The translations under genes were made by a program, and so were the position numbers. The notes under the pieces were generated by a model, which worked only from the letters and a program-made list of their open reading frames with translations, made no database searches and was not told the origin of the DNA. This document shows positions 1 through 64,000 of a stretch of 64,000 nucleotides of DNA, piece by piece. Source of the DNA: Macrostomum lignano (Eukaryota); NCBI GenBank assembly GCA_002269645.1, contig NIVC01002923.1, forward strand, positions 1-64,000, read 5' to 3'. How positions within the stretch are numbered: the stretch's first letter is position 1; each line of letters opens with the position of its first letter.

Positions 1-2332
1 AAAATAAAATAGTAAAACAGTAAATAGTATAATAATGGAGTAACTTACTGGATAGCAAAGCTAAGGATTAACAATTTGTTGGCCTAGCATACTACTTATG
101 CTACTTACGAGCATAAGTAGAGGGTAAAGAACACAATAAGCTGCCCACGAAACGATTGAGTTACCTACCAATTAGCTAGCTATTAGTGAGATAAATTGTG
201 CTACAGAGAAATGACCCATAACTATTTTATGATATGCAAAATCCTTTACAAAGAAAGTAAATAAATTAAAGTAAACCTTTATTGAAATAATCCATGTAGA
301 GAAATTGCCCTGCGCAAGATTCTATTATTTAAGTTAAAGCAAAACGGCAATAAATAAGTGTTTATGTAACAAACAAATAAAAAAAATAAGCACAGCAACT
401 GTAAGACTTTGAAGTAATACAAAGCGCTTTATCATTTGAAAAGTGAAAGAAAATGTTGTCGGACAATATTCAATTTCACAATAAGTCAATAAAACATAAT
501 AGTGCACTCGTGTTTGTCAATTACAAAAACGGCATTACGCAAATAGATAAGTGAGTTGAGTAGTTAATTGAGATCTATCAGTTACAAAATTTCCGTGGAG
601 TCACGAGGGATAAATAAATAAACGGTTTACTTTGAACTGTATTAAACAATTTATTGCTGTACTGAGTCGCCAATAATAAAAAAGTTTCTCTCTCTTTCTT
701 AGTCTGAAAATTCGGGCTGGTCGGTGCAGTAATGCAGTTACGAGCGTAATCGGCACATACTGGACTTTAAGTGAATCCGTCCTTCCTATATGCATGTACA
801 TGGCGTAGTAGGTTCGGGCCATTAAAACTTTATTTAGCAAATTTTAAATAGCTACGAGTGTACGCAGCCGCGAGTGAGTGAAGCGGTTAGGTTTATCGAT
901 TTTTTCAACCCTACAGTCCTAGATTTTCTAACCACGGCTATTGGCTACGCCGCTCTGGCTAGAGGTGGCTGAGGCTTATCGATTTTATTATCTGTTTTTA
1001 AAACCCCAACCATTAATCTTTTCTAACCTCCGATAGCCTCATAATGAATGGCTATAGGCTAAGCAGACTTCTAGCCACAACGGCGGCCTGACTGACTGGG
1101 GTAATTGAGGAATATCGATTTTTTTGTGTTTTCCACCCTAGCCTCTAACCCCGATAACCATGCTAGGCTTATCGGTTAACAGACGTGAACTTTTAATCGT
1201 TTTGTTATTAACTACGCTACCCCACTTCACGAAGTGTGTTGATAATACAAGACACGGAATCAAGTTATTTTGTACAACTCCTAGGACAGGGCAGGGCCCA
1301 TACATTATAAAGTAACAAGCTGTAGGTGTAGATTATTAAACTGACAAAAACGATACTGAATTAAAATATAAAGGATACGTTAGTTGAGAGCAATAAACGC
1401 CTGATTAAAATGTCAGGTAAGTGCATTTGCAAAGATTAACGACAGGACAGGGAGATAAAATATTGAAATACACTCAGTACTTGTGATTGAATGAACAAAC
1501 TGTAAAGATGCATAGTTGCGAACTATAAGCAACTGTCAAAACTCTGATGAATGCAGAAATACGAGCAAATACGTACAACTTGGACTGTCATGCTGATAAG
1601 AAAATTGTCATTGAGAAACTGCACACAGAAACACGTGCATGGACTTCCGTCGCTCCCGCCTCAACTCAAAATGCAAGCAAGATCAATTTTAATAAAACTC
1701 CCTAAACACCAGTATTGATTATTTATTGATAGGTACAAATATATAAATAGATTTTTGGTCTACTAAAAAACTTGAAAACAGCACAATAAAGATGTGACAA
1801 TGTGGACTCTCACCGAGTAGTGCATAGTTGACACACTGCTTGCAGATATAAGACGTTTATAAAAAAATAAACATAAAGCAGTGGAAAAATCAAGGATTTA
1901 GCTTTATATATGTATTATCGTAAGGAATCAAAGAAAATAAACAGGATTGTGGGCGTTGAGTGAGCAACCAGTGGTTTAGTACAACTTAATACAAAAATAT
2001 AAGTGATTTGTTTGAAAATAAATCGGCTATATGATGCCTAAATAGTGACAAAAATACGTGTCATATGTGATTATAATAAACACAGGTAAAGATTAACAAA
2101 CAGCATGTACAGGTTACAGATACAATGTGACATGCAGAGTTTAGATATGATATATAAATGCTCAGAAGCACACAAAAAACAATCTTATCGAAAGTTTAGA
2201 TTATTTTAACTTGGCTGACAGTGATTGTGACAGGAAAAAGTTGCGGGCAGGAAGAAGGGCTATTATATACATGCGCACAAAAAAGTACACAGCTGGTCAT
2301 GCAATCGAGACTAAGATAAGCGGCGTCACGAA

Positions 2333-5300
2333 TCACTTAACAGCCCAAGAGCAGGTGGGATTAATCTTGAGCAGGTAATAAATCTGTGTGTTACCGGGCA
2401 GCCGGCGCTCATTGATGTTGCCGCCAACCTCGTACAGGGAGGTGGTGGAGGGGTCGCAGCCCAGCCCGTGAAGAACTTCGGCAGCGGTGGTGGACGGCGA
2501 GATTGGAACCAGCTGGCTGCGGTTGGTGCTGGCCTGGTGAACACTGATGCTTACCTTGGTGAGAGGGGGTGAAGTGGTCAGGTATGGGAAGTTGCTTGAT
2601 TAGCGCCGAAGTGTGCAGGAGTGGGCAAGCGGCCTACTTTTACTAAAGGCTGTTAGTGAATTTGGGAGGCTACTGAAGGATCTGAGAGGCTACTAAAATC
2701 TGACGGGCTGTTGAAGGATCTGATGAACAGATAAGTTTAGATCTATTTATAGATCTAAAAGGGGTCACTAAAAACAGGGGATTAGATTACTGAATTAGGA
2801 TCAGATAAGACAGCTGAAGTATCGGATGAGACAGCTGAAGTATCGGATGGGACAGCTGAAGTATCGGATAAGACAGCTGAAGTATCGGATGAGACAGCTG
2901 AAGTATCGGATGGGACAGCTGAAGTATCGGATAAGACAGCTGATGTATTGGATGGGGCAGCTGAAGTATCGGATAAGACAGCTGAAGTATCGGATGGGAC
3001 AGCTGAAGTATCGGATGGGACAGCTGAAGTATCGGATGGGGCAGCTGAAGTATCGGATAAGACAGCTGATGTATTGGATGGGGCAGCTGAAGTATCGGAT
3101 GAGACAGCTGAAGTATCGGATGGGACAGCTGAAGTATCGGATGAGACAGCTGAAGTATCGGATGGGACAGCTGAAGTATCGGATGGGGCAGCTGAAGTAT
3201 CGGATGGGACAGCTGAAGTATCGGATGAGACAGCTGAAGTATCGGATGGGGCAGCTGAAGTATCGGATGAGACAGCTGAAGTATCGGATGGGACAGCTGA
3301 AGTATCGGATGAGACAGCTGAAGTATCGGATGGGACAGCTGAAGTATCGGATGAGACAGCTGAAGTATCGGATGGGACAGCTGAAGTATCGGATGGGACA
3401 GCTGAAGTATCGGATGGGACAGCTGAAGTATCGGATGAGACAGCTGAAGTATCGGATGGGACAGCTGAAGTATCGGATGAGACAGCTGAAGTATCGGATG
3501 GGACAGCTGAAGTATCGGATGGGACAGCTGAAGTATCGGATGAGACAGCTGAAGTATCGGATGGGACAGCTGAAGTATCGGATGGGACAACATGCGACAA
3601 CTCACCTGCTGGTTTTGGATCGATGTCGCAGAAGTTGAGCTGTTAAACACCGGACTGTCAACAACTGCAGCTGCCAGAGAGGATACGGGCGTTTTTGCTG
3701 CAGCAGCAGCTGCCTGCTTGCGCAACAGTTTGGCCGCCTTCTTGGCGCTGCTGGCGCCGCCGCCGCTGGTGCTGGCAAGCTGGCTTAATTTATTAGGCGG
3801 CTCGCGCAACTGTTTAATTAGAAACTCTGGCACGCTCCACACTATGGTGCGATATTTAATGAGCATCTCAACTAATCCGATTAGATTGCCAGTCTCAGCC
3901 AACAGATTGGCGCCTTCTCGTTGCGCTTTCTTCGAAGATTGAATGGCGAATAAATTTGGCGCCATGACGGTTGCTATGGCTTTCAGATTCATTCGATTGT
4001 GCTTGTGCTGCTCGATTACCTGACAGAGGGTGAATTGTGTGTGGGAGATCGAATATCATACTGATTAAGCTGAAGCTCAACTTACACAGGACTTCGCGCC
4101 GATGGGCTAGGGAGGGAGCGGGTAAGATAGAGAATAGCTGGGGCAGGGAGTAGGGAGAGAATAGCTGGGGCAGGGGGTAGGGAGAGAATAGCTGGGGCAG
4201 GGGGTAAGGGAGAGAAAACAGGCAAAGAAAACTTGGGGTGGTTGAATATAGAGACCCAATTTCAAATCACGATATGTGGAAAAAAACTCTACACTAAAAC
4301 TTAGGGTTGAAAAAAAACAATCAAGAAATGCGCAAATCATTTTCATGAGACAGACGCGCACCTTAGCAAACAAGTCGACCATCAGGCGCAGCGTGCTACA
4401 ATTAGGCGTTGGCAACAGCAGCACAAGCAGATTAAGGCCTAACAATCTGTCCATATCGTGCTGAATACAGCGCAGTTTTAAATAGAAATCTGCATAGGCT
4501 GTTGAAGTCAGCGGCTCGGGCAGCTCACGCAGGAAGGCCTTCAACAGGCCGGCTAGGTCGTGCCAGTCAGCGGTCAGACGCTGATGCTGCTGCTCGGTGT
4601 CGGCCATCAGCGCCTTGATGCCGGCTGACTCGGCCCGCTCCCTGGCCTGGCGGATTCTCTGCAGCGAGCCGGGGACGCGGAACAGGCCTTCGGTGCGCAG
4701 CGCTTCCGGCCGTTCAAGCTGACCGACAATCCAGCGGACCAGCTGAGGCACCCCGTCGCTACTGGAGCTGCCGCTCTCCTTAGCAACCAGCTGGTCAAGC
4801 GGCACGCCGAAACAGCTGGCAACAACAGAGCGCCGCGAAGCCGACCGGCCGCGTGACGACGGCTTCCTAAACGCCGGATCGCAGTCGTATTTATCGAACA
4901 GGGCGGCCAGCTCCAGGTGGGCCAGAGCTCGAATCTGCTGCCTATCTGGCTCGCTGAAATCGAATATGCTGGCATTGCCCAGGCGGTTGTTGGGCAGTAC
5001 GAAGGTCGGGTATTGCTCAAGGCCCGACGTGGCAACAGGTGTAGCACCGCTGCTGCTTACAGATGGAGCCTGTGAGGGAGAGGACAGAGAAAAACAGTGA
5101 AACGAGTAGTAGCGTGTGGTCCGTGTGGAATTAAAACAATTTTTGAAGGCCGATCGATTGTAATTTGTCAAATTGAAAATAAATAATAAAAGATGACAAT
5201 AAAAATAAGCCCCTGATCCTCTGGCAAGGCGGCCAGGTGTGACAGACAGCGACACGGTCTGTATGATAATTACCTGATCTGCGTGTAGTGGCGTTGCCCC

Positions 5301-5957
5301 GGCAACAGGCGCTGCAGTTCGTCCCGTCACTTGCAGCAGATCGTCCTCCGAGTCGCCGGTGTCCTCCGATCCGGTGTCCGCGTCGGCAACGCCCGAAGTT
5401 GCCGCTGCTGTCCCGGCGACCCCAGCCTCGCTGAACAGCTGTCTAACATCCTGCCTAGAGGCCAGGCCTCGTTTAGCTTTCAAAGTAGCGATCCGCTTCA
5501 TCACGGCATTGAGCTGCTTCCTGCTCATTCTTTGATAGTGCGCGTCTAGTGCCGAATCTGCGGCGCTTAAATCGGCCCCAGCTTGATGATCGCCGATGGC
5601 GTTTGACGATGCCGTCGACGCTGACTCGGTCGACGTTGACATTGGCGACGATTGCAATAGTCGGCGAGCGATGTCGGCCAGCAGCGGTGAGCCGGTCTGT
5701 TCGAGCCAGTCCGCCGCGCTCTCGGCTTCGTCCGGGGTGCGCGAGTCCAGCTCATCATCGTCAGACTGGTAGCCGGCACCGTTGCGCCAGCTGCGGACGG
5801 CCGCAAGCTCGGCCGCGAACTCGCCGCTGCTACTGCTCGCTCGCTGCACAGGCCGCTGTCGGCGCCGCCGCCGCCGCCGCCGCCGTTTTGGCTGCCGTTT
5901 TTGCCCAGTTGCTGTGCCTTGGCAGCCTATAGGCGGGGGGGGGGAGTTAACGAGCAT
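2333..5957 (-). CDS. RhoGAP, ARHGAP18/28/40 (conundrum)-like, 4 exons, ~675 aa
   Basis: Exons 5957-5274, 5069-4362, 4019-3606 and 2554-2333 all have GT-AG junctions in phase 0 and total 2028 nt. RhoGAP motifs: FGVPL..., TEGLFRVPGS (arginine finger), LLKAFLRELPEPL, NRMNLKAIATVMAPNLF. The C-terminus LYEVGGNINERRLP...INPTCSWAVK resembles the ARHGAP18/28/40 tail. Confidence 0.9.
2804..3589. repeat. 21-bp minisatellite (gacagctgaagtatcggatgg) in RhoGAP intron 3
   Basis: About 37 near-identical tandem units. They explain the repetitive ORFs 2782-3646. Confidence 0.97.
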
Positions 5958-6794
5958 AGTAGCTGGGCCTGTGCCTGAACTGAACGTTAAAAAGTAATCT
6001 ACGCTACATATCGGTAGCTGATCTAGTCTGGGTAAGACTCTACCACCCGTCAATTCTTCTAAATCCCTCTTTGAGAACTCCTCCTGAACTCTTAAAAGCA
6101 ATTTACGCTACATGTCGGTAGTGGGCTATTCGGGAAAACTACTTCGTACTATATCCTGATGTCTATCTAGTCAAGGCAGCACTCTTAAGACACTAATTAC
6201 TAAATGATTAAATTACTTAAACTTTTTACGCTACATATCGGTAGTCAATAATCACATTATATATAATAGTTAGACTTTATTTATCAACATAAAATAGGTA
6301 TATGATCATATGATTATACGTAATGTATTGACATACAAAGACCGAAAAGAAGATGCCTCATAATACAAGACCAACTTATACCAAATTACAGTATATAAGT
6401 AGCCGCAGCTGGCAGATGCTTGCTTGAAGAGTTTAAAAATGGCGCAGACGAAGATTAAGAGACTCTGTTTTTATATTATAAAGTTTGGATCCCGATAGCT
6501 TTAATAAAACTCAATACAAGTCAGGCGAATTGAAAGCTACTCGAGTATATATATGCTACTAACAATAGCAGTAAATTCCGCGGATCGCATTGAAAAACAT
6601 TTATATTAGGCGGCAAAAATAATCTATAACTAACATAATAAAACCAGTTATATTGAGATCATTGGATATAAGCTGTGAAAATCATAAATTCCATTCCATT
6701 AGTAACGACAACCAAATTTTAATAATACTGCGAACATCAAAACGGAGATAGAACACAAATATTACTGGAGGTCCTGGGTTCGATTTCTCTCCCC

Positions 6795-7445
6795 TTAGCC
6801 GCTGCGCGAATCGCAGGACGCCAGCATTAGCTGATAGACAGTCTCCAATCGCTGGTCCAGCACCGCAGAGAATTCTTTCAACCAAAATGCAGAAGTTTCC
6901 GATTGCCTAGTTGCCAGACTGACCGTTGACATCATAGATGCGATATTACTGTTCACTCTGCCGCTGGCTACATCGCCCCCTGCGCCAACCGTCATTAGTA
7001 AACTAGTATTAGTAGCAGGCTGATTCTGACAATCGGATGTTAGAGTGATAGCTCGCAGCTGGTCTCGCAGGGTATCAGCCATAGACAGTGCGCATTCGTG
7101 CGCGGCTCCGATGATAGAATGCATCCACAGGGCGGCCTCGGTGGCAGACGAGGCGGTCAGATGATAAACGGTTGGAGCGTCCTGATAGGACAGGCAGAAT
7201 GTGGCAGCCTGGTCCCGACTGTCCGACGGTTCAACCATGTGTCCGGCTAGCAGCAGGGCGCCAACCGGCTGATCATCCTGCGGCTTATCCAGGTAGTAGA
7301 GAAAGTTGCCGCACAGTTTGAAATAGTACCGCTTCTCGCTGCCGCCGCCGCTGGCTGTCACTCGCCGCATCCGTAGGTAGCCTTCGCGACTGCATCGACG
7401 GCGCTGACAGAGCCGCTGCAGTGTTTTCTCATTTAGCACTCGCAT
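6795..7445 (-). CDS. PH-domain protein, PLEKHJ1/sesquipedalian-like, single exon, ~216 aa
   Basis: The ATG at 7445 opens MRVLNEKTLQRL, followed by EGYL, KRYYFKLCGNFLYY, QPVGALLL and EAALWMHSI (PH terminal helix Trp). It resembles PLEKHJ1 as I recall it (MRYNEKELQAL...KLVVNFLFYF...EPVGALLL). A pyrimidine-rich AG lies just upstream of the ATG. Confidence 0.8.
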   Translation of the reverse strand: MRVLNEKTLQRLCQRRRCSREGYLRMRRVTASGGGSEKRYYFKLCGNFLYYLDKPQDDQPVGALLLAGHMVEPSDSRDQAATFCLSYQDAPTVYHLTASSATEAALWMHSIIGAAHECALSMADTLRDQLRAITLTSDCQNQPATNTSLLMTVGAGGDVASGRVNSNIASMMSTVSLATRQSETSAFWLKEFSAVLDQRLETVYQLMLASCDSRSG

Positions 7446-7565
7446 GCCGATCGGCCTGACTGGCTGAGAAATAATTAGGGTCACTTGTGTTAGGTGGGCA
7501 TTAAGCAATAGAGCAATGTCGGTAGGAGCTGTCACTCCAGTGCAATATGCTATGGGGCAAGTGGA

Positions 7566-8205
7566 GCTAGGGTAGACGGGCTACAGACTGGGGGTAGACG
7601 GGCTACAGACTGGGGGTAGATGGGGTACAGACTGGGGGTAGATGGGGTACAGACAGACTGGGGTAGACGGGCTACAGACTGGGGGTAGATGGGTACAGAC
7701 TGAGGGTAGTTGGGGTACAGACTGGGGGTAGATGGGGTACAGACAGACTGGGGGTAGATGGGGTACAGACTGGGGGTAGTTGGGGTACAGACTGGGGTAG
7801 ATGGGGTACAGACTGGGGGTAGTTGGGGTACAGACTGGGGGTAGTTGGGGTACAGACTGGGGGTAGTTGGGGTACAGACTGGGGGTAGATGGGGTACAGA
7901 CTGGGGGTAGTTGGGGTACAGACTGGGGGTAGATGGGGTACAGACTGAGGGTAGATGGGGTACAGACTGGGGGTAGATGGGGTACAGACTGGGGGTAGAT
8001 GGGGTACAGACTGGGGGTAGTTGGGGTACAGACTGGGGGTAGATGGGGTACAGACTGAGGGTAGTTGGGGTACAGACTGGGGGTAGATGGGGTACAGACT
8101 GGGGGTAGTTGGGGTACAGACTGGGGGTAGATGGGGTACAGACAGACTGGGGGTAGATGGGGTACAGATTGGGATAAATGGGGTACAGACTGAGGGTAGA
8201 TGGGG
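7566..8205. repeat. 22-bp G-rich minisatellite (cagactgggggtagatggggta)
   Basis: Tandem units lie between the PH gene and the large upstream gene. They explain ORF 7581-8375. Confidence 0.95.
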
Positions 8206-8982
8206 GATGAGAATTGAATGTAATTATAAAAATAAATAAAAGGCATAAAAAGACGCAGAGCTTTAGTGCAATAGCTATATAGAAGTATAAAAAGTGGCAT
8301 ATCTCTAATTATAAACTTCAGCCCAATGAATAAGACACATTTATTGAGACAGAGCAACAGTGTATCGCAGTGCAATAAAAACCTACTGAAAGGAATCGAG
8401 GGGCAAAATAAAAAATAGATAATAATGTTGAAAATACAAATTAGGGTTATTGAAGCCGATTCAAAGTGGGCCTGAAAAATAGGAAAAAATGGTTTCTATA
8501 AAAATAGGATACAACAGCATCCATACGATATGACTATCAAAATTTCGATCATGTTAACACAGCCTTAGTTGCAATGTGACAGAAAAGCTAGTTTTAATCA
8601 ATTATAAGCCTTTAATAGCATGCATGTAGCCTATCAAAGATAGAGATTATATTAAATTAAATCGACATAATCCCCGGAGCGCAACAACGAAGTACGAGCG
8701 TAATGTACGTTTGCTGTGTCCTGACTAAGGTAAAAAACCAGTGTTTTTACTAATAGTAGAGTATTGAATACATTTTAAGCATTTTTCTTATATTTCTACA
8801 ATTAGTAGAAAGTCTATGAGAGCTCATTATATAAATTTCATACGTGTAATATTTGGCTATTTTGCTATTTATACTGTATGTAAAGCGCCACAACGAGAAT
8901 TTCGCGGCGATTTATCTGTTAGAAGGATTAGTCTCCTCTAGGCCTAGGCCTTCTCTAGGCACAATTTAGTCACGCGATACTA

Positions 8983-11900
8983 CTAGGAAGCCAAAGCACC
9001 GGCCCGGTCGGCCAGCCGGCGCTGCTCTGACTCGGCCAGCTCAGCGCAGCAAACGGCTCCGTAGCCGTCTCTAAAGTACACCCGACCAGGAAGCGAGTCC
9101 GGCTCGCAATAGAAACTGTGCGGACCGGCGCCAAGGCCAGGCAGGAAGCTGAGCAGCTGGCCGGACCAATTAAACAGGTACAGCACCTCCTGGCGGAGCG
9201 GCTGCTCATCCGATGCGGCGTCCGATTCGGCGTCGGCATTGCCGAACACCTGGGCTAGGGGAGCGGCGCACACTAGCAAGCCGACATTCGGCACGCATCT
9301 GGCTTCGCGCGCCTGGCCGGGGACAGCGGCAGCGCAGACAACTCGAACTCGATGACCTGCCTCATCGTTAGCAGGCGTATCTAACACGTATACGTTGCCT
9401 TGAACTGACAGGACGGTGCGGAATCCGCTGCCATTGGCTAATGGCTGCTCCTCCAGGGTGCGGTAGCAGCGAATCTCACTCTGGGCCTGCAGGGTCTGGC
9501 CAGCCTGCCAGTTCAGTGCGTGTACGTTTGGCACCTGGCCATGGCAAGGGTGGGGAATTTCTTATATAAGCTGTGCGATTACTAATTACTTATTAATGAG
9601 CACATCGCACTGGAAAAACAGCTCTATAGACCTCTAGTTAATCTCTATAGGCGACAAGCTAATCTCTATAGGCGACAAGCTAATCTCTATAGGCGACAAG
9701 CTAATCTCTATAGGCGATATGCTAATCTCTATAAGCGACAAGCTAATCTCCATAGGCGAGAAGCTAATCTCTATAGGCGACAAGCTAATCTCTATAGGCG
9801 ACGAGCTAATTTCTATAGGCAACGAGCTAATTTCTATAGGCGAGAAGCTAATATTCATAGGTGACAAGCCAATCTCCATAGGCGACAAGCTAAGAATCAC
9901 ACTGCAATAATCTAAATGTTATATTCATTGTTAATCTGATTCTATCTTAAGGTAATTGCTACAAATAAAGACTACTCTAGCTCGAGGTCACTCAGCTCCA
10001 GACTACTCAAGCTAAACAAAACTAAGACAGCCGACGCCCACGCACCGAAGGCACTCGAAATCCATAGAGATCATCTCCAACAGCCTGGTTGCCGCACAGT
10101 TCAACAAAATTTCGACAGTCGTCAGCTATGGGCACGGCATCGAATGTGTCGGGATTCAGCAGAGCCAGCCGATCCGGCAAGAACACAGCCAGAAGGCGAC
10201 CGCAGTCAGTCAGCCACTGGATGCCCAGAATGATGCGAGAATAAGCTAGATTATTGCTAGTAGGAATTTCGTCTTCTGAAGCCGCCGCTGCGTCCACTTT
10301 AGCGACGTCTGTCTTCGTGTCCTCGTCGCTGCCATCTTCGTGTCCACTCTCAGGCGACCAGGTGCAGCGAACCAGTCTGGTAATATCCGGCGTACGCAAC
10401 AGATCCAAGCCTTCAACGGAGAACAATGCGTTGCCTACAATAGCGTGGCCAAACAGCGCCCAGCAGCCGATGCTCCAAGCCTCATCTAGAGCTTGGCGCC
10501 TAGACAAAATTTCAGCCTGCCGTTTTACAACGGCATCCTCGCCAAGGTAGGGACTGGAGAACAGGCGAAGGCCGTCAGAGCTGCAAGCTGTCACAAAGCA
10601 GCGCTGGGATTCGTGATGCCGAACGGCCAAATCCGATTTAAGGAATCTGCGCCTGCCAGCTCTGGGCATGAACGATGTCGAAAGGGATATTGAAGCGCCA
10701 AAGAAATTACTGAGAGACTGATGCCATGAAGCGCTGCATAGTGTCGGATTCTCCGGTGTCATCAAAGCGACGTGCTCGCGCTCGGAGCTGGCAACGAACA
10801 GGCGCGGCCTGCACCCAGTTGAATCCTCATCGGTGCACCTGACGTACACGTGACAGGTGGCTAGGATTGAATCCACTTGAGAATTGATATACGCTTTAGA
10901 CCGGTCACATGGACAGCTGTGATGGTAGTGCAGAATAAAGCCGCTCTGCACAGTGCTGACATCTAGCAGAACTGTCAGCTCCTGCTGCCCGCTGTACACG
11001 TAATCGTCCAGGCGCGGACGGCGACGGCCTCCGCCGGCTTGCCGACCTTTGGATCCTGGCGAACAGGTGGGATTTATAATCTAAATATCTAATTTATAAC
11101 AATATAAAACTTGTAACAAGACTGAGAAAAAGACATGCATAGGCAAGATAGACATTCTGATACAGGTATGTGCACAAAGGTAAACCTGTGGTTGACAATT
11201 CGGCACCTGGCCATTGCAAGACAAAATTAATATAAACATATTGATAGAAATATAGACAGAAATATCTGTAGAGTAAGGCACACCTAGACAGACAGGTGGA
11301 CAAATATAGTTAGACAGACACAAGTTGACAGACATAGGTGGACACAGACGTAGTCAGACACAGCGAGACAGACAAACAGCTAGATAGACACAACTAGACG
11401 GACACAGCTAGACAGACACAGCTGAACACTGAACAGACACACAGCTAGACAGGCACACAGTTAGACAGACACACAGCTAGACAGACACAAAGCTGCATGG
11501 ACAGGCACACAGCTAGACAGGCACACAGCTAGACAGGCACACAGCTAGACAGGCACACAGCTAGACAGGCACACAGCTAGACAGGCACACAGCTAGACAG
11601 GCACACAGTTAGACAGACACAGCTGAACACTGAACAGACACACAGCTAGACAGGCACACAGTTAGACAGACACACAGCTAGACAGACACACAGCTGGACA
11701 GACACACAACTGGACAGGCACACAGCTAGACAGACACACAGCTAGACAGACACAAAGCTGCATGGACAGGCACACAGCTAGACAGACACACAGCTGGACA
11801 GGCACACAGCTAGACAGGCACACAGCTAGACAGGCACACAGCTAGACAGGCACACAGCTGGACAGGCACACAGCTAGACAGACACACAGCTAGACAGGCA

Positions 11901-14900
11901 CACAGCTAGACAGGCACACAGCTAGACAGGCACACAGCTAGACAGGCACACAGCTAGACAGGCACACAGCTGGACAGGCACACAGCTAGACAGGCACACA
12001 GCTAGACAGGCACACAGCTGGACAGGCACACAGCTAGACAGACACACAGCTAGACAGGCACACAGCTAGACAGGCACACAGCTAGACAGGCACACAGCTA
12101 GACAGGCACACAGCTGGACAGGCACACTTAGACAAGCATCCGATCCCATAGAAAGACAAATTCCAGGCACAGACAGGCAAATTCAGAGACAGACATGCAG
12201 GCAGATAAGAGATTCAGACTAGCAATTCGTGTTCAAAATTGCTCATAAACACAAACGAATTGCACTAACCTTCCTTCTTATGCCGCTGCAGTGCAGCGTG
12301 ATAATCTCTAATTTTAAGCACCAGCTCACTGGCAGTTAAAATAGCCTGCCGATGGTACAGAGTGGACAAAGCTTTCTCGGCCGCATCCCACAGGTGCGGA
12401 TTAGCTGAGAATAGTTCAGCCGCCTTCTTTGAGCCCTTAAACAGGCGAGGAGACCGTTTGCGAAGCAATTCAAGATTCTCTTTAAACAGGTGACGCCTAA
12501 TCAGTTTAATAGGCGACTCGCGCCAGACCTCGCCGCTGTCGCTAACAGAGTAGAGCGTATCGAGCCGGCAGCCGTGCTTTAATCTGGCATAGCCCGAATA
12601 GCAGTAGGTGAATTCGCGACCGCAGGGCGCCCGCAGCACCAGCTGCCTGGGCTCGTCCGATTCCAGACGTTTTGACTGAAAAAAACCGCATTGGATTATA
12701 TATCTAGGTATTATGTAAGGTAATGCATTAATTGCAGTTTCTAGCCTATTCTAGCCTAGCCTATTGGTTGCATATCCCATAGCAATCAAAATCATGAGCC
12801 TGTCATATACCATAACAACAAGAATCATTAGCCCGTCCAGTTCCATAGCAACCAGAACCACCAGTCACTCATATCCCATAGAAACCAGAATCTCTAGCCT
12901 GTCCTGTGCCATAGCAACCAGAATCTCTAGCCTGTCCTGTGCCATAGCAACCAGAAGAAACAGCCAGTCCTGTCCCACAGCAACCAGAATCACCAGCTAG
13001 TCCTGTCCTAGGGTGACACTGTTCAGTCCAGCTCATTACCTTGCTGCAATCAGCGCCCACCGGTGGCTCCAACCAGCATGGCGAATCGCTGCTGCCGCCA
13101 CCGCCGCCGCCGTAGCCCTTCAACAACAGTCGGCCAGTCAGGGGTTCCAGACGAATCCTGGGCACCCTGGGGGCCAGCAGTTGCACATCGCCAGTCAGGT
13201 AGCCTTCAGAGTCCAGACGCAGATTAAGCGACTCGCTGCAATCGTCCCCAACCAGCCAGGCAAACTGCTGAGTCTCCTCTGATTCGCGAACAGCCGTAGG
13301 CAGCAGAGGAGCAGACAGACTGCGCCGCCAAGCCAATCGCATCGGAGACGGCAGGCGGCCGTGGAAGCTAATCTGGTCTAGCAGCGGCTGCCAGAGCTGA
13401 GCTGCCAGCTGGCTGACGTCGAGTCCAGGCTGCGGCTCGTTGAACTGATCATTCTCCTCTCGGCCAATCAGAGGCGCCAGCGATCGCAGCAGCCATATGG
13501 CGTCGCGAGCGTAGTCGATGGCGGCCCGGCGCTCGCCTAGGACTGCGTGCAGCATCGACTGGTAGATGCTGGTGAGGTTGGTGAACTCGTGCAGCCTGTC
13601 CAGGTGGACAAGGGTCTCCCGGCACCAGTCAGTCTGGCAGTTGTGGGTAATAAAGTAATTTTGGTTTTTTTCTCTGTATTGCTTCTCGATTCTAAAAAGC
13701 CATTGTGTGACCCAACCTGGCTAGTTTCCTATCTAAAGCTATTGCGTGACCCACCCTGGCTAGTTTCCTATCTAAAGCTATTGCGTGACCCACACTGGCT
13801 AGTTTCCTATCTAAAGCCATTGTGTGACCCAGCCTGGCTAGTTTCCTATCTAAAGCCATTGTGTGACCCACCCTGGCTAGTTTCCTATCTAAAGCCATTG
13901 TGTGACCCACCCTGGCTAGTTTCCTATCTAAAAAGTCATTGTGTGACCCACCCTGGCTAGTTCCCAATCTAAAAAGCCATTGTGTGACCCACCCTGGCTA
14001 GTTTCCTATCTAAAGCCATTGTGGGACCCCCTCGACATTCACAATCTCTAAAGCCATTGTAATCCCGGATATTTCCGAATCTCTAAAAGCCACTATTTAT
14101 GTGAACATTTTAATGCTATAATGCTCTATTTAAAAACACTCACGCCATCACCGCAGTGAACGAATACAAGCGAAATAAGGGCACGCAGGCCGCACTCTAT
14201 CGGCGCAGTCGGTTGCTGAGGCGGCCGCTCCTCGCGTTGCTGTTGCTGCTCCTGCTGGCTGACCCCGGCGCCCGACTGCTCAATCGAAGCGGCGTAGCTA
14301 TCCGCATCCACCTGGCCGTCGGACAGGTTGCCGAGCTGAATAGCCGCCTGAATGGCCTCAGTGTCAATAAACGGTGCCCAAGCTGGCTCACTCGGTCCAG
14401 GCTCCGGTTTCCAGGCGAATCTCTGTGTAAATACTCGCAGCCAGCGTTGCCTAGCAACGGCCCCACACCCGGTTTTGAATTGGCCTTCGTCGAATACGGT
14501 GGCGCACAATGCCAATTGTTGGAAGTGGGCGCCAATGCGGATTAGGCGATCGTCAGCCGGCTCAAAGCTCAGGGAGTCGGACAGCGCGCCAGCAGCCATG
14601 AGTTCGCGAAGGGCCATCAAATAGAAAGATGCGGCATCCTGCGGCATGTCCACCTGGCGATTTCAGGCATATTTTTATTGGTTAAAATTGCAGATTAACT
14701 GCTGTAGAGGGTTCTTTGGCCTAGTGACATCATGTCCTTTGGCTACTAACCTGTCACCCAGTCGCTATTGAGATGTCCTCTAGGTCCAGTGACTACTAGC
14801 CTGTCTTCTAGTCGCTACTAACCAGTCTTCTAGTGGCTACTAACCAGTCTTCTAGTGGCTACTAACCAGTCTTCTAGTCGCTACTAACCAGTCTTCTAGT

Positions 14901-16678
14901 CGCTACTAACCAGTCTTCTAGTCGCTACTAACCAGTCTTCTAGTGGCTACTAACCAGTCTTCTAGTCGCTACTAACCAGTCTTCTAGTCGCTACTAACCA
15001 GTCTTCTGGTCGCTACTAGCCAGTCTTCTAGTCGCTACTAGCCTGTCTTCTAGTGGCTACTAAGCCGTTTCTGGTGGCTACTAACCTGTATTCCACTGAT
15101 TCCACTGGCTATTAACTTGTCTTCCAGTGGCTAAAAACTTTTAAAGTGACTACTAACCTGTCTTCCATTAGCTACTAACCTGTCTTCCATTAGCTACTCA
15201 CCTGTCTTCCATTAGCTACTAACCTGTCTTCCATTAGCTACTAACCTGTCTTCCATTAGCTACTCACCTGTCTTCCATTAGCTACTAACCTGTCTTCCAT
15301 TAGCTACTAACCTGTCTTCCATTAGCTACTAAAATGTCTTAAAGAGGCTATTAACGTGTCTTCCGGGGGCTACTAACCTGTGGTCCACTAGATACTGTCT
15401 TACAGCAGCTACCAATCAGCCCTATTGCACCTCACATGAGTAACTCACCATAGCATACATTCTAGCAACCTCATTCAGCATAGAGGCTCGATCAATACCA
15501 GGCCCTAACAAGTCTGAAGTGGCTAGGAACGCTGAGCAGGCCTCGTCAACAAGGCCTCTAGCCCATAAACAATAGGGCAAGGCGTGCTTTCCGTAGTGAT
15601 TCGCCAGCTCGTGACAAACACCTTCTGATCGGATGCACCTGCGGCGCCAGTTAAACTCCAGAGCAGCCAGACAGGCCAGCGAGGCTATTGGAAAGCAAGA
15701 AAATGCAAGCTTCAACACGTAGTTACTGGTGCAATAAAACCGCGGCTGATGAAAAATAGGCAGGTAGCGGCAGGTGTCGCCGCGCGAGCTCCAAGCCCGC
15801 AGCAGGGCCGGCATACGGTATGCCTCGGCTGCATAGGCGCCCTGCGAGTGAACCACTGTTTCATGCTGACAATTGTAATGCGAGGCGCTGTACAGAGAGC
15901 GGGACAGGAAAATCTCTTCTGCATTACGACCACAGTGACTGCGCAACGCCTGCGCTACGTCAACGTTGCGCATTTGCATCACTTGATTGAGATCCTGGGC
16001 CCGTTCGCGCCACCACTGGCGAGTCAGCTCGCGCAGCCGACGGAGCAGACGCTCTCGTTGAAGTCGGCGAAGCAGCGGCCGCGGCAGCTGAACTGGCCGC
16101 TTCTGACCAGGCCGATTGCTAAGCCGCTGCAGGCAGAGGTCCATCAGAGACAGCGGCGACCACAGGCCGGCCCTGGTCTGCCTGACGTGCAGAAACTTTA
16201 CAGTCAGGCTTGGCTTCGGCGGCGCCGAGTCGACATCGCTGTACGTCACGTGACCAGACCGGACAGAAGCGTCGACGCCATCCGACAATTCGCTGCCAGC
16301 CGCCATTCGGCGATGCTTTTTCTGTCGACGGCTCAGCTTTCTCGGCCGGCCGTCATCTTCGAACAAGTACCAGATGTCGTCGTCATCGGAAATGTCGGTA
16401 GCAGGTGGGGCATCACCTGGTTGATTGTCTTCCTCATCGGCATCGATACAGTCGGCAGCATCCTCCTCTCCTTGGCTGGCATCGCAGTCGTCAGCCTGCG
16501 AATCAGCCGCGGACACGGCCGCCTCCGCCTGCTGCGACAGCACGCGCATCAGCTTGCGCCCGCCGGCGCGATCTAAATTGGCGTAGAATGAAACCAGATA
16601 TTGCACATCCGCATCTTCCTCATTATCATCATTAGCTACTGCGGTGACAGCAGCCAGGGCATCCGGCTGCTGCGACAT
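8983..16678 (-). CDS. Uncharacterised ~1433-aa protein: acidic N-terminus, BC/SOCS-box-like motif, helical middle, probable beta-propeller C-terminus; 6 exons
   Basis: Exons 16678-15449, 14653-14144, 13633-13040, 12675-12270, 11055-10046 and 9534-8983. All junctions are GT-AG with compatible phases (0,0,0,1,0), and 4302 nt gives one open frame. I do not recognise the family. Confidence 0.8.
9640..9895. repeat. 21-bp minisatellite (ctctataggcgacaagctaat), intron 5 of the large gene
   Basis: About 12 tandem units. Confidence 0.95.
11340..12130. repeat. 16-bp minisatellite (gcacacagctagacag), intron 4 of the large gene
   Basis: Long tandem array with variant units. Confidence 0.95.
12855..13005. 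repeat. 33-bp short tandem array, intron 3 of the large gene
   Basis: catagcaaccagaatctctagcctgtcctgtgc repeated about 4-5 times with degeneration. Confidence 0.85.
13695..14030. repeat. 39-bp minisatellite, intron 2 of the large gene
   Basis: aaagccattgtgtgacccaccctggctagtttcctatct repeated about 8 times. Confidence 0.95.
14790..15380. repeat. 22-bp minisatellite with two unit variants, intron 1 of the large gene
   Basis: ctactaaccagtcttctagtcg units are followed by ctactaacctgtcttccattag units. Confidence 0.93.
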
Positions 16679-17333
16679 TTCTCTGCAACAGAGAATAGAG
16701 TTCTTGATATTGTTGCGTAGGCTTTGTATTTATGTTTCGTTGTTAGTTATAGTTGTAGGTCTCATTTTAGTATATCGAAGATATGTACGTCTCCGGGCCC
16801 CGCCCCCCATTATCGCTTAGTGTACATGCAATCTCAGCCCCACCCCAATCTTTCGTGTGTCATTTAGCAGTTAAATATAAAAGGAACGATGGCTTGAATT
16901 TGTTCGTGAGAGTGCGTTGTGGCAATAGTCAAAAACCTGCCAAGAGTTTGAGCAAAAGTTATTTGTCTTGAGAACAGATATGTGTAACCAAAGCTTAAAT
17001 GCATGATCTTATATCTGAATAAACAGCTCTTATAATAGATTAGAAACAAAAAGTGAATTAAGCTTGACTTTAGCTGGGTCAGACTAATGTCTTGGGCTAT
17101 CTTAAATTTTCCTAAACTTAGGTCTTTCATACCTAAAAATAAATAAACTGCTAAATCCTTTATAGGATTGCTCCACTTTAAACTAATTATTTTCAATTTT
17201 GATATCAACAATCTTCAACTATTTTGATGCACCAGCATAAAATTTTGAATCCTAAAGTTAATCCTAAATTGCACTGTACACTGTCTACATGATATGATTT
17301 ACTTTAAACTTGACAATTCTTCATTGACTTATT

Positions 17334-17904
17334 TCTCTATCTAAATATAAAGTCTCAACTCTGTAACTCAATCAGGAATGAAACTGTTAGACAGTTTCTA
17401 ATCTCTCCTTTCTCCTCTTTCATCTCTACTCTTTTATCTTTTCTTTCTTCTCCCTTCTCTATCTTCTATAATTTATTTTACATTCTCTCTCCTTTTCTCT
17501 TTTTCTCTTATCTCTTCTCTTTTATATTTTATCTTATCTCCTTTCAACTCTTATCTAGTTTGTAGCCATGAGCTGGATTCTTTATCTGGCCCTTGGAGAT
17601 AAAAGTCTGCCAGTGCCAACTGCTGCTTCAAAAGCCAGTTCTGGGACATAGTACTCATGGGCCATTCCAAGGGTCATTAGCTAACTGCTTTGATCACATA
17701 ATCTTTCTGGCCAATTTTGAATCCTAAGAAGAATTTGTATATCTAAAGCTCAATTGTAGCCTATTACTCGAAAAAGCATTTGAATGCCAGATTTGAATGC
17801 CAGAAAGATGCAATGTGAGCATTATTCACTTACAATTGATGAGTGGACTGCAATTAACAATAGGCGCTTCATGCATATCAATATTCACACAACTGATAAG
17901 CAAG
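17334..17904 (+). repeat. 571-bp direct repeat copy A (copy B at 25264-25833); ends in a hAT transposase fragment
   Basis: Nearly identical to 25264-25833 from tctctatctaaatataaag to aactgataagcaag, with a few substitutions and about one indel. Confidence 0.95.
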
Positions 17905-18154
17905 CCCAGGCCAGTCTTTTTTCCAGTAAATTTCGAATTCCTACTACGCTATGAATCCCTACCTAAGTAATCCCTACCTAAGTTATCCCAATCCCTATCT
18001 TTATCCATATCCCTATCCCTATCCTTATCCATTTGCCAGTCTATTTTATCCCCCACCCCCATCTACTTGGATGCCTTATCCCAACCCGTTACCCACACCC
18101 CATGCTCCCACCGGCAACCTGGCCAATGCAGCAACAGCAGCAACAGCAAGAGGA

Positions 18155-18266
18155 CCCGCCGGCCTTTACAGCCGACCTGGAGAAGCTTCTCCAGCCCCTA
18201 CTAGGCGCCGCGTCTTCGTCGCGGGGGGGGGGGGAGGTGTCCCTATGGGATATCAAAGAGCGCCTA
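18155..18266 (+). ncRNA. Predicted HDV-like self-cleaving ribozyme at the LINE 5' end
   Basis: P2 uaggcgc (18202-08)/gcgccua (18260-66); P3 cgcg (18209-12)/cgcg (18220-23); L3 ucuucgu; G-run 18224-34 supplies P1 3' strand and P1.1; P4 gugucc c/gggauau (18237-53); J4/2 C18254-aaaga. The P1 5' strand is ambiguous (cccctac 18195-18201 or cccgcc 18155-60). Folded by eye only. Confidence 0.65.
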
Positions 18267-19263
18267 AACCTTGGACACCCTGTGTCCCATCGGCTAGAAG
18301 AAGTTTGTGTCAACGGAAGCTGCAGCCCGCCGATGGCTTCCCGGCGGTCAAGGGTGGCAGTTGGGCCCACCACCTTCCCAAGCTGCGCTTATTCAGGGCC
18401 GGCAACATTGAAACCAACCCAGGACCCCCCGTCACACTATGGCAAGGCCTGCTGCGGCAAGCCGCTCCGTGACAGGGCGCTGGTCTGTCGGCAATGCAAC
18501 CGCGGTTTTCATCTCCAAAGAATCTGCTCTGGGTTGAGCCGTTGGGCCTCGGACCGCGCCGTGCGCGAGAACACCTGGACTTGTTCCGACTGCTCACGTG
18601 GGCCAGTCTCATCCCCGGAGCCACCGGGACAAGACACCGAGGCCACTGCTCAGCAAGGCACTCCTGTCCAGGCGGAGTCACCGGCCGAGGATCGGAGACT
18701 CACCCTGCTTGCGAGGATCAAAGAAGAAAAGCCTAACTGCGCCAAGTGCAAGAAGACCATCCTGGTGTCGACGGTGATTGCCTGCTGTAACACCTGTGAG
18801 GCCTTTTTCCACAATGCATGCACCGAAGCCACCAGAGAACAGATTAAGCAAGAAGTCCGCAGGGGCCGCTGGCGGTGTCGTTTCTGTACCGAAGCCCTCA
18901 CTACCAGTGGAGCTACGCATTCCTCGCCAGAAGCCGACCCCACGGCCCACAACGAAACGCACCGCGGACGGAAAGAAGGACCTGCCAATAACAAGGGCCT
19001 CAAGGTCCTGCAATGGAATGCGGACGGCATCCGAAACAAAATGGGAGAACTGGAGGAGCTGGTCCAACGCCTCAAAGTTGATGTTGTCATGATCCAAGAA
19101 TCTAAGCTTGACTAAGTCTCCCGCACGCCAAAGATCCCCGGCTTTACCACCGTGAGAAAAGACCGACGAACGCTACGTTCCAGCGAGACGTACAAGGGAG
19201 GAGGTCTCCTCACGCTCATCCGCCAAGAAATCCCCTTCCGGCGGCTCAAAGGCTGGAGTGGAG

Positions 19264-19549
19264 CATACATGCGCAACAGTCGGCCGATCGGGCCGACCGA
19301 TTTGGCGGCCAACCAAGGAAGTCGCAAAAATGCCCACCCGAAAAAACACCAAGTAGTAGTACTAAGTAGCTGACGAGGCATTTTGGCTTTATAAGACTGT
19401 TAAGTTACTCCTGCCGTTTACCCAAAGTTGCGTTAATTTTGCTTTCGGGTTTTTTACATGTAAGTCGCATTTTTGGCCAAAAACTACGTCGCATTTTTGT
19501 TAAAACTAAGTCGCACGGCCGACCGAATTTTGGAGGTTGCGCATGTATG
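19264..19549. mobile_element. 286-bp hAT-type MITE inserted in the LINE endonuclease
   Basis: Perfect 14-bp TIR catacatgcgcaac/gttgcgcatgtatg and 8-bp TSD gagtggag (19256-63, 19550-57). Removing it restores RRLKGWSGGTVEGCRIV. Confidence 0.95.
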
Positions 19550-22502
19550 GAGTGGAGGCACGGTGGAAGGCTGCCGCATCGTGATCAACCTTAGTGTCAA
19601 AAAGCGTCTCGTGCTCACTAACATTTACCGGCCGCCCATCAGGCGCAATGCTGGCGCCGACTGCCGGGAGCACCCGGACATCGATCTCTGGCTGAAGCCG
19701 CACCAGCGCGAGATTATTGCTGGCGACTTTAATCTCCATCACACGACCTGGGGTAGTCTGCCTGGCCAGGGGCCCGAGGGCGCCGAACAAGCCAAAGCCC
19801 TGCTGGAGTGGTGTGACAGTAGTGGGTATTGTGTCCTCAACTCGGGCTCCCTCACCTGTCTCGATCGCCGCGACGGTCTCGATCGCCGCGATGGTGGAGA
19901 GAGTGCCCCCGACATCAGCCTCGCTAGCGCCGGCCTCGACGACCTCTGCTCGTGATAGGCCCTTGACGAACTGGGCTCTGACCACAAACCCATTCTCATC
20001 ACTGTGGATAGCGACCGCGCTAGCACCGACCAGAAGATTTGTCTCACCTGGGCCTGGCAGAAAGCTGACTGGAACAGCTACCAGGCCCAGCTCGAAGACG
20101 ATAGCATTGGGCTCAACAAAGGCACTGTCAAGCAGCAAATCCAATGCCTCTGCTTTCGTATGAGTAAGGCGGCCAAAGCTTGCATTCTTCAGACTGCAGG
20201 CCTTCTTCAGACACCTGCTGGACTCGTGGCTCACAGCCTGGCTCACGGTCTTTAATCGGTGCTGGTCCCTAGGGCACTGCCCGGAAGTCTGGAAGAAGGC
20301 GGTGATCGTCCCACTTTTGAAAAAGGGCAAAGACCCAGCCAACTGCAGCAGCTTCCGGCCTGTTAGTCTCACTTCCATCTGTGTTCAAATCATGGAGCGC
20401 ATTGTGATGGACCGGCTCATGCACTGGATCGAACTCAACAACACGCTGCAACCGTGGCAAGCTGGTTTTCAGAGAGGGCATAGCTGCGAAGAACAAGTGG
20501 CGCGTCTGGTCCAGGAAATCCAAGACCTCCTTGCCCGTATCATGGATGAGGGAGTCCCGGGTCGCATGGTGCACTGGTCTGCCAGCTTCCTGGAGGGGCG
20601 CCAGATTGCCGTCCGCGTGGGCGACACGATCGGCAAATGGAAGCCGCTTAAGGAGGGGGTGCCGCAGGGGGCAGTGTGCTCGCCGGTGCTCTTCCTCCTG
20701 TACATTAACGACTGGGCAGACTCCCTGGTCCCAGATGTCAACTACGCCGGCTTTGCTGACGACCTGGGCGTCTGGGCCTTGGGCAGCAACACCCAGCAGA
20801 TTGCGGAGCGCCTTCAACTGGCCATCGATCGCATCGACGCCTGGGCCACAGATCTCCGTATCGATCTCAATCCCCTCAAAATTGAATGCTGTATCTTCTC
20901 GAGAGACCGCAGGGACCGCGACCATACCCTCAACCTGTGCATCCGAGGCCAGCAACTCCCAACCAGGCAGGAGCTGCGCTACCTGGGTGTCTGGATCGAC
21001 AGCGGCCTGCTCTTCAAGCGGCAGTCCGACGAAGTTGCCACCAAACTGCGCCGTCGTTGTGCTGTCCTGCGTGCACTGTCGCATCGCGAATGGGGGTGGG
21101 ACCGCGCCACGCTTAGGACGGTGTATAAAGCCGTGGTGGAGTCTGTGGTTTGGCATGCGGCTGCAGCCTGGATGCCCTGGCTCTCTCAGACTCGCCTCAA
21201 TGACCTGGACAAAGCCCAAAAAGTCGCTCTGAGTCTTGTCTCTGGTCTACCAAGCTCGACTTCTAGCGTGGCCATCTACCGTGAGGCCGATTGTGTGCCC
21301 ATCAGCCTGGAGGCCAAACGACGAGCGCTGGTCACCGTCGAAAAGGCGCTCCGGCGGCCCGAGGCGGACCCCTGGAGGTCCAGGTATGAACTCAGGACCC
21401 CCACCCGGCTCAAAGCCAACCGTGGCCTCCGCGAACAAGCCCACTCAGTGCTCAACGAGATCCTCCCACATAGCCGTCTCCCGGGAGCCTGGGTCAGAGC
21501 CCCGCCGTGGGACACACTCAGCGGCTCGGACTGGCTGAGGCTCTATCCGCAACTGGTGAGACCGCTCCGTAAAACCGACAGTCAGCACACCCACGATCCG
21601 ATCATCGCCGACACCTTCCGAGAACGCCTGCCCAGTACCTGCTACTTCACGGACGGCTCCGCTTCGGGTGGCACCGCCAACGGCCAACGGTGTCGCCGCC
21701 TGGATTCTGTTTGACCAGGAGATGGGCACGATCATCCGGGGCGGCCACTCTGCAGCGGGCAGATAGTGCAGCTCCTTCGAAACCGAGCTCCGCGCGCTCC
21801 GAGATGCCGTCGTGGATGTCATCCAGCAGGACGTTGACACCGCCGCCTTCTCACCGATAGCCAGGCGGCCGTCAGAGCACTGATAGCCGACCGGCCCACC
21901 ACTAACGCGCTACTCAAAGACCTGAAGGCCCTTCTTCGGCAAGCAGCTGGCCGTTACGTTCTCACGATCCAGTGGATTCCCGGCCATGCTGGCGTGGCTG
22001 GTAACGAGTTCGTCGATCGCGAGGCCAAAGCCGCAGCTCTTCTGGATCAAGCCCAAGTGGCCATCTCGCTCGAAGCAGCCAAGCGGTTTATCTACCGCCG
22101 TCTCGAGTACCTTCCGGACCTGACCGGCCATCTGAAGGAGACTTACCAAGGACGCATCACGCACCATAACGGCAGCCGGCGTGAGCAAGTCCTCGTTGCG
22201 CAGGTGAGAGCTGGACACTGCCCCTCCTCGGCCTACTACGCTAAGCGCATCGGCAAAGCTCAGCTGGCCGAGTGCAGGCTTTGGGGGCTCGAGGTAGACC
22301 AATTCCACCTGGTCCACTGCCCTGCGATCGATGTCGCCCGAAGACAGAACAGCATTTGCAATCTGAAAGACCTAGCCGATGGAAACCTGGTGGCGCGGCT
22401 CCTGGAGTGGATCGACTGGACCCCGCTCTAGACGGCTGCACTCCGCACTCAACAACAACAACAACAACAACAACAGCAAGAGGAGCAACAACAGCAACAG
22501 CA

Positions 22503-23339
22503 GAGCGGTTCTCAAAGACGGCAGCGGAGGGGCTGGCATCATCATAGACAAGGTCACGCCGCCGCTCACTGCTGCGCTCTCTGACAATATCACCACGCTG
22601 CGCATTCCAGCGGGGCGGCCCTGCTCATCGACCGCTGCCGAGCTAGTCGCCCTGCTGGCGGCTATTGACTGGCTGTGCAAACTGGACGAACCATGGCACC
22701 ACGCCCGCATAGCCACTGACAGCCGCAGCGCGCTGCAAGCCATCACAGGCGAATCCCGGTTGCCGGCCGCCATTAACATCCGGCACCTGCTGGCACACCT
22801 CGGGGAGTGCGGCCGCAAGGTGGCTATGATCTGGATACCGGCTCACTGCGGCCTCCCCGGAAACGAAGCAGCTGATAAGGCAGCTGGTGAAGCCGCAACC
22901 ATGCCACAGGACAACATGCCGGTTGGCGCCAGCATCACGAGTAGAGTCCTCCGGAGGCAACTACCGAGAAGGTTCACGCACGACCGGAGCCGCAGGTCTA
23001 CGGCAGGGAAGCCAGGGTGCAGCGAGCGAGCTTCGGAAATTGTACCGAAGCGCTAAGCCTGCGCCGCTTCCGCTCCGGCCACTCGATCCAACTTCAAGCT
23101 TACAACCTGCGCATCGGACGCGCCGACGACGGGCTGTGTCAGGCCTGCAAACTGGAGCCGGAAACGGTCGACCACCTCTGCGACTGCCCGGCCACCTGGA
23201 CGCGCAGGCAGCAGCTCGGTATTGGCGACGCCGCCGACTTGTGGGCCAAGGAGCCAAGCGCGCTTGCTTACTGGAATTGGTTCCTCACCAGATTCGCGGA
23301 ACGTTAGACTGCACCGGTGGCATATACACACACGCACAC
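22503..23339 (+). mobile_element. 5'-truncated Ingi-like LINE of a second family (RNase H + C-terminal zinc finger)
   Basis: It starts inside RNase H (AVLKDGSGGAG...AELVAL...TDSRSAL...WIPAHCGLPGNEAADKAA) and contains CQACKLEPETVDHLCDC. Stop at 23307, (CA)n tail, TSD acagcaacagca at 22491-22502 and 23340-23351. Confidence 0.9.
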
Positions 23340-25263
23340 ACAGCAACAGCAACAACAACAACCGCAACAGCAGCAGCATCAACTGCAGCTACACTCGCGT
23401 TCGGCGCGGACTAGATTTGTGAGAGATGAAATGCGCGCACGTAAGTTTATTGTATTACGAGTTTGTTTAGAGGGATAGTTTTGACTAAATCAGTTTTTGT
23501 TTGACCACTCATTTCGTGTGAAATGAATATATGTTACAAAACTATTATGCTTTCTTTTCACAGTTGGACTCTGCCGATTCTGCCTGCGGCGCGGCCACAT
23601 AGCGGCAGACTGCAGAAATCTCTGTTGCCACCACAGCCACAGCCGCAGCCGCAGCTGCAGCACTGTTGTTGACGTTGAAGAATGAAGCATTGAATTAAGA
23701 ATTTTTTAATTTCTGTGCTGCTTAGCTATTTGACTAAGTCTGTTCTCTGTCTGTCATCTATTTAAGATGAAAATTAAAACTATGACTAAAATGCTGAATT
23801 AGAAGCACTAGGCAAATTTAAGTAGCTAATCATTTTTGCTGCAAAGAGGCTCTTTGCCTTATGATAAATCCATTTTAATACGAGTCTTTTTTGCTTTTTT
23901 TGGTTCATCAAACACAAAGGAGCCACAATGTCATACATTAAAGAGGCACCATGTAAAACAAAAGAGCTGCCATGTCAAACACTAGAGGCTCCATGTCAAA
24001 CACTAAAGAGCCACCATGTCAAACACAAAGGAGCCACCATGTTGTACATAAAACAGCCACCATGTCAAACATAAACATGTCAAAACAGATAATTAAATAT
24101 AATAAATCACAAAAATAATTAAATGTATATAAATTGTGCAATGGGCTATATTGTTGGTAAGCCTTCTGCAAGAACACCATACTCGTACAAGGCATATGTG
24201 CAAAGAAATATTGTGCTAAAATATTCAGAGTTGTTTTATTGGTCAATGTACAAAACTAATTTAACAAAATTCACTCTTTATTTCGGCCTTTGTTCACAAG
24301 AATTCTATTTATTTATTGACCAAAAATATACATTTACTATATTATATATAAAAAACTGCTAAAATTTACTTTTTTGTTTCTCATGGATTTTTTGTGTTAA
24401 TAATAAAATATAAAATATAATAAAATACACCAATTAATATTTTTTTGCTGCTACACATTTTTGAAATTATAAAACCAATAAAAGATTACAGTCAACAGTG
24501 GGAAATAATTGAGGCCCTTTTAAGTCCTTTATTGCTGATATCAGATTTTGTATGAGTTGCAGTCACCACTGAATTTAGCTACTAGGTTCATGCATTATTA
24601 ACCTGACATAAAATGGAGATTTGATGTAAGGTGAAAGAAACTTTAAAGAGTTTTATGCATATGCATTAAATCAAGATTCAAGAATCAATATCTATTTGTT
24701 GTCGCCATTGTAATTTTTCATAAAATCTGTTTCAAGGACCACTGGAGTACAAAATATTGTTCATTTTAGTACACATCATGCAGTTTATTCTATATGTATA
24801 GTTATGGTAGGGCATTAATATATTAAACAACAATTTTCAGCGCAAATTAAATTCAATGCAAGTTGTCATTAACCAATGTGTATGTAAAAAAATTGACTAA
24901 TCTCTAGGTTACTATTTAAAAAATGACTTAACTGACCATGTTTTCTCTTTTCATAGATAAACTTTTCTTTCTATGTGGCAAGTCTACTTATCTTTGTTTA
25001 AATACTTAACACTGCATTCGTTTGGATGTTACATTGTGTTGTACAAATGTGCATGAAATGTGTAATTTTTATGCTATATAATTCTAATAAAAAAATCTCA
25101 AAGAGATTATAGCAACCAAATAACCTTTTGTGAGTATAGAAAAGATTTGTATATTACATTTTCCTCAACATATTTAATATGTAACAATAAGAAAACTTAA
25201 TAAAACTGTTTCAATTTGTCTCTTGCTTATTTGGCACCCCAAAGGGTGGGCATAGATTGCTAG

Positions 25264-25833
25264 TCTCTATCTAAATATAAAGTCTCAACTCTGTAACTCA
25301 ATCAGGAATGAAACTGTTAGACAGTTTCTAATCTCTCCTTTCTCTTCTTTCATCTCTACTCTTTTATTTTTTCTTTCTTCTCCCTTCTCTATCTTCTATA
25401 ATTTATTTTACATTCTCTCTCCTTTTCTCTTTTTCTCTTATCTCTCCTCTTTTATCTTTTATCTTATCTCCTTTCAACTCTTATCTAGTTTGTAGCCATG
25501 AGCTGGATTCGTTATCTGGCCCTTGAGATAAAAGTCTGCCAGTGCCAACTGCTGCTTCAAAAGCCAGTTCTGGGACATAGTACTCATGGGCCATTCCAAG
25601 GGCCATTTGCTAACTGCTTTGATCATATAATCTTTCTGGCCAATTTTGAATCCTAAGAAGAATTTGTATATCTAAAGCTCAATTGTAGCCTATTACTCTA
25701 AAAAGCATTTGAATGTCAGATTTGAATGCCAGAAAGATGCAATGTGAGCATTATTCACTTACAATTGATGAGTGGACTGCAATTAACAATAGGCGCTTCA
25801 TGAATATCAATATTCACACAACTGATAAGCAAG
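25264..25833 (+). repeat. 570-bp direct repeat copy B
   Basis: Matches 17334-17904 and continues directly into the hAT transposase remnant. Confidence 0.95.
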
Positions 25834-27445
25834 TTTATCATCTTGTACTAATTTGTATCAAAGGTTTAATGATTGCAGAAATCTGTATGCTACTTGTGCG
25901 AACTCGACTTCAGGAATTTGGAAGTGTATAATATAGAGCACGACATAGTTGTTGCCACAACTGATGGCGCTTCTATAATAGTCAAATTTGCTAAGTTGCT
26001 TAATGTTGAACATCAGATATGCCATGCTAATGGTATACATCTGGCTACCTGCAATATCCTTTATGCAAGAAATGCTGCAGATACTAGCAATGATATTTTT
26101 TCTGCAAATGAGAATGTTGCTGCAGTTGCAGACTTCACCAATGATGATTTTGAGCAAGGTGCTAGTGAAGATGAAGAAACTGACACTGATGAGACTGTCA
26201 ACCAGAATGTACAAGACAATGGTGATGATGTCCAATTAGATTATGCCATTGATCAAGTTTTTCAGCAAATAAGAAAGTGCATTTGCATGTTTTAACAAGC
26301 CCCAGTCCAAAATGACACCTGCAGATGTTTGTCCAGGAGGAACTTGGACGGCCACTATGCCTATTACTCAATGTAAAAACACACTAGAATTTGTTATTAA
26401 TAATAGTTGATTGGTTCGTATTGCTACTAAAGCCTCTTCAGAGCACTATGTTGCACTTTGGCATTAAAGCATGATTCAACTGAAGTGACATTGAATGATT
26501 GAGGCAACTGAGTGCCCACTGAAGCCATTGGAACTTGAAGTTCATCAGGGCACTTTCTCAACGAGACTGCACACTCATTCAGGCAGATGCCTCCATCAAT
26601 TATGCCATCTCAGAGCTATGATAACAGGGAACTAGTCTGTCCATTTGTTTGCTGGAAGCATTGCACAATTGTTTTTACAACATCGAAGTAGCACCATGTT
26701 GGCTGCACAGTTTCCTCATTGAAATGGCAGAGTCAGAAGTGTAGCTAAACTGAATGCAGCAAAGTACACACTTGTTTCAATTGCTGAAAGACTTGGTCTG
26801 CTTCAGGACAATGTTGAAGCACAATAGGTCGAGAACTAACCTGATGTAAAATTATATAAAAATTATATAGTTTGTATATTACTATTTTAGTATACTATTA
26901 TGGACATTTATTCAAGCATACAAACCTTAGAGATTTAGTATATTTAGAAGTATAGCAACAGTATAAAAAGTAGGCATTTCTTTTTAACCTTTTTGCATCT
27001 ACTGACAGAGCCATCTCAATGGAGGAGCAGTTTGAAGTTGCACTTCGAAATTGCGCAGTGAGTTAAAAGCTGACAATTGTCCCAATACTGATGTCAAGCG
27101 CGTGATTGGCTGCAAAATAGATTTTTTGCGTACCACTGGCCAGTGTGGCAGTGCTTGACAGGCTTTATACTGCCTTGCGCTCTATTCTACCTACTAGCCT
27201 TGACGCCAAATGTGCCTTCTCTGCAAGTGGCATGCTACTGACAAAGCTAAGCTCACGCATGGCAGACACAATGCTCTCAAAATTGTGTTTGCTGCAGTTT
27301 TACTTTTAAAATAACTAACTAACTTTTGACACTTTTGACATACTTTTGACATTGACATACTTTTGACATACTTTTGACTTTTGACATTTGACATACTTTT
27401 GACTTTTGACATTTGACATGACAGATACTTTTGACATTATTCAAT
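25690..27445 (+). mobile_element. Decayed hAT DNA transposon (transposase pseudogene plus 3' subterminal repeats)
   Basis: YSLTIDEWTAINNRRFMNINIH (first catalytic D), VATTDGAS (second D), HQICHANGIHLA (CxxH), and dimerisation domain SILPTSLDAKCAFSASGMLLTKLSSRMAD...LCLLQFYF* ending ~27310. It has multiple frameshifts and stops and a probable intron ~26830-27010. tttgacat repeats occur at 27325-27440. Confidence 0.88.
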
Positions 27446-28859
27446 GTTGTTGCTGGTAGTTTGAGCAATTTGCTTCCAAGACTCTTTACTTACCCACCCC
27501 TCTCACAAATGATCCAACTTCTGCACTCTATCTTATGACATTATGCTTCTATGGCAACAAAGCTTTATGCTATCAAGTATTTTTTGGAACATGACATAAA
27601 TTGTAGCTGCAATGTGATAGCCCCTATATTGCATAACAGTTGCACAATCTTCTTAAAATCCCAAAACCCAAAACATCTTCCCTTATGTACAAGGATCTTC
27701 CAATTAGCACTTAGCAAGGCTCCTTTCTACAGTGGTCAAGGGTCAAGGTTGGGTCAAAGGGTTTTGCCATAATCTATCATGCATATGATCTGTGGATTTG
27801 ATACTACTTAAAATCTAGATTTCTGAGCCAAAATTCAACCATTGGCCACCCAGGTTTACTGACTTTGACATCCCAGCTGCTTGCCATTAAGAAGAAACCT
27901 AGGGCAAATCCCTGCCCCTGTCTTTACTCCTATTCATTCCCAAAATCTATCTTAAATCCTAAGAGCAGTCTCTGTTTCCCCCAAAGTTGATTCTCTAATC
28001 CCTTTTAATTAATTCCAATTCACTTCTACATCATCATTAGCATTGTCTTTAAGAAGAATCTAGCTAGAATCTGCTATATGTTAGGCTGCCACTTAACTAC
28101 ATATGAAATTGACAGTTGAAATTCATAACCCAGTTATCCTGCTTTGATTTGGTAATATTTTATGTATATAGGCTAATGAGTAGACAGCTAGGGCTATAGG
28201 GATACAAAATAGAAGCTATTGACAAATCTTAAAGAGATTTAAGGGGCAAAGGTGCTGATTGCTACATGTATATAGTATTTGCAGACCAATGTATTTGTTA
28301 TTAATTATTATTAAAATCACATTATATAACTTCATACCCAAAATTGTACCAACAAAGGAGATTTGAAACTTTTTCAATCCTAGGATCCCGGCCCCAATTT
28401 GTTGGGATCCCAAGATTGGCAAAGTCCAAGATATCCTAATCTTGAGAATCCTGGGATTGGCAAAACTTAGGATTTTGTATGCCTTACTAATCAACAATAA
28501 AAATCATGACACTTTCTAGCACCACGCTCAACTATGCAAAATACTTATTGACCAGGCTAATGTACACTTGTCACTTTAGTAGTACTTTTGATAAAAAATA
28601 AGACTTATTTATCTATACGTTTTCTACTAATATTACCAAGTTCCATTAGATCAATGAGATATTAGACTATTAAGCATATATATCTCTAGTTAAGTTTTGC
28701 CTATTGACAATGGCATATAGTTTTGTTTCTACCTTACCATGAAATATACTCCTAAGATAGATCTAACAACTAGTGAAATATAAGGTGGCTAGCTTTAAAA
28801 ATTAGCTTTTTCTAATTGACATTTGATAGTTAGTGCATGCCTATATAAGCCCATCTAAT

Positions 28860-29282
28860 AATTCTGGGTTTTTTTTGTCCATAACTTGGGTGCAATTTCT
28901 CACCCTGTGCTAGATTTCAGGGTGCAATTTTCAAGACCAGGATGCGCTGCACTGCTGCAGACAAAAACTGGTCTAATACTAATAGTGTTTCTAAGTTTTT
29001 GTCCATCCAAACCATCCAATGATGATCCAAATTCCAAATTCCAAATGCTTAACTTAATTGCTTTACATTAATTTAAGATTCAAAAAATTACTGGCTAATT
29101 CTAAGAATACAAAGTTATGGACTTAAGATGTCCATAACAGTAAAACACTAAATTGTAAAACCCGCATCACATCCTTGCAAAAATTTGGGTGCGCTTTTTG
29201 CACCCTGAGTCAAATTTCAGGGTGCGATTTTTAAGACTAGGATGCTATTCGCACCCATTCGCATAAAAAAACCCAGTAATAA
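28860..29282. mobile_element. Possible MITE
   Basis: Terminal inverted ctgggttttttt/aaaaaaacccag. An internal ~60-bp direct repeat (gggtgc..caccctg..atttcagggtgc..aagac.aggatgc) lies at ~28888 and ~29186. Confidence 0.45.
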
Positions 29283-29534
29283 TTGGTCACCTATTTGCTA
29301 TTAAAGACACATTGATAATACTATATTGTTAGTGCCACCCAATAAAAGGCATGTTTAGCATAACTATGGCATGGCATTGGTTTACAATAGGCCTAAGATA
29401 ATAAGTTGCTAGGGCTTATCCAATTAATTGTCTTAAGATATAGCTATGATGGCATGCTTGGGTTGGCTACAACTTTACTTAAAAATTCACTTGGCTATTT
29501 CTATGGGCTATTAATTATTTGATAGAATAATAGT

Positions 29535-29829
29535 CATACATGCCTAATACCCATCCAACCCATCCAGGATAGGTGAAATGGCTGCTGGCCAAGGTAAGTT
29601 GCAAAATCAAAAACACAAAAAACGAAAAATTGGGGGAAGAAAGAAAGGAAAGGAAGAGAAAAGGAAAATAAAGCAAGGAAAAAGAGAGGGGAAAGAGAAA
29701 AAAAAGAGAAAAAGGCAAGAAAAGTCATATACAAAGTGAAAATTAAGTTGCAATTGGGAGAAACTAAGTTGCAAATCTAGACAAAACAAGTTGCAATGGA
29801 CAGGTAAATTTTGAGGTTGGGCATGTATG
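29535..29829. mobile_element. 295-bp hAT-type MITE, same family as 19264-19549
   Basis: TIRs catacatgcc.../gaggttgggcatgtatg; exact 8-bp TSD ataatagt (29527-34, 29830-37). Internal motifs (ccaagg.aagt.gcaaaa, aaactaagt.gca) are shared with the first MITE. Confidence 0.88.
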
Positions 29830-31171
29830 ATAATAGTCATATGATTGCCAATACTAACTTAGCAGGTCCATTGAGCAATTCGGAAAAGTGGAAAAATTAG
29901 AAAATTGGCAAAAAGGGTAATATGTTTGATTAAGAAAACACAAAAATAGAAGTTTTTATAGAATAAAGATGGAAAGGTTCAAAAGATTATAAAATTTTGC
30001 TTCAAATAAATGTTTTTATAAGAGAATTGGTCAACATTCACAAAAGTTATTTGTTTAAAGTTTTTGGTTTTTTTCTCTAAATTTCACATTTGTGATTTTT
30101 TTGTAAGTGTTTTAAATGTTTCTAAAAAGTGGCAACACATAAAAAAAGAGAAAGGTATAGTAAAACAATGTTGATGATAATAGATAAAAGGCAATTAATT
30201 TTTTATGTATTGTAAAATTTCATTTAAAAACTTTAAACAATTATTTCTATTAATGAATCTAGTGCCCCCAATTGCTGGCACCTGTTTTTTTATATAAATT
30301 TTTTCATAGAATTTAATTGTATTATTTTTTTACTTTTTGGTCCCCACTTTTACCCATATAGTTATCTAAACATGAACCCCCAACAATATGTATGCATAAC
30401 CATTTAGTAGCAAATGGACTTTCCTTTTCTTTTTTCTTCTATTTTATTATCCAAAATGGAATACAAACAAGAAGAAACAATGATCTCATTGCTAGATCTT
30501 ACCACAACTCCAATAATGGTACCAATGGTTTGGGTAAATGGCAGGAGTGAATACTTCATCATCTAATTAGTACTCTTTTGCTAATTTGGAGTACTAATTA
30601 GATGGGCATTTTTGCAACTTAACTTTGCTAGGCCCCTTGCCAGATAGCTAGATTGGCTTAGTATTCCTCCTGATGATCTACAGTATATAAGGATAAAAAT
30701 GGAATAATTATAGTCTAAGGATTAAAATTCCATTTACAGCACCTCATTATTTTGAGAATAGAAAAACTATCAATTGTATTTTGCAAAGCACTAATGCAAA
30801 TTAATCTACAAGAGAAATGCTAAAAAATGACATATTAGGCATAAAAATCCATTGGATAATTCAAAAGTTATATTATTTATAACTTGGAATATCAGATATA
30901 TTGAAGAAAATTGATCACAGTAGGCCCTACCTTATGGGAAAAATGCATTACAGGAAGTGAAAAAATTTGACACTAAAAATGCTATAACTTTTTTAATACT
31001 TGACCAAAATTCAAAAGTAAAGTGTATTTTTACTCATACAAACAAAATCTATCATACTACATAATTAGAAATTTAGAATATTCAAAATCTCACTGGACCC
31101 CCTAACTGAATTATATGTAGGCCCCTATATGTTATAAATAAAATGGCCAGGTGATTTCAAAGATGCAAAGG

Positions 31172-31605
31172 GGCGATCCTACAGTTTTCTGCTTTTAATT
31201 ATTTTTCGAAAAATTACGGCAGGCACAGCAGGAATAAGAAATGACGATAAACTTATATAATAGTTACTCATGATAATCATAACAGTTAACATGGATAATA
31301 ATGGCATATCCAATTTAACATGTTCCCGAATTGGCGCTCTTGAAACAGCCGGCGCCATAAAAACTCTTGGAGATACGTCTCGAACAGGCCATCTGCAATA
31401 CCATGCATCGCCCGATACTTGGCCTTGCAGTTGGCCCATGTACCCTCAATGGTATTTGTATAGATGGTAGGATCATTGGGGTCGACAAACCAGATAGAGT
31501 GATTAATGGTCACATGATTGGCCAGTTGATTATAGGCGGCCCACTGGTCAGTGATCACTCGGAAAAGCCAAAAAATAATTAAAAGCAGAAAACTATAGGA
31601 TCGCC
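31172..31605 (-). mobile_element. Internally deleted Merlin (IS1016/IS1595-like) DNA transposon
   Basis: ~35-bp TIRs ggcgatccta(c/t)agttttctgcttttaattattttt and near-exact 8-bp TSD tgcaaagg/tgtaaagg. The transposase C-terminus reads ITDQWAAYNQL..HVTINHSIWFVDP...TNTIEGTW...YLQEFLWR. Confidence 0.9.
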
Positions 31606-32819
31606 TGTAAAGGTGCTATAGCCTATATATTGGCGCCTGGCAGAAAAATTATTAATTAGGGCCTACCACAATAATTCATAAGGTGGGGAGACAAAGCATC
31701 AATTGGCATTGGCCCTTATAGGCCCCTAGCTTTTACTGAGGGAAACATGTCCCCCCTGTCTGCCCCCCCCCAATGGCAACATGCCTGCCTTTAGGCCTAC
31801 TACTAAGTTTGACTGCACCAAGAACTAGGCCCATAGGCCTAGGCCTATGAAATTTTTGATTTGTGTAAATAAATAATTTTTAATAGGAAACAAGAAAATT
31901 ACCTTGCCCCTAACCTAATGAAGTTTTAGTCTGTTAGCCATCCATCAATTCACTATAACTTCCATTTCCATAGGCCAAGCTATAGCCATAGGTAAATTAA
32001 TTTGTTGGTACTCAATTCACACATGGCCTGGGTATAAATGTATAATAGGCTTAAGTAAAAATCTATAGGCCTACAAGGCAAAATCATAACACAAAATTAA
32101 AATCACAAAAAACATAATATATCATATATGGCAAAATAAGTGGACAATTGTTGGACAAAAATCTAGCTAGCCTTATCTGTATTCATCATTTCTCATCTCG
32201 TCGTCGTCCTTGTTCTTATCTCACTTTCTACTAAAGTTAATAGATACGTTTTCAAGTCTAAATCGAAAAAGTCAAGCAGTCAAAGTAATCTACGTTTTCA
32301 AATGGATGAAACGATTTAATTTAGAGGAAAGGAAGTTTAATTTGATTTTCTAGCTCGTTTAAAGTTCAATTCTTGATTTTCTTAGAAACGAGCTCTTTAA
32401 GTTTGATTTTTTCCAGATTCAGATAACGTTGAACGTTAAAGTGTTCGATTATTTCTAGTCCTTAACTAACAAGTTTCATGAAAATTGGTGGAGCTGTTTC
32501 TGCTAAAATCAATCGCATAGGCCTACCTACTTACGGACAACTCATCTATTGTATATAAGATTAGGCCTAGTTTGTGTTTGTTTAGACTTTAGGCCTAATA
32601 AGTTAGAAAACGTAAAAAAATAACAAGAAAACTTTAACTCTTGATAAGGATAAGCTACAACCGACGGAGCTCACAGCACAGATGCACTAGCCCTAACATT
32701 GAGTTTGACATTTATGCGGCTAATGCGTTAAAACTGAGACTATACTATATTCTATAATTACTAGGGGGGGGGGGGGCCTATACTCTGCAGTGGCAATACA
32801 AACACAGCAGCATCGCCAT

Positions 32820-33590
32820 CTCTGTCTGTATCTATTGGTAACAGTCCACTTCGGTAACAGCCACATTGTTAAGAAAAATGACCACTTTGGTAACAGTTGG
32901 GCCTAACAGCCATTTCGGTAACAACAGTCACTTTGGTAACAAGTGAGAATAATATAATATTTATTAATTGATATGCTCCAAAAAGTATGTGCAAACAAAC
33001 TTTGAAGAAAGAATGACAAAACACATGCATATCTGCATGTGCTTAACTTGTTTGAATGTTTTTTAACCAATCTATTTTTATTTCCAGATAAGTCAGATAC
33101 ATGCACCCAAGGTATCCTCTAATTGACCAAATATTGTATACCATATACATTAGAATCTCTAATCTAGTTAGCAAATAGTGACTTAGAATTATAAAATCTC
33201 CTTATTTCTTTATTCATTATTTAATTTTTTTCAATTTCAAATGTGTACAAGCTTAAGCTTTGCTTAATTTTCTTTGCCTTCAAATTTTTTCACAAAGTAA
33301 TATGCAAGTTTAAACAAATTATAATATAGTTCAACTAGAAAGTTTAACCATAGGCCTATGTGGCAATAAGATATTTGAGATGTTAGGCCTAATTATTAAA
33401 CTAATTATTCCTAATGCTAATTATCATAAAAACAAAGTATTGACAATTGTAGGCCTAAATCTGTTTTATTACCAAAGACAAAGTGGCTGTTACTAAATCT
33501 AAAATGGCCATTACCAAAGTGGTCATTTTTGTTACTAAAGTGGCTGTTACCAAAATGGCTGTTATTGAAGTGGATTGTATTCGTCTCTAT
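32820..33590. mobile_element. Foldback/MITE-like element with inverted subterminal repeat arrays
   Basis: cactt(t/c)ggtaacag repeats at 32838-32940 mirror gttaccaaa(g/a)tgg repeats at 33470-33575. No clear TSD. Confidence 0.5.
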
Positions 33591-35189
33591 CTAGGGTTAG
33601 GCCCCTGCCCTATAGGCCTATCATATGGTTATACTATATATAGCTTATATAAATTAGGTTTGTTTTCCAGTCCAGGATTTTTAGTATGAATTTTTGTAAT
33701 GCCTAATACAAGGCCTAGTAAATTTCTTGATTTTTTCTTTGATAGACTAGGCCTAACCTATTTTGCTTTATAATATTTATATCATATATCCTGAAGGTTA
33801 AAATAGTTTTATGGTAGAATTCCAGCTGTTTTGGCCTAAACCATTTTGGCCATGGACTTTTGGCCCCAAACCATTTTGCCCATAGACCATTGTGCCCACA
33901 ACCTAGTTCAACTATAAGCATTTCAGCCACAATTAGGCCTAATGATTATAAATATATATTGCTAAGCTAAGAATACTTTTTATACACTTTATTTTTACCT
34001 TCTTAGAAAAACACTACATTAAATAATTTGCAAACAATATAGCTCTAATATTAAATAATTTGCAAACAATATAGGCCTAGAGGCCAAACATTGATGCAAA
34101 GTTATCTCAAAATATAAAGAAGTGAAATACTCAGGATATACTTACAAATTTTAAACTATTGTATAATTTTTATAAAAATTCAACATTTTCTAAAAGCAAT
34201 AATGAGAATTTTTTAATATTGACTTTTTAGAAATTATAATTATAAACTATATGTTAATTGGCTTAGCCTTAGCTTTGGCATATTGCTTCAATAATTTTAG
34301 CTAAGCATTTTTAATTATACTTGTATATACTATATAATAATCATTGTTGCAAACAGAAGTAAGCAATAGTTTAGGCCCTTATATTTGCTATAAATATAAC
34401 TTATGTGTACGATATATACAATAGAAATTTCCATTATGTATACTTCTTTGGGGTGATAATTATGTTTTATAACATGTTAAAGATTAAAATTAGGCCTAGC
34501 ATTGAAAAGCTATAATCATAGTCATTTTAATCAATAAAGGCTTAGAGAGAAACCTTTTTTTGTAAATTGAAATATTATAATGGGGGTCATTTTTTGTATA
34601 CCTCTAATAGATTAAGTACATAATTCTATAGCATTAGCCTAGTCTAGGTATATTTAAACTTATTTAAATAGTCTACTTTCATTGTTTTGGATTAATAGCA
34701 TAATCATTCTTTGTTTTTATTAACTTATAGTTATTTTACTCACTGTTTTGTACTGATGCCTATGATATTAATTTTGTTTTTGATTTGCCTACTTTGTATG
34801 ATTTAAATAATTTTGTCATAATCATATATTTCCTTTGTTATTGCAGCTCTAGATGTATTATACATGCCAATCTAACCTAATGCCAAGCAACCCCTTCTTA
34901 AGGTGCATCAGTCTTCTTTTCTCTTGTACATTAAAAAAATAAAAACACAGTATTAAAATTCTAGTAGACTTAATGCATCGTCTTTCTGTCCTCCCACAAA
35001 AGTGCTATGTATACTCATACTAGTTGATATTATTATAGCCTAGTTCTTTTTTGCACTCCATTAATAATGCTATATGATATGATAACATCTAATAAGCAAA
35101 TGGAGAATTAGATTTTGTAGCAAAAACCATTGTCTCTCCCACTGCCCTGAGCAGCTTAATCAATTTGAGTTCTCCACTTTCACAGCCAG

Positions 35190-38100
35190 ATGGGCAACGC
35201 CCTCCGCTGCTGGCCATGCCGCTCCAAAGCCAAGCAGGGCCCGGCAACCCGGCTTATAGTGCCAAACTTCAAGTTCGAAGACTGGCCAGATAGCGACAAT
35301 CCTAATAAGCGATTCGCCAACAATTGCATTAAGACTACAAAGTACAGCCTGTTGACTTTTCTGCCATTAAATTTGTGGGAGCAGTTCCACAGGTTCGCCA
35401 ATATTTACTTTGTATTTATTGTGGTGCTAAACTTCATGCCCGAAGTGTCGGCATTCGCCAAAGAGCTGTCGCCCATACCGGTAGTATTCGTGCTGGCTGT
35501 CACAGCCGTCAAAGACGCCTTCGAGAACTACAGGCGCTACCGGTCTGATCAGCGCATCAATCACAGCCGCTGCCAGGTGTACAGGCGCTCTGTGCGCGAC
35601 TACGTGCCAGACGAGTGGCGCCGCCTCTGGCCAGGCGATATTGTAAAGCTGAGAGCTAACGATGTCATACCGGCCGATATTTTGTTGCTGCACAGCTCGG
35701 ATCCGGCTGGCCTGTGCTACATTGAGACCTGCAATATCGATGGCGAGACCAATTTGAAACAGAGACACGTCATGCGCGGCCTGAAGGTGCGTTGTTGGCC
35801 GAGGAGTCGGGAAAGATATGCTTAGTATTGAAATCAATTGGGCTCCGGGTTTTTGCGTCACAAGCTCTAATCAGCAAGATGTTAAAATTTGTATAAAAGT
35901 TCAATCTTGAGAAGAAATTTTAAGCCTGTAAAGTTTCGAATCTGACTATAACTTTGTTTACTATTACTATTTTATTGGAAATAGTTTCCAGTTTTCGATC
36001 TGTGTGTGTGTGCAGTCTGAATCAAAAGTTCAAATGCGGATTGGAAAATCTCACAGGAGGGCCCTGGGGCGAAGCAATTCTGCTCATTCCGCTGACTCCT
36101 GAGTACATGCAAGCGCGCCAATACTGTACGTAAGCACACACAGCTCACACAGGGTGTACAGCGGCCCTGGCCATCGCATGTACACTCTGTACTTTAGGGG
36201 GGTTGGCCCTCACCCTCATGGGTGTGAAGTGTACGACAACCCTTAGTCAATTTTCATGCACAAGCCCCAGTTTATGTCAATGTGGCCGCGCACGGAATCA
36301 AACCAAGGACTACTCAAGTAGGAGGACGCACGGAATCAAACCAAGGACTACTCAAGTAGGAGGATGCACGGAATCAAACCAAGGACTACTCAAGTATGCG
36401 TACATTCCCTGTACCTAAAATCATAAAAATGCGTGGCACAGCTCGACTCTAGTTTCACGAATCTATTTTATCATCTCTTACGCATATTGTTACACAGTCA
36501 GTGAGTCAGTTGAGCCATGTTAACGGTTTTTAGGCACAGGACATGTGCAATTGTACGTAGAATAAAAAATTAGCATAGAACCCTAATTTTCTGAACGAAA
36601 AGCTTTATGAATATCAATACAGCTATAAGAAAGGCACAACATATCAAAAGATGAGCATTGGGTCTGCCTCCTATCGAAAGCAATAACAACTTTTGTGCTG
36701 AAAAATGAAAGCTTCCTATCTCCGTAGTGTATTTTGCGGCGTAAACCAGCCTGGAGCCTCCTTAACATTTTCTAATAAGCTTAGTTTCTCGTCCTCCGAC
36801 TTGAGCAGTCCTTGAATCGAATACTGGGGTCTGGGGCGCGCAAGTCAGAAGCGTTTACCGCTAAACTGGCATGTCCAAATGATTTTGGCAAATAGGTTTG
36901 GTTTATTATTTAAAACGCAAGTTATCCGACGGAATGCTTGGCTCTGTGTGAATTTAGACTTTATTTCAGTTGAATCTTCTAGCACGAACTATTTGCGGTG
37001 TTGCAGCGCTTATTTAATACGTTTAATTGGTTAAGGTGTATTCAATATTGGTGCGTTTTGTAGTTATATCAATTTTATTTCTTTAATTAATAGTCCCAGG
37101 CTGTTACTGCGCAATAGTAAATTATTATTATTTCCTATTTCCAGCCATGTTCACTTGCAACTTTAAGCAATTTAGCTGAATGCAGGTATTGCCGTTGGGT
37201 AAATCTTAAACCATAAATAATGCATTAGATGCCAAATGCATTTTTAACCCTGCAATAATCCACTCTACTAAAATTTAAATTTCTTAACTAAGTAATCTTT
37301 TTTCTTAAATTTACTTAGTAAGAACCGAAAATTCGTAGGATAATAATCCTAGGAATTTTTAAATTGCTACTAGCCTTAATTTTACTCACATTTTGCTACT
37401 TTGTATGAACTTTGCTGTGATTAGCTCAACTTATTTGATTTTTAATACATCAGTAGCTTCTACCCTTGCATCGGTGCAACCTGAGGTCATTGAGCAGCTT
37501 CTACCCTTGCATCGGTGGTGCAACCTGAGGTCATTGAGCAGCTTCTACCCTTGCATCGGTGCAACCTGAGGTCATTGAGCAGCTTCTACCCTTGCATCGG
37601 TGCAACCTGAGGTCATTGAGTGGCTTCTACCCTTGCATTTGTGCAACCTGAGGTCATTGAGCAGCTTCTACCCTTGCATCGGTGGTGCAACCTGAGGTCA
37701 TTGAGCAGCTTCTACCCTTGCATCGGTGCAACCTGAGGTCATTGAGCAGCTTCTACCCTTGCATCGGTGCAACCTGAGGTCATTGAGTCAGTATTCGTGA
37801 GACTATTTTTGTATTTTCAGATGCAAGGGTGATCTTTAAAAAATCACCAATCAGAAGCTTAGTAGTAGCTTTATATTAAAGCTAATCATTTAATTATAAC
37901 TTCTGCATTAAAATGAGTTTTTTTCTAGTTGCTAAAACCAGAGCCTTGTGTTGCTTTGAATCGCTAAAAATGTCGTCCCGGTCCTGTTTTTTTCAGCATT
38001 CACTGGCAGGGGTAAAACTGCTATATTGTTTATCTTGAAGAGTTCAGTTCATTAATTTGCAGTTTACTTTTTACACTGTTTATTTAACGAGAGTTCAATA

Positions 38101-39733
38101 ATTGGAGTTGCACTATTGATGTTTAAAAACGACGGCATTTTATTCTGCCTAGATATGAAAAGTTAGTAAAATTTTGCATGATCGTACGAGCTATGTATCA
38201 TCAGTTACTAAGTTTTTATATTTTTATTACTGACTAATTTTGTGCTCAAAGTTAACTAACGGATTTTCAGATAGAAAAGTTTTTGCTATCAATCGGAGTG
38301 CTATTAGCACCCATAAAGTTCCGCTGTGTTTAATAGAAGGACGAGAAGAACTTCGTTTCTTAGAAAGCCTTTTGTTACTGGAACTCTTTTGTGCCAAAAA
38401 AACGACAAGTTCCTAAATCCGTGGTGGATTTTAGCAACCCCAGTCTCCTGATATGTTCTTAGAAACGAGGTTTACCGTCCTTAAACTACTAAAGTCGTCC
38501 TTGGACCTGCCTCTAGAGCGTGTTCAGTATTTATCTAATAATATACATTTTAAAGGATATAAACAGTACAAATTTCTTAATCCATTTTCAGGAATTCGAC
38601 CCAGAAACTTTTGTACACGACGTTGAAGTTGAGGTGCCGAATACCGAGATTTACAAATTTGACGGCACTGTGTACGTTGACTATCTCTATGAATTATGAC
38701 TGCCAGCTAGTCTTTGTTTCACAGTAGGAATACCAATGCCCTTTTTCCGTACGTCCAACTAGGGGAAATCCCCCTGACAATTTTTTTGCTGCGCCTGAAC
38801 GGAGAAACGCAGGCACACGAAATTCAATACTCACTGATGTCATCTGTTGAAGGTTCCGACAGCGTCGGGATGATACTAGCTGAGGATGTCCAGCAGTTGA
38901 GGCTTGCCCACTGCCGAGGCTTGATCATCGATACTAGAGAAGTTCGCAACCATAGTCACCTGGTGCTATCTGTTGAAGGTCCAGAAGGCCAGTGACCAAC
39001 GAAGTCAGAGCTGATGCAGACCCATGTGATCCATGTGCTGATGAAATTTGGAGGCTTGGCAAGGCTGCACTGAGGGGTGTACTGAATACACTGGCGCTTA
39101 TAGGAAAATCCGACCTTCTGGCAGAATCGTCGAATATCTCGACGGTCCGGAGGGCTGACGACTTGATTCTTCTTAGCCCGTGTTCTTCAATTTCGTGTGC
39201 CTGCGTTGCTTCATTCGGCCCCCCGCCCTTGGTAGTTCTACTGTCAATTAAAAATGTTTCTAAGATTTTTAACCTTCACTTTTACAGGCGCATCCGAGGC
39301 GCCGATGATAACGTTGTCGCCATTCATAAGGAGAATCTCATTCTCAGAGGCTGCACTATTCGCAATACCGATTCCGTTGAGGGCATGGTTATTTATGCTG
39401 GTAAGGCCTGGCTCTGCTTTATAACCTGTGGCTGTTGTGTTTTGCTGACTTTCTGTATGCTAAGTCTTCTGTGTTTTATGTTTTAATAATAAGGTGTAAT
39501 ACTTTATCCTCTGCAGTAAGGTTTTTCAAATTCAAAACTTTATCCAAGGTTTCTTGTTCAAATTTTTCACCGGGGGAGCACTGCAAAAGTTCCTATTGCA
39601 CTTGAAGAGGAGCGTTTTCTGCATGTATTTGTCTGTCTGGATGACTGTATGTCTGTCTGTCTGTCTGTCTGTGTGTCTGTCTGTCTGTGTGTCTGTCTGT
39701 CTGTCTGTCCGTCTGTCTGTGTGTCCGTCTGTA

Positions 39734-39767
<34 letters not shown>

Positions 39768-39830
39768 CCTGCCTGTCTGTCTGTCCGTCTGTCTGTCTGT
39801 CTGTCTGTCTGTCGGTCTGTCTGTCTGTCG

Positions 39831-39900
<70 letters not shown>

Positions 39901-42900
39901 CTGTCTGTCTGTCTGTCTGTCTGTATGCCTCTCCGCTGGTGTAAATTTCATAGCTTGCTATTCAGTTTTAACGTCTGCAGAACATTCAGTGCCAACAGGC
40001 ATCAATGACAGGTTGGCGAATTTATCATTAATAAAAATATTTAATTTAAGTTTCTATTATCTTGCTATTGATAGTGGTAAAATCTGTGATGATTTTGAAG
40101 AAGAGTAAAAGCAAAACCAACACAGAGCCTCTTTAACAAAGGTATTTCTGCTTATTTTTATTGCTCTTTGTCAGTTTCAAGCCCTGTGAGTCTACTAGCC
40201 TTTGACTGTCAAAATGCATCCTTTGGCTTCTGGTCAATTAGTATGCGAAAATTTATTGTATGCAAATTTTCTTTGATGTATTGCAGCAATTTATAGAATA
40301 ACGTATTTAAAGTGCAATCTTCTGTTTGGAATTACGAGTTGATTTAACTATTCTATACTATATATAAGAGCACGTAAAAGTGCAATACGCTAAGTCTGGT
40401 CTCTAATCCTCAAAGCTGGGGCGCTGCCGCATTCCCGGATCCTCTCAGACTAAACCACCGCCACTTTCCCAGATCCTCAGTTACTGAGCCACCGTCACCC
40501 TCACAGATCCTCAGTTGCTGGGCCACTCTCCCAGATCCTCAGTTGCTGGGCCACCGCTACTCTCACAGATCCTCAGTTGCTGGGCCACCGCCACTCTCCC
40601 AGATTCTCAGTTGCTGGGCCACCGTCACCCTCACAGATCCTCAGTTACTGAGTCACCCTCACAGATCCTCAGTTACTGAGTCACCCTCACAGATCCTCAG
40701 TTGCTGGGTCACCCTCACAGATCCTCAGTTGCTGGGCCACCGTCACCCTCACAGATCCTCAGTTGCTGGGTCACCCTCACAGATCCTCAGTTGCTGGGCC
40801 ACTGTCACCCTCACAGATCCTCAGTTGCTGGGCCACCGTCACCCTCACAGATCCTCAGTTGCTGGGTCACCCTCACAGATCCTCAGTTACTGGGTCACCG
40901 CCACTCTCCCAGATCCTCAGTTGCTGGGCCACCGTCACCCTCACAGATCCTCAGTTGCTGGGTCACCGCCACTCTCCCAGATCCTCAGTTGCTGGGCCAC
41001 CGTCACCCTCACAGATCCTCAGTTGCTGGGTCACCCTCACAGATCCTCAGTTACTGAGCCACCCTCACAGATCCTCAGTTGCTGGGCCACCCTCACAGAT
41101 CCTCAGTTACTGAGCCACCCTCACAGATCCTCAGTTGCTGGGCCACCCTCACAGATCCTCAGTTGCTGAGCCACCCTCACAGATCCTCAGTTACTGAGCC
41201 ACCCTCACAGATCCTCAGTTGCTGGGCCACCCTCACAGATCCTCAGTTACTGAGCCACCGTCACCCTCACAGATCCTCAGTTGCTGGGCCACCGCCACTC
41301 TCCCAGATCCTCAGTTACTGGGCCACCGCCACTCTCCCAGATCCTCAGTTGCTGGGCCACCTTCCCAGATCCTCAGTTGCTGGACCACCTTCCCAGATCC
41401 TCAGTTGCTGGACCACCTTCCCAGATCCTCAGTTGCTGGACCACCTTCCCAGATCCTCAGTTGCTGGGCCACCTTCCCAGATCCTCAGTTGCTGGGCCAC
41501 CTTCCCAGATCCTCAGTTGCTGGGCCACCTTCCAAGATCCTCAGTTGCTGGACCACCTTCCCAGATCCTCAGTTGCTGGGCCACTTTCCCAGATCCTCAG
41601 TTGCTGGACCACCTTCCCAGATCCTCAGTTGCTGGGCCACCTTCCAAGATCCTCAGTTGCTGGACCACCTTCCCAGATCCTCAGTTGCTGGGCCACCTTC
41701 CCAGATCCTCAGTTGCTGGGCCACCTTCCAAGATCCTCAGTTGCTGGACCACCTTCCCAGATCCTCAGTTGCTGGACCACCTTCCCAGATCCTCAGTTGC
41801 TGGACCACCTTCCCAGATCCTCAGTTGCTGGACCACCTTCCCAGATCCTCAGTTGCTGGACCACCTTCCCAGATCCTCAGTTGCTGGGCCACCTTCCCAG
41901 ATCCTCAGTTGCTGGGCCACCTTCCCAGATCCTCAGTTGCTGGGCCACCTTCCCAGATCCTCAGTTGCTGGGCCACCTTCCAAGATCCTCAGTTGCTGGA
42001 CCACCTTCCCAGATCCTCAGTTGCTGGGCCACCCTCCCAGATCCTCAGTTGCTGGGCCACCGCCACTCTCCCAGATCCTCAGTTGCTGGGCCACCTTCCA
42101 AGATCCTCAGTTGCTGGGCCACCCTCCCAGATCCTCAGTTGCTGGGCCACCGCCACTCTCCCAGATCCTCAGTTGCTGGGCCACCTTCCAAGATCCTCAG
42201 TTGCTGGGCCACCCTCCCAGATCCTCAGTTGCTGGGCCACCGCCACTCTCCCAGATCCTCAGTTGCTGGGCCACCTTCCAAGATCCTCAGGCCGAGCAGC
42301 CTCACTCCCAGATCCTCAGGCCGAGCAGCCTCACTCCCAGATCCTCAGGCCGAGCAGCCTCACTCCCAGATCCTCAGGCCGAGCAGCCTCACTCCCAGAT
42401 CCTCAGGCCGAGCAGCCTCACTCCCAGATCCTCAGGCCGAGCAGCCTCACTCCCAGATCCTCAGGCCGAGCAGCCTCACTCCCAGATCCTCAGGCCGAGC
42501 AGCCTCACTCCCAGATCCTCAGGCCGAGCAGCCTCACTCCCAGATCCTCAGGCCGAGCAGCCTCACTCCCAGATCCTCAGGCCGAGCAGCCTCACTCCCA
42601 GATCCTCAGGCCGAGCAGCCTCACTCCCAGATCCTCAGGCCGAGCAGCCTCACTCCCAGATCCTCAGGCCGAGCAGCCTCACTCCCAGATCCTCAGGTCG
42701 GCACGTCTGCCACCTCATCATGCTCTTCAACAGTTAAGCTTCCAATTTTGCTAAAGCTCAGTTACAATAAGCTTCAAACAACGCTACCGACCGCAGGCCG
42801 CGAGACCAAAGCAATGATGAACAATCGCGGGCCAAGATTCAAGCGCAGCAAATTGGAGCGCCAGATTAACAAAGATGTAATCTGGTGCGTTATCATACTG

Positions 42901-45900
42901 TTCGTGCTGTGCCTGTTTGGCGCTATTGGTGAGTTTCTTTTGTTCTTTTTTAGTGTTTATGCAAATTCCTTTCCCTTGTAATCTTGGTATTTGAAATCCC
43001 GACCGTTACTAGGCAGCGGCATTTGGCTACACGGATTCGTAAAGCCGGAGAGCGTTATTTTCTTGTCGCTAGGCAACGACACTCGTTCAACGCCGGTTGT
43101 TCAAGCTTTCATTAACTTTTGGACTTATATTATTATACTGCAGGTGAGTTGCGGGTGTTGGTATTTTGCTACAGTCGATATTTCGGATTCTGAGACCGTC
43201 GCTTTTGAGTTCTGAGAAAAGTTCTGAGCTTTTTTACTTCTATTAGTCATCGCCTTTGAATTCTAAGATCGCCGCTTTTGTACTTTTATTTGTCGCTTTT
43301 AAATCCTAAGATTGCCGCTTTTGTAATTTTGTACTTTTCCGCTTGTGATAATTGTGATTGCCTTTTTCTAGACTATCTATCAGACCATCGCCAAATCCCA
43401 CTATGATTCTGCAGGCCATGATTCCGCTGGCTCTGTACGTGACAGTTGAATTTGTGAAGCTTGGCCAGACAGTCTACATCAACAGCGACTTGGACATGTA
43501 CGACCCGGAGCGGGACATGCCGGCCGAGTGTCGGGCTTTGAACATCACGGAAGACCTCGGCCAGATCGAATACGTGTTCACGGATAAGACTGGCACCCTG
43601 ACTGAGAATAAAATGGAATTCAAACGGTGCAGCGTGCTTGGCCACGACTACGAATATTGCCAGACTCCGCCTCGGCCAACCGGTGAGTTTGTGCAGTGAT
43701 CTATGAACAGTATATACATACATAGTACTGCTGGCCCAGTGTTTGTATATTCAAGGTCATTTTTTTATTTCACCTGCCCTAATTGGGCCAGATGTGCAAC
43801 CGACAGCTCAGCCGCAGCTATTTGCGCGGCGCATCTGAAGGCTGCGTACGGCTGTTCAGTCCAAGGACTGGGGGGTCGCCACACACAGCCTCAATTACCC
43901 CAGCTAATGCTGGCACCCATTTTACAGCTGGGTGAACTGAAGCAATGCAGAGTTAAGTCTCTTACTTAAGGACACGAATTGTTCCTAGTGGGTCGAGAAT
44001 CGAACCCCCGACCTTTCAGTCGTGAGTCCGACTCTCTTAACCACATAGGCTACAATCCTCACAGCTATCTTCATCAGTCGAAAAAAATAATTTTGCAACT
44101 TTGCTTACAGATTACTCAAATTTTTAATTTTATAGAAGTCTTGAAATTCCAAGAATCCCTATAATTGTTAGTATTTTACGTTGAATTCAAACAGATCCTG
44201 TGGACACGGTCTGCTTGCACTTGTTGGCAGGGAGAAAATATCGAAACATTCCATCCTTGATGCATGTAGTTGTGAATACCAGTCGCGTTTCAGTAAATAA
44301 AAGTACACAATAACTGACTGATCTCCGTGGCACCCTGAATCGATTCGACATTTTGTTTTGCTGCTCCCATATACGGTTGGCCAATTAGTTGTTTGATCGA
44401 CCCACTCACATCTTTGGTTGGATTCTTGGCTAATTATGACCAAGGCATTGTTAATGTGTGCTTTTTAGTATTCGCCCAGGGTCTGTTTTGTTTTATTGGT
44501 TACCTTTTAAATAACACCGCATATTATTGTGCAGTGTCTGTACGAGAATCCCTATTGTGTGTACTATTGCAGCTAAAGCGGCGGCGCCCGCTCGTGCAAA
44601 TTGTAATTCGCATCAGCAAATGCCAGCGGATAGAAAGTTGACCAAGTTTAATCACTTGTCTCGAAGTATGTTAATAGTCTGGATTGGGTTGTCTTTTATA
44701 TTTCTTAACCACTATATATTTTGTTTACTTTGAGTGTTAGAACTGTGCGTTTTATTATCAAATGGTCAAATTATCAAATTTATAACTTATTTCAATATTG
44801 TTATATTTTATTATTCTAAATGTGGTGAGGCTACGTTTCGGTACCCTTGTGACTTTTTTCAATATTAGAGAGGCCTGGGAAGTAGAGAAGCAGACTCAGG
44901 GACTGCTGAGTGAGCAGAGAGGCAGACTCAGGGACTGAGTGAGCGGATAGGCAGACTCAGGGACTGAGTGAGCGGATAGGCAGACTCAGGGACTGAGTGA
45001 GCGGATAGGCAGACTCAGGGACTGAGTGAGCGGATAGGCAGACTCAGGGACTGAGTGAGCGGATAGGCAGACTCAGGGACTGAGTGAGCGGATAGGCAGA
45101 CTCAGGGACTGAGTGAGTGGATAGGCAGACTCAGGGACTGAGTGAGCGGATAGGCAGACTCAGGGACTGAGTGAGCGGATAGGCAGACTCAGGGACTACT
45201 GAGTGAGCGGATAGGCAGACTCAGGGACTGAGTGAGCGGATTGGCAGACTCAGGGACTGAGTGAGCAGAGAGGCAGACTCAGGGACTGAGTGAGCAGAGA
45301 GGCAGACTCAGGGACTGAGTGAGCAGAGAGGCAGACTCAGGGACTGAGTGAGCAGAGAGGCAGACTCAGGGACTGAGTGAGCGGATAGGCAGACTCAGGG
45401 ACTACTGAGTGAGCGGATAGGCAGACTCAGGGACTACTGAGTGAGCGGATAGGCAGACTCAGGGACTACTGAGTGAGCGGAGAGGCAGACTCAGGGACTG
45501 AGTGAGCGGAGAGGCAGACTCAGGGACTACTGAGTGAGCGGATAGGCAAACTCAGGGACTGAGTGAGCGGATAGGCAAACTCAGGGACTACTGAGTGAGC
45601 AGAGAGGCAGACTCAGGGACTGAGTGAGCGGATAGGCAGACTCAGGGATTGAGTGAGCGAATAGGCAGACTCAGGGACTGAGTGCGCGGATAGGCAGACT
45701 CAGGGACTGAGTGAGCGGATAGGCAGATTCATAGACAAGTAGTACAAATACTTTAACAGGTGAGAGGAAATCTGCACTCTTGACACCTGCTTCTGAACAG
45801 TAAAACTTTATTTACAAACTCAACCCTTCATCAGCTCAGTTAATTACGCTCTAGTCTTTTGAAGCGGACAAATAGTTACTTCTATTTTCTAATGTCGGTT

Positions 45901-48900
45901 TCCTGTGTGGTCATGCGCGCGCACACTTTATGTTGTTGTCAAACATAAATGTATGCTTTAATTAACAGTAAGCGTTAACAGTAAGCTACCTTCACCTGAG
46001 ACAGAGAGAGAGCACTGATGCTATCTTTCTCGTCTGGTATATTTAGAATCGTTAGTATTCTTATGAATTTTTTATTTTGGTATATTTTCTACATTCTGGT
46101 TATTTTACTTTTTTGGTTACTCACAGTAGCAGGAAACGGCGTCGTGCTCCTATATTTTAATATTTACCTTAAAATCAGTGTCTACTTTTATTATTCATCT
46201 GTGGCGAGTGTGTGGTTCTGAAATCGTCTTTATCTGACTGTGTTGTATTGCTTCCTTGATGCATTTCACTGAAATATAATAGATTATAATTATTATTCTT
46301 AATTAGAACTTACATTTTATCGCCAATTATTTAATTTTTCCAGCCGACAGCCAGGCCAGCATTGAGTGCAGGCAGCCGATTCTGGACGGCGGCAATCAGA
46401 AGCGAGACTGTGACTTTGATGTGAGTCATTGTGGCTTTGTGGCTATGTAGCTAATCCCTGTAACCATAAAGATAATCATGCAGCTGATCCCTGTGACCAT
46501 AGAGATAATCATGTAGCTAATTCCTGTGACCATAGAGATAATCATGTAGCTAATCCCTGTGACCATAGAGATAATCATGCAGCTGATCCCTGTGACCATA
46601 GAGATAATCATGCAGCTGATCCCTGTGACCATAGAGATAATCATGCAGCTGATCCCTGTGACCATAGAGATAATCATGCAGCTGATCCCTGTGACCATAG
46701 AGATAATCATGCAGCTGATCCCTTTGACCATAGAGATAATCATGTAGCTAATCCCTGTGACCATAGAGATAATCATGTAGCTAATCCCTGTGACCATAGA
46801 GATAATCATGTAGCTAATCCCTGTGACCATAGAGATAATCATGCAGCTAATCCCTGTGATCATAGAGATAATCATGCAGCTAATCCCTGTGATCATAAAA
46901 ATATATTCCCCCGGACCGCAACACCGCCAGCCGGAGCCGCAGTGTGCGGACGAGACCTGCCAGTCTCCACCGCCGCCGCCGCCAACAACGCTGACCCGCT
47001 CGCCAACCTCCGAGCTCGCCGACGCCCTGGCAGCCCCGGACGGTCCCAGCCTTCGGCGAGTCACTTCGCTGCGTCAACGTCGCCTGCTCGACTTCTTCCT
47101 AGTGATGGCCGTCTGCAACTCTGTGGTTGTGTCGATTGACCAGCCGGCCTCGGAGTCGGCCGCCGATTCCACGGCCACTTCCGCTACTTCAGTTGACAGC
47201 GCCGTCAAACGATGGAAACGCCAGGTTTGGCGCCGAAAAGCGCCGCCGGCTGCGTCGTCGGAATTGTCGGCCTCGGCTGCGGTGGCGGCGTCTGCAGCGC
47301 CGACGCCGTCGTTGACGCCGTCGCCGACCCCGCCAACACCGCTGGTGCTGGAGACCGATCAGCTGTCAGCTGGCACGCCGGAGCCGTGTCGGTACACGGA
47401 CGCCGAGCTGACCAAGGCCTACGTGGCCGAGAGTCCAGACGAAGCCGCCCTGGTCCGGGCCGCGTGCCGCAGCGGCTGCAAGCTGGTGCAGCGGGACGCC
47501 GACTCCTGCCTGGTCTGGCTGCCAGCCGACGGTCACGTCCGCCTGCCGCTGCTCTGCGTTATGCCGTTCGACGCCGACCGGAAGCGGATGTCGGTGCTAG
47601 TGAGGGACCCGGCCACCAACCGGCCAATGCTGCTAACTAAAGGTGCCGATTGCGCTGTGCTGGACCGGCTCCGGCCGTCCGACCCGGCTGATACGGACTC
47701 GGACGCTGACCGGGTGCTGCTGCTCACCCGGCTTCACATGGAACAGTACTCCGTGGCCGGCCTGCGCACCCTGTGTCTGGCTGTCCGCTACCTGGACGAG
47801 GCCGAGTACGCCGATTGGCTGGCCGAGTACACCCTGGCTCAGCGGCGCATCCAGGGCCGGGAGGCCGCGATGGCACGGGCGTTCGACCGGTTAGAGGCCG
47901 GTCTGGAGCTGCTGGGCGCCACCGGCGTCGAGGACCGGCTGCAGGAGGGCGCTGCGGACACCGTGGCCGCGCTGCGAGAGGCCGGCATCAGCGTCTGGGT
48001 GCTCACCGGAGACAAGCAGGAAACTGCCGTGCAGGTGCGAGACCGTCTGGACAGGCATATTGAGTCTTTTGAGTCTGGACAGGCATATTGAGTCTTTTGA
48101 GTCTGGACAGGCATATTGAGTCTTTTGAGCCTGGACAGGCATATTGAGTCTTTTGAGCCTGGGCGGGCATATTGAGTCTTTTGAGCCTGGGCGGGCATAT
48201 TGAGTCTTTTGAGCCTGGGCGGGCATGTTGAGTCTTTGAGTCTAGGCGGGCATTGAGAATTTTGCCCCCCACATAGTCAGCTTAGCCCTGTTTGTACAAG
48301 CTGTATACAGCTCTTGGATACGCCTCGCAGCTGCTGCAGTCAACGGTTTAAATGGTACTGCAGTCAGAGGGGATGTGAATGATACTGCAGTCAGAGGGGA
48401 TGTGAATGATACTGCAGTCAGAGGGGATGTGAATGATACTGCAGTCAGAGGGGATGTGAATGATACTGCAGTCAGAGGGGATGTGAATGATACTGCAGTC
48501 AGAGAGGATGTGAATGATACTGCAGTCAAGGGGATGTGAATGATACTGCAGTCAAGGGGATGTGAATGATACTGCAGTCAGAGGGGATTTGAATGATACT
48601 GCAGTCAGAGGGGATGTGAATGATACTGCAGTCAGAGAGGATGTGAATGATACTGCAGTCAAGGGGATGTGAATGATACTGCAGTCAGAGGGGATGTGAA
48701 TGATACTGCAGTCAAGGGGATGTGAATGATACTGCAGTCAGAGGGGATGTGAATGATACTGCAGTCAAGGGGATGTGAATGATACTGCAGTCAAGGGGAT
48801 GTGAATGATAGTGCAGTCAGTGGGAATGTGAATTTTGCAATCGATACTGTATTGGTATTGTTAAACTGCAGGTATCGCAGATCACTAGGCAGAATTGTGC

Positions 48901-51900
48901 CAGCCCAGAGAGCTAGTGATACTAAGAGTTAGGTCTGCTGTTTGCCTATACTCCGAACAGTAGAGTGACTAAAACTCAACACTCACTCTCAGGTCGGCCA
49001 TGCCTGCCGCCTGCTCACCGAAGGCCAACAGCTGTTGACGCTGGTCGCGGATTCTCCCGCCGAGGCTGGCGACCGGGTTCGCCGCTGGCTTCGCGAACTG
49101 GACGTGGCCTACAGGCCGGCCTATCAGATCCGGCAGCGTCGGGCTCGGCCAGCTGTACGCGACGGCGTCGCCCTGGTGCTGGACGGCCGGGCACTGCGCC
49201 ACTGCCTAGACGAGTTGGTCAGCTGCGATTTCCTACTGCTAGCTGAGCAGTGCTCAAGCGTGCTCTGCTGCCGGACTACGCCTAGCCAAAAGGCCGCCGT
49301 GGTCGGCCTGGTCAAGGAGAGCCTCGGCATGCAGACTCTGGCCATCGGCGACGGCGCCAACGATGTCAGCATGATCCAGACGGCCGACATTGGCGTCGGC
49401 ATCTCCGGCCAGGAGGGCATGCAGGCCGTCATGGCTGCCGACTTTTCTCTGGCTAGGTTTCGCTTTTTAAAGAAGCTGCTGCTAGTGCACGGGCACTGGT
49501 GCTACGACCGGCTGGCTAGGATGTCTCTGTACCTGTTCTACAAGAACTGCGTCTATATTATGATGCTGTTCTGGTATCAGCTTTTCAATGGCTTTAGCGG
49601 ACAGGTAGGTACAATATGGCTGGCTTTATTTGAGTGTGTGAATTGATTTTTCCGGTTTCGCATAATATTAGTTTGAATAAATATTGAAACGTTTCGAAAT
49701 ATCAGTTAACAAATGTTTAATGAATATCGAAGTTAACTGCTGCAGAAGCAGAAAAAGCAGTTGTTGCAAGCAGCAATAGAATTCAGATTTTAGCAATGTT
49801 GCAGAAGCAGGTATTAACAATGTTGCAGAAGAATTCATTAGCATTGTTGCAGAAGAATTCATTAGCATTGTTGCAGAAGAAGACATTAGCATTGTTGCAG
49901 AAGAAGTCATTAGCATTGTTGCAGAAGCAGATATCAGCAATCTTGCAGAAAAAGTCATTAGCATTGTTGCAGAAGAAGTCATTAGCATTGTTGCAGAAGA
50001 AGACATTAGCAATGTTGCAGAAGACATTAGCATTGTTGCAGAAGAAGACATTAGCATTGTTGCAGAAGCAGATATTAGCAATGTTGCAAAAGAAAACCAT
50101 TAGCAATGTTGCAGAAAAAATCATAAGAATTGTTGCAGAAGAAGACATTAGCAAGATTTTAAAACCCAACCTGGGTCCCAAAAACAGGTAAACATCGGCC
50201 AGGTGTACCAGATCTGTTTCAATCTAACTATGACGTCACTGGGCCCGCTAGTTATCGGCATATTGGACAGGCACCTGAGCGCAGAGATTCTCATGGCTAA
50301 TCCGGTGCTGTACACGGACGCTCAGAATTGCCGCAGCTATCTGCCCTGGCATTTCTGGCTCAACATACTAGACGCTGTTTGGCAATCTCTTGTCGTCTTC
50401 TTTGTTGCCTATCTCGGCGCTATGGATACGGACTGCGGCATTTGGAGCTTCGGCGACACCGTGGTCAGCGCCGGGGTCATCACCGCTGTGGCGCACAACG
50501 CGCTGGAGGTGCGCGGCTGGACCGGCCTGCACTGGTTTGCGCTGCTGGGTGAGTTGGGCTTCGCTTGGCGTAGCTGACAGCTTTCCGGGCTTGTGTATGG
50601 GTGCCTAGTTAATACAGGTTATGGTAGGCGTGCTTCTGCGTTTGTTAGGATTCTAGATTGATGAAGAATCTGCTTTTATGGGGATTATGAGTTGATAAGG
50701 ATTATGAGTTGATAGGGATTATGAGTTGTTAGGTAATATGAGTTGATAAGGATTATGAGTTGTTAGGTAATATGAGTTGATAAGGATTATGAGTTGATAA
50801 GGATTATGAGTTGATAGCGATTATGAGTTGATAAGGATTATGAGTTGATAAGGATTATGAGTTGATAAGGATTATGAGTTGATAGGTATTGAGTTGATAA
50901 GGATTGTGAGTTGATAAGGATTATGAGTTGATAGAGATTATGAGTTGATAGGGATTTTGAGTTGATAAGGATTATGAGTTGATAGGTATTGAGTTGATAA
51001 GGATTGTGAGTTGATAAGGATTATGAGTTGATAGAGATTATGAGTTGATAGGGATTTTGAGTTGATAAGGATTATGAGTGGATAAGGATTATGAGTTGAT
51101 AAGGATTATGAGTAGATAAGGATTATGAGTTGATAGGTATTGAGTTGATAGGGATTGTGAGTTGATAGGGATTATGAGTTGATAGGGATTATGAGTTGAT
51201 AAGGATTATGAGTAGATAAGGATTATGAGTTGATAGGTATTGAGTTGATAGGGATTGTGAGTTGATAGGGATTGAGTTGATAAGGATTATGAGTTGATAA
51301 GGATTATGAGTAGATAAGGATTATGAGTTGATAGGGATTATGAGTTGATAAGGATGAGTTATGAGTTGATACCTATCCTAAGAGTTGATAGGTATTGAGT
51401 TGATAGGGATTGTGAGTTGATAGGGATTGTGAGTTGATAGGAATTATGAGTTGATAAGGATTATGAGTTGATAGGGATTGTGAGTTGATAGGGATTGTGA
51501 GTTGATAGGGATTATGAGTTGATAAGGATTATGAGTTGATAGGGATTGTGAGTTGATAGGGATTGTGAGTTGATAGGGATTATGAGTTGATAGGCATTAT
51601 GAATTGATAAGGATTATGAGTTGATAGGGATTATGAGTTGATAGGGATTATGAGTTGATAAGGATTATGAGTTGATAGGGATTGTGAGTTGATAGGGATT
51701 GTGAGTTGATAGGGATTGTGAGTTGATAGGGATTGTGAGTTGATAGGGATTATGAGTTGATAGGCATTATGAATTGATAAGGATTATGAGTTGATAGGGA
51801 TTGAGTTGATAGGGATTATGAGTTGATAGGGATTATGAGTTGATAAGGATTATGAGTTGATAGGGATTGTGAGTTGATAGGGATTGTGAGTTGATATGGA

Positions 51901-53628
51901 TTTTGAGTTTTATATAGTAGGGACTCTGAGTTAATACAATTTATTTAATTGATTGAATTTCTCAGCCAATTAAGATTCTGGATTGATGATGAGGAATCTG
52001 TTGGATGTTCCGCTGCTCAAGCACCCAAAAAATGGCGATCGCTTAAATCCCCATTTCATCTTTTCCTTTTCGTACAACAGGTAGCCCTCTAATCGCCTGG
52101 TTCGCCTTCGCCATCGTGCTAAACCTGGTCTGCACCAACTGCCTGCACCCGGACAACCCCTATTACGTAATTGTGCACGGCCTGACCACCGCCCGGTTCT
52201 GGCTGCCCCAGCTGCTGGCCCCGGTGCTGGCGCTCACGCCCAGGCTGTGCGTGCGCGCCTATCGGAACACTACGCGCTCGAATCTGACTGCCCAGGTCTG
52301 GCCCTAAAGGGGGGTGGCGCTAATTAATAGTACTTAAGTTAGACACCTAACTGAGCAGTCGATGTAGAGACAGTCATCACAGATACTATAAATAGATGGG
52401 TCCGCGACATTTCACTGCCCCAATGTGACTGGTGATCCTAACCATAATAATAATTTAATAATAATTGATTACACCTGCCCCAATTGGGCCAGATGTGCAA
52501 CCGACAGCTCAGCCGCAGCCATTGCGCGGCGCATCTGAAGGCTGCGTACGGCTGTTCAGTCCAAGGGTCGCCACACACAGCCTCAATTACCCCAGCTAAT
52601 GCTGGCACCCATTTTACAGCTGGGTGAACTGAAGCAATGCAGAGTTAAGTCTCTTACTCAAGGACACAAATTGTTCCTAGTGGGTCGAGAATCGAACCCC
52701 CGACCTTTCAGTCGTGAGTCCGACTCTCTTAACCACATAGGCTGCAACCCCGTCTTTCAGTTCAGTAGAAGCATCTTAATGTACTTTAGGACAAGAATTT
52801 CAAGACTTTTCACGCTAAATGAGTGCCGATACCTCGAGGCACAGAGGGTGTACACCCCGTGTGAGCGGTGCCTGTGAATGTATATCCGTCTGTATGCTTA
52901 GAGTTCAGCAAAAATAGGCAATTATTCCCCGGCTCTCTCATCAGGCTTTGCGCCATCAGTCATCGGCCGCGTCCACTCGTTCTACCAAGCCCGCCTGGCT
53001 TCTATCGCCGTCGGCTGCGACTCGCCGTCGAAACGGCGGCGGCAGCAGCGGTGACGCTGTCGAATTGGCCACCGCTGGCAACTTCGACGGAGCGGCGGTG
53101 GCCACCGGAGCCGCTGGCATCATCTCTGTTGGCGGCGAAGTCGGCCTATCGACCAGCAGCGACCCGCACCGACTGCCGCTGCAAACTCGGCCGCGGACTT
53201 TTCCGGGCCCGCCGCCTACGGCTGCCGCTCTCACAGCGCTGTCGTCTCGCAGTCTGTCGTTTTTAGTCCGCGGCAACGGCAGCGGCGTCGGGGGCGGTCG
53301 TCGGGTTCGAACTCGAAGCGCCTCTTCGGCGGCGGCAACGGCGGCTGCTGGACGCCGGGCCAGCTGGCGTCATCGCAGCAGCGCAGGCGGCAACGGCGCC
53401 GACTGGCCGATCGCGCTTGACGGAGCGGCCACGGCCCCGCCTCAGCGCCGCAGTAAAAGCGTTTGCTCCCGTCCTGCTGCCGCTGCCTCCGCCACCGCTA
53501 CTCCGGCCACTGCTGCCGCCCCCGCAGCCGCTGCAGCCGTTGTCTCCTCGGACGACAGCGCGGCTACCATGTGCGACTCCGGCAGTGACAGCTGCGGCGC
53601 CGTTCCCTGCACCACAACCAGATGCTGA
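35190..53628 (+). CDS. ATP10: P4-ATPase phospholipid flippase, ATP10 class, 12 exons, ~1457 aa
   Basis: Exons 35190-35786, 38592-38671, 39288-39400, 42797-42928, 43013-43143, 43415-43682, 46344-46420, 46931-48034, 48993-49604, 50188-50548, 52081-52295 and 52945-53628 (4374 nt, phases consistent; the exon 8 acceptor could instead be 46943). Motifs: [18 protein letters not shown] (43583-97), [35 protein letters not shown]10-typical [22 protein letters not shown]. Confidence 0.93.
36130..36410 (-). mobile_element. SINE-like repeat, family 2 (degenerate head triplicated)
   Basis: It shares ctcacacagggtgtacagc and ggggggttggccctc...gtcaattttc.tgcacaag with 59855-60148. Confidence 0.65.
37455..37790. 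repeat. 41-bp minisatellite, ATP10 intron 1
   Basis: gcagcttctacccttgcatcggtgcaacctgaggtcattga repeated about 8 times. Confidence 0.95.
39620..39925. repeat. (TCTG)n microsatellite, ATP10 intron 3
   Basis: Directly visible. Confidence 0.97.
40440..42697. repeat. Compound minisatellite with shared core cagatcctcag, ATP10 intron 3
   Basis: About 2.2 kb of variant units (…ttgctgggccacc…, then …gccgagcagcctcactcc…). It explains the ORFs 40543-42981. Confidence 0.97.
43771..44053 (-). mobile_element. tRNA-derived SINE, family 1 (copy 1), ATP10 intron 6
   Basis: The minus-strand head gtagcctatgtggttaaga...ggttcgattc contains A and B boxes. The central tgtgtcc.t.agtaagagacttaac...cacccagctgtaaatgggt resembles conserved SINE core domains. 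A near-identical copy lies at 52444-52745. Confidence 0.85.
44890..45730. repeat. 29-bp minisatellite (aggcagactcagggactgagtgagcggat), ATP10 intron 6
   Basis: About 28 units. Confidence 0.96.
46445..46895. repeat. 33-bp minisatellite, ATP10 intron 7
   Basis: atccctgtgaccatagagataatcatgcagctg repeated about 13 times. Confidence 0.96.
48047..48832. repeat. Two minisatellites (28-bp at 48047-48255; 27-bp at 48357-48832), ATP10 intron 8
   Basis: ctggacaggcatattgagtcttttgagt and actgcagtcagaggggatgtgaatgat units. Confidence 0.95.
49790..50155. repeat. 24-bp minisatellite, ATP10 intron 9
   Basis: cattgttgcagaagaagacattag units. Confidence 0.93.
50690..51905. repeat. 17-bp minisatellite (ggattatgagttgataa), ATP10 intron 10
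   Basis: About 1.2 kb array. Confidence 0.96.
52444..52745 (-). mobile_element. tRNA-derived SINE, family 1 (copy 2) with (ATT)n-like tail, ATP10 intron 11
   Basis: Near-identical to 43771-44053. Confidence 0.85.
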
Positions 53629-53744
53629 CGGCTGACTGGCTGATTTGAGAGCTTGATTGATTCATTCATTAACTAAAGTGTTATTAAATCAACCGATACT
53701 TTAGCTAAATGGCTTTCACTTCTAAGTAGCTGCTCGACTGTCTC

Positions 53745-54480
53745 TTGTCCTTCAGCAGCTGCCTCACCGCCTCCATCTTGTCCTTCAACGGCTGCCCCCA
53801 CCGCCTCCATCTTGTCCCTCAGCGGCTGCCCCCAACGCCTCCATCTTGTCCCTCAGCGGCTGCCCCCAACGCCTCCATCTTGCCCCTCAGCGGCTGCCCC
53901 AACGCCTCCATCTTGTCCCTCAGCGGCTGCCCCCAACGCCTCCATCTTGTCCCTCAGCGGCTGCCCCCAACGCCTCCATCTTGTCCCTCAGCGGCTGCCC
54001 CCAACGCCTCCATCTTGTCCCTCAGCGGCTGCCCCAACGCCTCCATCTTGTCCCTCAGCGGCTGCCCCACCGCCCCCATCTTGTCCCTCAGCGGCTGCCC
54101 TACCGCCCCCATCTTGTCCCTCAGCGGCTGCCCCAACGCCTCCATCTTGTCCCTCAGCGGCTGCCCTACCGCCCCCATCTTGTCCCTCAGCGGCTGCCCC
54201 CAACGCCTCCATCTTGTCCCTCAACGGCTGCCCCCAACGCCTCTATCTTGTCCCTCAGCGACTGCCCCCAACACCTCCATCTTGTCCCTCAGCAGCTGCC
54301 CCCAACGCCTCCATCTTGTCCCTCAGCGGCTGCCCCCAACGCCTCCATCTCGTCCCTCAGCGGCTGCCCCCAACGCCTCTATCTTGTCCCTCAGCGACTG
54401 CCCCCAACACCTCCATCTTGTCCCTCAGCGGCTGCCCCCAACGCCTCCATCTTGTCCCTCAGCGGCTGCCCCACCGCCCC
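53745..54480. repeat. 34/35-bp minisatellite (cttgtccctcagcggctgcccccaacgcctccat), array 1
   Basis: Tandem units; the same family recurs at 56255-56832. Confidence 0.96.
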
Positions 54481-55292
54481 TATATTCCTTGAGATACAGC
54501 TCTGTAATTTATTGATTTGCAGACTAACATAACGGAAATTTCACAAATACCCAGACTCAATGCTTTCCATACCAAACCGATAAGTTCGCTAACGTATTCA
54601 TATTGAAATGTTTTATTAGCTCAGACAGTCGCACATTTCTGTTAGCGCAATATCCAAGACACTATGGTGCATTCTGTATTATTTATTATTCATTTATTCA
54701 ATTTGACAATTATATCACACTTTCAACACACTCTACTCAATATTATTATTACCATTAGGTTTCTATAATCAGCATTTGTGTTTGCATCAGTGCATTCTGT
54801 TTATAACCCTGTAATTGTTAGAGTTTATACCTATTGTCTTGTCTCGTATGCGTCTTAGCTTATGTATAAATAATATGTACTTCTATTACTCTGTATTACT
54901 ATTACTATACTAATTAATGCACAATCGCACAGACTTAATAATTCCCACAATTATTAATTATTGCTACGGAAACCGCACCTGTTTAGATGTAAATGCATAT
55001 ATGATTGAAGATATTATTTTTATTACCTTTTTGTTTCTTCTCACAGCCGGAGTTGAGAAGGCTGGAATAGCTGGCGCGGCTGTCTAACCGGATGCTTTGT
55101 TAAATTAGCTTTTCTTACCGTGATTACTGCAATCATATTGTATTATTATTAACTTCTTTGTGGTACGCTTGTACTATTTTACAAGTATTTTCTATTCTAT
55201 TCGAGACAGTTGTGTACTTTTAGATAATTGGCGGTTTGTGTATTGTACTACACATGATGCTTTCTTTGTTCATTGATTTTTAGCATACTGTG

Positions 55293-55612
55293 CCAGCCTG
55301 GGGTTGCCAGCTTGGGGGTTGCCAGCTTGAGGGTTGCCAGCTTGGGGGTTGCCAGCTTGGGGGTTGCCAGCTTGGGGTTGCCAGCTTGAGGGTTGCCAGC
55401 TTGAGGGTTGCCAGCTTGGGGGTTGCCAGCTTGGGGTTGCCAGCTTGGGGTTTGTCAGCTGGAGGGTTGCCAGCTTGGGGGTTGCCAGCTTGAGGGTTCT
55501 GCCAGCTTGAGGGTTCTGCCAGCTTGAGGGTTCTGCCAGCTTGAGGGTTCTGCCAGCTTGAGGGTTGCCAGCTTGAGGGTCCAGCTTTGGGGTTTTGGAG
55601 CTGCCAGCTTGA
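55293..55612. repeat. 15-bp minisatellite (gggttgccagcttgg)
   Basis: Tandem units. Confidence 0.93.
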
Positions 55613-56254
55613 AAATGTCTAGTTTAGGACTGCCAGCCAGAGTATTTCTACTTGTAATTGCCTCAAGCATTATCAGTGCAGCGCAGTCCCTGGCTCAGTG
55701 TGTAGGCAATGTGTATCGCATATTAATTTTGCTCTTTCATTTAGCAAATCTATTCTATCAGTTTTATTCTATACGCAATATTTCTCAGAGCTAAAAAATA
55801 GTATTTCCAGAGCTCATTAGCGGCCAGTCAATGACATGGGCATCACGCCTGGTAGCAGTCTTTGCGTATTCTATATAATGCCCTTTTGGGGCTTTTTAAA
55901 ACTTTGTTTCTGATCTTTTTAACACAGAAAGTAACCGTTTTGTTTACTTTTTATTGACAGTTATTTTTCATCGATAAGTACCCCATGTACTTTTTTTTGG
56001 CTTCACCGGCACCAGCTGGTGGAGCTCGGTAGAGTTTGGTTGGATGATGCTTTTTAGTCTGTCATTCCGGCAGTTTGTGTTTTTACATAAATTTAACTGA
56101 TGAAAAATACAATTCCGCATATATCTATTATACTGTGTTCAGAACTCCTGAAATGCTTTCGATGAGCACTAAGAATGCAACGAATACTGATAAGATCAAT
56201 TTCTGCGGTTCTTTGCTGCTCGCGCTTCATTTATTTGCTACTTCACCACCGCCC

Positions 56255-56832
56255 ACCGCCTCCACGTTGTTCCTCAGCAGCTGCCCCCAACGCCTCCATC
56301 TTGATCCTCAGCAGCTGCTCCACCGCCTCCATCTTGTCCCTCAGCGGCTGCCCCCAACGCCTCCATCTTGTCCCTCAGCGGCTGCCCCCAACGCCTCCAT
56401 CTTGTCCCTCAGCGGCTGCCCCCAACACCTCCATCTTGTCCCTCAGCGGCTGCCCCCAACGCCTCCATCTTGTCCCTCAGCGGCTGCCCCCAACGCCTCC
56501 ATCTTGTCCCTCAGCGGCTGCCCCCAACACCTCCATCTTGTCCCTCAGCGGCTGCCCCCAACGCCTCCATCTTGTCCCTCAGCGGCTGCCCCCAACGCCT
56601 CCATCTTGTCCCTCAGCGGCTGCCCCAACGCCTCCATCTTGTCCCTCAGCGGCTGCCCCCAACGCCTCCATCTTGTCCCTCAGCGGCTGCCCCAACGCCT
56701 CCATCTTGTCCCTCAGCGGCTGCCCCCAACGCCTCCATCTTGTCCCTCAGCGGCTGCCCCCAACACCTCCATCTTGTCCCTCAGCGGCTGCCCCCAACAC
56801 CTCCATCTTGTCCCTCAGCGGCTGCCCCCAAC
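56255..56832. repeat. 34/35-bp minisatellite, array 2
   Basis: Same unit as 53745-54480. Confidence 0.96.
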
Positions 56833-57173
56833 ACCTAGTCCTAGTTCAAAAATTTTATGTCGTTAATTGCGCAGCAGAAAATGCCAAGTGTGGTTTTATT
56901 TTATTAAAATGAGATTTATCGCTATTTAGCTTTTACTTTCAGCATTTTTCACACTAATATTAAATTAGCTGCAATTAAATATAAATTATAGCGATTATAT
57001 GTAGTAAAGCTATACTACCAACTCAGCTGATATTTTACTGCGCAATATGTGATGACATTTACTGCACTCTAGTATGTATATATTGTACACAATCGCAGAG
57101 CCAAGAAGAGAGCAGTAATCATTATCTGACAATCGCCAAGGCTCTTGAGAAAATACGAATCAGCAGCGCAACT

Positions 57174-57386
57174 ATGCGAGTCCTTCAGCTCTGCCTGTTT
57201 CTGTGCGTCCTCTGCTCGGCCGTCCTGGCGAGACCGCCGCCTATGGAAAGACCGTATTCTGCCGGCACGCAGGGCGCCGGCGACGGCAAGATCATCGTCT
57301 GTATGGATTCGCCCCTGCAGACGGTGACAGATAGACCTCCACTCACTCCTCCTTCTTGGCCAAGGCCTGGCCGGAGGACTGACTGA
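57174..57386 (+). CDS. Small secreted protein, candidate amidated neuropeptide precursor (70 aa)
   Basis: Signal-peptide-like MRVLQLCLFLCVLCSAVLA; C-terminal PPSWPRP-GRR amidation/cleavage signal; GC-rich island within AT-rich flanks; an AG acceptor upstream (~57098). Confidence 0.55.
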   Translation: MRVLQLCLFLCVLCSAVLARPPPMERPYSAGTQGAGDGKIIVCMDSPLQTVTDRPPLTPPSWPRPGRRTD

Positions 57387-57768
57387 CTGACTTGAGAGTT
57401 CGAAACGACTTGTTAAAGACGTCTTGAACAGATTAATCGGATATCAATAAATATAATAAAGCATTGAAGATTTTTTTCTACAAGCAAAGGGTATAATAAT
57501 ACATGTACAAAGTATAATACAATTCCAGGTAATTAATTTCGCGGCGAATATCAGTTCGAAGTCGACTCGGCGATATGAATTCGAATCAGATTGTAGTATG
57601 GTAGTCAGGTACTGCAAAGCAAGCTATTGCGGTTGATTGTAGGGGCATAGGCACACTGAATCCTGCACAACTGTGCTTATCGCGTGTGGTCCCATCTTCA
57701 ACTCCCAGACTGCCAATAAAGCTTATCAATCAGTTCTCAGACTGCCAGCCACCTCCAGTCGGCAGTTC

Positions 57769-60700
57769 TCATCGAAGAGACTCAAGAAACACTAGCTGCT
57801 CAACCAGGCCGGCAGCCTCAGCATCCGAGGTGATTTCGCGCAGCCTGAGCGCTTTCTGTGCTGCGCTACGGCCGGCGCTGGTCGTCAGGTAGCTGTAGAC
57901 CGCAGCGAAGTCGAACGCGCCGTCGCTTTCAGCGGCGCGTCGTTCGCAGCGCCGGCGCAAGTCGCTCAGCGTCCGGTCGAGGCCGGCCTGACCGAAACGC
58001 GATCCGGTCGCCTCGTCCGGCGCGTCCTCGAAGGCGCTGGCCAACCGGCCGCTGCGGGCCAAGGCCGCCTCGAGTTCCTGAGCGAACCGCAGGGTGGTGT
58101 CGCAACTGGCGCCGGCAGCCGCGGCTGCTGCGTCCTCTCGCTCTTCATCTTGAGCTTCCTCATCGAAGTCGGGCGTGTAGTAGGTGTCCGCCAGCTCAGG
58201 GTTGACCATTGCGGCTTCTCTGATTGGCTGTTTTCGGTCTGGGATTTGGAAAGCGGCGTTTATGGGATTTGGGATTCGGAATGCGACGTTTATGGGATTT
58301 GAATGATGCATTTATGGGATTTGAATGATGCATTTATGGGATTTGAATGATGCATTTATGGGATTTGAATGATGCATTTATGGGATTTGAATGATGCATT
58401 TATGGGATTTGAATGATGCATTTATGGGATTTGAATGATGCATTTATGGGATTTGAATGATGCATTTATGGGATTTAAATGATGCATTTATGTGATTTGG
58501 GATTCGGAATGCGACGCTTATGGGATTTGAATGATGCATTTATGGGATTTAAATGATGCATTTATGTGATTTGGGATTCGGAATGCGACGCTTATGGGAT
58601 TTGAATGATGCATTTATGGGATTTAAATGATGCATTTATGTGATTTGGGATTCGGAATGCGACGCTTATGGGATTTGAATGATGCATTTATGGGATTTAA
58701 ATGATGCATTTATGTGATTTGGGATTCGGAATGCGACGCTTATGGGATTTGAATGATGCATTTATGGGATTTAAATGATGCATTTATGTGATTTGGGATT
58801 CGGAATGCGACGCTTATGGGATTTGGGATTCGAAAAGTGACGTTTATGGGATTTGAATGATGCATTTATGGGATTTAAATGATGCATTTATGTGATTTGG
58901 GATTCGGAATGCGACGCTTATGGGATTTGGGATTCGAAAAGTGACGTTTATGGGATTTGAATGATGCATTTATGGGATTTAAATGATGCATTTATGGGAT
59001 TTGGGATTTGGAATGCGACGTTTATGGGATTTGGGATTCGAAAAGTGACGTTTATGTGATTTGGGATTCGGAATGCTACGTTTAATGCGCCCTCGAATTG
59101 GAATCCGGAATGCGGAGTTTATGGGTTGGGAGCTCGTGCTTCGTTTATTTTATTCATTCGTATAATATTTTGTATTCTATAGTTAATTTTTTAATCGAAA
59201 AATCCTTTCATTGCTACTCATAGTAAAAAACCAGCCCCTGCCACTCCAAACCTCGTCTCCCATCGGCACCCGACGGTACGAGGTCGTCGCACTCCTCGGC
59301 GTCGGCTTCATCCTCAGACTGTTGCGGCTCCTCCTCGGCCAGACCCAGCGCGGTCAGCAGCGCCGCCGCGCGTCGTCGGTCGACTCGGTCGACGCCGTCG
59401 CCATCGGCCGTGGACTCCTCGCGAAGCAGCCGCCTGCCGGCGCCTCCGCCGCCGCCGCAGCTGGCCTCGGCCGCGGCCGCCTCTTCGTGGATCTGCTTCG
59501 ACCGGCGGCGCAGGTGCGGCTCCCGCAGCAGCTCCCTGGCGCTGGCCCTCCGCTGAGGCTCCTTCTCCAGCATCCGCTCCAGCACGGCCTGCAGCGCCCT
59601 GGGATATCTGTCCGGCAGGGTGGGGCAGGGATCTTCGCAGATGCTGAACAGGATCCTCATCAGGCCGTGCCCGGTGTACGCGTGCTCCTGGGCGCACATC
59701 TCGTACAGGATGCAGCCGACACTCCAGACGTCGCTCTTGGCGTTGTAGCCTGGTTACAATAATAACAATAATATTAATAATAGTAATAATAATAATAATA
59801 ATAAATAATATGATAATTGCAAGAGTGTTCTAAAGACTTTTTAGTCGAGCACATTACTCATACACACGCTCACACAGGGTGTACAGCAGCCCTGACTTTC
59901 TAATCGTCAGGCATGTACACTCTCTCAGGCATGTACACTCTCTCAGGCATGTACACTCTCTCAGGCATGTACACTCTCTCAGGCATGTACACATGCATGT
60001 GCCTTGGGGGGTTGGCCCTCGTGGGTGAAAATTTCATGACAACCCCACGGTCAATTTTCGTGCACAAGGCCCAAATGAATGAGGCCGAATGTGGGATCGA
60101 ACCTGGGCGCGAGAGTTAGACCCGTTCACTACTGAGCTGCTCTGCCCCTGAGGGAGCAGGAGTATAGTGTGTCTACACCCTCACAGACCATTGGTTACGA
60201 GGTCTCAGGTTGATGACCTAGCTGTCCTTACCCGAAAGAAGCATCCTGGGGCATCGGTCTCTCACATCTCTGAAGGGTCGGGACCCGGTAGCAATAATAC
60301 ACATTGATGCAGTCTGTGTTAAAATAAAACTTTCTCCCGTGCCTCACCCTGATGCTTGAGCAGTTCCGGACTCATAAAGTACGGCGTCCCCAGAAAAGTA
60401 GTGGCCATGTCCACCGAATTCATGAGCACCCGAGCGATGCCAAAGTCGCCAATTTTAACCATGCCGCCCTTTAAAAATACGTTTTTCGTCTTCAGATCCC
60501 GGTGTAAAATCCGCTTCCCGTGCAGGTACTCGACGCCTAGGAGGATCTGGATCAGCCAGCGCTCAGTGGTGGCCACGGGCAGGTGCAGACCGGCCTTCTT
60601 CAGGCGCTGGATGGCCTGGTCCAGGTCGCCTTCGTCGCAGTACTCGGTGACCATGCAGAACGAGGGCAGGTCTGTCGCGAAATTCGGGGTGCCGGCTGTT

Positions 60701-61557
60701 AGACTTGAAGACGGTTGTTAGACAGCGGTGTCAGCTGTTAGACAGGGATATCAGCTGTTAGACAGGTATATCAGCTGTTAGACAGGGATATCAGCTGTTA
60801 ATCAGGGATATCAGCTGTTAGACTTGAAGACGGTTGTTAGACAACGGTGTCAGCTGTTAGACAGGGATATCAGCTGCTAGACAGGTATATCAGCTGTTAG
60901 ACAGGGATATCAGCTGTTAGACAGGTATATCAGCTGTTAGACAGGGATATCAGCTGTTAATCAGGGATATCAGCTGTTAGACAGGGATATCAGCTGTTAG
61001 ACAGGGATGTCAGCTGTTAGACAGGGATGTCAGCTGTTAGACAGGAATGTCAGCTGTTAAACAGGAATATCAGCTGTTAGACAGGTGTCATGTGTTAGAC
61101 AGAGATGTTAGCTGTTAACAGGAATGTCAGCTGTTAGACAGGGATGTCAGCTGTTAGAAAGGAATGTCAGCTGTTAAACAGGAATGTCAGCTGTTTGACA
61201 GGGATGCCGGATGTTAGATTTCATCTGTTAGATAGTGTCAAACAACCGTCTGTTAGACAAGAAGAGTGGTCAACGTGTCATTACGCTGTAAGAAAACTCA
61301 CTGACAAAGCAGTTAAAGAATTTTAAAATAGCAGAGTGGCTGAGCTTTCCCAGCAGTTTTGCCTCGTGAATGGCTTCAACAGTTTCCTCGGGGTCCAGTT
61401 CGCCGATGTGCACCTCCTTTAACACTTTGAACTTCTCCGCGCTTCGTAAATCTTCCACTAAGTAGGCGGTGCCATAGGCGCCCTTTCCAATCTTTTTCAG
61501 TAATTTGTAGCGATTGCTGAGAATCCGAGGTTTTGAAAGCTGCCTCCCTGAGGCCAT
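57769..61557 (-). CDS. NEK11: NIMA-related kinase NEK11-like, 4 exons, ~523 aa
   Basis: Exons 61557-61302, 60695-60348, 59749-59252 (donor least certain) and 58238-57769; 1572 nt in frame. Motifs: IGKGAYG, VLKEVHIGELDPEET, HRDLKTKN, KIGDFG, GTPYFMSPELLKHQGY, KSDVWS. The C-terminal PELADTYY and VEQLVFLE motifs match NEK11 as I recall it. Confidence 0.9.
58255..59115. repeat. 22-bp minisatellite with higher-order units, NEK11 intron 3
   Basis: atgggatttgaatgatgcattt units interleaved with gggattcggaatgcgacg units. Confidence 0.95.
59855..60148 (-). mobile_element. tRNA-derived SINE, family 2, NEK11 intron 2
   Basis: The minus-strand head ggggcagagcagctcagtag...ggttcgatccc contains A and B boxes. 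There is an internal 18-bp duplication x4. Related copies lie at 36130-36410 and as a 3' fragment at ~52845-52880. Confidence 0.75.
60696..61260. repeat. 20-bp minisatellite (cagctgttagacagggatat), NEK11 intron 1
   Basis: About 28 units running right up to the exon 2 acceptor. Confidence 0.95.
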
Positions 61558-63584
61558 TCTTTAACCTGGAGATATGTTAGCGGCAATCTCTAATGCACGC
61601 ACTTGAATATTTCTTTCTTTTTCTACATTTCTTTTATAAAGCTATAAATATTTTTTTAATATCATAAAATTAATATCATTTTATTATTTTATCATTCTCG
61701 ATAATTTTAGCGTAAAGAAAACCTTAAGTACCACCAGGAATGTATATAAAAATAAATATAATATGAAATATAGTATGCTACATATTTATTGCCCATCAAT
61801 TGTTGAAATTTGTAAAATGCAAAAGCCTAAAATGCAACAGCAAACATCAAGTACATTTCTTGTCATAAATATTTAAGGCAAGTTCATATAATACGAGCGT
61901 AATACTATACAACATAATGTATGCACTAACAACCAATACTGCATTTCTTTTATTTTAGATGCAAAACCTAAATTCTGATATTCTCTTTTAATAGGCTGGG
62001 ATAAATTATTTTTTTGTAATGAATCATGTTAGTTTAAAATAACATCAACTAAAAATTAGCCACAAACATATTGAAAAATAGCTTTTTTCTTGTTAAATTA
62101 ATGCTGAATATAAAACTTCTTAGCTGGCAAAGCCACAAAGTGGCAATTTTTTATGGTATGCATGCTTACACAGTGGACCTTCTCTATTTACCTAGTAGTC
62201 ACTTGCCCAATTTTTTTGTAAGTAATTATTAGCTTGTTAGTTTCTGTAGAAAGGCAACTGATAAATTATATATTTATTAATATATATATATATATATATA
62301 TGTATAATGTATGACATGAACGTGTAGTCGTGTATGGCTAGCCTATAGTTCAATAGCTGACATATCTGAAAATCTCATCAGTGGTAGTGGAAGCTTGTGG
62401 AAGCTTTGCTTCTTGAATATATAATTCTTCTAAGGACTAAATTCGGATCGTTGGACTCTAAATCTTATTCGACTAAAAAGTTCCCCCGAATCTAATTCGA
62501 ACTGCGATACGACGCTGTAAACTAGCTATAACAAAAAGTTTTTAATGATTAAAAACAACAGCTTCTGACGCTTTCTTGTAGCTTTTTATAAAAAAATTGT
62601 TGAGTTTAGATTAGAACAAGATTTGACACTGCATAAATCGGGTAACTATAATATGCAACTATTTTGCATGGCAGTACAGTACTGCTTTGATAAATTAAGA
62701 CATTACAGAAACAAAAAAATACGGGGATATCCGCTGCCCTTTCCGAATGCAGCGGATATGCAGTGTATAAAAATAGCTTACAGAGTTTCCAAGTAAAGCA
62801 ATTTGTGAAATATAGGAATTGAATTTTGTCTAAACTGTCTTGAAATGGAATTCATGTTAAATCTAATATACTAAATCTAAATGTATTAAATCCATATACT
62901 AAATTTGCACTAAAAACCGTGAAGCAGGGAGCGCCGCCAAGGCACGGCTTGCCCTCGAAGGTGAAGTTCTTCGTCTGAGCGAACGGGCACGGAGAGTCGC
63001 CGTCGCCCACAGGCGGTTCGGTCACGCTTGCTGGGCCGCCTCGCAGCTCGGCCGGTGGGGCCAGAGAGAAAATCTGCTGGCCCGATGCCAGCTTGTCCTA
63101 CGACAGGCCCGGCACCGAGGCGCTGCACGACCTGAAGAGGTCGAGAGGTCGCCGGCTCCGAGGGGCGCTGCGAGAATGGGAGCGGGGTCCAGAGGGCCAG
63201 CAGAGGGGAGATTAAGCAGAAAAACTGCTTAAAATTAATTCTAAACCTTAAAAAACTAAATTTTGAGAAAAATTGATAACGACTCCCCAAACCTAAATAG
63301 AATTTATGCGATTCCAACCGAATGATCCGTGGAAAAACGCACTTATTCATCTTTTTTCGTCAATGAAATAAGCCAAGTTCACGGATTCCATCCATATGAT
63401 AGCGCACTGACTTGTATCGCCTGATAGCATGGGGATTCCCTTTGGCAGTTGTTACAGGGAGCTGGCTATTGCGCTAAAAACAGCTCTGCCAAGTCAACAC
63501 ATCAGCCATGAGTCATGCGATGCGACAGTAAGCGCGCGTCATGATACGGTAATCCTAAGTGCATGTACGTTTTTCCTCTGATCA

Positions 63585-64000
63585 TTTCTGCCCTCTCTTG
63601 TCTACCCAATTACTGCCCTCTCTTGTCCACCCAATCACTGCCCTCTCTTGTCTACCCAATTACTGCCCTCTCTTGTCCACCCAATCACTGCCCTCTCTTG
63701 TCTACCCAATCACTGCCCTCTCTTGTCCACCCAATCACTGCCCTCTCTTGTCTACCCAATCACTGCCCTCTCTTGTCTACCCAATCACTGCCCTCTCTTG
63801 TCTACCCAATCACTGCCCTCTCTTGTCTACCCAATCACTGCCCTCTCTTGTCTACCCAATCACTGCCCTCTCTTGTCTACCCAATCACTGCCCTCTCTTG
63901 TCTACCCAATCACTGCCCTCTCTTGTCTACCCAATCACTGCCCTCTCTTGTCTACCCAATCACTGCCCTCTCTTGTCTACCCAATCACTGCCCTCTCTTG
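63585..64000. repeat. 25-bp minisatellite (ctgccctctcttgtctacccaatca), runs off the window end
   Basis: At least 16 units. Confidence 0.96.

Follow-up and report, generated by a model that had tools for sequence, protein, structure and literature searches.

Two LINE insertions in one CAG/CAA microsatellite and a possible relic of a zinc-knuckle coding sequence

Retroviral-type CCHC zinc knuckles follow the zf-CCHC consensus C-x2-C-G-x2-G-H, with a Gly after the second Cys and a Gly before the His, a pattern also seen in the knuckle matches that we read. Among non-LTR retrotransposons, single-ORF elements of the APE type are known in which PHD, endonuclease and RT come after an N-terminal 2A-like peptide (Odon et al. 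2013, PMC3708506). LINEs are known to target microsatellites, with pairing between the 3′ tail and the target during target-primed reverse transcription (review PMC4640811, citing Kojima and Fujiwara 2004). The locus reported here combines the three subjects: two LINEs lie in a CAG/CAA (hereafter CAR) tract, next to a sequence that reads as a zinc knuckle. It was analysed within a window of 64 kb, by which we mean the whole stretch of DNA under study (64,000 nucleotides).

Two LINEs in one CAR tract

The CAR tract is held by a small GC-rich island, situated within the AT-rich gap that separates a RhoGAP gene from a P4-ATPase gene. The database proteins closest to the latter gene are 41-49% identical and are spread over animals, a chytrid fungus and a ciliate. 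All (CAR)≥5 tracts of the window, both strands considered, belong to this locus. Its central part is composed as follows.

18126-18154, + strand: ATG and beginning of the (CAR)n tract, closing with copy 1 of the LINE1 target-site duplication (TSD; 14 bp, 18141-18154)
18155-22470, + strand: LINE1, near full-length, decayed (Pfam; tblastn with relatives)
19264-19549, strand unassigned: 286-bp MITE inside the LINE1 endonuclease domain, with 14-bp TIRs CATACATGCGCAAC / GTTGCGCATGTATG and an 8-bp TSD GAGTGGAG
22471-22502, + strand: host CAR sequence separating LINE1 from LINE2; it opens with the second copy of the LINE1 TSD (22471-22484) and closes with the first copy of the LINE2 TSD (22492-22502)
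22503-23340, + strand: LINE2, 5′-truncated, of another family than LINE1 (Pfam RNase_H 4.4e-9; TSD)
23341-23440, + strand: copy 2 of the LINE2 TSD (23341-23351), remaining CAR tract, then 64 nt of complex sequence HQLQLHSRSARTRFVRDEMRA up to a splice donor; GC 0.54

The layout of LINE1 starts with a 5′ UTR, an ATG at 18245, a 2A-like GNIETNPGP (18401-18427) and PHD fingers, and goes on with an AP-endonuclease (18828-20186), an RT (about 20320-20997), an RNase H and a C-terminal Cys/His motif. Pfam detected PHD (1.8e-6), Exo_endo_phos_2 (6.3e-9) and RVT_1 (3.6e-21), and the RNase H was recognised by alignment with RNase-H-bearing relatives, through 22380. The order AP-endonuclease, RT, RNase H is that of an APE-type non-LTR retrotransposon (LINE) with RNase H; TSDs, a simple-repeat 3′ tail and, in LINE2, a 5′ truncation are LINE characters as well. 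The stop codon of LINE1 (22429-22431) is followed by a (CAA)n tail at 22450-22470, (CAA)7, and the element is bounded by a perfect 14-bp TSD, CAACAGCAAGAGGA, at 18141-18154 and 22471-22484. Its best named relative, from Macrostomum lignano, is only 56% identical over the RT. The candidate 2A lies in frame with the ATG at 18245, 52 codons downstream, and appears to be an N-for-D variant of D(V/I)ExNPGP (...RLFRAGNIETNPGP), the first residue of the motif being N, not D.

This copy of LINE1 is dead, as it carries at least seven disabling lesions: a frameshift just after the 2A, a stop at 19113, further stops at 19953, 19956, 21712 and 21835, the MITE, and a frame change at about 20186-20200. An ORF (18033-19115) passes in frame over the 5′ junction, and the ATG of the CAR tract was considered as a possible start for LINE1. 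This was rejected, as the 14-bp TSD sets the boundary at 18155, and LINE1 has its own ATG at 18245, in the 2A frame.

LINE2 retains an RNase H (about 22517-22897), a C-terminal Cys/His motif and a CA-rich 3′ end, with one frameshift near 23011, and is flanked by a perfect 11-bp TSD, CAGCAACAGCA, at 22492-22502 and 23341-23351. Amino-acid identity between LINE2 and LINE1 is only 31-33%. Within the CA-rich 3′ end, a tail proper to LINE2 is inseparable from the target repeat, and the contig of its relative P0010 ends 18 nt after the stop codon, too early to show a tail.

LINE-related DNA was found in the window at 18828-23271 only. The only two LINEs of the window are 32 bp apart, and both (2/2) are in its only CAR tract. 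A (CAA)n tail was found in all three relatives of LINE1 that have a readable 3′ end (L001, L002 and L003, the last obtained by a locus search from a 3-sequence alignment of relatives). Past the tail, no long CAR tract follows in L001 and L003, which means that the LINE1 clade is not strictly CAR-specific. We propose that the double insertion occurred because the (CAA)n tail pairs with a CAR target. The RNA of the LINE1 clade would end in (CAA)n; in the course of target-primed reverse transcription, this tail could anneal to the TTG/CTG strand of the CAR tract once it is nicked, and pairing of tail and target would favour insertion into the tract, leaving the 14-bp and 11-bp TSDs. Guidance of the insertions by the tail would in that case account for the choice of the tract.

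The empty site, its zinc knuckle and its flanks

The initial annotation had placed in this region a gene hidden by two LINEs, which two deletions would bring back. These deletions do correspond to genuine LINE insertions with their TSDs: removal in silico of 18155-22484 and 22503-23351 left CCA ATG, followed in frame by Q7 EE Q9 P Q4 H Q L Q L H S R S A R T R F V R D E M R A, so that the empty site reads through to FVRDEMRA as had been described. When 23441-23563 was removed as well, the frame ran on in phase to LGLCRFCLRRGHIAADCRNLCCHHSHSRSRSCSTVVDVEE. Three further features enter the reconstruction.

17951-18127, + strand: Tyr/Pro-rich ORF, a simple tandem repeat (Tandem Repeats Finder); its frame differs from that of the polyQ ATG
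23441-23563, + strand: intron-like segment, 123 nt, GTAAGT...CTTTCTTTTCACAG, phase kept (splice signals and GC contrast)
23564-23685, + strand: second exon, with zinc knuckle, Cys/His/Ser/Arg tail and TGA stop at 23683-23685 (motif; Pfam zf-CCHC E=0.022)

Once the LINEs are removed, the CAR tract is an imperfect (CAG/CAA)n microsatellite of ∼75-80 nt. The open frame through this repeat is no evidence of coding, since CAG/CAA repeats are without stop codon in every forward frame; in the GC-rich segments, all six frames are mostly open. The complex sequence of the island consists of a two-exon fragment only (64 nt + 122 nt), and the non-repetitive part of the reconstructed protein amounts to only ∼45 residues. 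The GC drop at the edge of the island falls at the stop codon, and the island is similar to the GC-rich host exons of the window (host GC3 0.65).

The Tyr/Pro-rich ORF begins MNPYLSNPYLSYPNPYLYPYPYPYPYP... at 17951 and is preceded by cttttttccag (17917-17927). It is present as the annotation had it, behind an acceptor-like ttttttccag and out of frame with the polyQ ATG. It contains a 15 bp repeat (x2.4, 17954-17989) and TATCCC (x7.8, 17984-18030), and its codon-usage score was negative in all three frames. Tandem Repeats Finder also reported the polyQ part and the C-terminal part, where the Cys/His/Ser/Arg tail is a CCACAG/CAGCCG repeat. With a log-likelihood ratio of codon usage trained on host exons, the proposed frame scored −2.1, versus +6.0 and +9.4 in other frames, a comparison of low power given its ∼60 codons.

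Intron signals are clear. The 123-nt segment, reported before as a canonical intron spliced in phase into the knuckle, runs from GTAAGT to TTTTCACAG (a polypyrimidine tract, then CAG), and its GC content is 0.29, compared to 0.54 and 0.59 in the flanks. Its boundaries coincide with composition boundaries, and it ranks best of only two GT-AG candidates with GC contrast in the window, either strand considered. The segment was examined for a TIR or TSD of its own, and none was found. It also differs from the P4-ATPase intron that was read, a long one filled with repeats. A gene model on the minus strand, in which the island would hold upstream exons of the RhoGAP gene, was ruled out, as the GT-AG signals are on the plus strand only.

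In the second exon, the knuckle CRFCLRRGHIAADC (23572-23613) has the four zinc ligands with the exact C-x2-C-x4-H-x4-C spacing announced for it. The Gly before the His is present, and after the second Cys there is a Leu, not a Gly. The profile search suggested earlier as a check was less favourable: zf-CCHC (PF00098) gave 15.3 bits (E=0.022), under the Pfam gathering cut-off of 20.8. By simulation, the bare spacing pattern is expected by chance 0.16 times per window, whereas the CCHC pattern with Gly-His was found in 0/200 simulations and 0/100 shuffles; the knuckle with Gly-His is therefore not expected by chance.

An exhaustive protein search, with the contiguous exon-2 peptide as a query, gave 18 matches at E≤1e-3, each of them through the knuckle, and only generic knuckles or multi-knuckle proteins were matched. 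The GHIAADC core is also found in P0075, and knuckles of the GHIAADC type recur in real proteins. Five of these matches were read, one of which, P0080, we take by eye to be Gag-like. Among solved structures, those nearest in sequence are retroviral nucleocapsid knuckles (E 0.3-1.5, not significant), and the context RA-GLC-x2-C...GH is similar to the RSV nucleocapsid, a match that is not significant. No match was obtained when the 61-aa non-repeat part was used in a word-indexed protein search, nor in a degenerate-codon search of metagenome contigs for the knuckle. Beyond generic knuckles, no orthologue or paralogue was found in 5.8 billion and 1.84 billion proteins and in metagenome contigs. 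This says little on paralogues or alleles in the same genome, as the protein database searched has no entries from the source organism.

On both sides, the region is bordered by repeats related to a transposase remnant.

17334-17904, + strand: direct repeat A1, copy of the start of a hAT-like pseudogene, including ...TIDEWTAINNRRFMHINIHTTDKQ; 97.9% identity over 571 bp to 25264-25833
25264-25833, + strand: direct repeat A2, running on into the rest of the hAT-like pseudogene (repeat match; translation)
25713-27290, + strand: remnant of a hAT-like transposase, decayed by numerous stops and frameshifts (three-frame translation)

The suggestion that the gene could be cargo of a hAT-flanked segment fits poorly with these flanks, which are 571-bp direct, not inverted, repeats. 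An inverted copy of the left end of A1 was sought in the window and none was found, nor any TIR. Pfam gave on the remnant only DUF659, at E=0.008, below the cut-off; its assignment relies on this match and on motifs that look like those of hAT transposases. The 571-bp repeats were also considered as LTRs or hAT termini, and rejected: they are without TG start and CA end, there is no inverted copy, and the second copy also continues into transposase-like sequence.

Origin of the island

The account that we favour, and to which we give an even chance, is that the island is the relic of a coding sequence, either an orphan pseudogene or else part of a gene, duplicated or derived from Gag, hit by two independent LINEs. 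A CAR microsatellite in a GC-rich island would have received the two insertions independently, and the two-exon fragment beside it, with its apparent spliceosomal intron, would encode one retroviral-type CCHC zinc knuckle; the origin of the island would then be coding. What counts against a mere relic is that the ATG, the open frame, the phase-keeping intron, the four zinc ligands and the stop at the GC/AT boundary resemble a small real gene. The initial annotation had gone this far, with a gene knocked out by two LINEs. The LINE insertions, the in-frame empty site with its ATG and stop, the canonical, phase-keeping intron of distinct composition, the knuckle beyond chance and a GC-richness like that of host exons (GC3 0.65) all stand and speak for it. 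The working gene is doubtful: the polyQ, Tyr/Pro and C-terminal parts are all tandem repeats, leaving ∼45 complex residues, the Tyr/Pro ORF is in another frame, codon usage (∼60 codons) does not support the proposed frame, zf-CCHC is sub-threshold with a Leu for the Gly after the second Cys, no orthologue or paralogue turned up in either protein set or in metagenome contigs, and the P4-ATPase intron, long and repeat-filled, is unlike the 123-nt segment. A functional small Y/P/Q low-complexity protein with one CCHC knuckle, host or Gag-derived, inactivated by LINEs in its polyQ exon, is thus unlikely, while keeping some appreciable weight. A bolder proposal, which we consider improbable, is that an orphan gene specific to this lineage, possibly of Gag origin and with an intron gained later, coded for a prion-like RNA-binding protein rich in Y/P/Q and with a single knuckle; LINEs in the polyQ repeat would have turned it into a null allele, CAA-tailed LINEs preferring polyQ-coding tracts.

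If no gene ever existed, the knuckle pattern and the AT-rich segment bounded by GT-AG would be coincidental in GC-rich simple-sequence DNA. The bare CCHC spacing is expected 0.16 times per window, stop codons are scarce in all six frames of the GC-rich segments, the word-indexed search gave no homologue, and the feature came from a post-hoc search; however, the pattern with Gly-His appeared in none of the 200 simulations, knuckles of the GHIAADC type recur in real proteins, and intron and composition boundaries coincide, so that we give coincidence a low probability. Little more than a slim chance is also left to a knuckle that would be the fossil of a transposable-element Gag or ORF1 (from an LTR element or another LINE), the "intron" being an unrelated AT-rich insertion. 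The non-significant likeness to nucleocapsid structures, the apparently Gag-like P0080 (1/5 matches read) and a neighbourhood full of transposable elements point that way, but the flanks outside the two LINEs are without gag, protease, RT or integrase homology, and strong splice signals mark the 123-nt segment, in which there is neither TIR nor TSD. Finally, the CAR tract could be the 3′ tail of an earlier, extremely 5′-truncated CAA-tailed LINE or SINE, in a chain of tail-into-tail insertions where polyQ was never coding. Tails of the clade are (CAA)n, and caccgg...gcag|caa before the tract is loosely like the L002 3′ UTR, yet over ∼6 nt; with 73 relatives as queries, LINE homology was found nowhere upstream of 18828, the tract is preceded by neither a stop codon nor a C-terminal motif, and Rfam and tRNA scans of the island gave no credible tRNA or SINE-like RNA. 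We consider this very improbable, and rejected it as a main reading on the absence of LINE homology upstream of 18828.

As it stands, the locus is ordinary, and a clear case of nested insertion: one microsatellite took in two LINEs, and LINE1 took in a MITE. It shows how simple repeats can mimic a "hidden gene" after insertions are removed in silico. Should an intact, expressed copy exist elsewhere in the genome, the locus would record how LINEs created a null allele in an orphan gene for a zinc-knuckle protein, and would hint that polyQ-coding repeats attract CAA-tailed LINEs, a modest point on insertion bias into coding microsatellites.

Comparison with described systems

Compared to the zf-CCHC family (PF00098; retroviral nucleocapsid, CNBP-like proteins), the locus has the same ligand spacing, the Gly before the His and the GHIAADC core. 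It differs by its single knuckle, by the Leu that follows the second Cys, where a Gly is usual, by its sub-threshold score, and by a peptide without similarity outside the knuckle. LINE1 resembles the single-ORF elements of PMC3708506, with a short leader, GNIETNPGP, PHD, AP-endonuclease, RT and RNase H all read in the same direction; the position of the 2A and the order 2A-PHD-APE agree, whereas the 2A-like motif of LINE1 starts with N, not D, and the copy is dead. An RNase H is also shared with the I/Ingi group. With respect to microsatellite-targeting LINEs (PMC4640811), the difference is that a preference by microhomology, rather than strict site specificity, would be at work here, as seen in one window. 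The likeness is that two LINEs were found in one CAR microsatellite, and that a (CAA)n end is common to LINE1 and three relatives.

Reading of the empty site

The empty site was rebuilt by a script that deleted 18155-22484 and 22503-23351, and 17400-24400 was read directly. As the initial annotation had described, the joined sequence read CCA ATG followed in frame by Q7 EE Q9 P Q4 HQLQLHSRSARTRFVRDEMRA. Removal of the intron-like segment 23441-23563 led in phase to LGLCRFCLRRGHIAADCRNLCCHHSHSRSRSCSTVVDVEE, with a stop codon at 23683-23685, and the Tyr/Pro-rich ORF was present, with its ATG at 17951 and cttttttccag just upstream. Every detail of that sequence observation was reproduced. An ORF of 360 codons (18033-19115) starts in host sequence, takes in the ATG-polyQ and continues in frame into LINE1 as far as the PHD/endonuclease region; an ORF caller would give it as one protein. 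This is a fortuitous fusion frame, since the target-site duplication (TSD) sets the boundary at 18155 and the coding frame of LINE1 there is the other one.

The locus had been proposed to be a hidden gene knocked out by two LINEs. The LINE insertions stand, on their domains and TSDs; the functional gene is not supported, given the simple repeats, a sub-threshold Pfam score and the lack of a homologue in the databases searched. We consider such a once-functional gene unlikely. With Tandem Repeats Finder, the Tyr/Pro "ORF" resolved into a 15 bp repeat (2.4 copies) and TATCCC (7.8 copies), the polyQ part into an imperfect CAG/CAA (CAR) repeat, and the Cys/His/Ser/Arg tail into a CCACAG/CAGCCG repeat, which leaves ~45 residues of complex sequence. 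CAR repeats are stop-free in all forward frames, so an open frame across them proves nothing, and the polyQ ATG and the Tyr/Pro ORF lie in different frames. The zinc knuckle scored 15.3 bits with Pfam zf-CCHC against a cut-off of 20.8, and has Leu at the usual Gly position. Codon usage gave -2.1 in the proposed frame versus +6.0 and +9.4 in two other frames; this low-power test took as its training set 2,475 codons of the window's long ORFs, some of which contain host domains confirmed by Pfam. The intron of the neighbouring P4-ATPase gene (~48036-48993) is long and minisatellite-filled, unlike the short, AT-rich 23441-23563. The 61 non-repeat residues had no match in an index of 5.8 billion proteins, from collections without the source organism, nor had the knuckle codon pattern any in metagenome contigs. 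For a P4-ATPase exon, the highest identity to database proteins is 41-49%, which means that no close sequenced relative of the organism is in those collections; with the organism itself missing, the absence of homologues cannot exclude same-species paralogues, intact alleles or transcripts.

Several observations argue for a coding origin of the knuckle island. Per window, 0.16 occurrences of the bare CCHC spacing are expected; once Gly-His was required, it appeared in 0 of 200 composition-matched simulations, and the degenerate-codon knuckle pattern in 0 of 100 shuffles. When the peptide of exon 2 (23564-23685) was searched exhaustively against 1.84 billion proteins, 18 matches at E<=1e-3 were returned, all running through the knuckle (residues 2-19, to 28 at most). 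The five inspected were multi-knuckle proteins, one with the same GHIAADC core. GTAAGT opens the 123-nt intron-like segment and a pyrimidine tract plus CAG closes it; its GC content is 0.29 versus 0.54 and 0.59 in its flanks. Only one other candidate on either strand of the window pairs splice signals with GC contrast, and this segment is the better of the two. GC also drops to 0.29 directly past the stop codon of the knuckle exon. That knuckle and intron signals are pure coincidence seems quite improbable. PDB matches, which also weigh against a functional gene, were retroviral nucleocapsid knuckles at non-significant E values (0.3-1.5), and there is a slim chance that the knuckle is a fossil of a transposable-element Gag. 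Tail and target of LINE2 are both CAR-like, so that up to ~6 "polyQ" codons 3' of it could belong to the LINE tail and not to the host; this would leave the frame unchanged. For the whole CAR tract to be the tail of an older LINE is very improbable. The reading we prefer, with about an even chance of being right, is that a single exon for a zinc knuckle, with an intron that looks genuine, survives amid simple repeats as a relic of coding sequence.

Neighbourhood and flanking repeats

The locus lies within an AT-rich gap (16.7-35 kb, GC ~0.30), among the following features.

2787-16678, minus strand: host gene with RhoGAP and PH domains, on one side of the gap
35190-49646, plus strand: P4-type phospholipid flippase (P4-ATPase; PhoLip_ATPase_N, Cation_ATPase, PhoLip_ATPase_C)
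17334-17904 and 25264-25833: direct repeats bracketing the locus, 571 bp, 97.9% identical

A transposase-like ORF begins in both 571-bp repeats and continues only from the second copy, into a decayed frame with what we take to be hAT-type motifs. Since Pfam gave only a sub-threshold DUF659 in that frame, and no inverted terminal copy of the repeats was found, the suggestion that the locus is cargo of a hAT element is unsupported; one could equally well suppose a segmental duplication or patchwork repair.

In AT-rich DNA ~220 bp 3' of the knuckle-exon stop, the 23-bp unit TCAAACACAAAAGAGCCACCATG is repeated in tandem 7.5 times (23908-24075). Minisatellite arrays rich in GC are unusually abundant in the window. 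Each spans from a few hundred bp up to 2.3 kb, and many lie in the RhoGAP and P4-ATPase genes, inside exons or between them:

2797-3589, 7567-8205, 11276-12138, 13696-14060, 14735-15419
40406-42700, 44881-45731, 46445-46903, 48334-48833, 50634-51909
53722-54486, 56252-56836, 58240-59084, 60686-61240, 63584-64000

Arrays 53722-54486 and 56252-56836 are 93-95% alike, and 11276-12138 is ~72% similar to 39630-39942 on the opposite strand. A 295-bp direct repeat in the flippase gene region (43764-44058 and 52465-52750) is 94% identical between its two copies, which are 8.7 kb apart.

Two LINEs in one CAR tract

Both inserts, as had been claimed, are real LINEs by Pfam domains and perfect TSDs, and this part of the reading is solid and ordinary: the elements are of a known architecture and behave in a known way, inserting into a microsatellite that matches them. 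LINE1 (18155-22470), with a (CAA)7 tail of its own (22450-22470), is flanked by a perfect 14-bp TSD, CAACAGCAAGAGGA (18141-18154 and 22471-22484). The 5'-truncated LINE2 (22503-23340), in which Pfam finds RNase_H, is bounded by the TSD CAGCAACAGCA (22492-22502 and 23341-23351). Their proteins are only 31-33% identical, which places them in different families.

With 73 reverse transcriptase (RT) relatives as probes, LINE-like DNA was found in the 64 kb only at 18828-23271, and all (CAG/CAA) runs of at least 5 units on both strands of the window belong to this single locus. That LINEs target microsatellites is established (PMC4640811). All three LINE1 relatives with a readable 3' end, distant ones from two metagenome assemblies and one run assembly, finish in a short UTR and (CAA)n, which suggests a conserved 3' end for the clade.

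LINE1 relatives: identity to LINE1; position of the 3' UTR/(CAA)n end
L001: 43%; 2655-2690
L002: 41%; 3459-3476
L003: ~44%; 4175-4198

The junction ...ccgcag|caacaa is common to two of the three. Two insertions at one site are probably most simply explained by base-pairing during target-primed reverse transcription, in which the CAA tail of the LINE RNA would bind the nicked CAR strand. Any preference of the clade for CAR tracts is not strict, as neither L001 nor L003 has a long CAR tract in its flank.

Architecture of LINE1

LINE1 is essentially full length, and it is dead, as seen from these lesions.

directly after the 2A-like motif: frameshift
19113, 19953, 19956, 21712, 21835: stops
near 20190: frame change
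19264-19549: MITE of 286 bp in the endonuclease domain, with 14-bp TIRs CATACATGCGCAAC and 8-bp TSD GAGTGGAG

The MITE contains a 22-bp tandem repeat (19461-19515), and no second copy of it was found elsewhere in the window. Pfam identified PHD fingers, an endonuclease-reverse transcriptase domain and RVT_1 in LINE1; RNase H is supported by its relatives, and the RT is at most 56% identical to database proteins. Within 18245-18430, a 52-codon leader from LINE1's own ATG at 18245 leads in the same frame into a putative ribosome-skipping motif, the 2A-like GNIETNPGP (18401-18427; RLFRAGNIETNPGP). Next come the PHD fingers and then the endonuclease, RT and RNase H domains. Single-ORF LINEs with a 2A-like motif just before the PHD fingers were described by Odon et al. 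(PMC3708506), and LINE1 matches them in layout, its motif having N where the canonical one has D.
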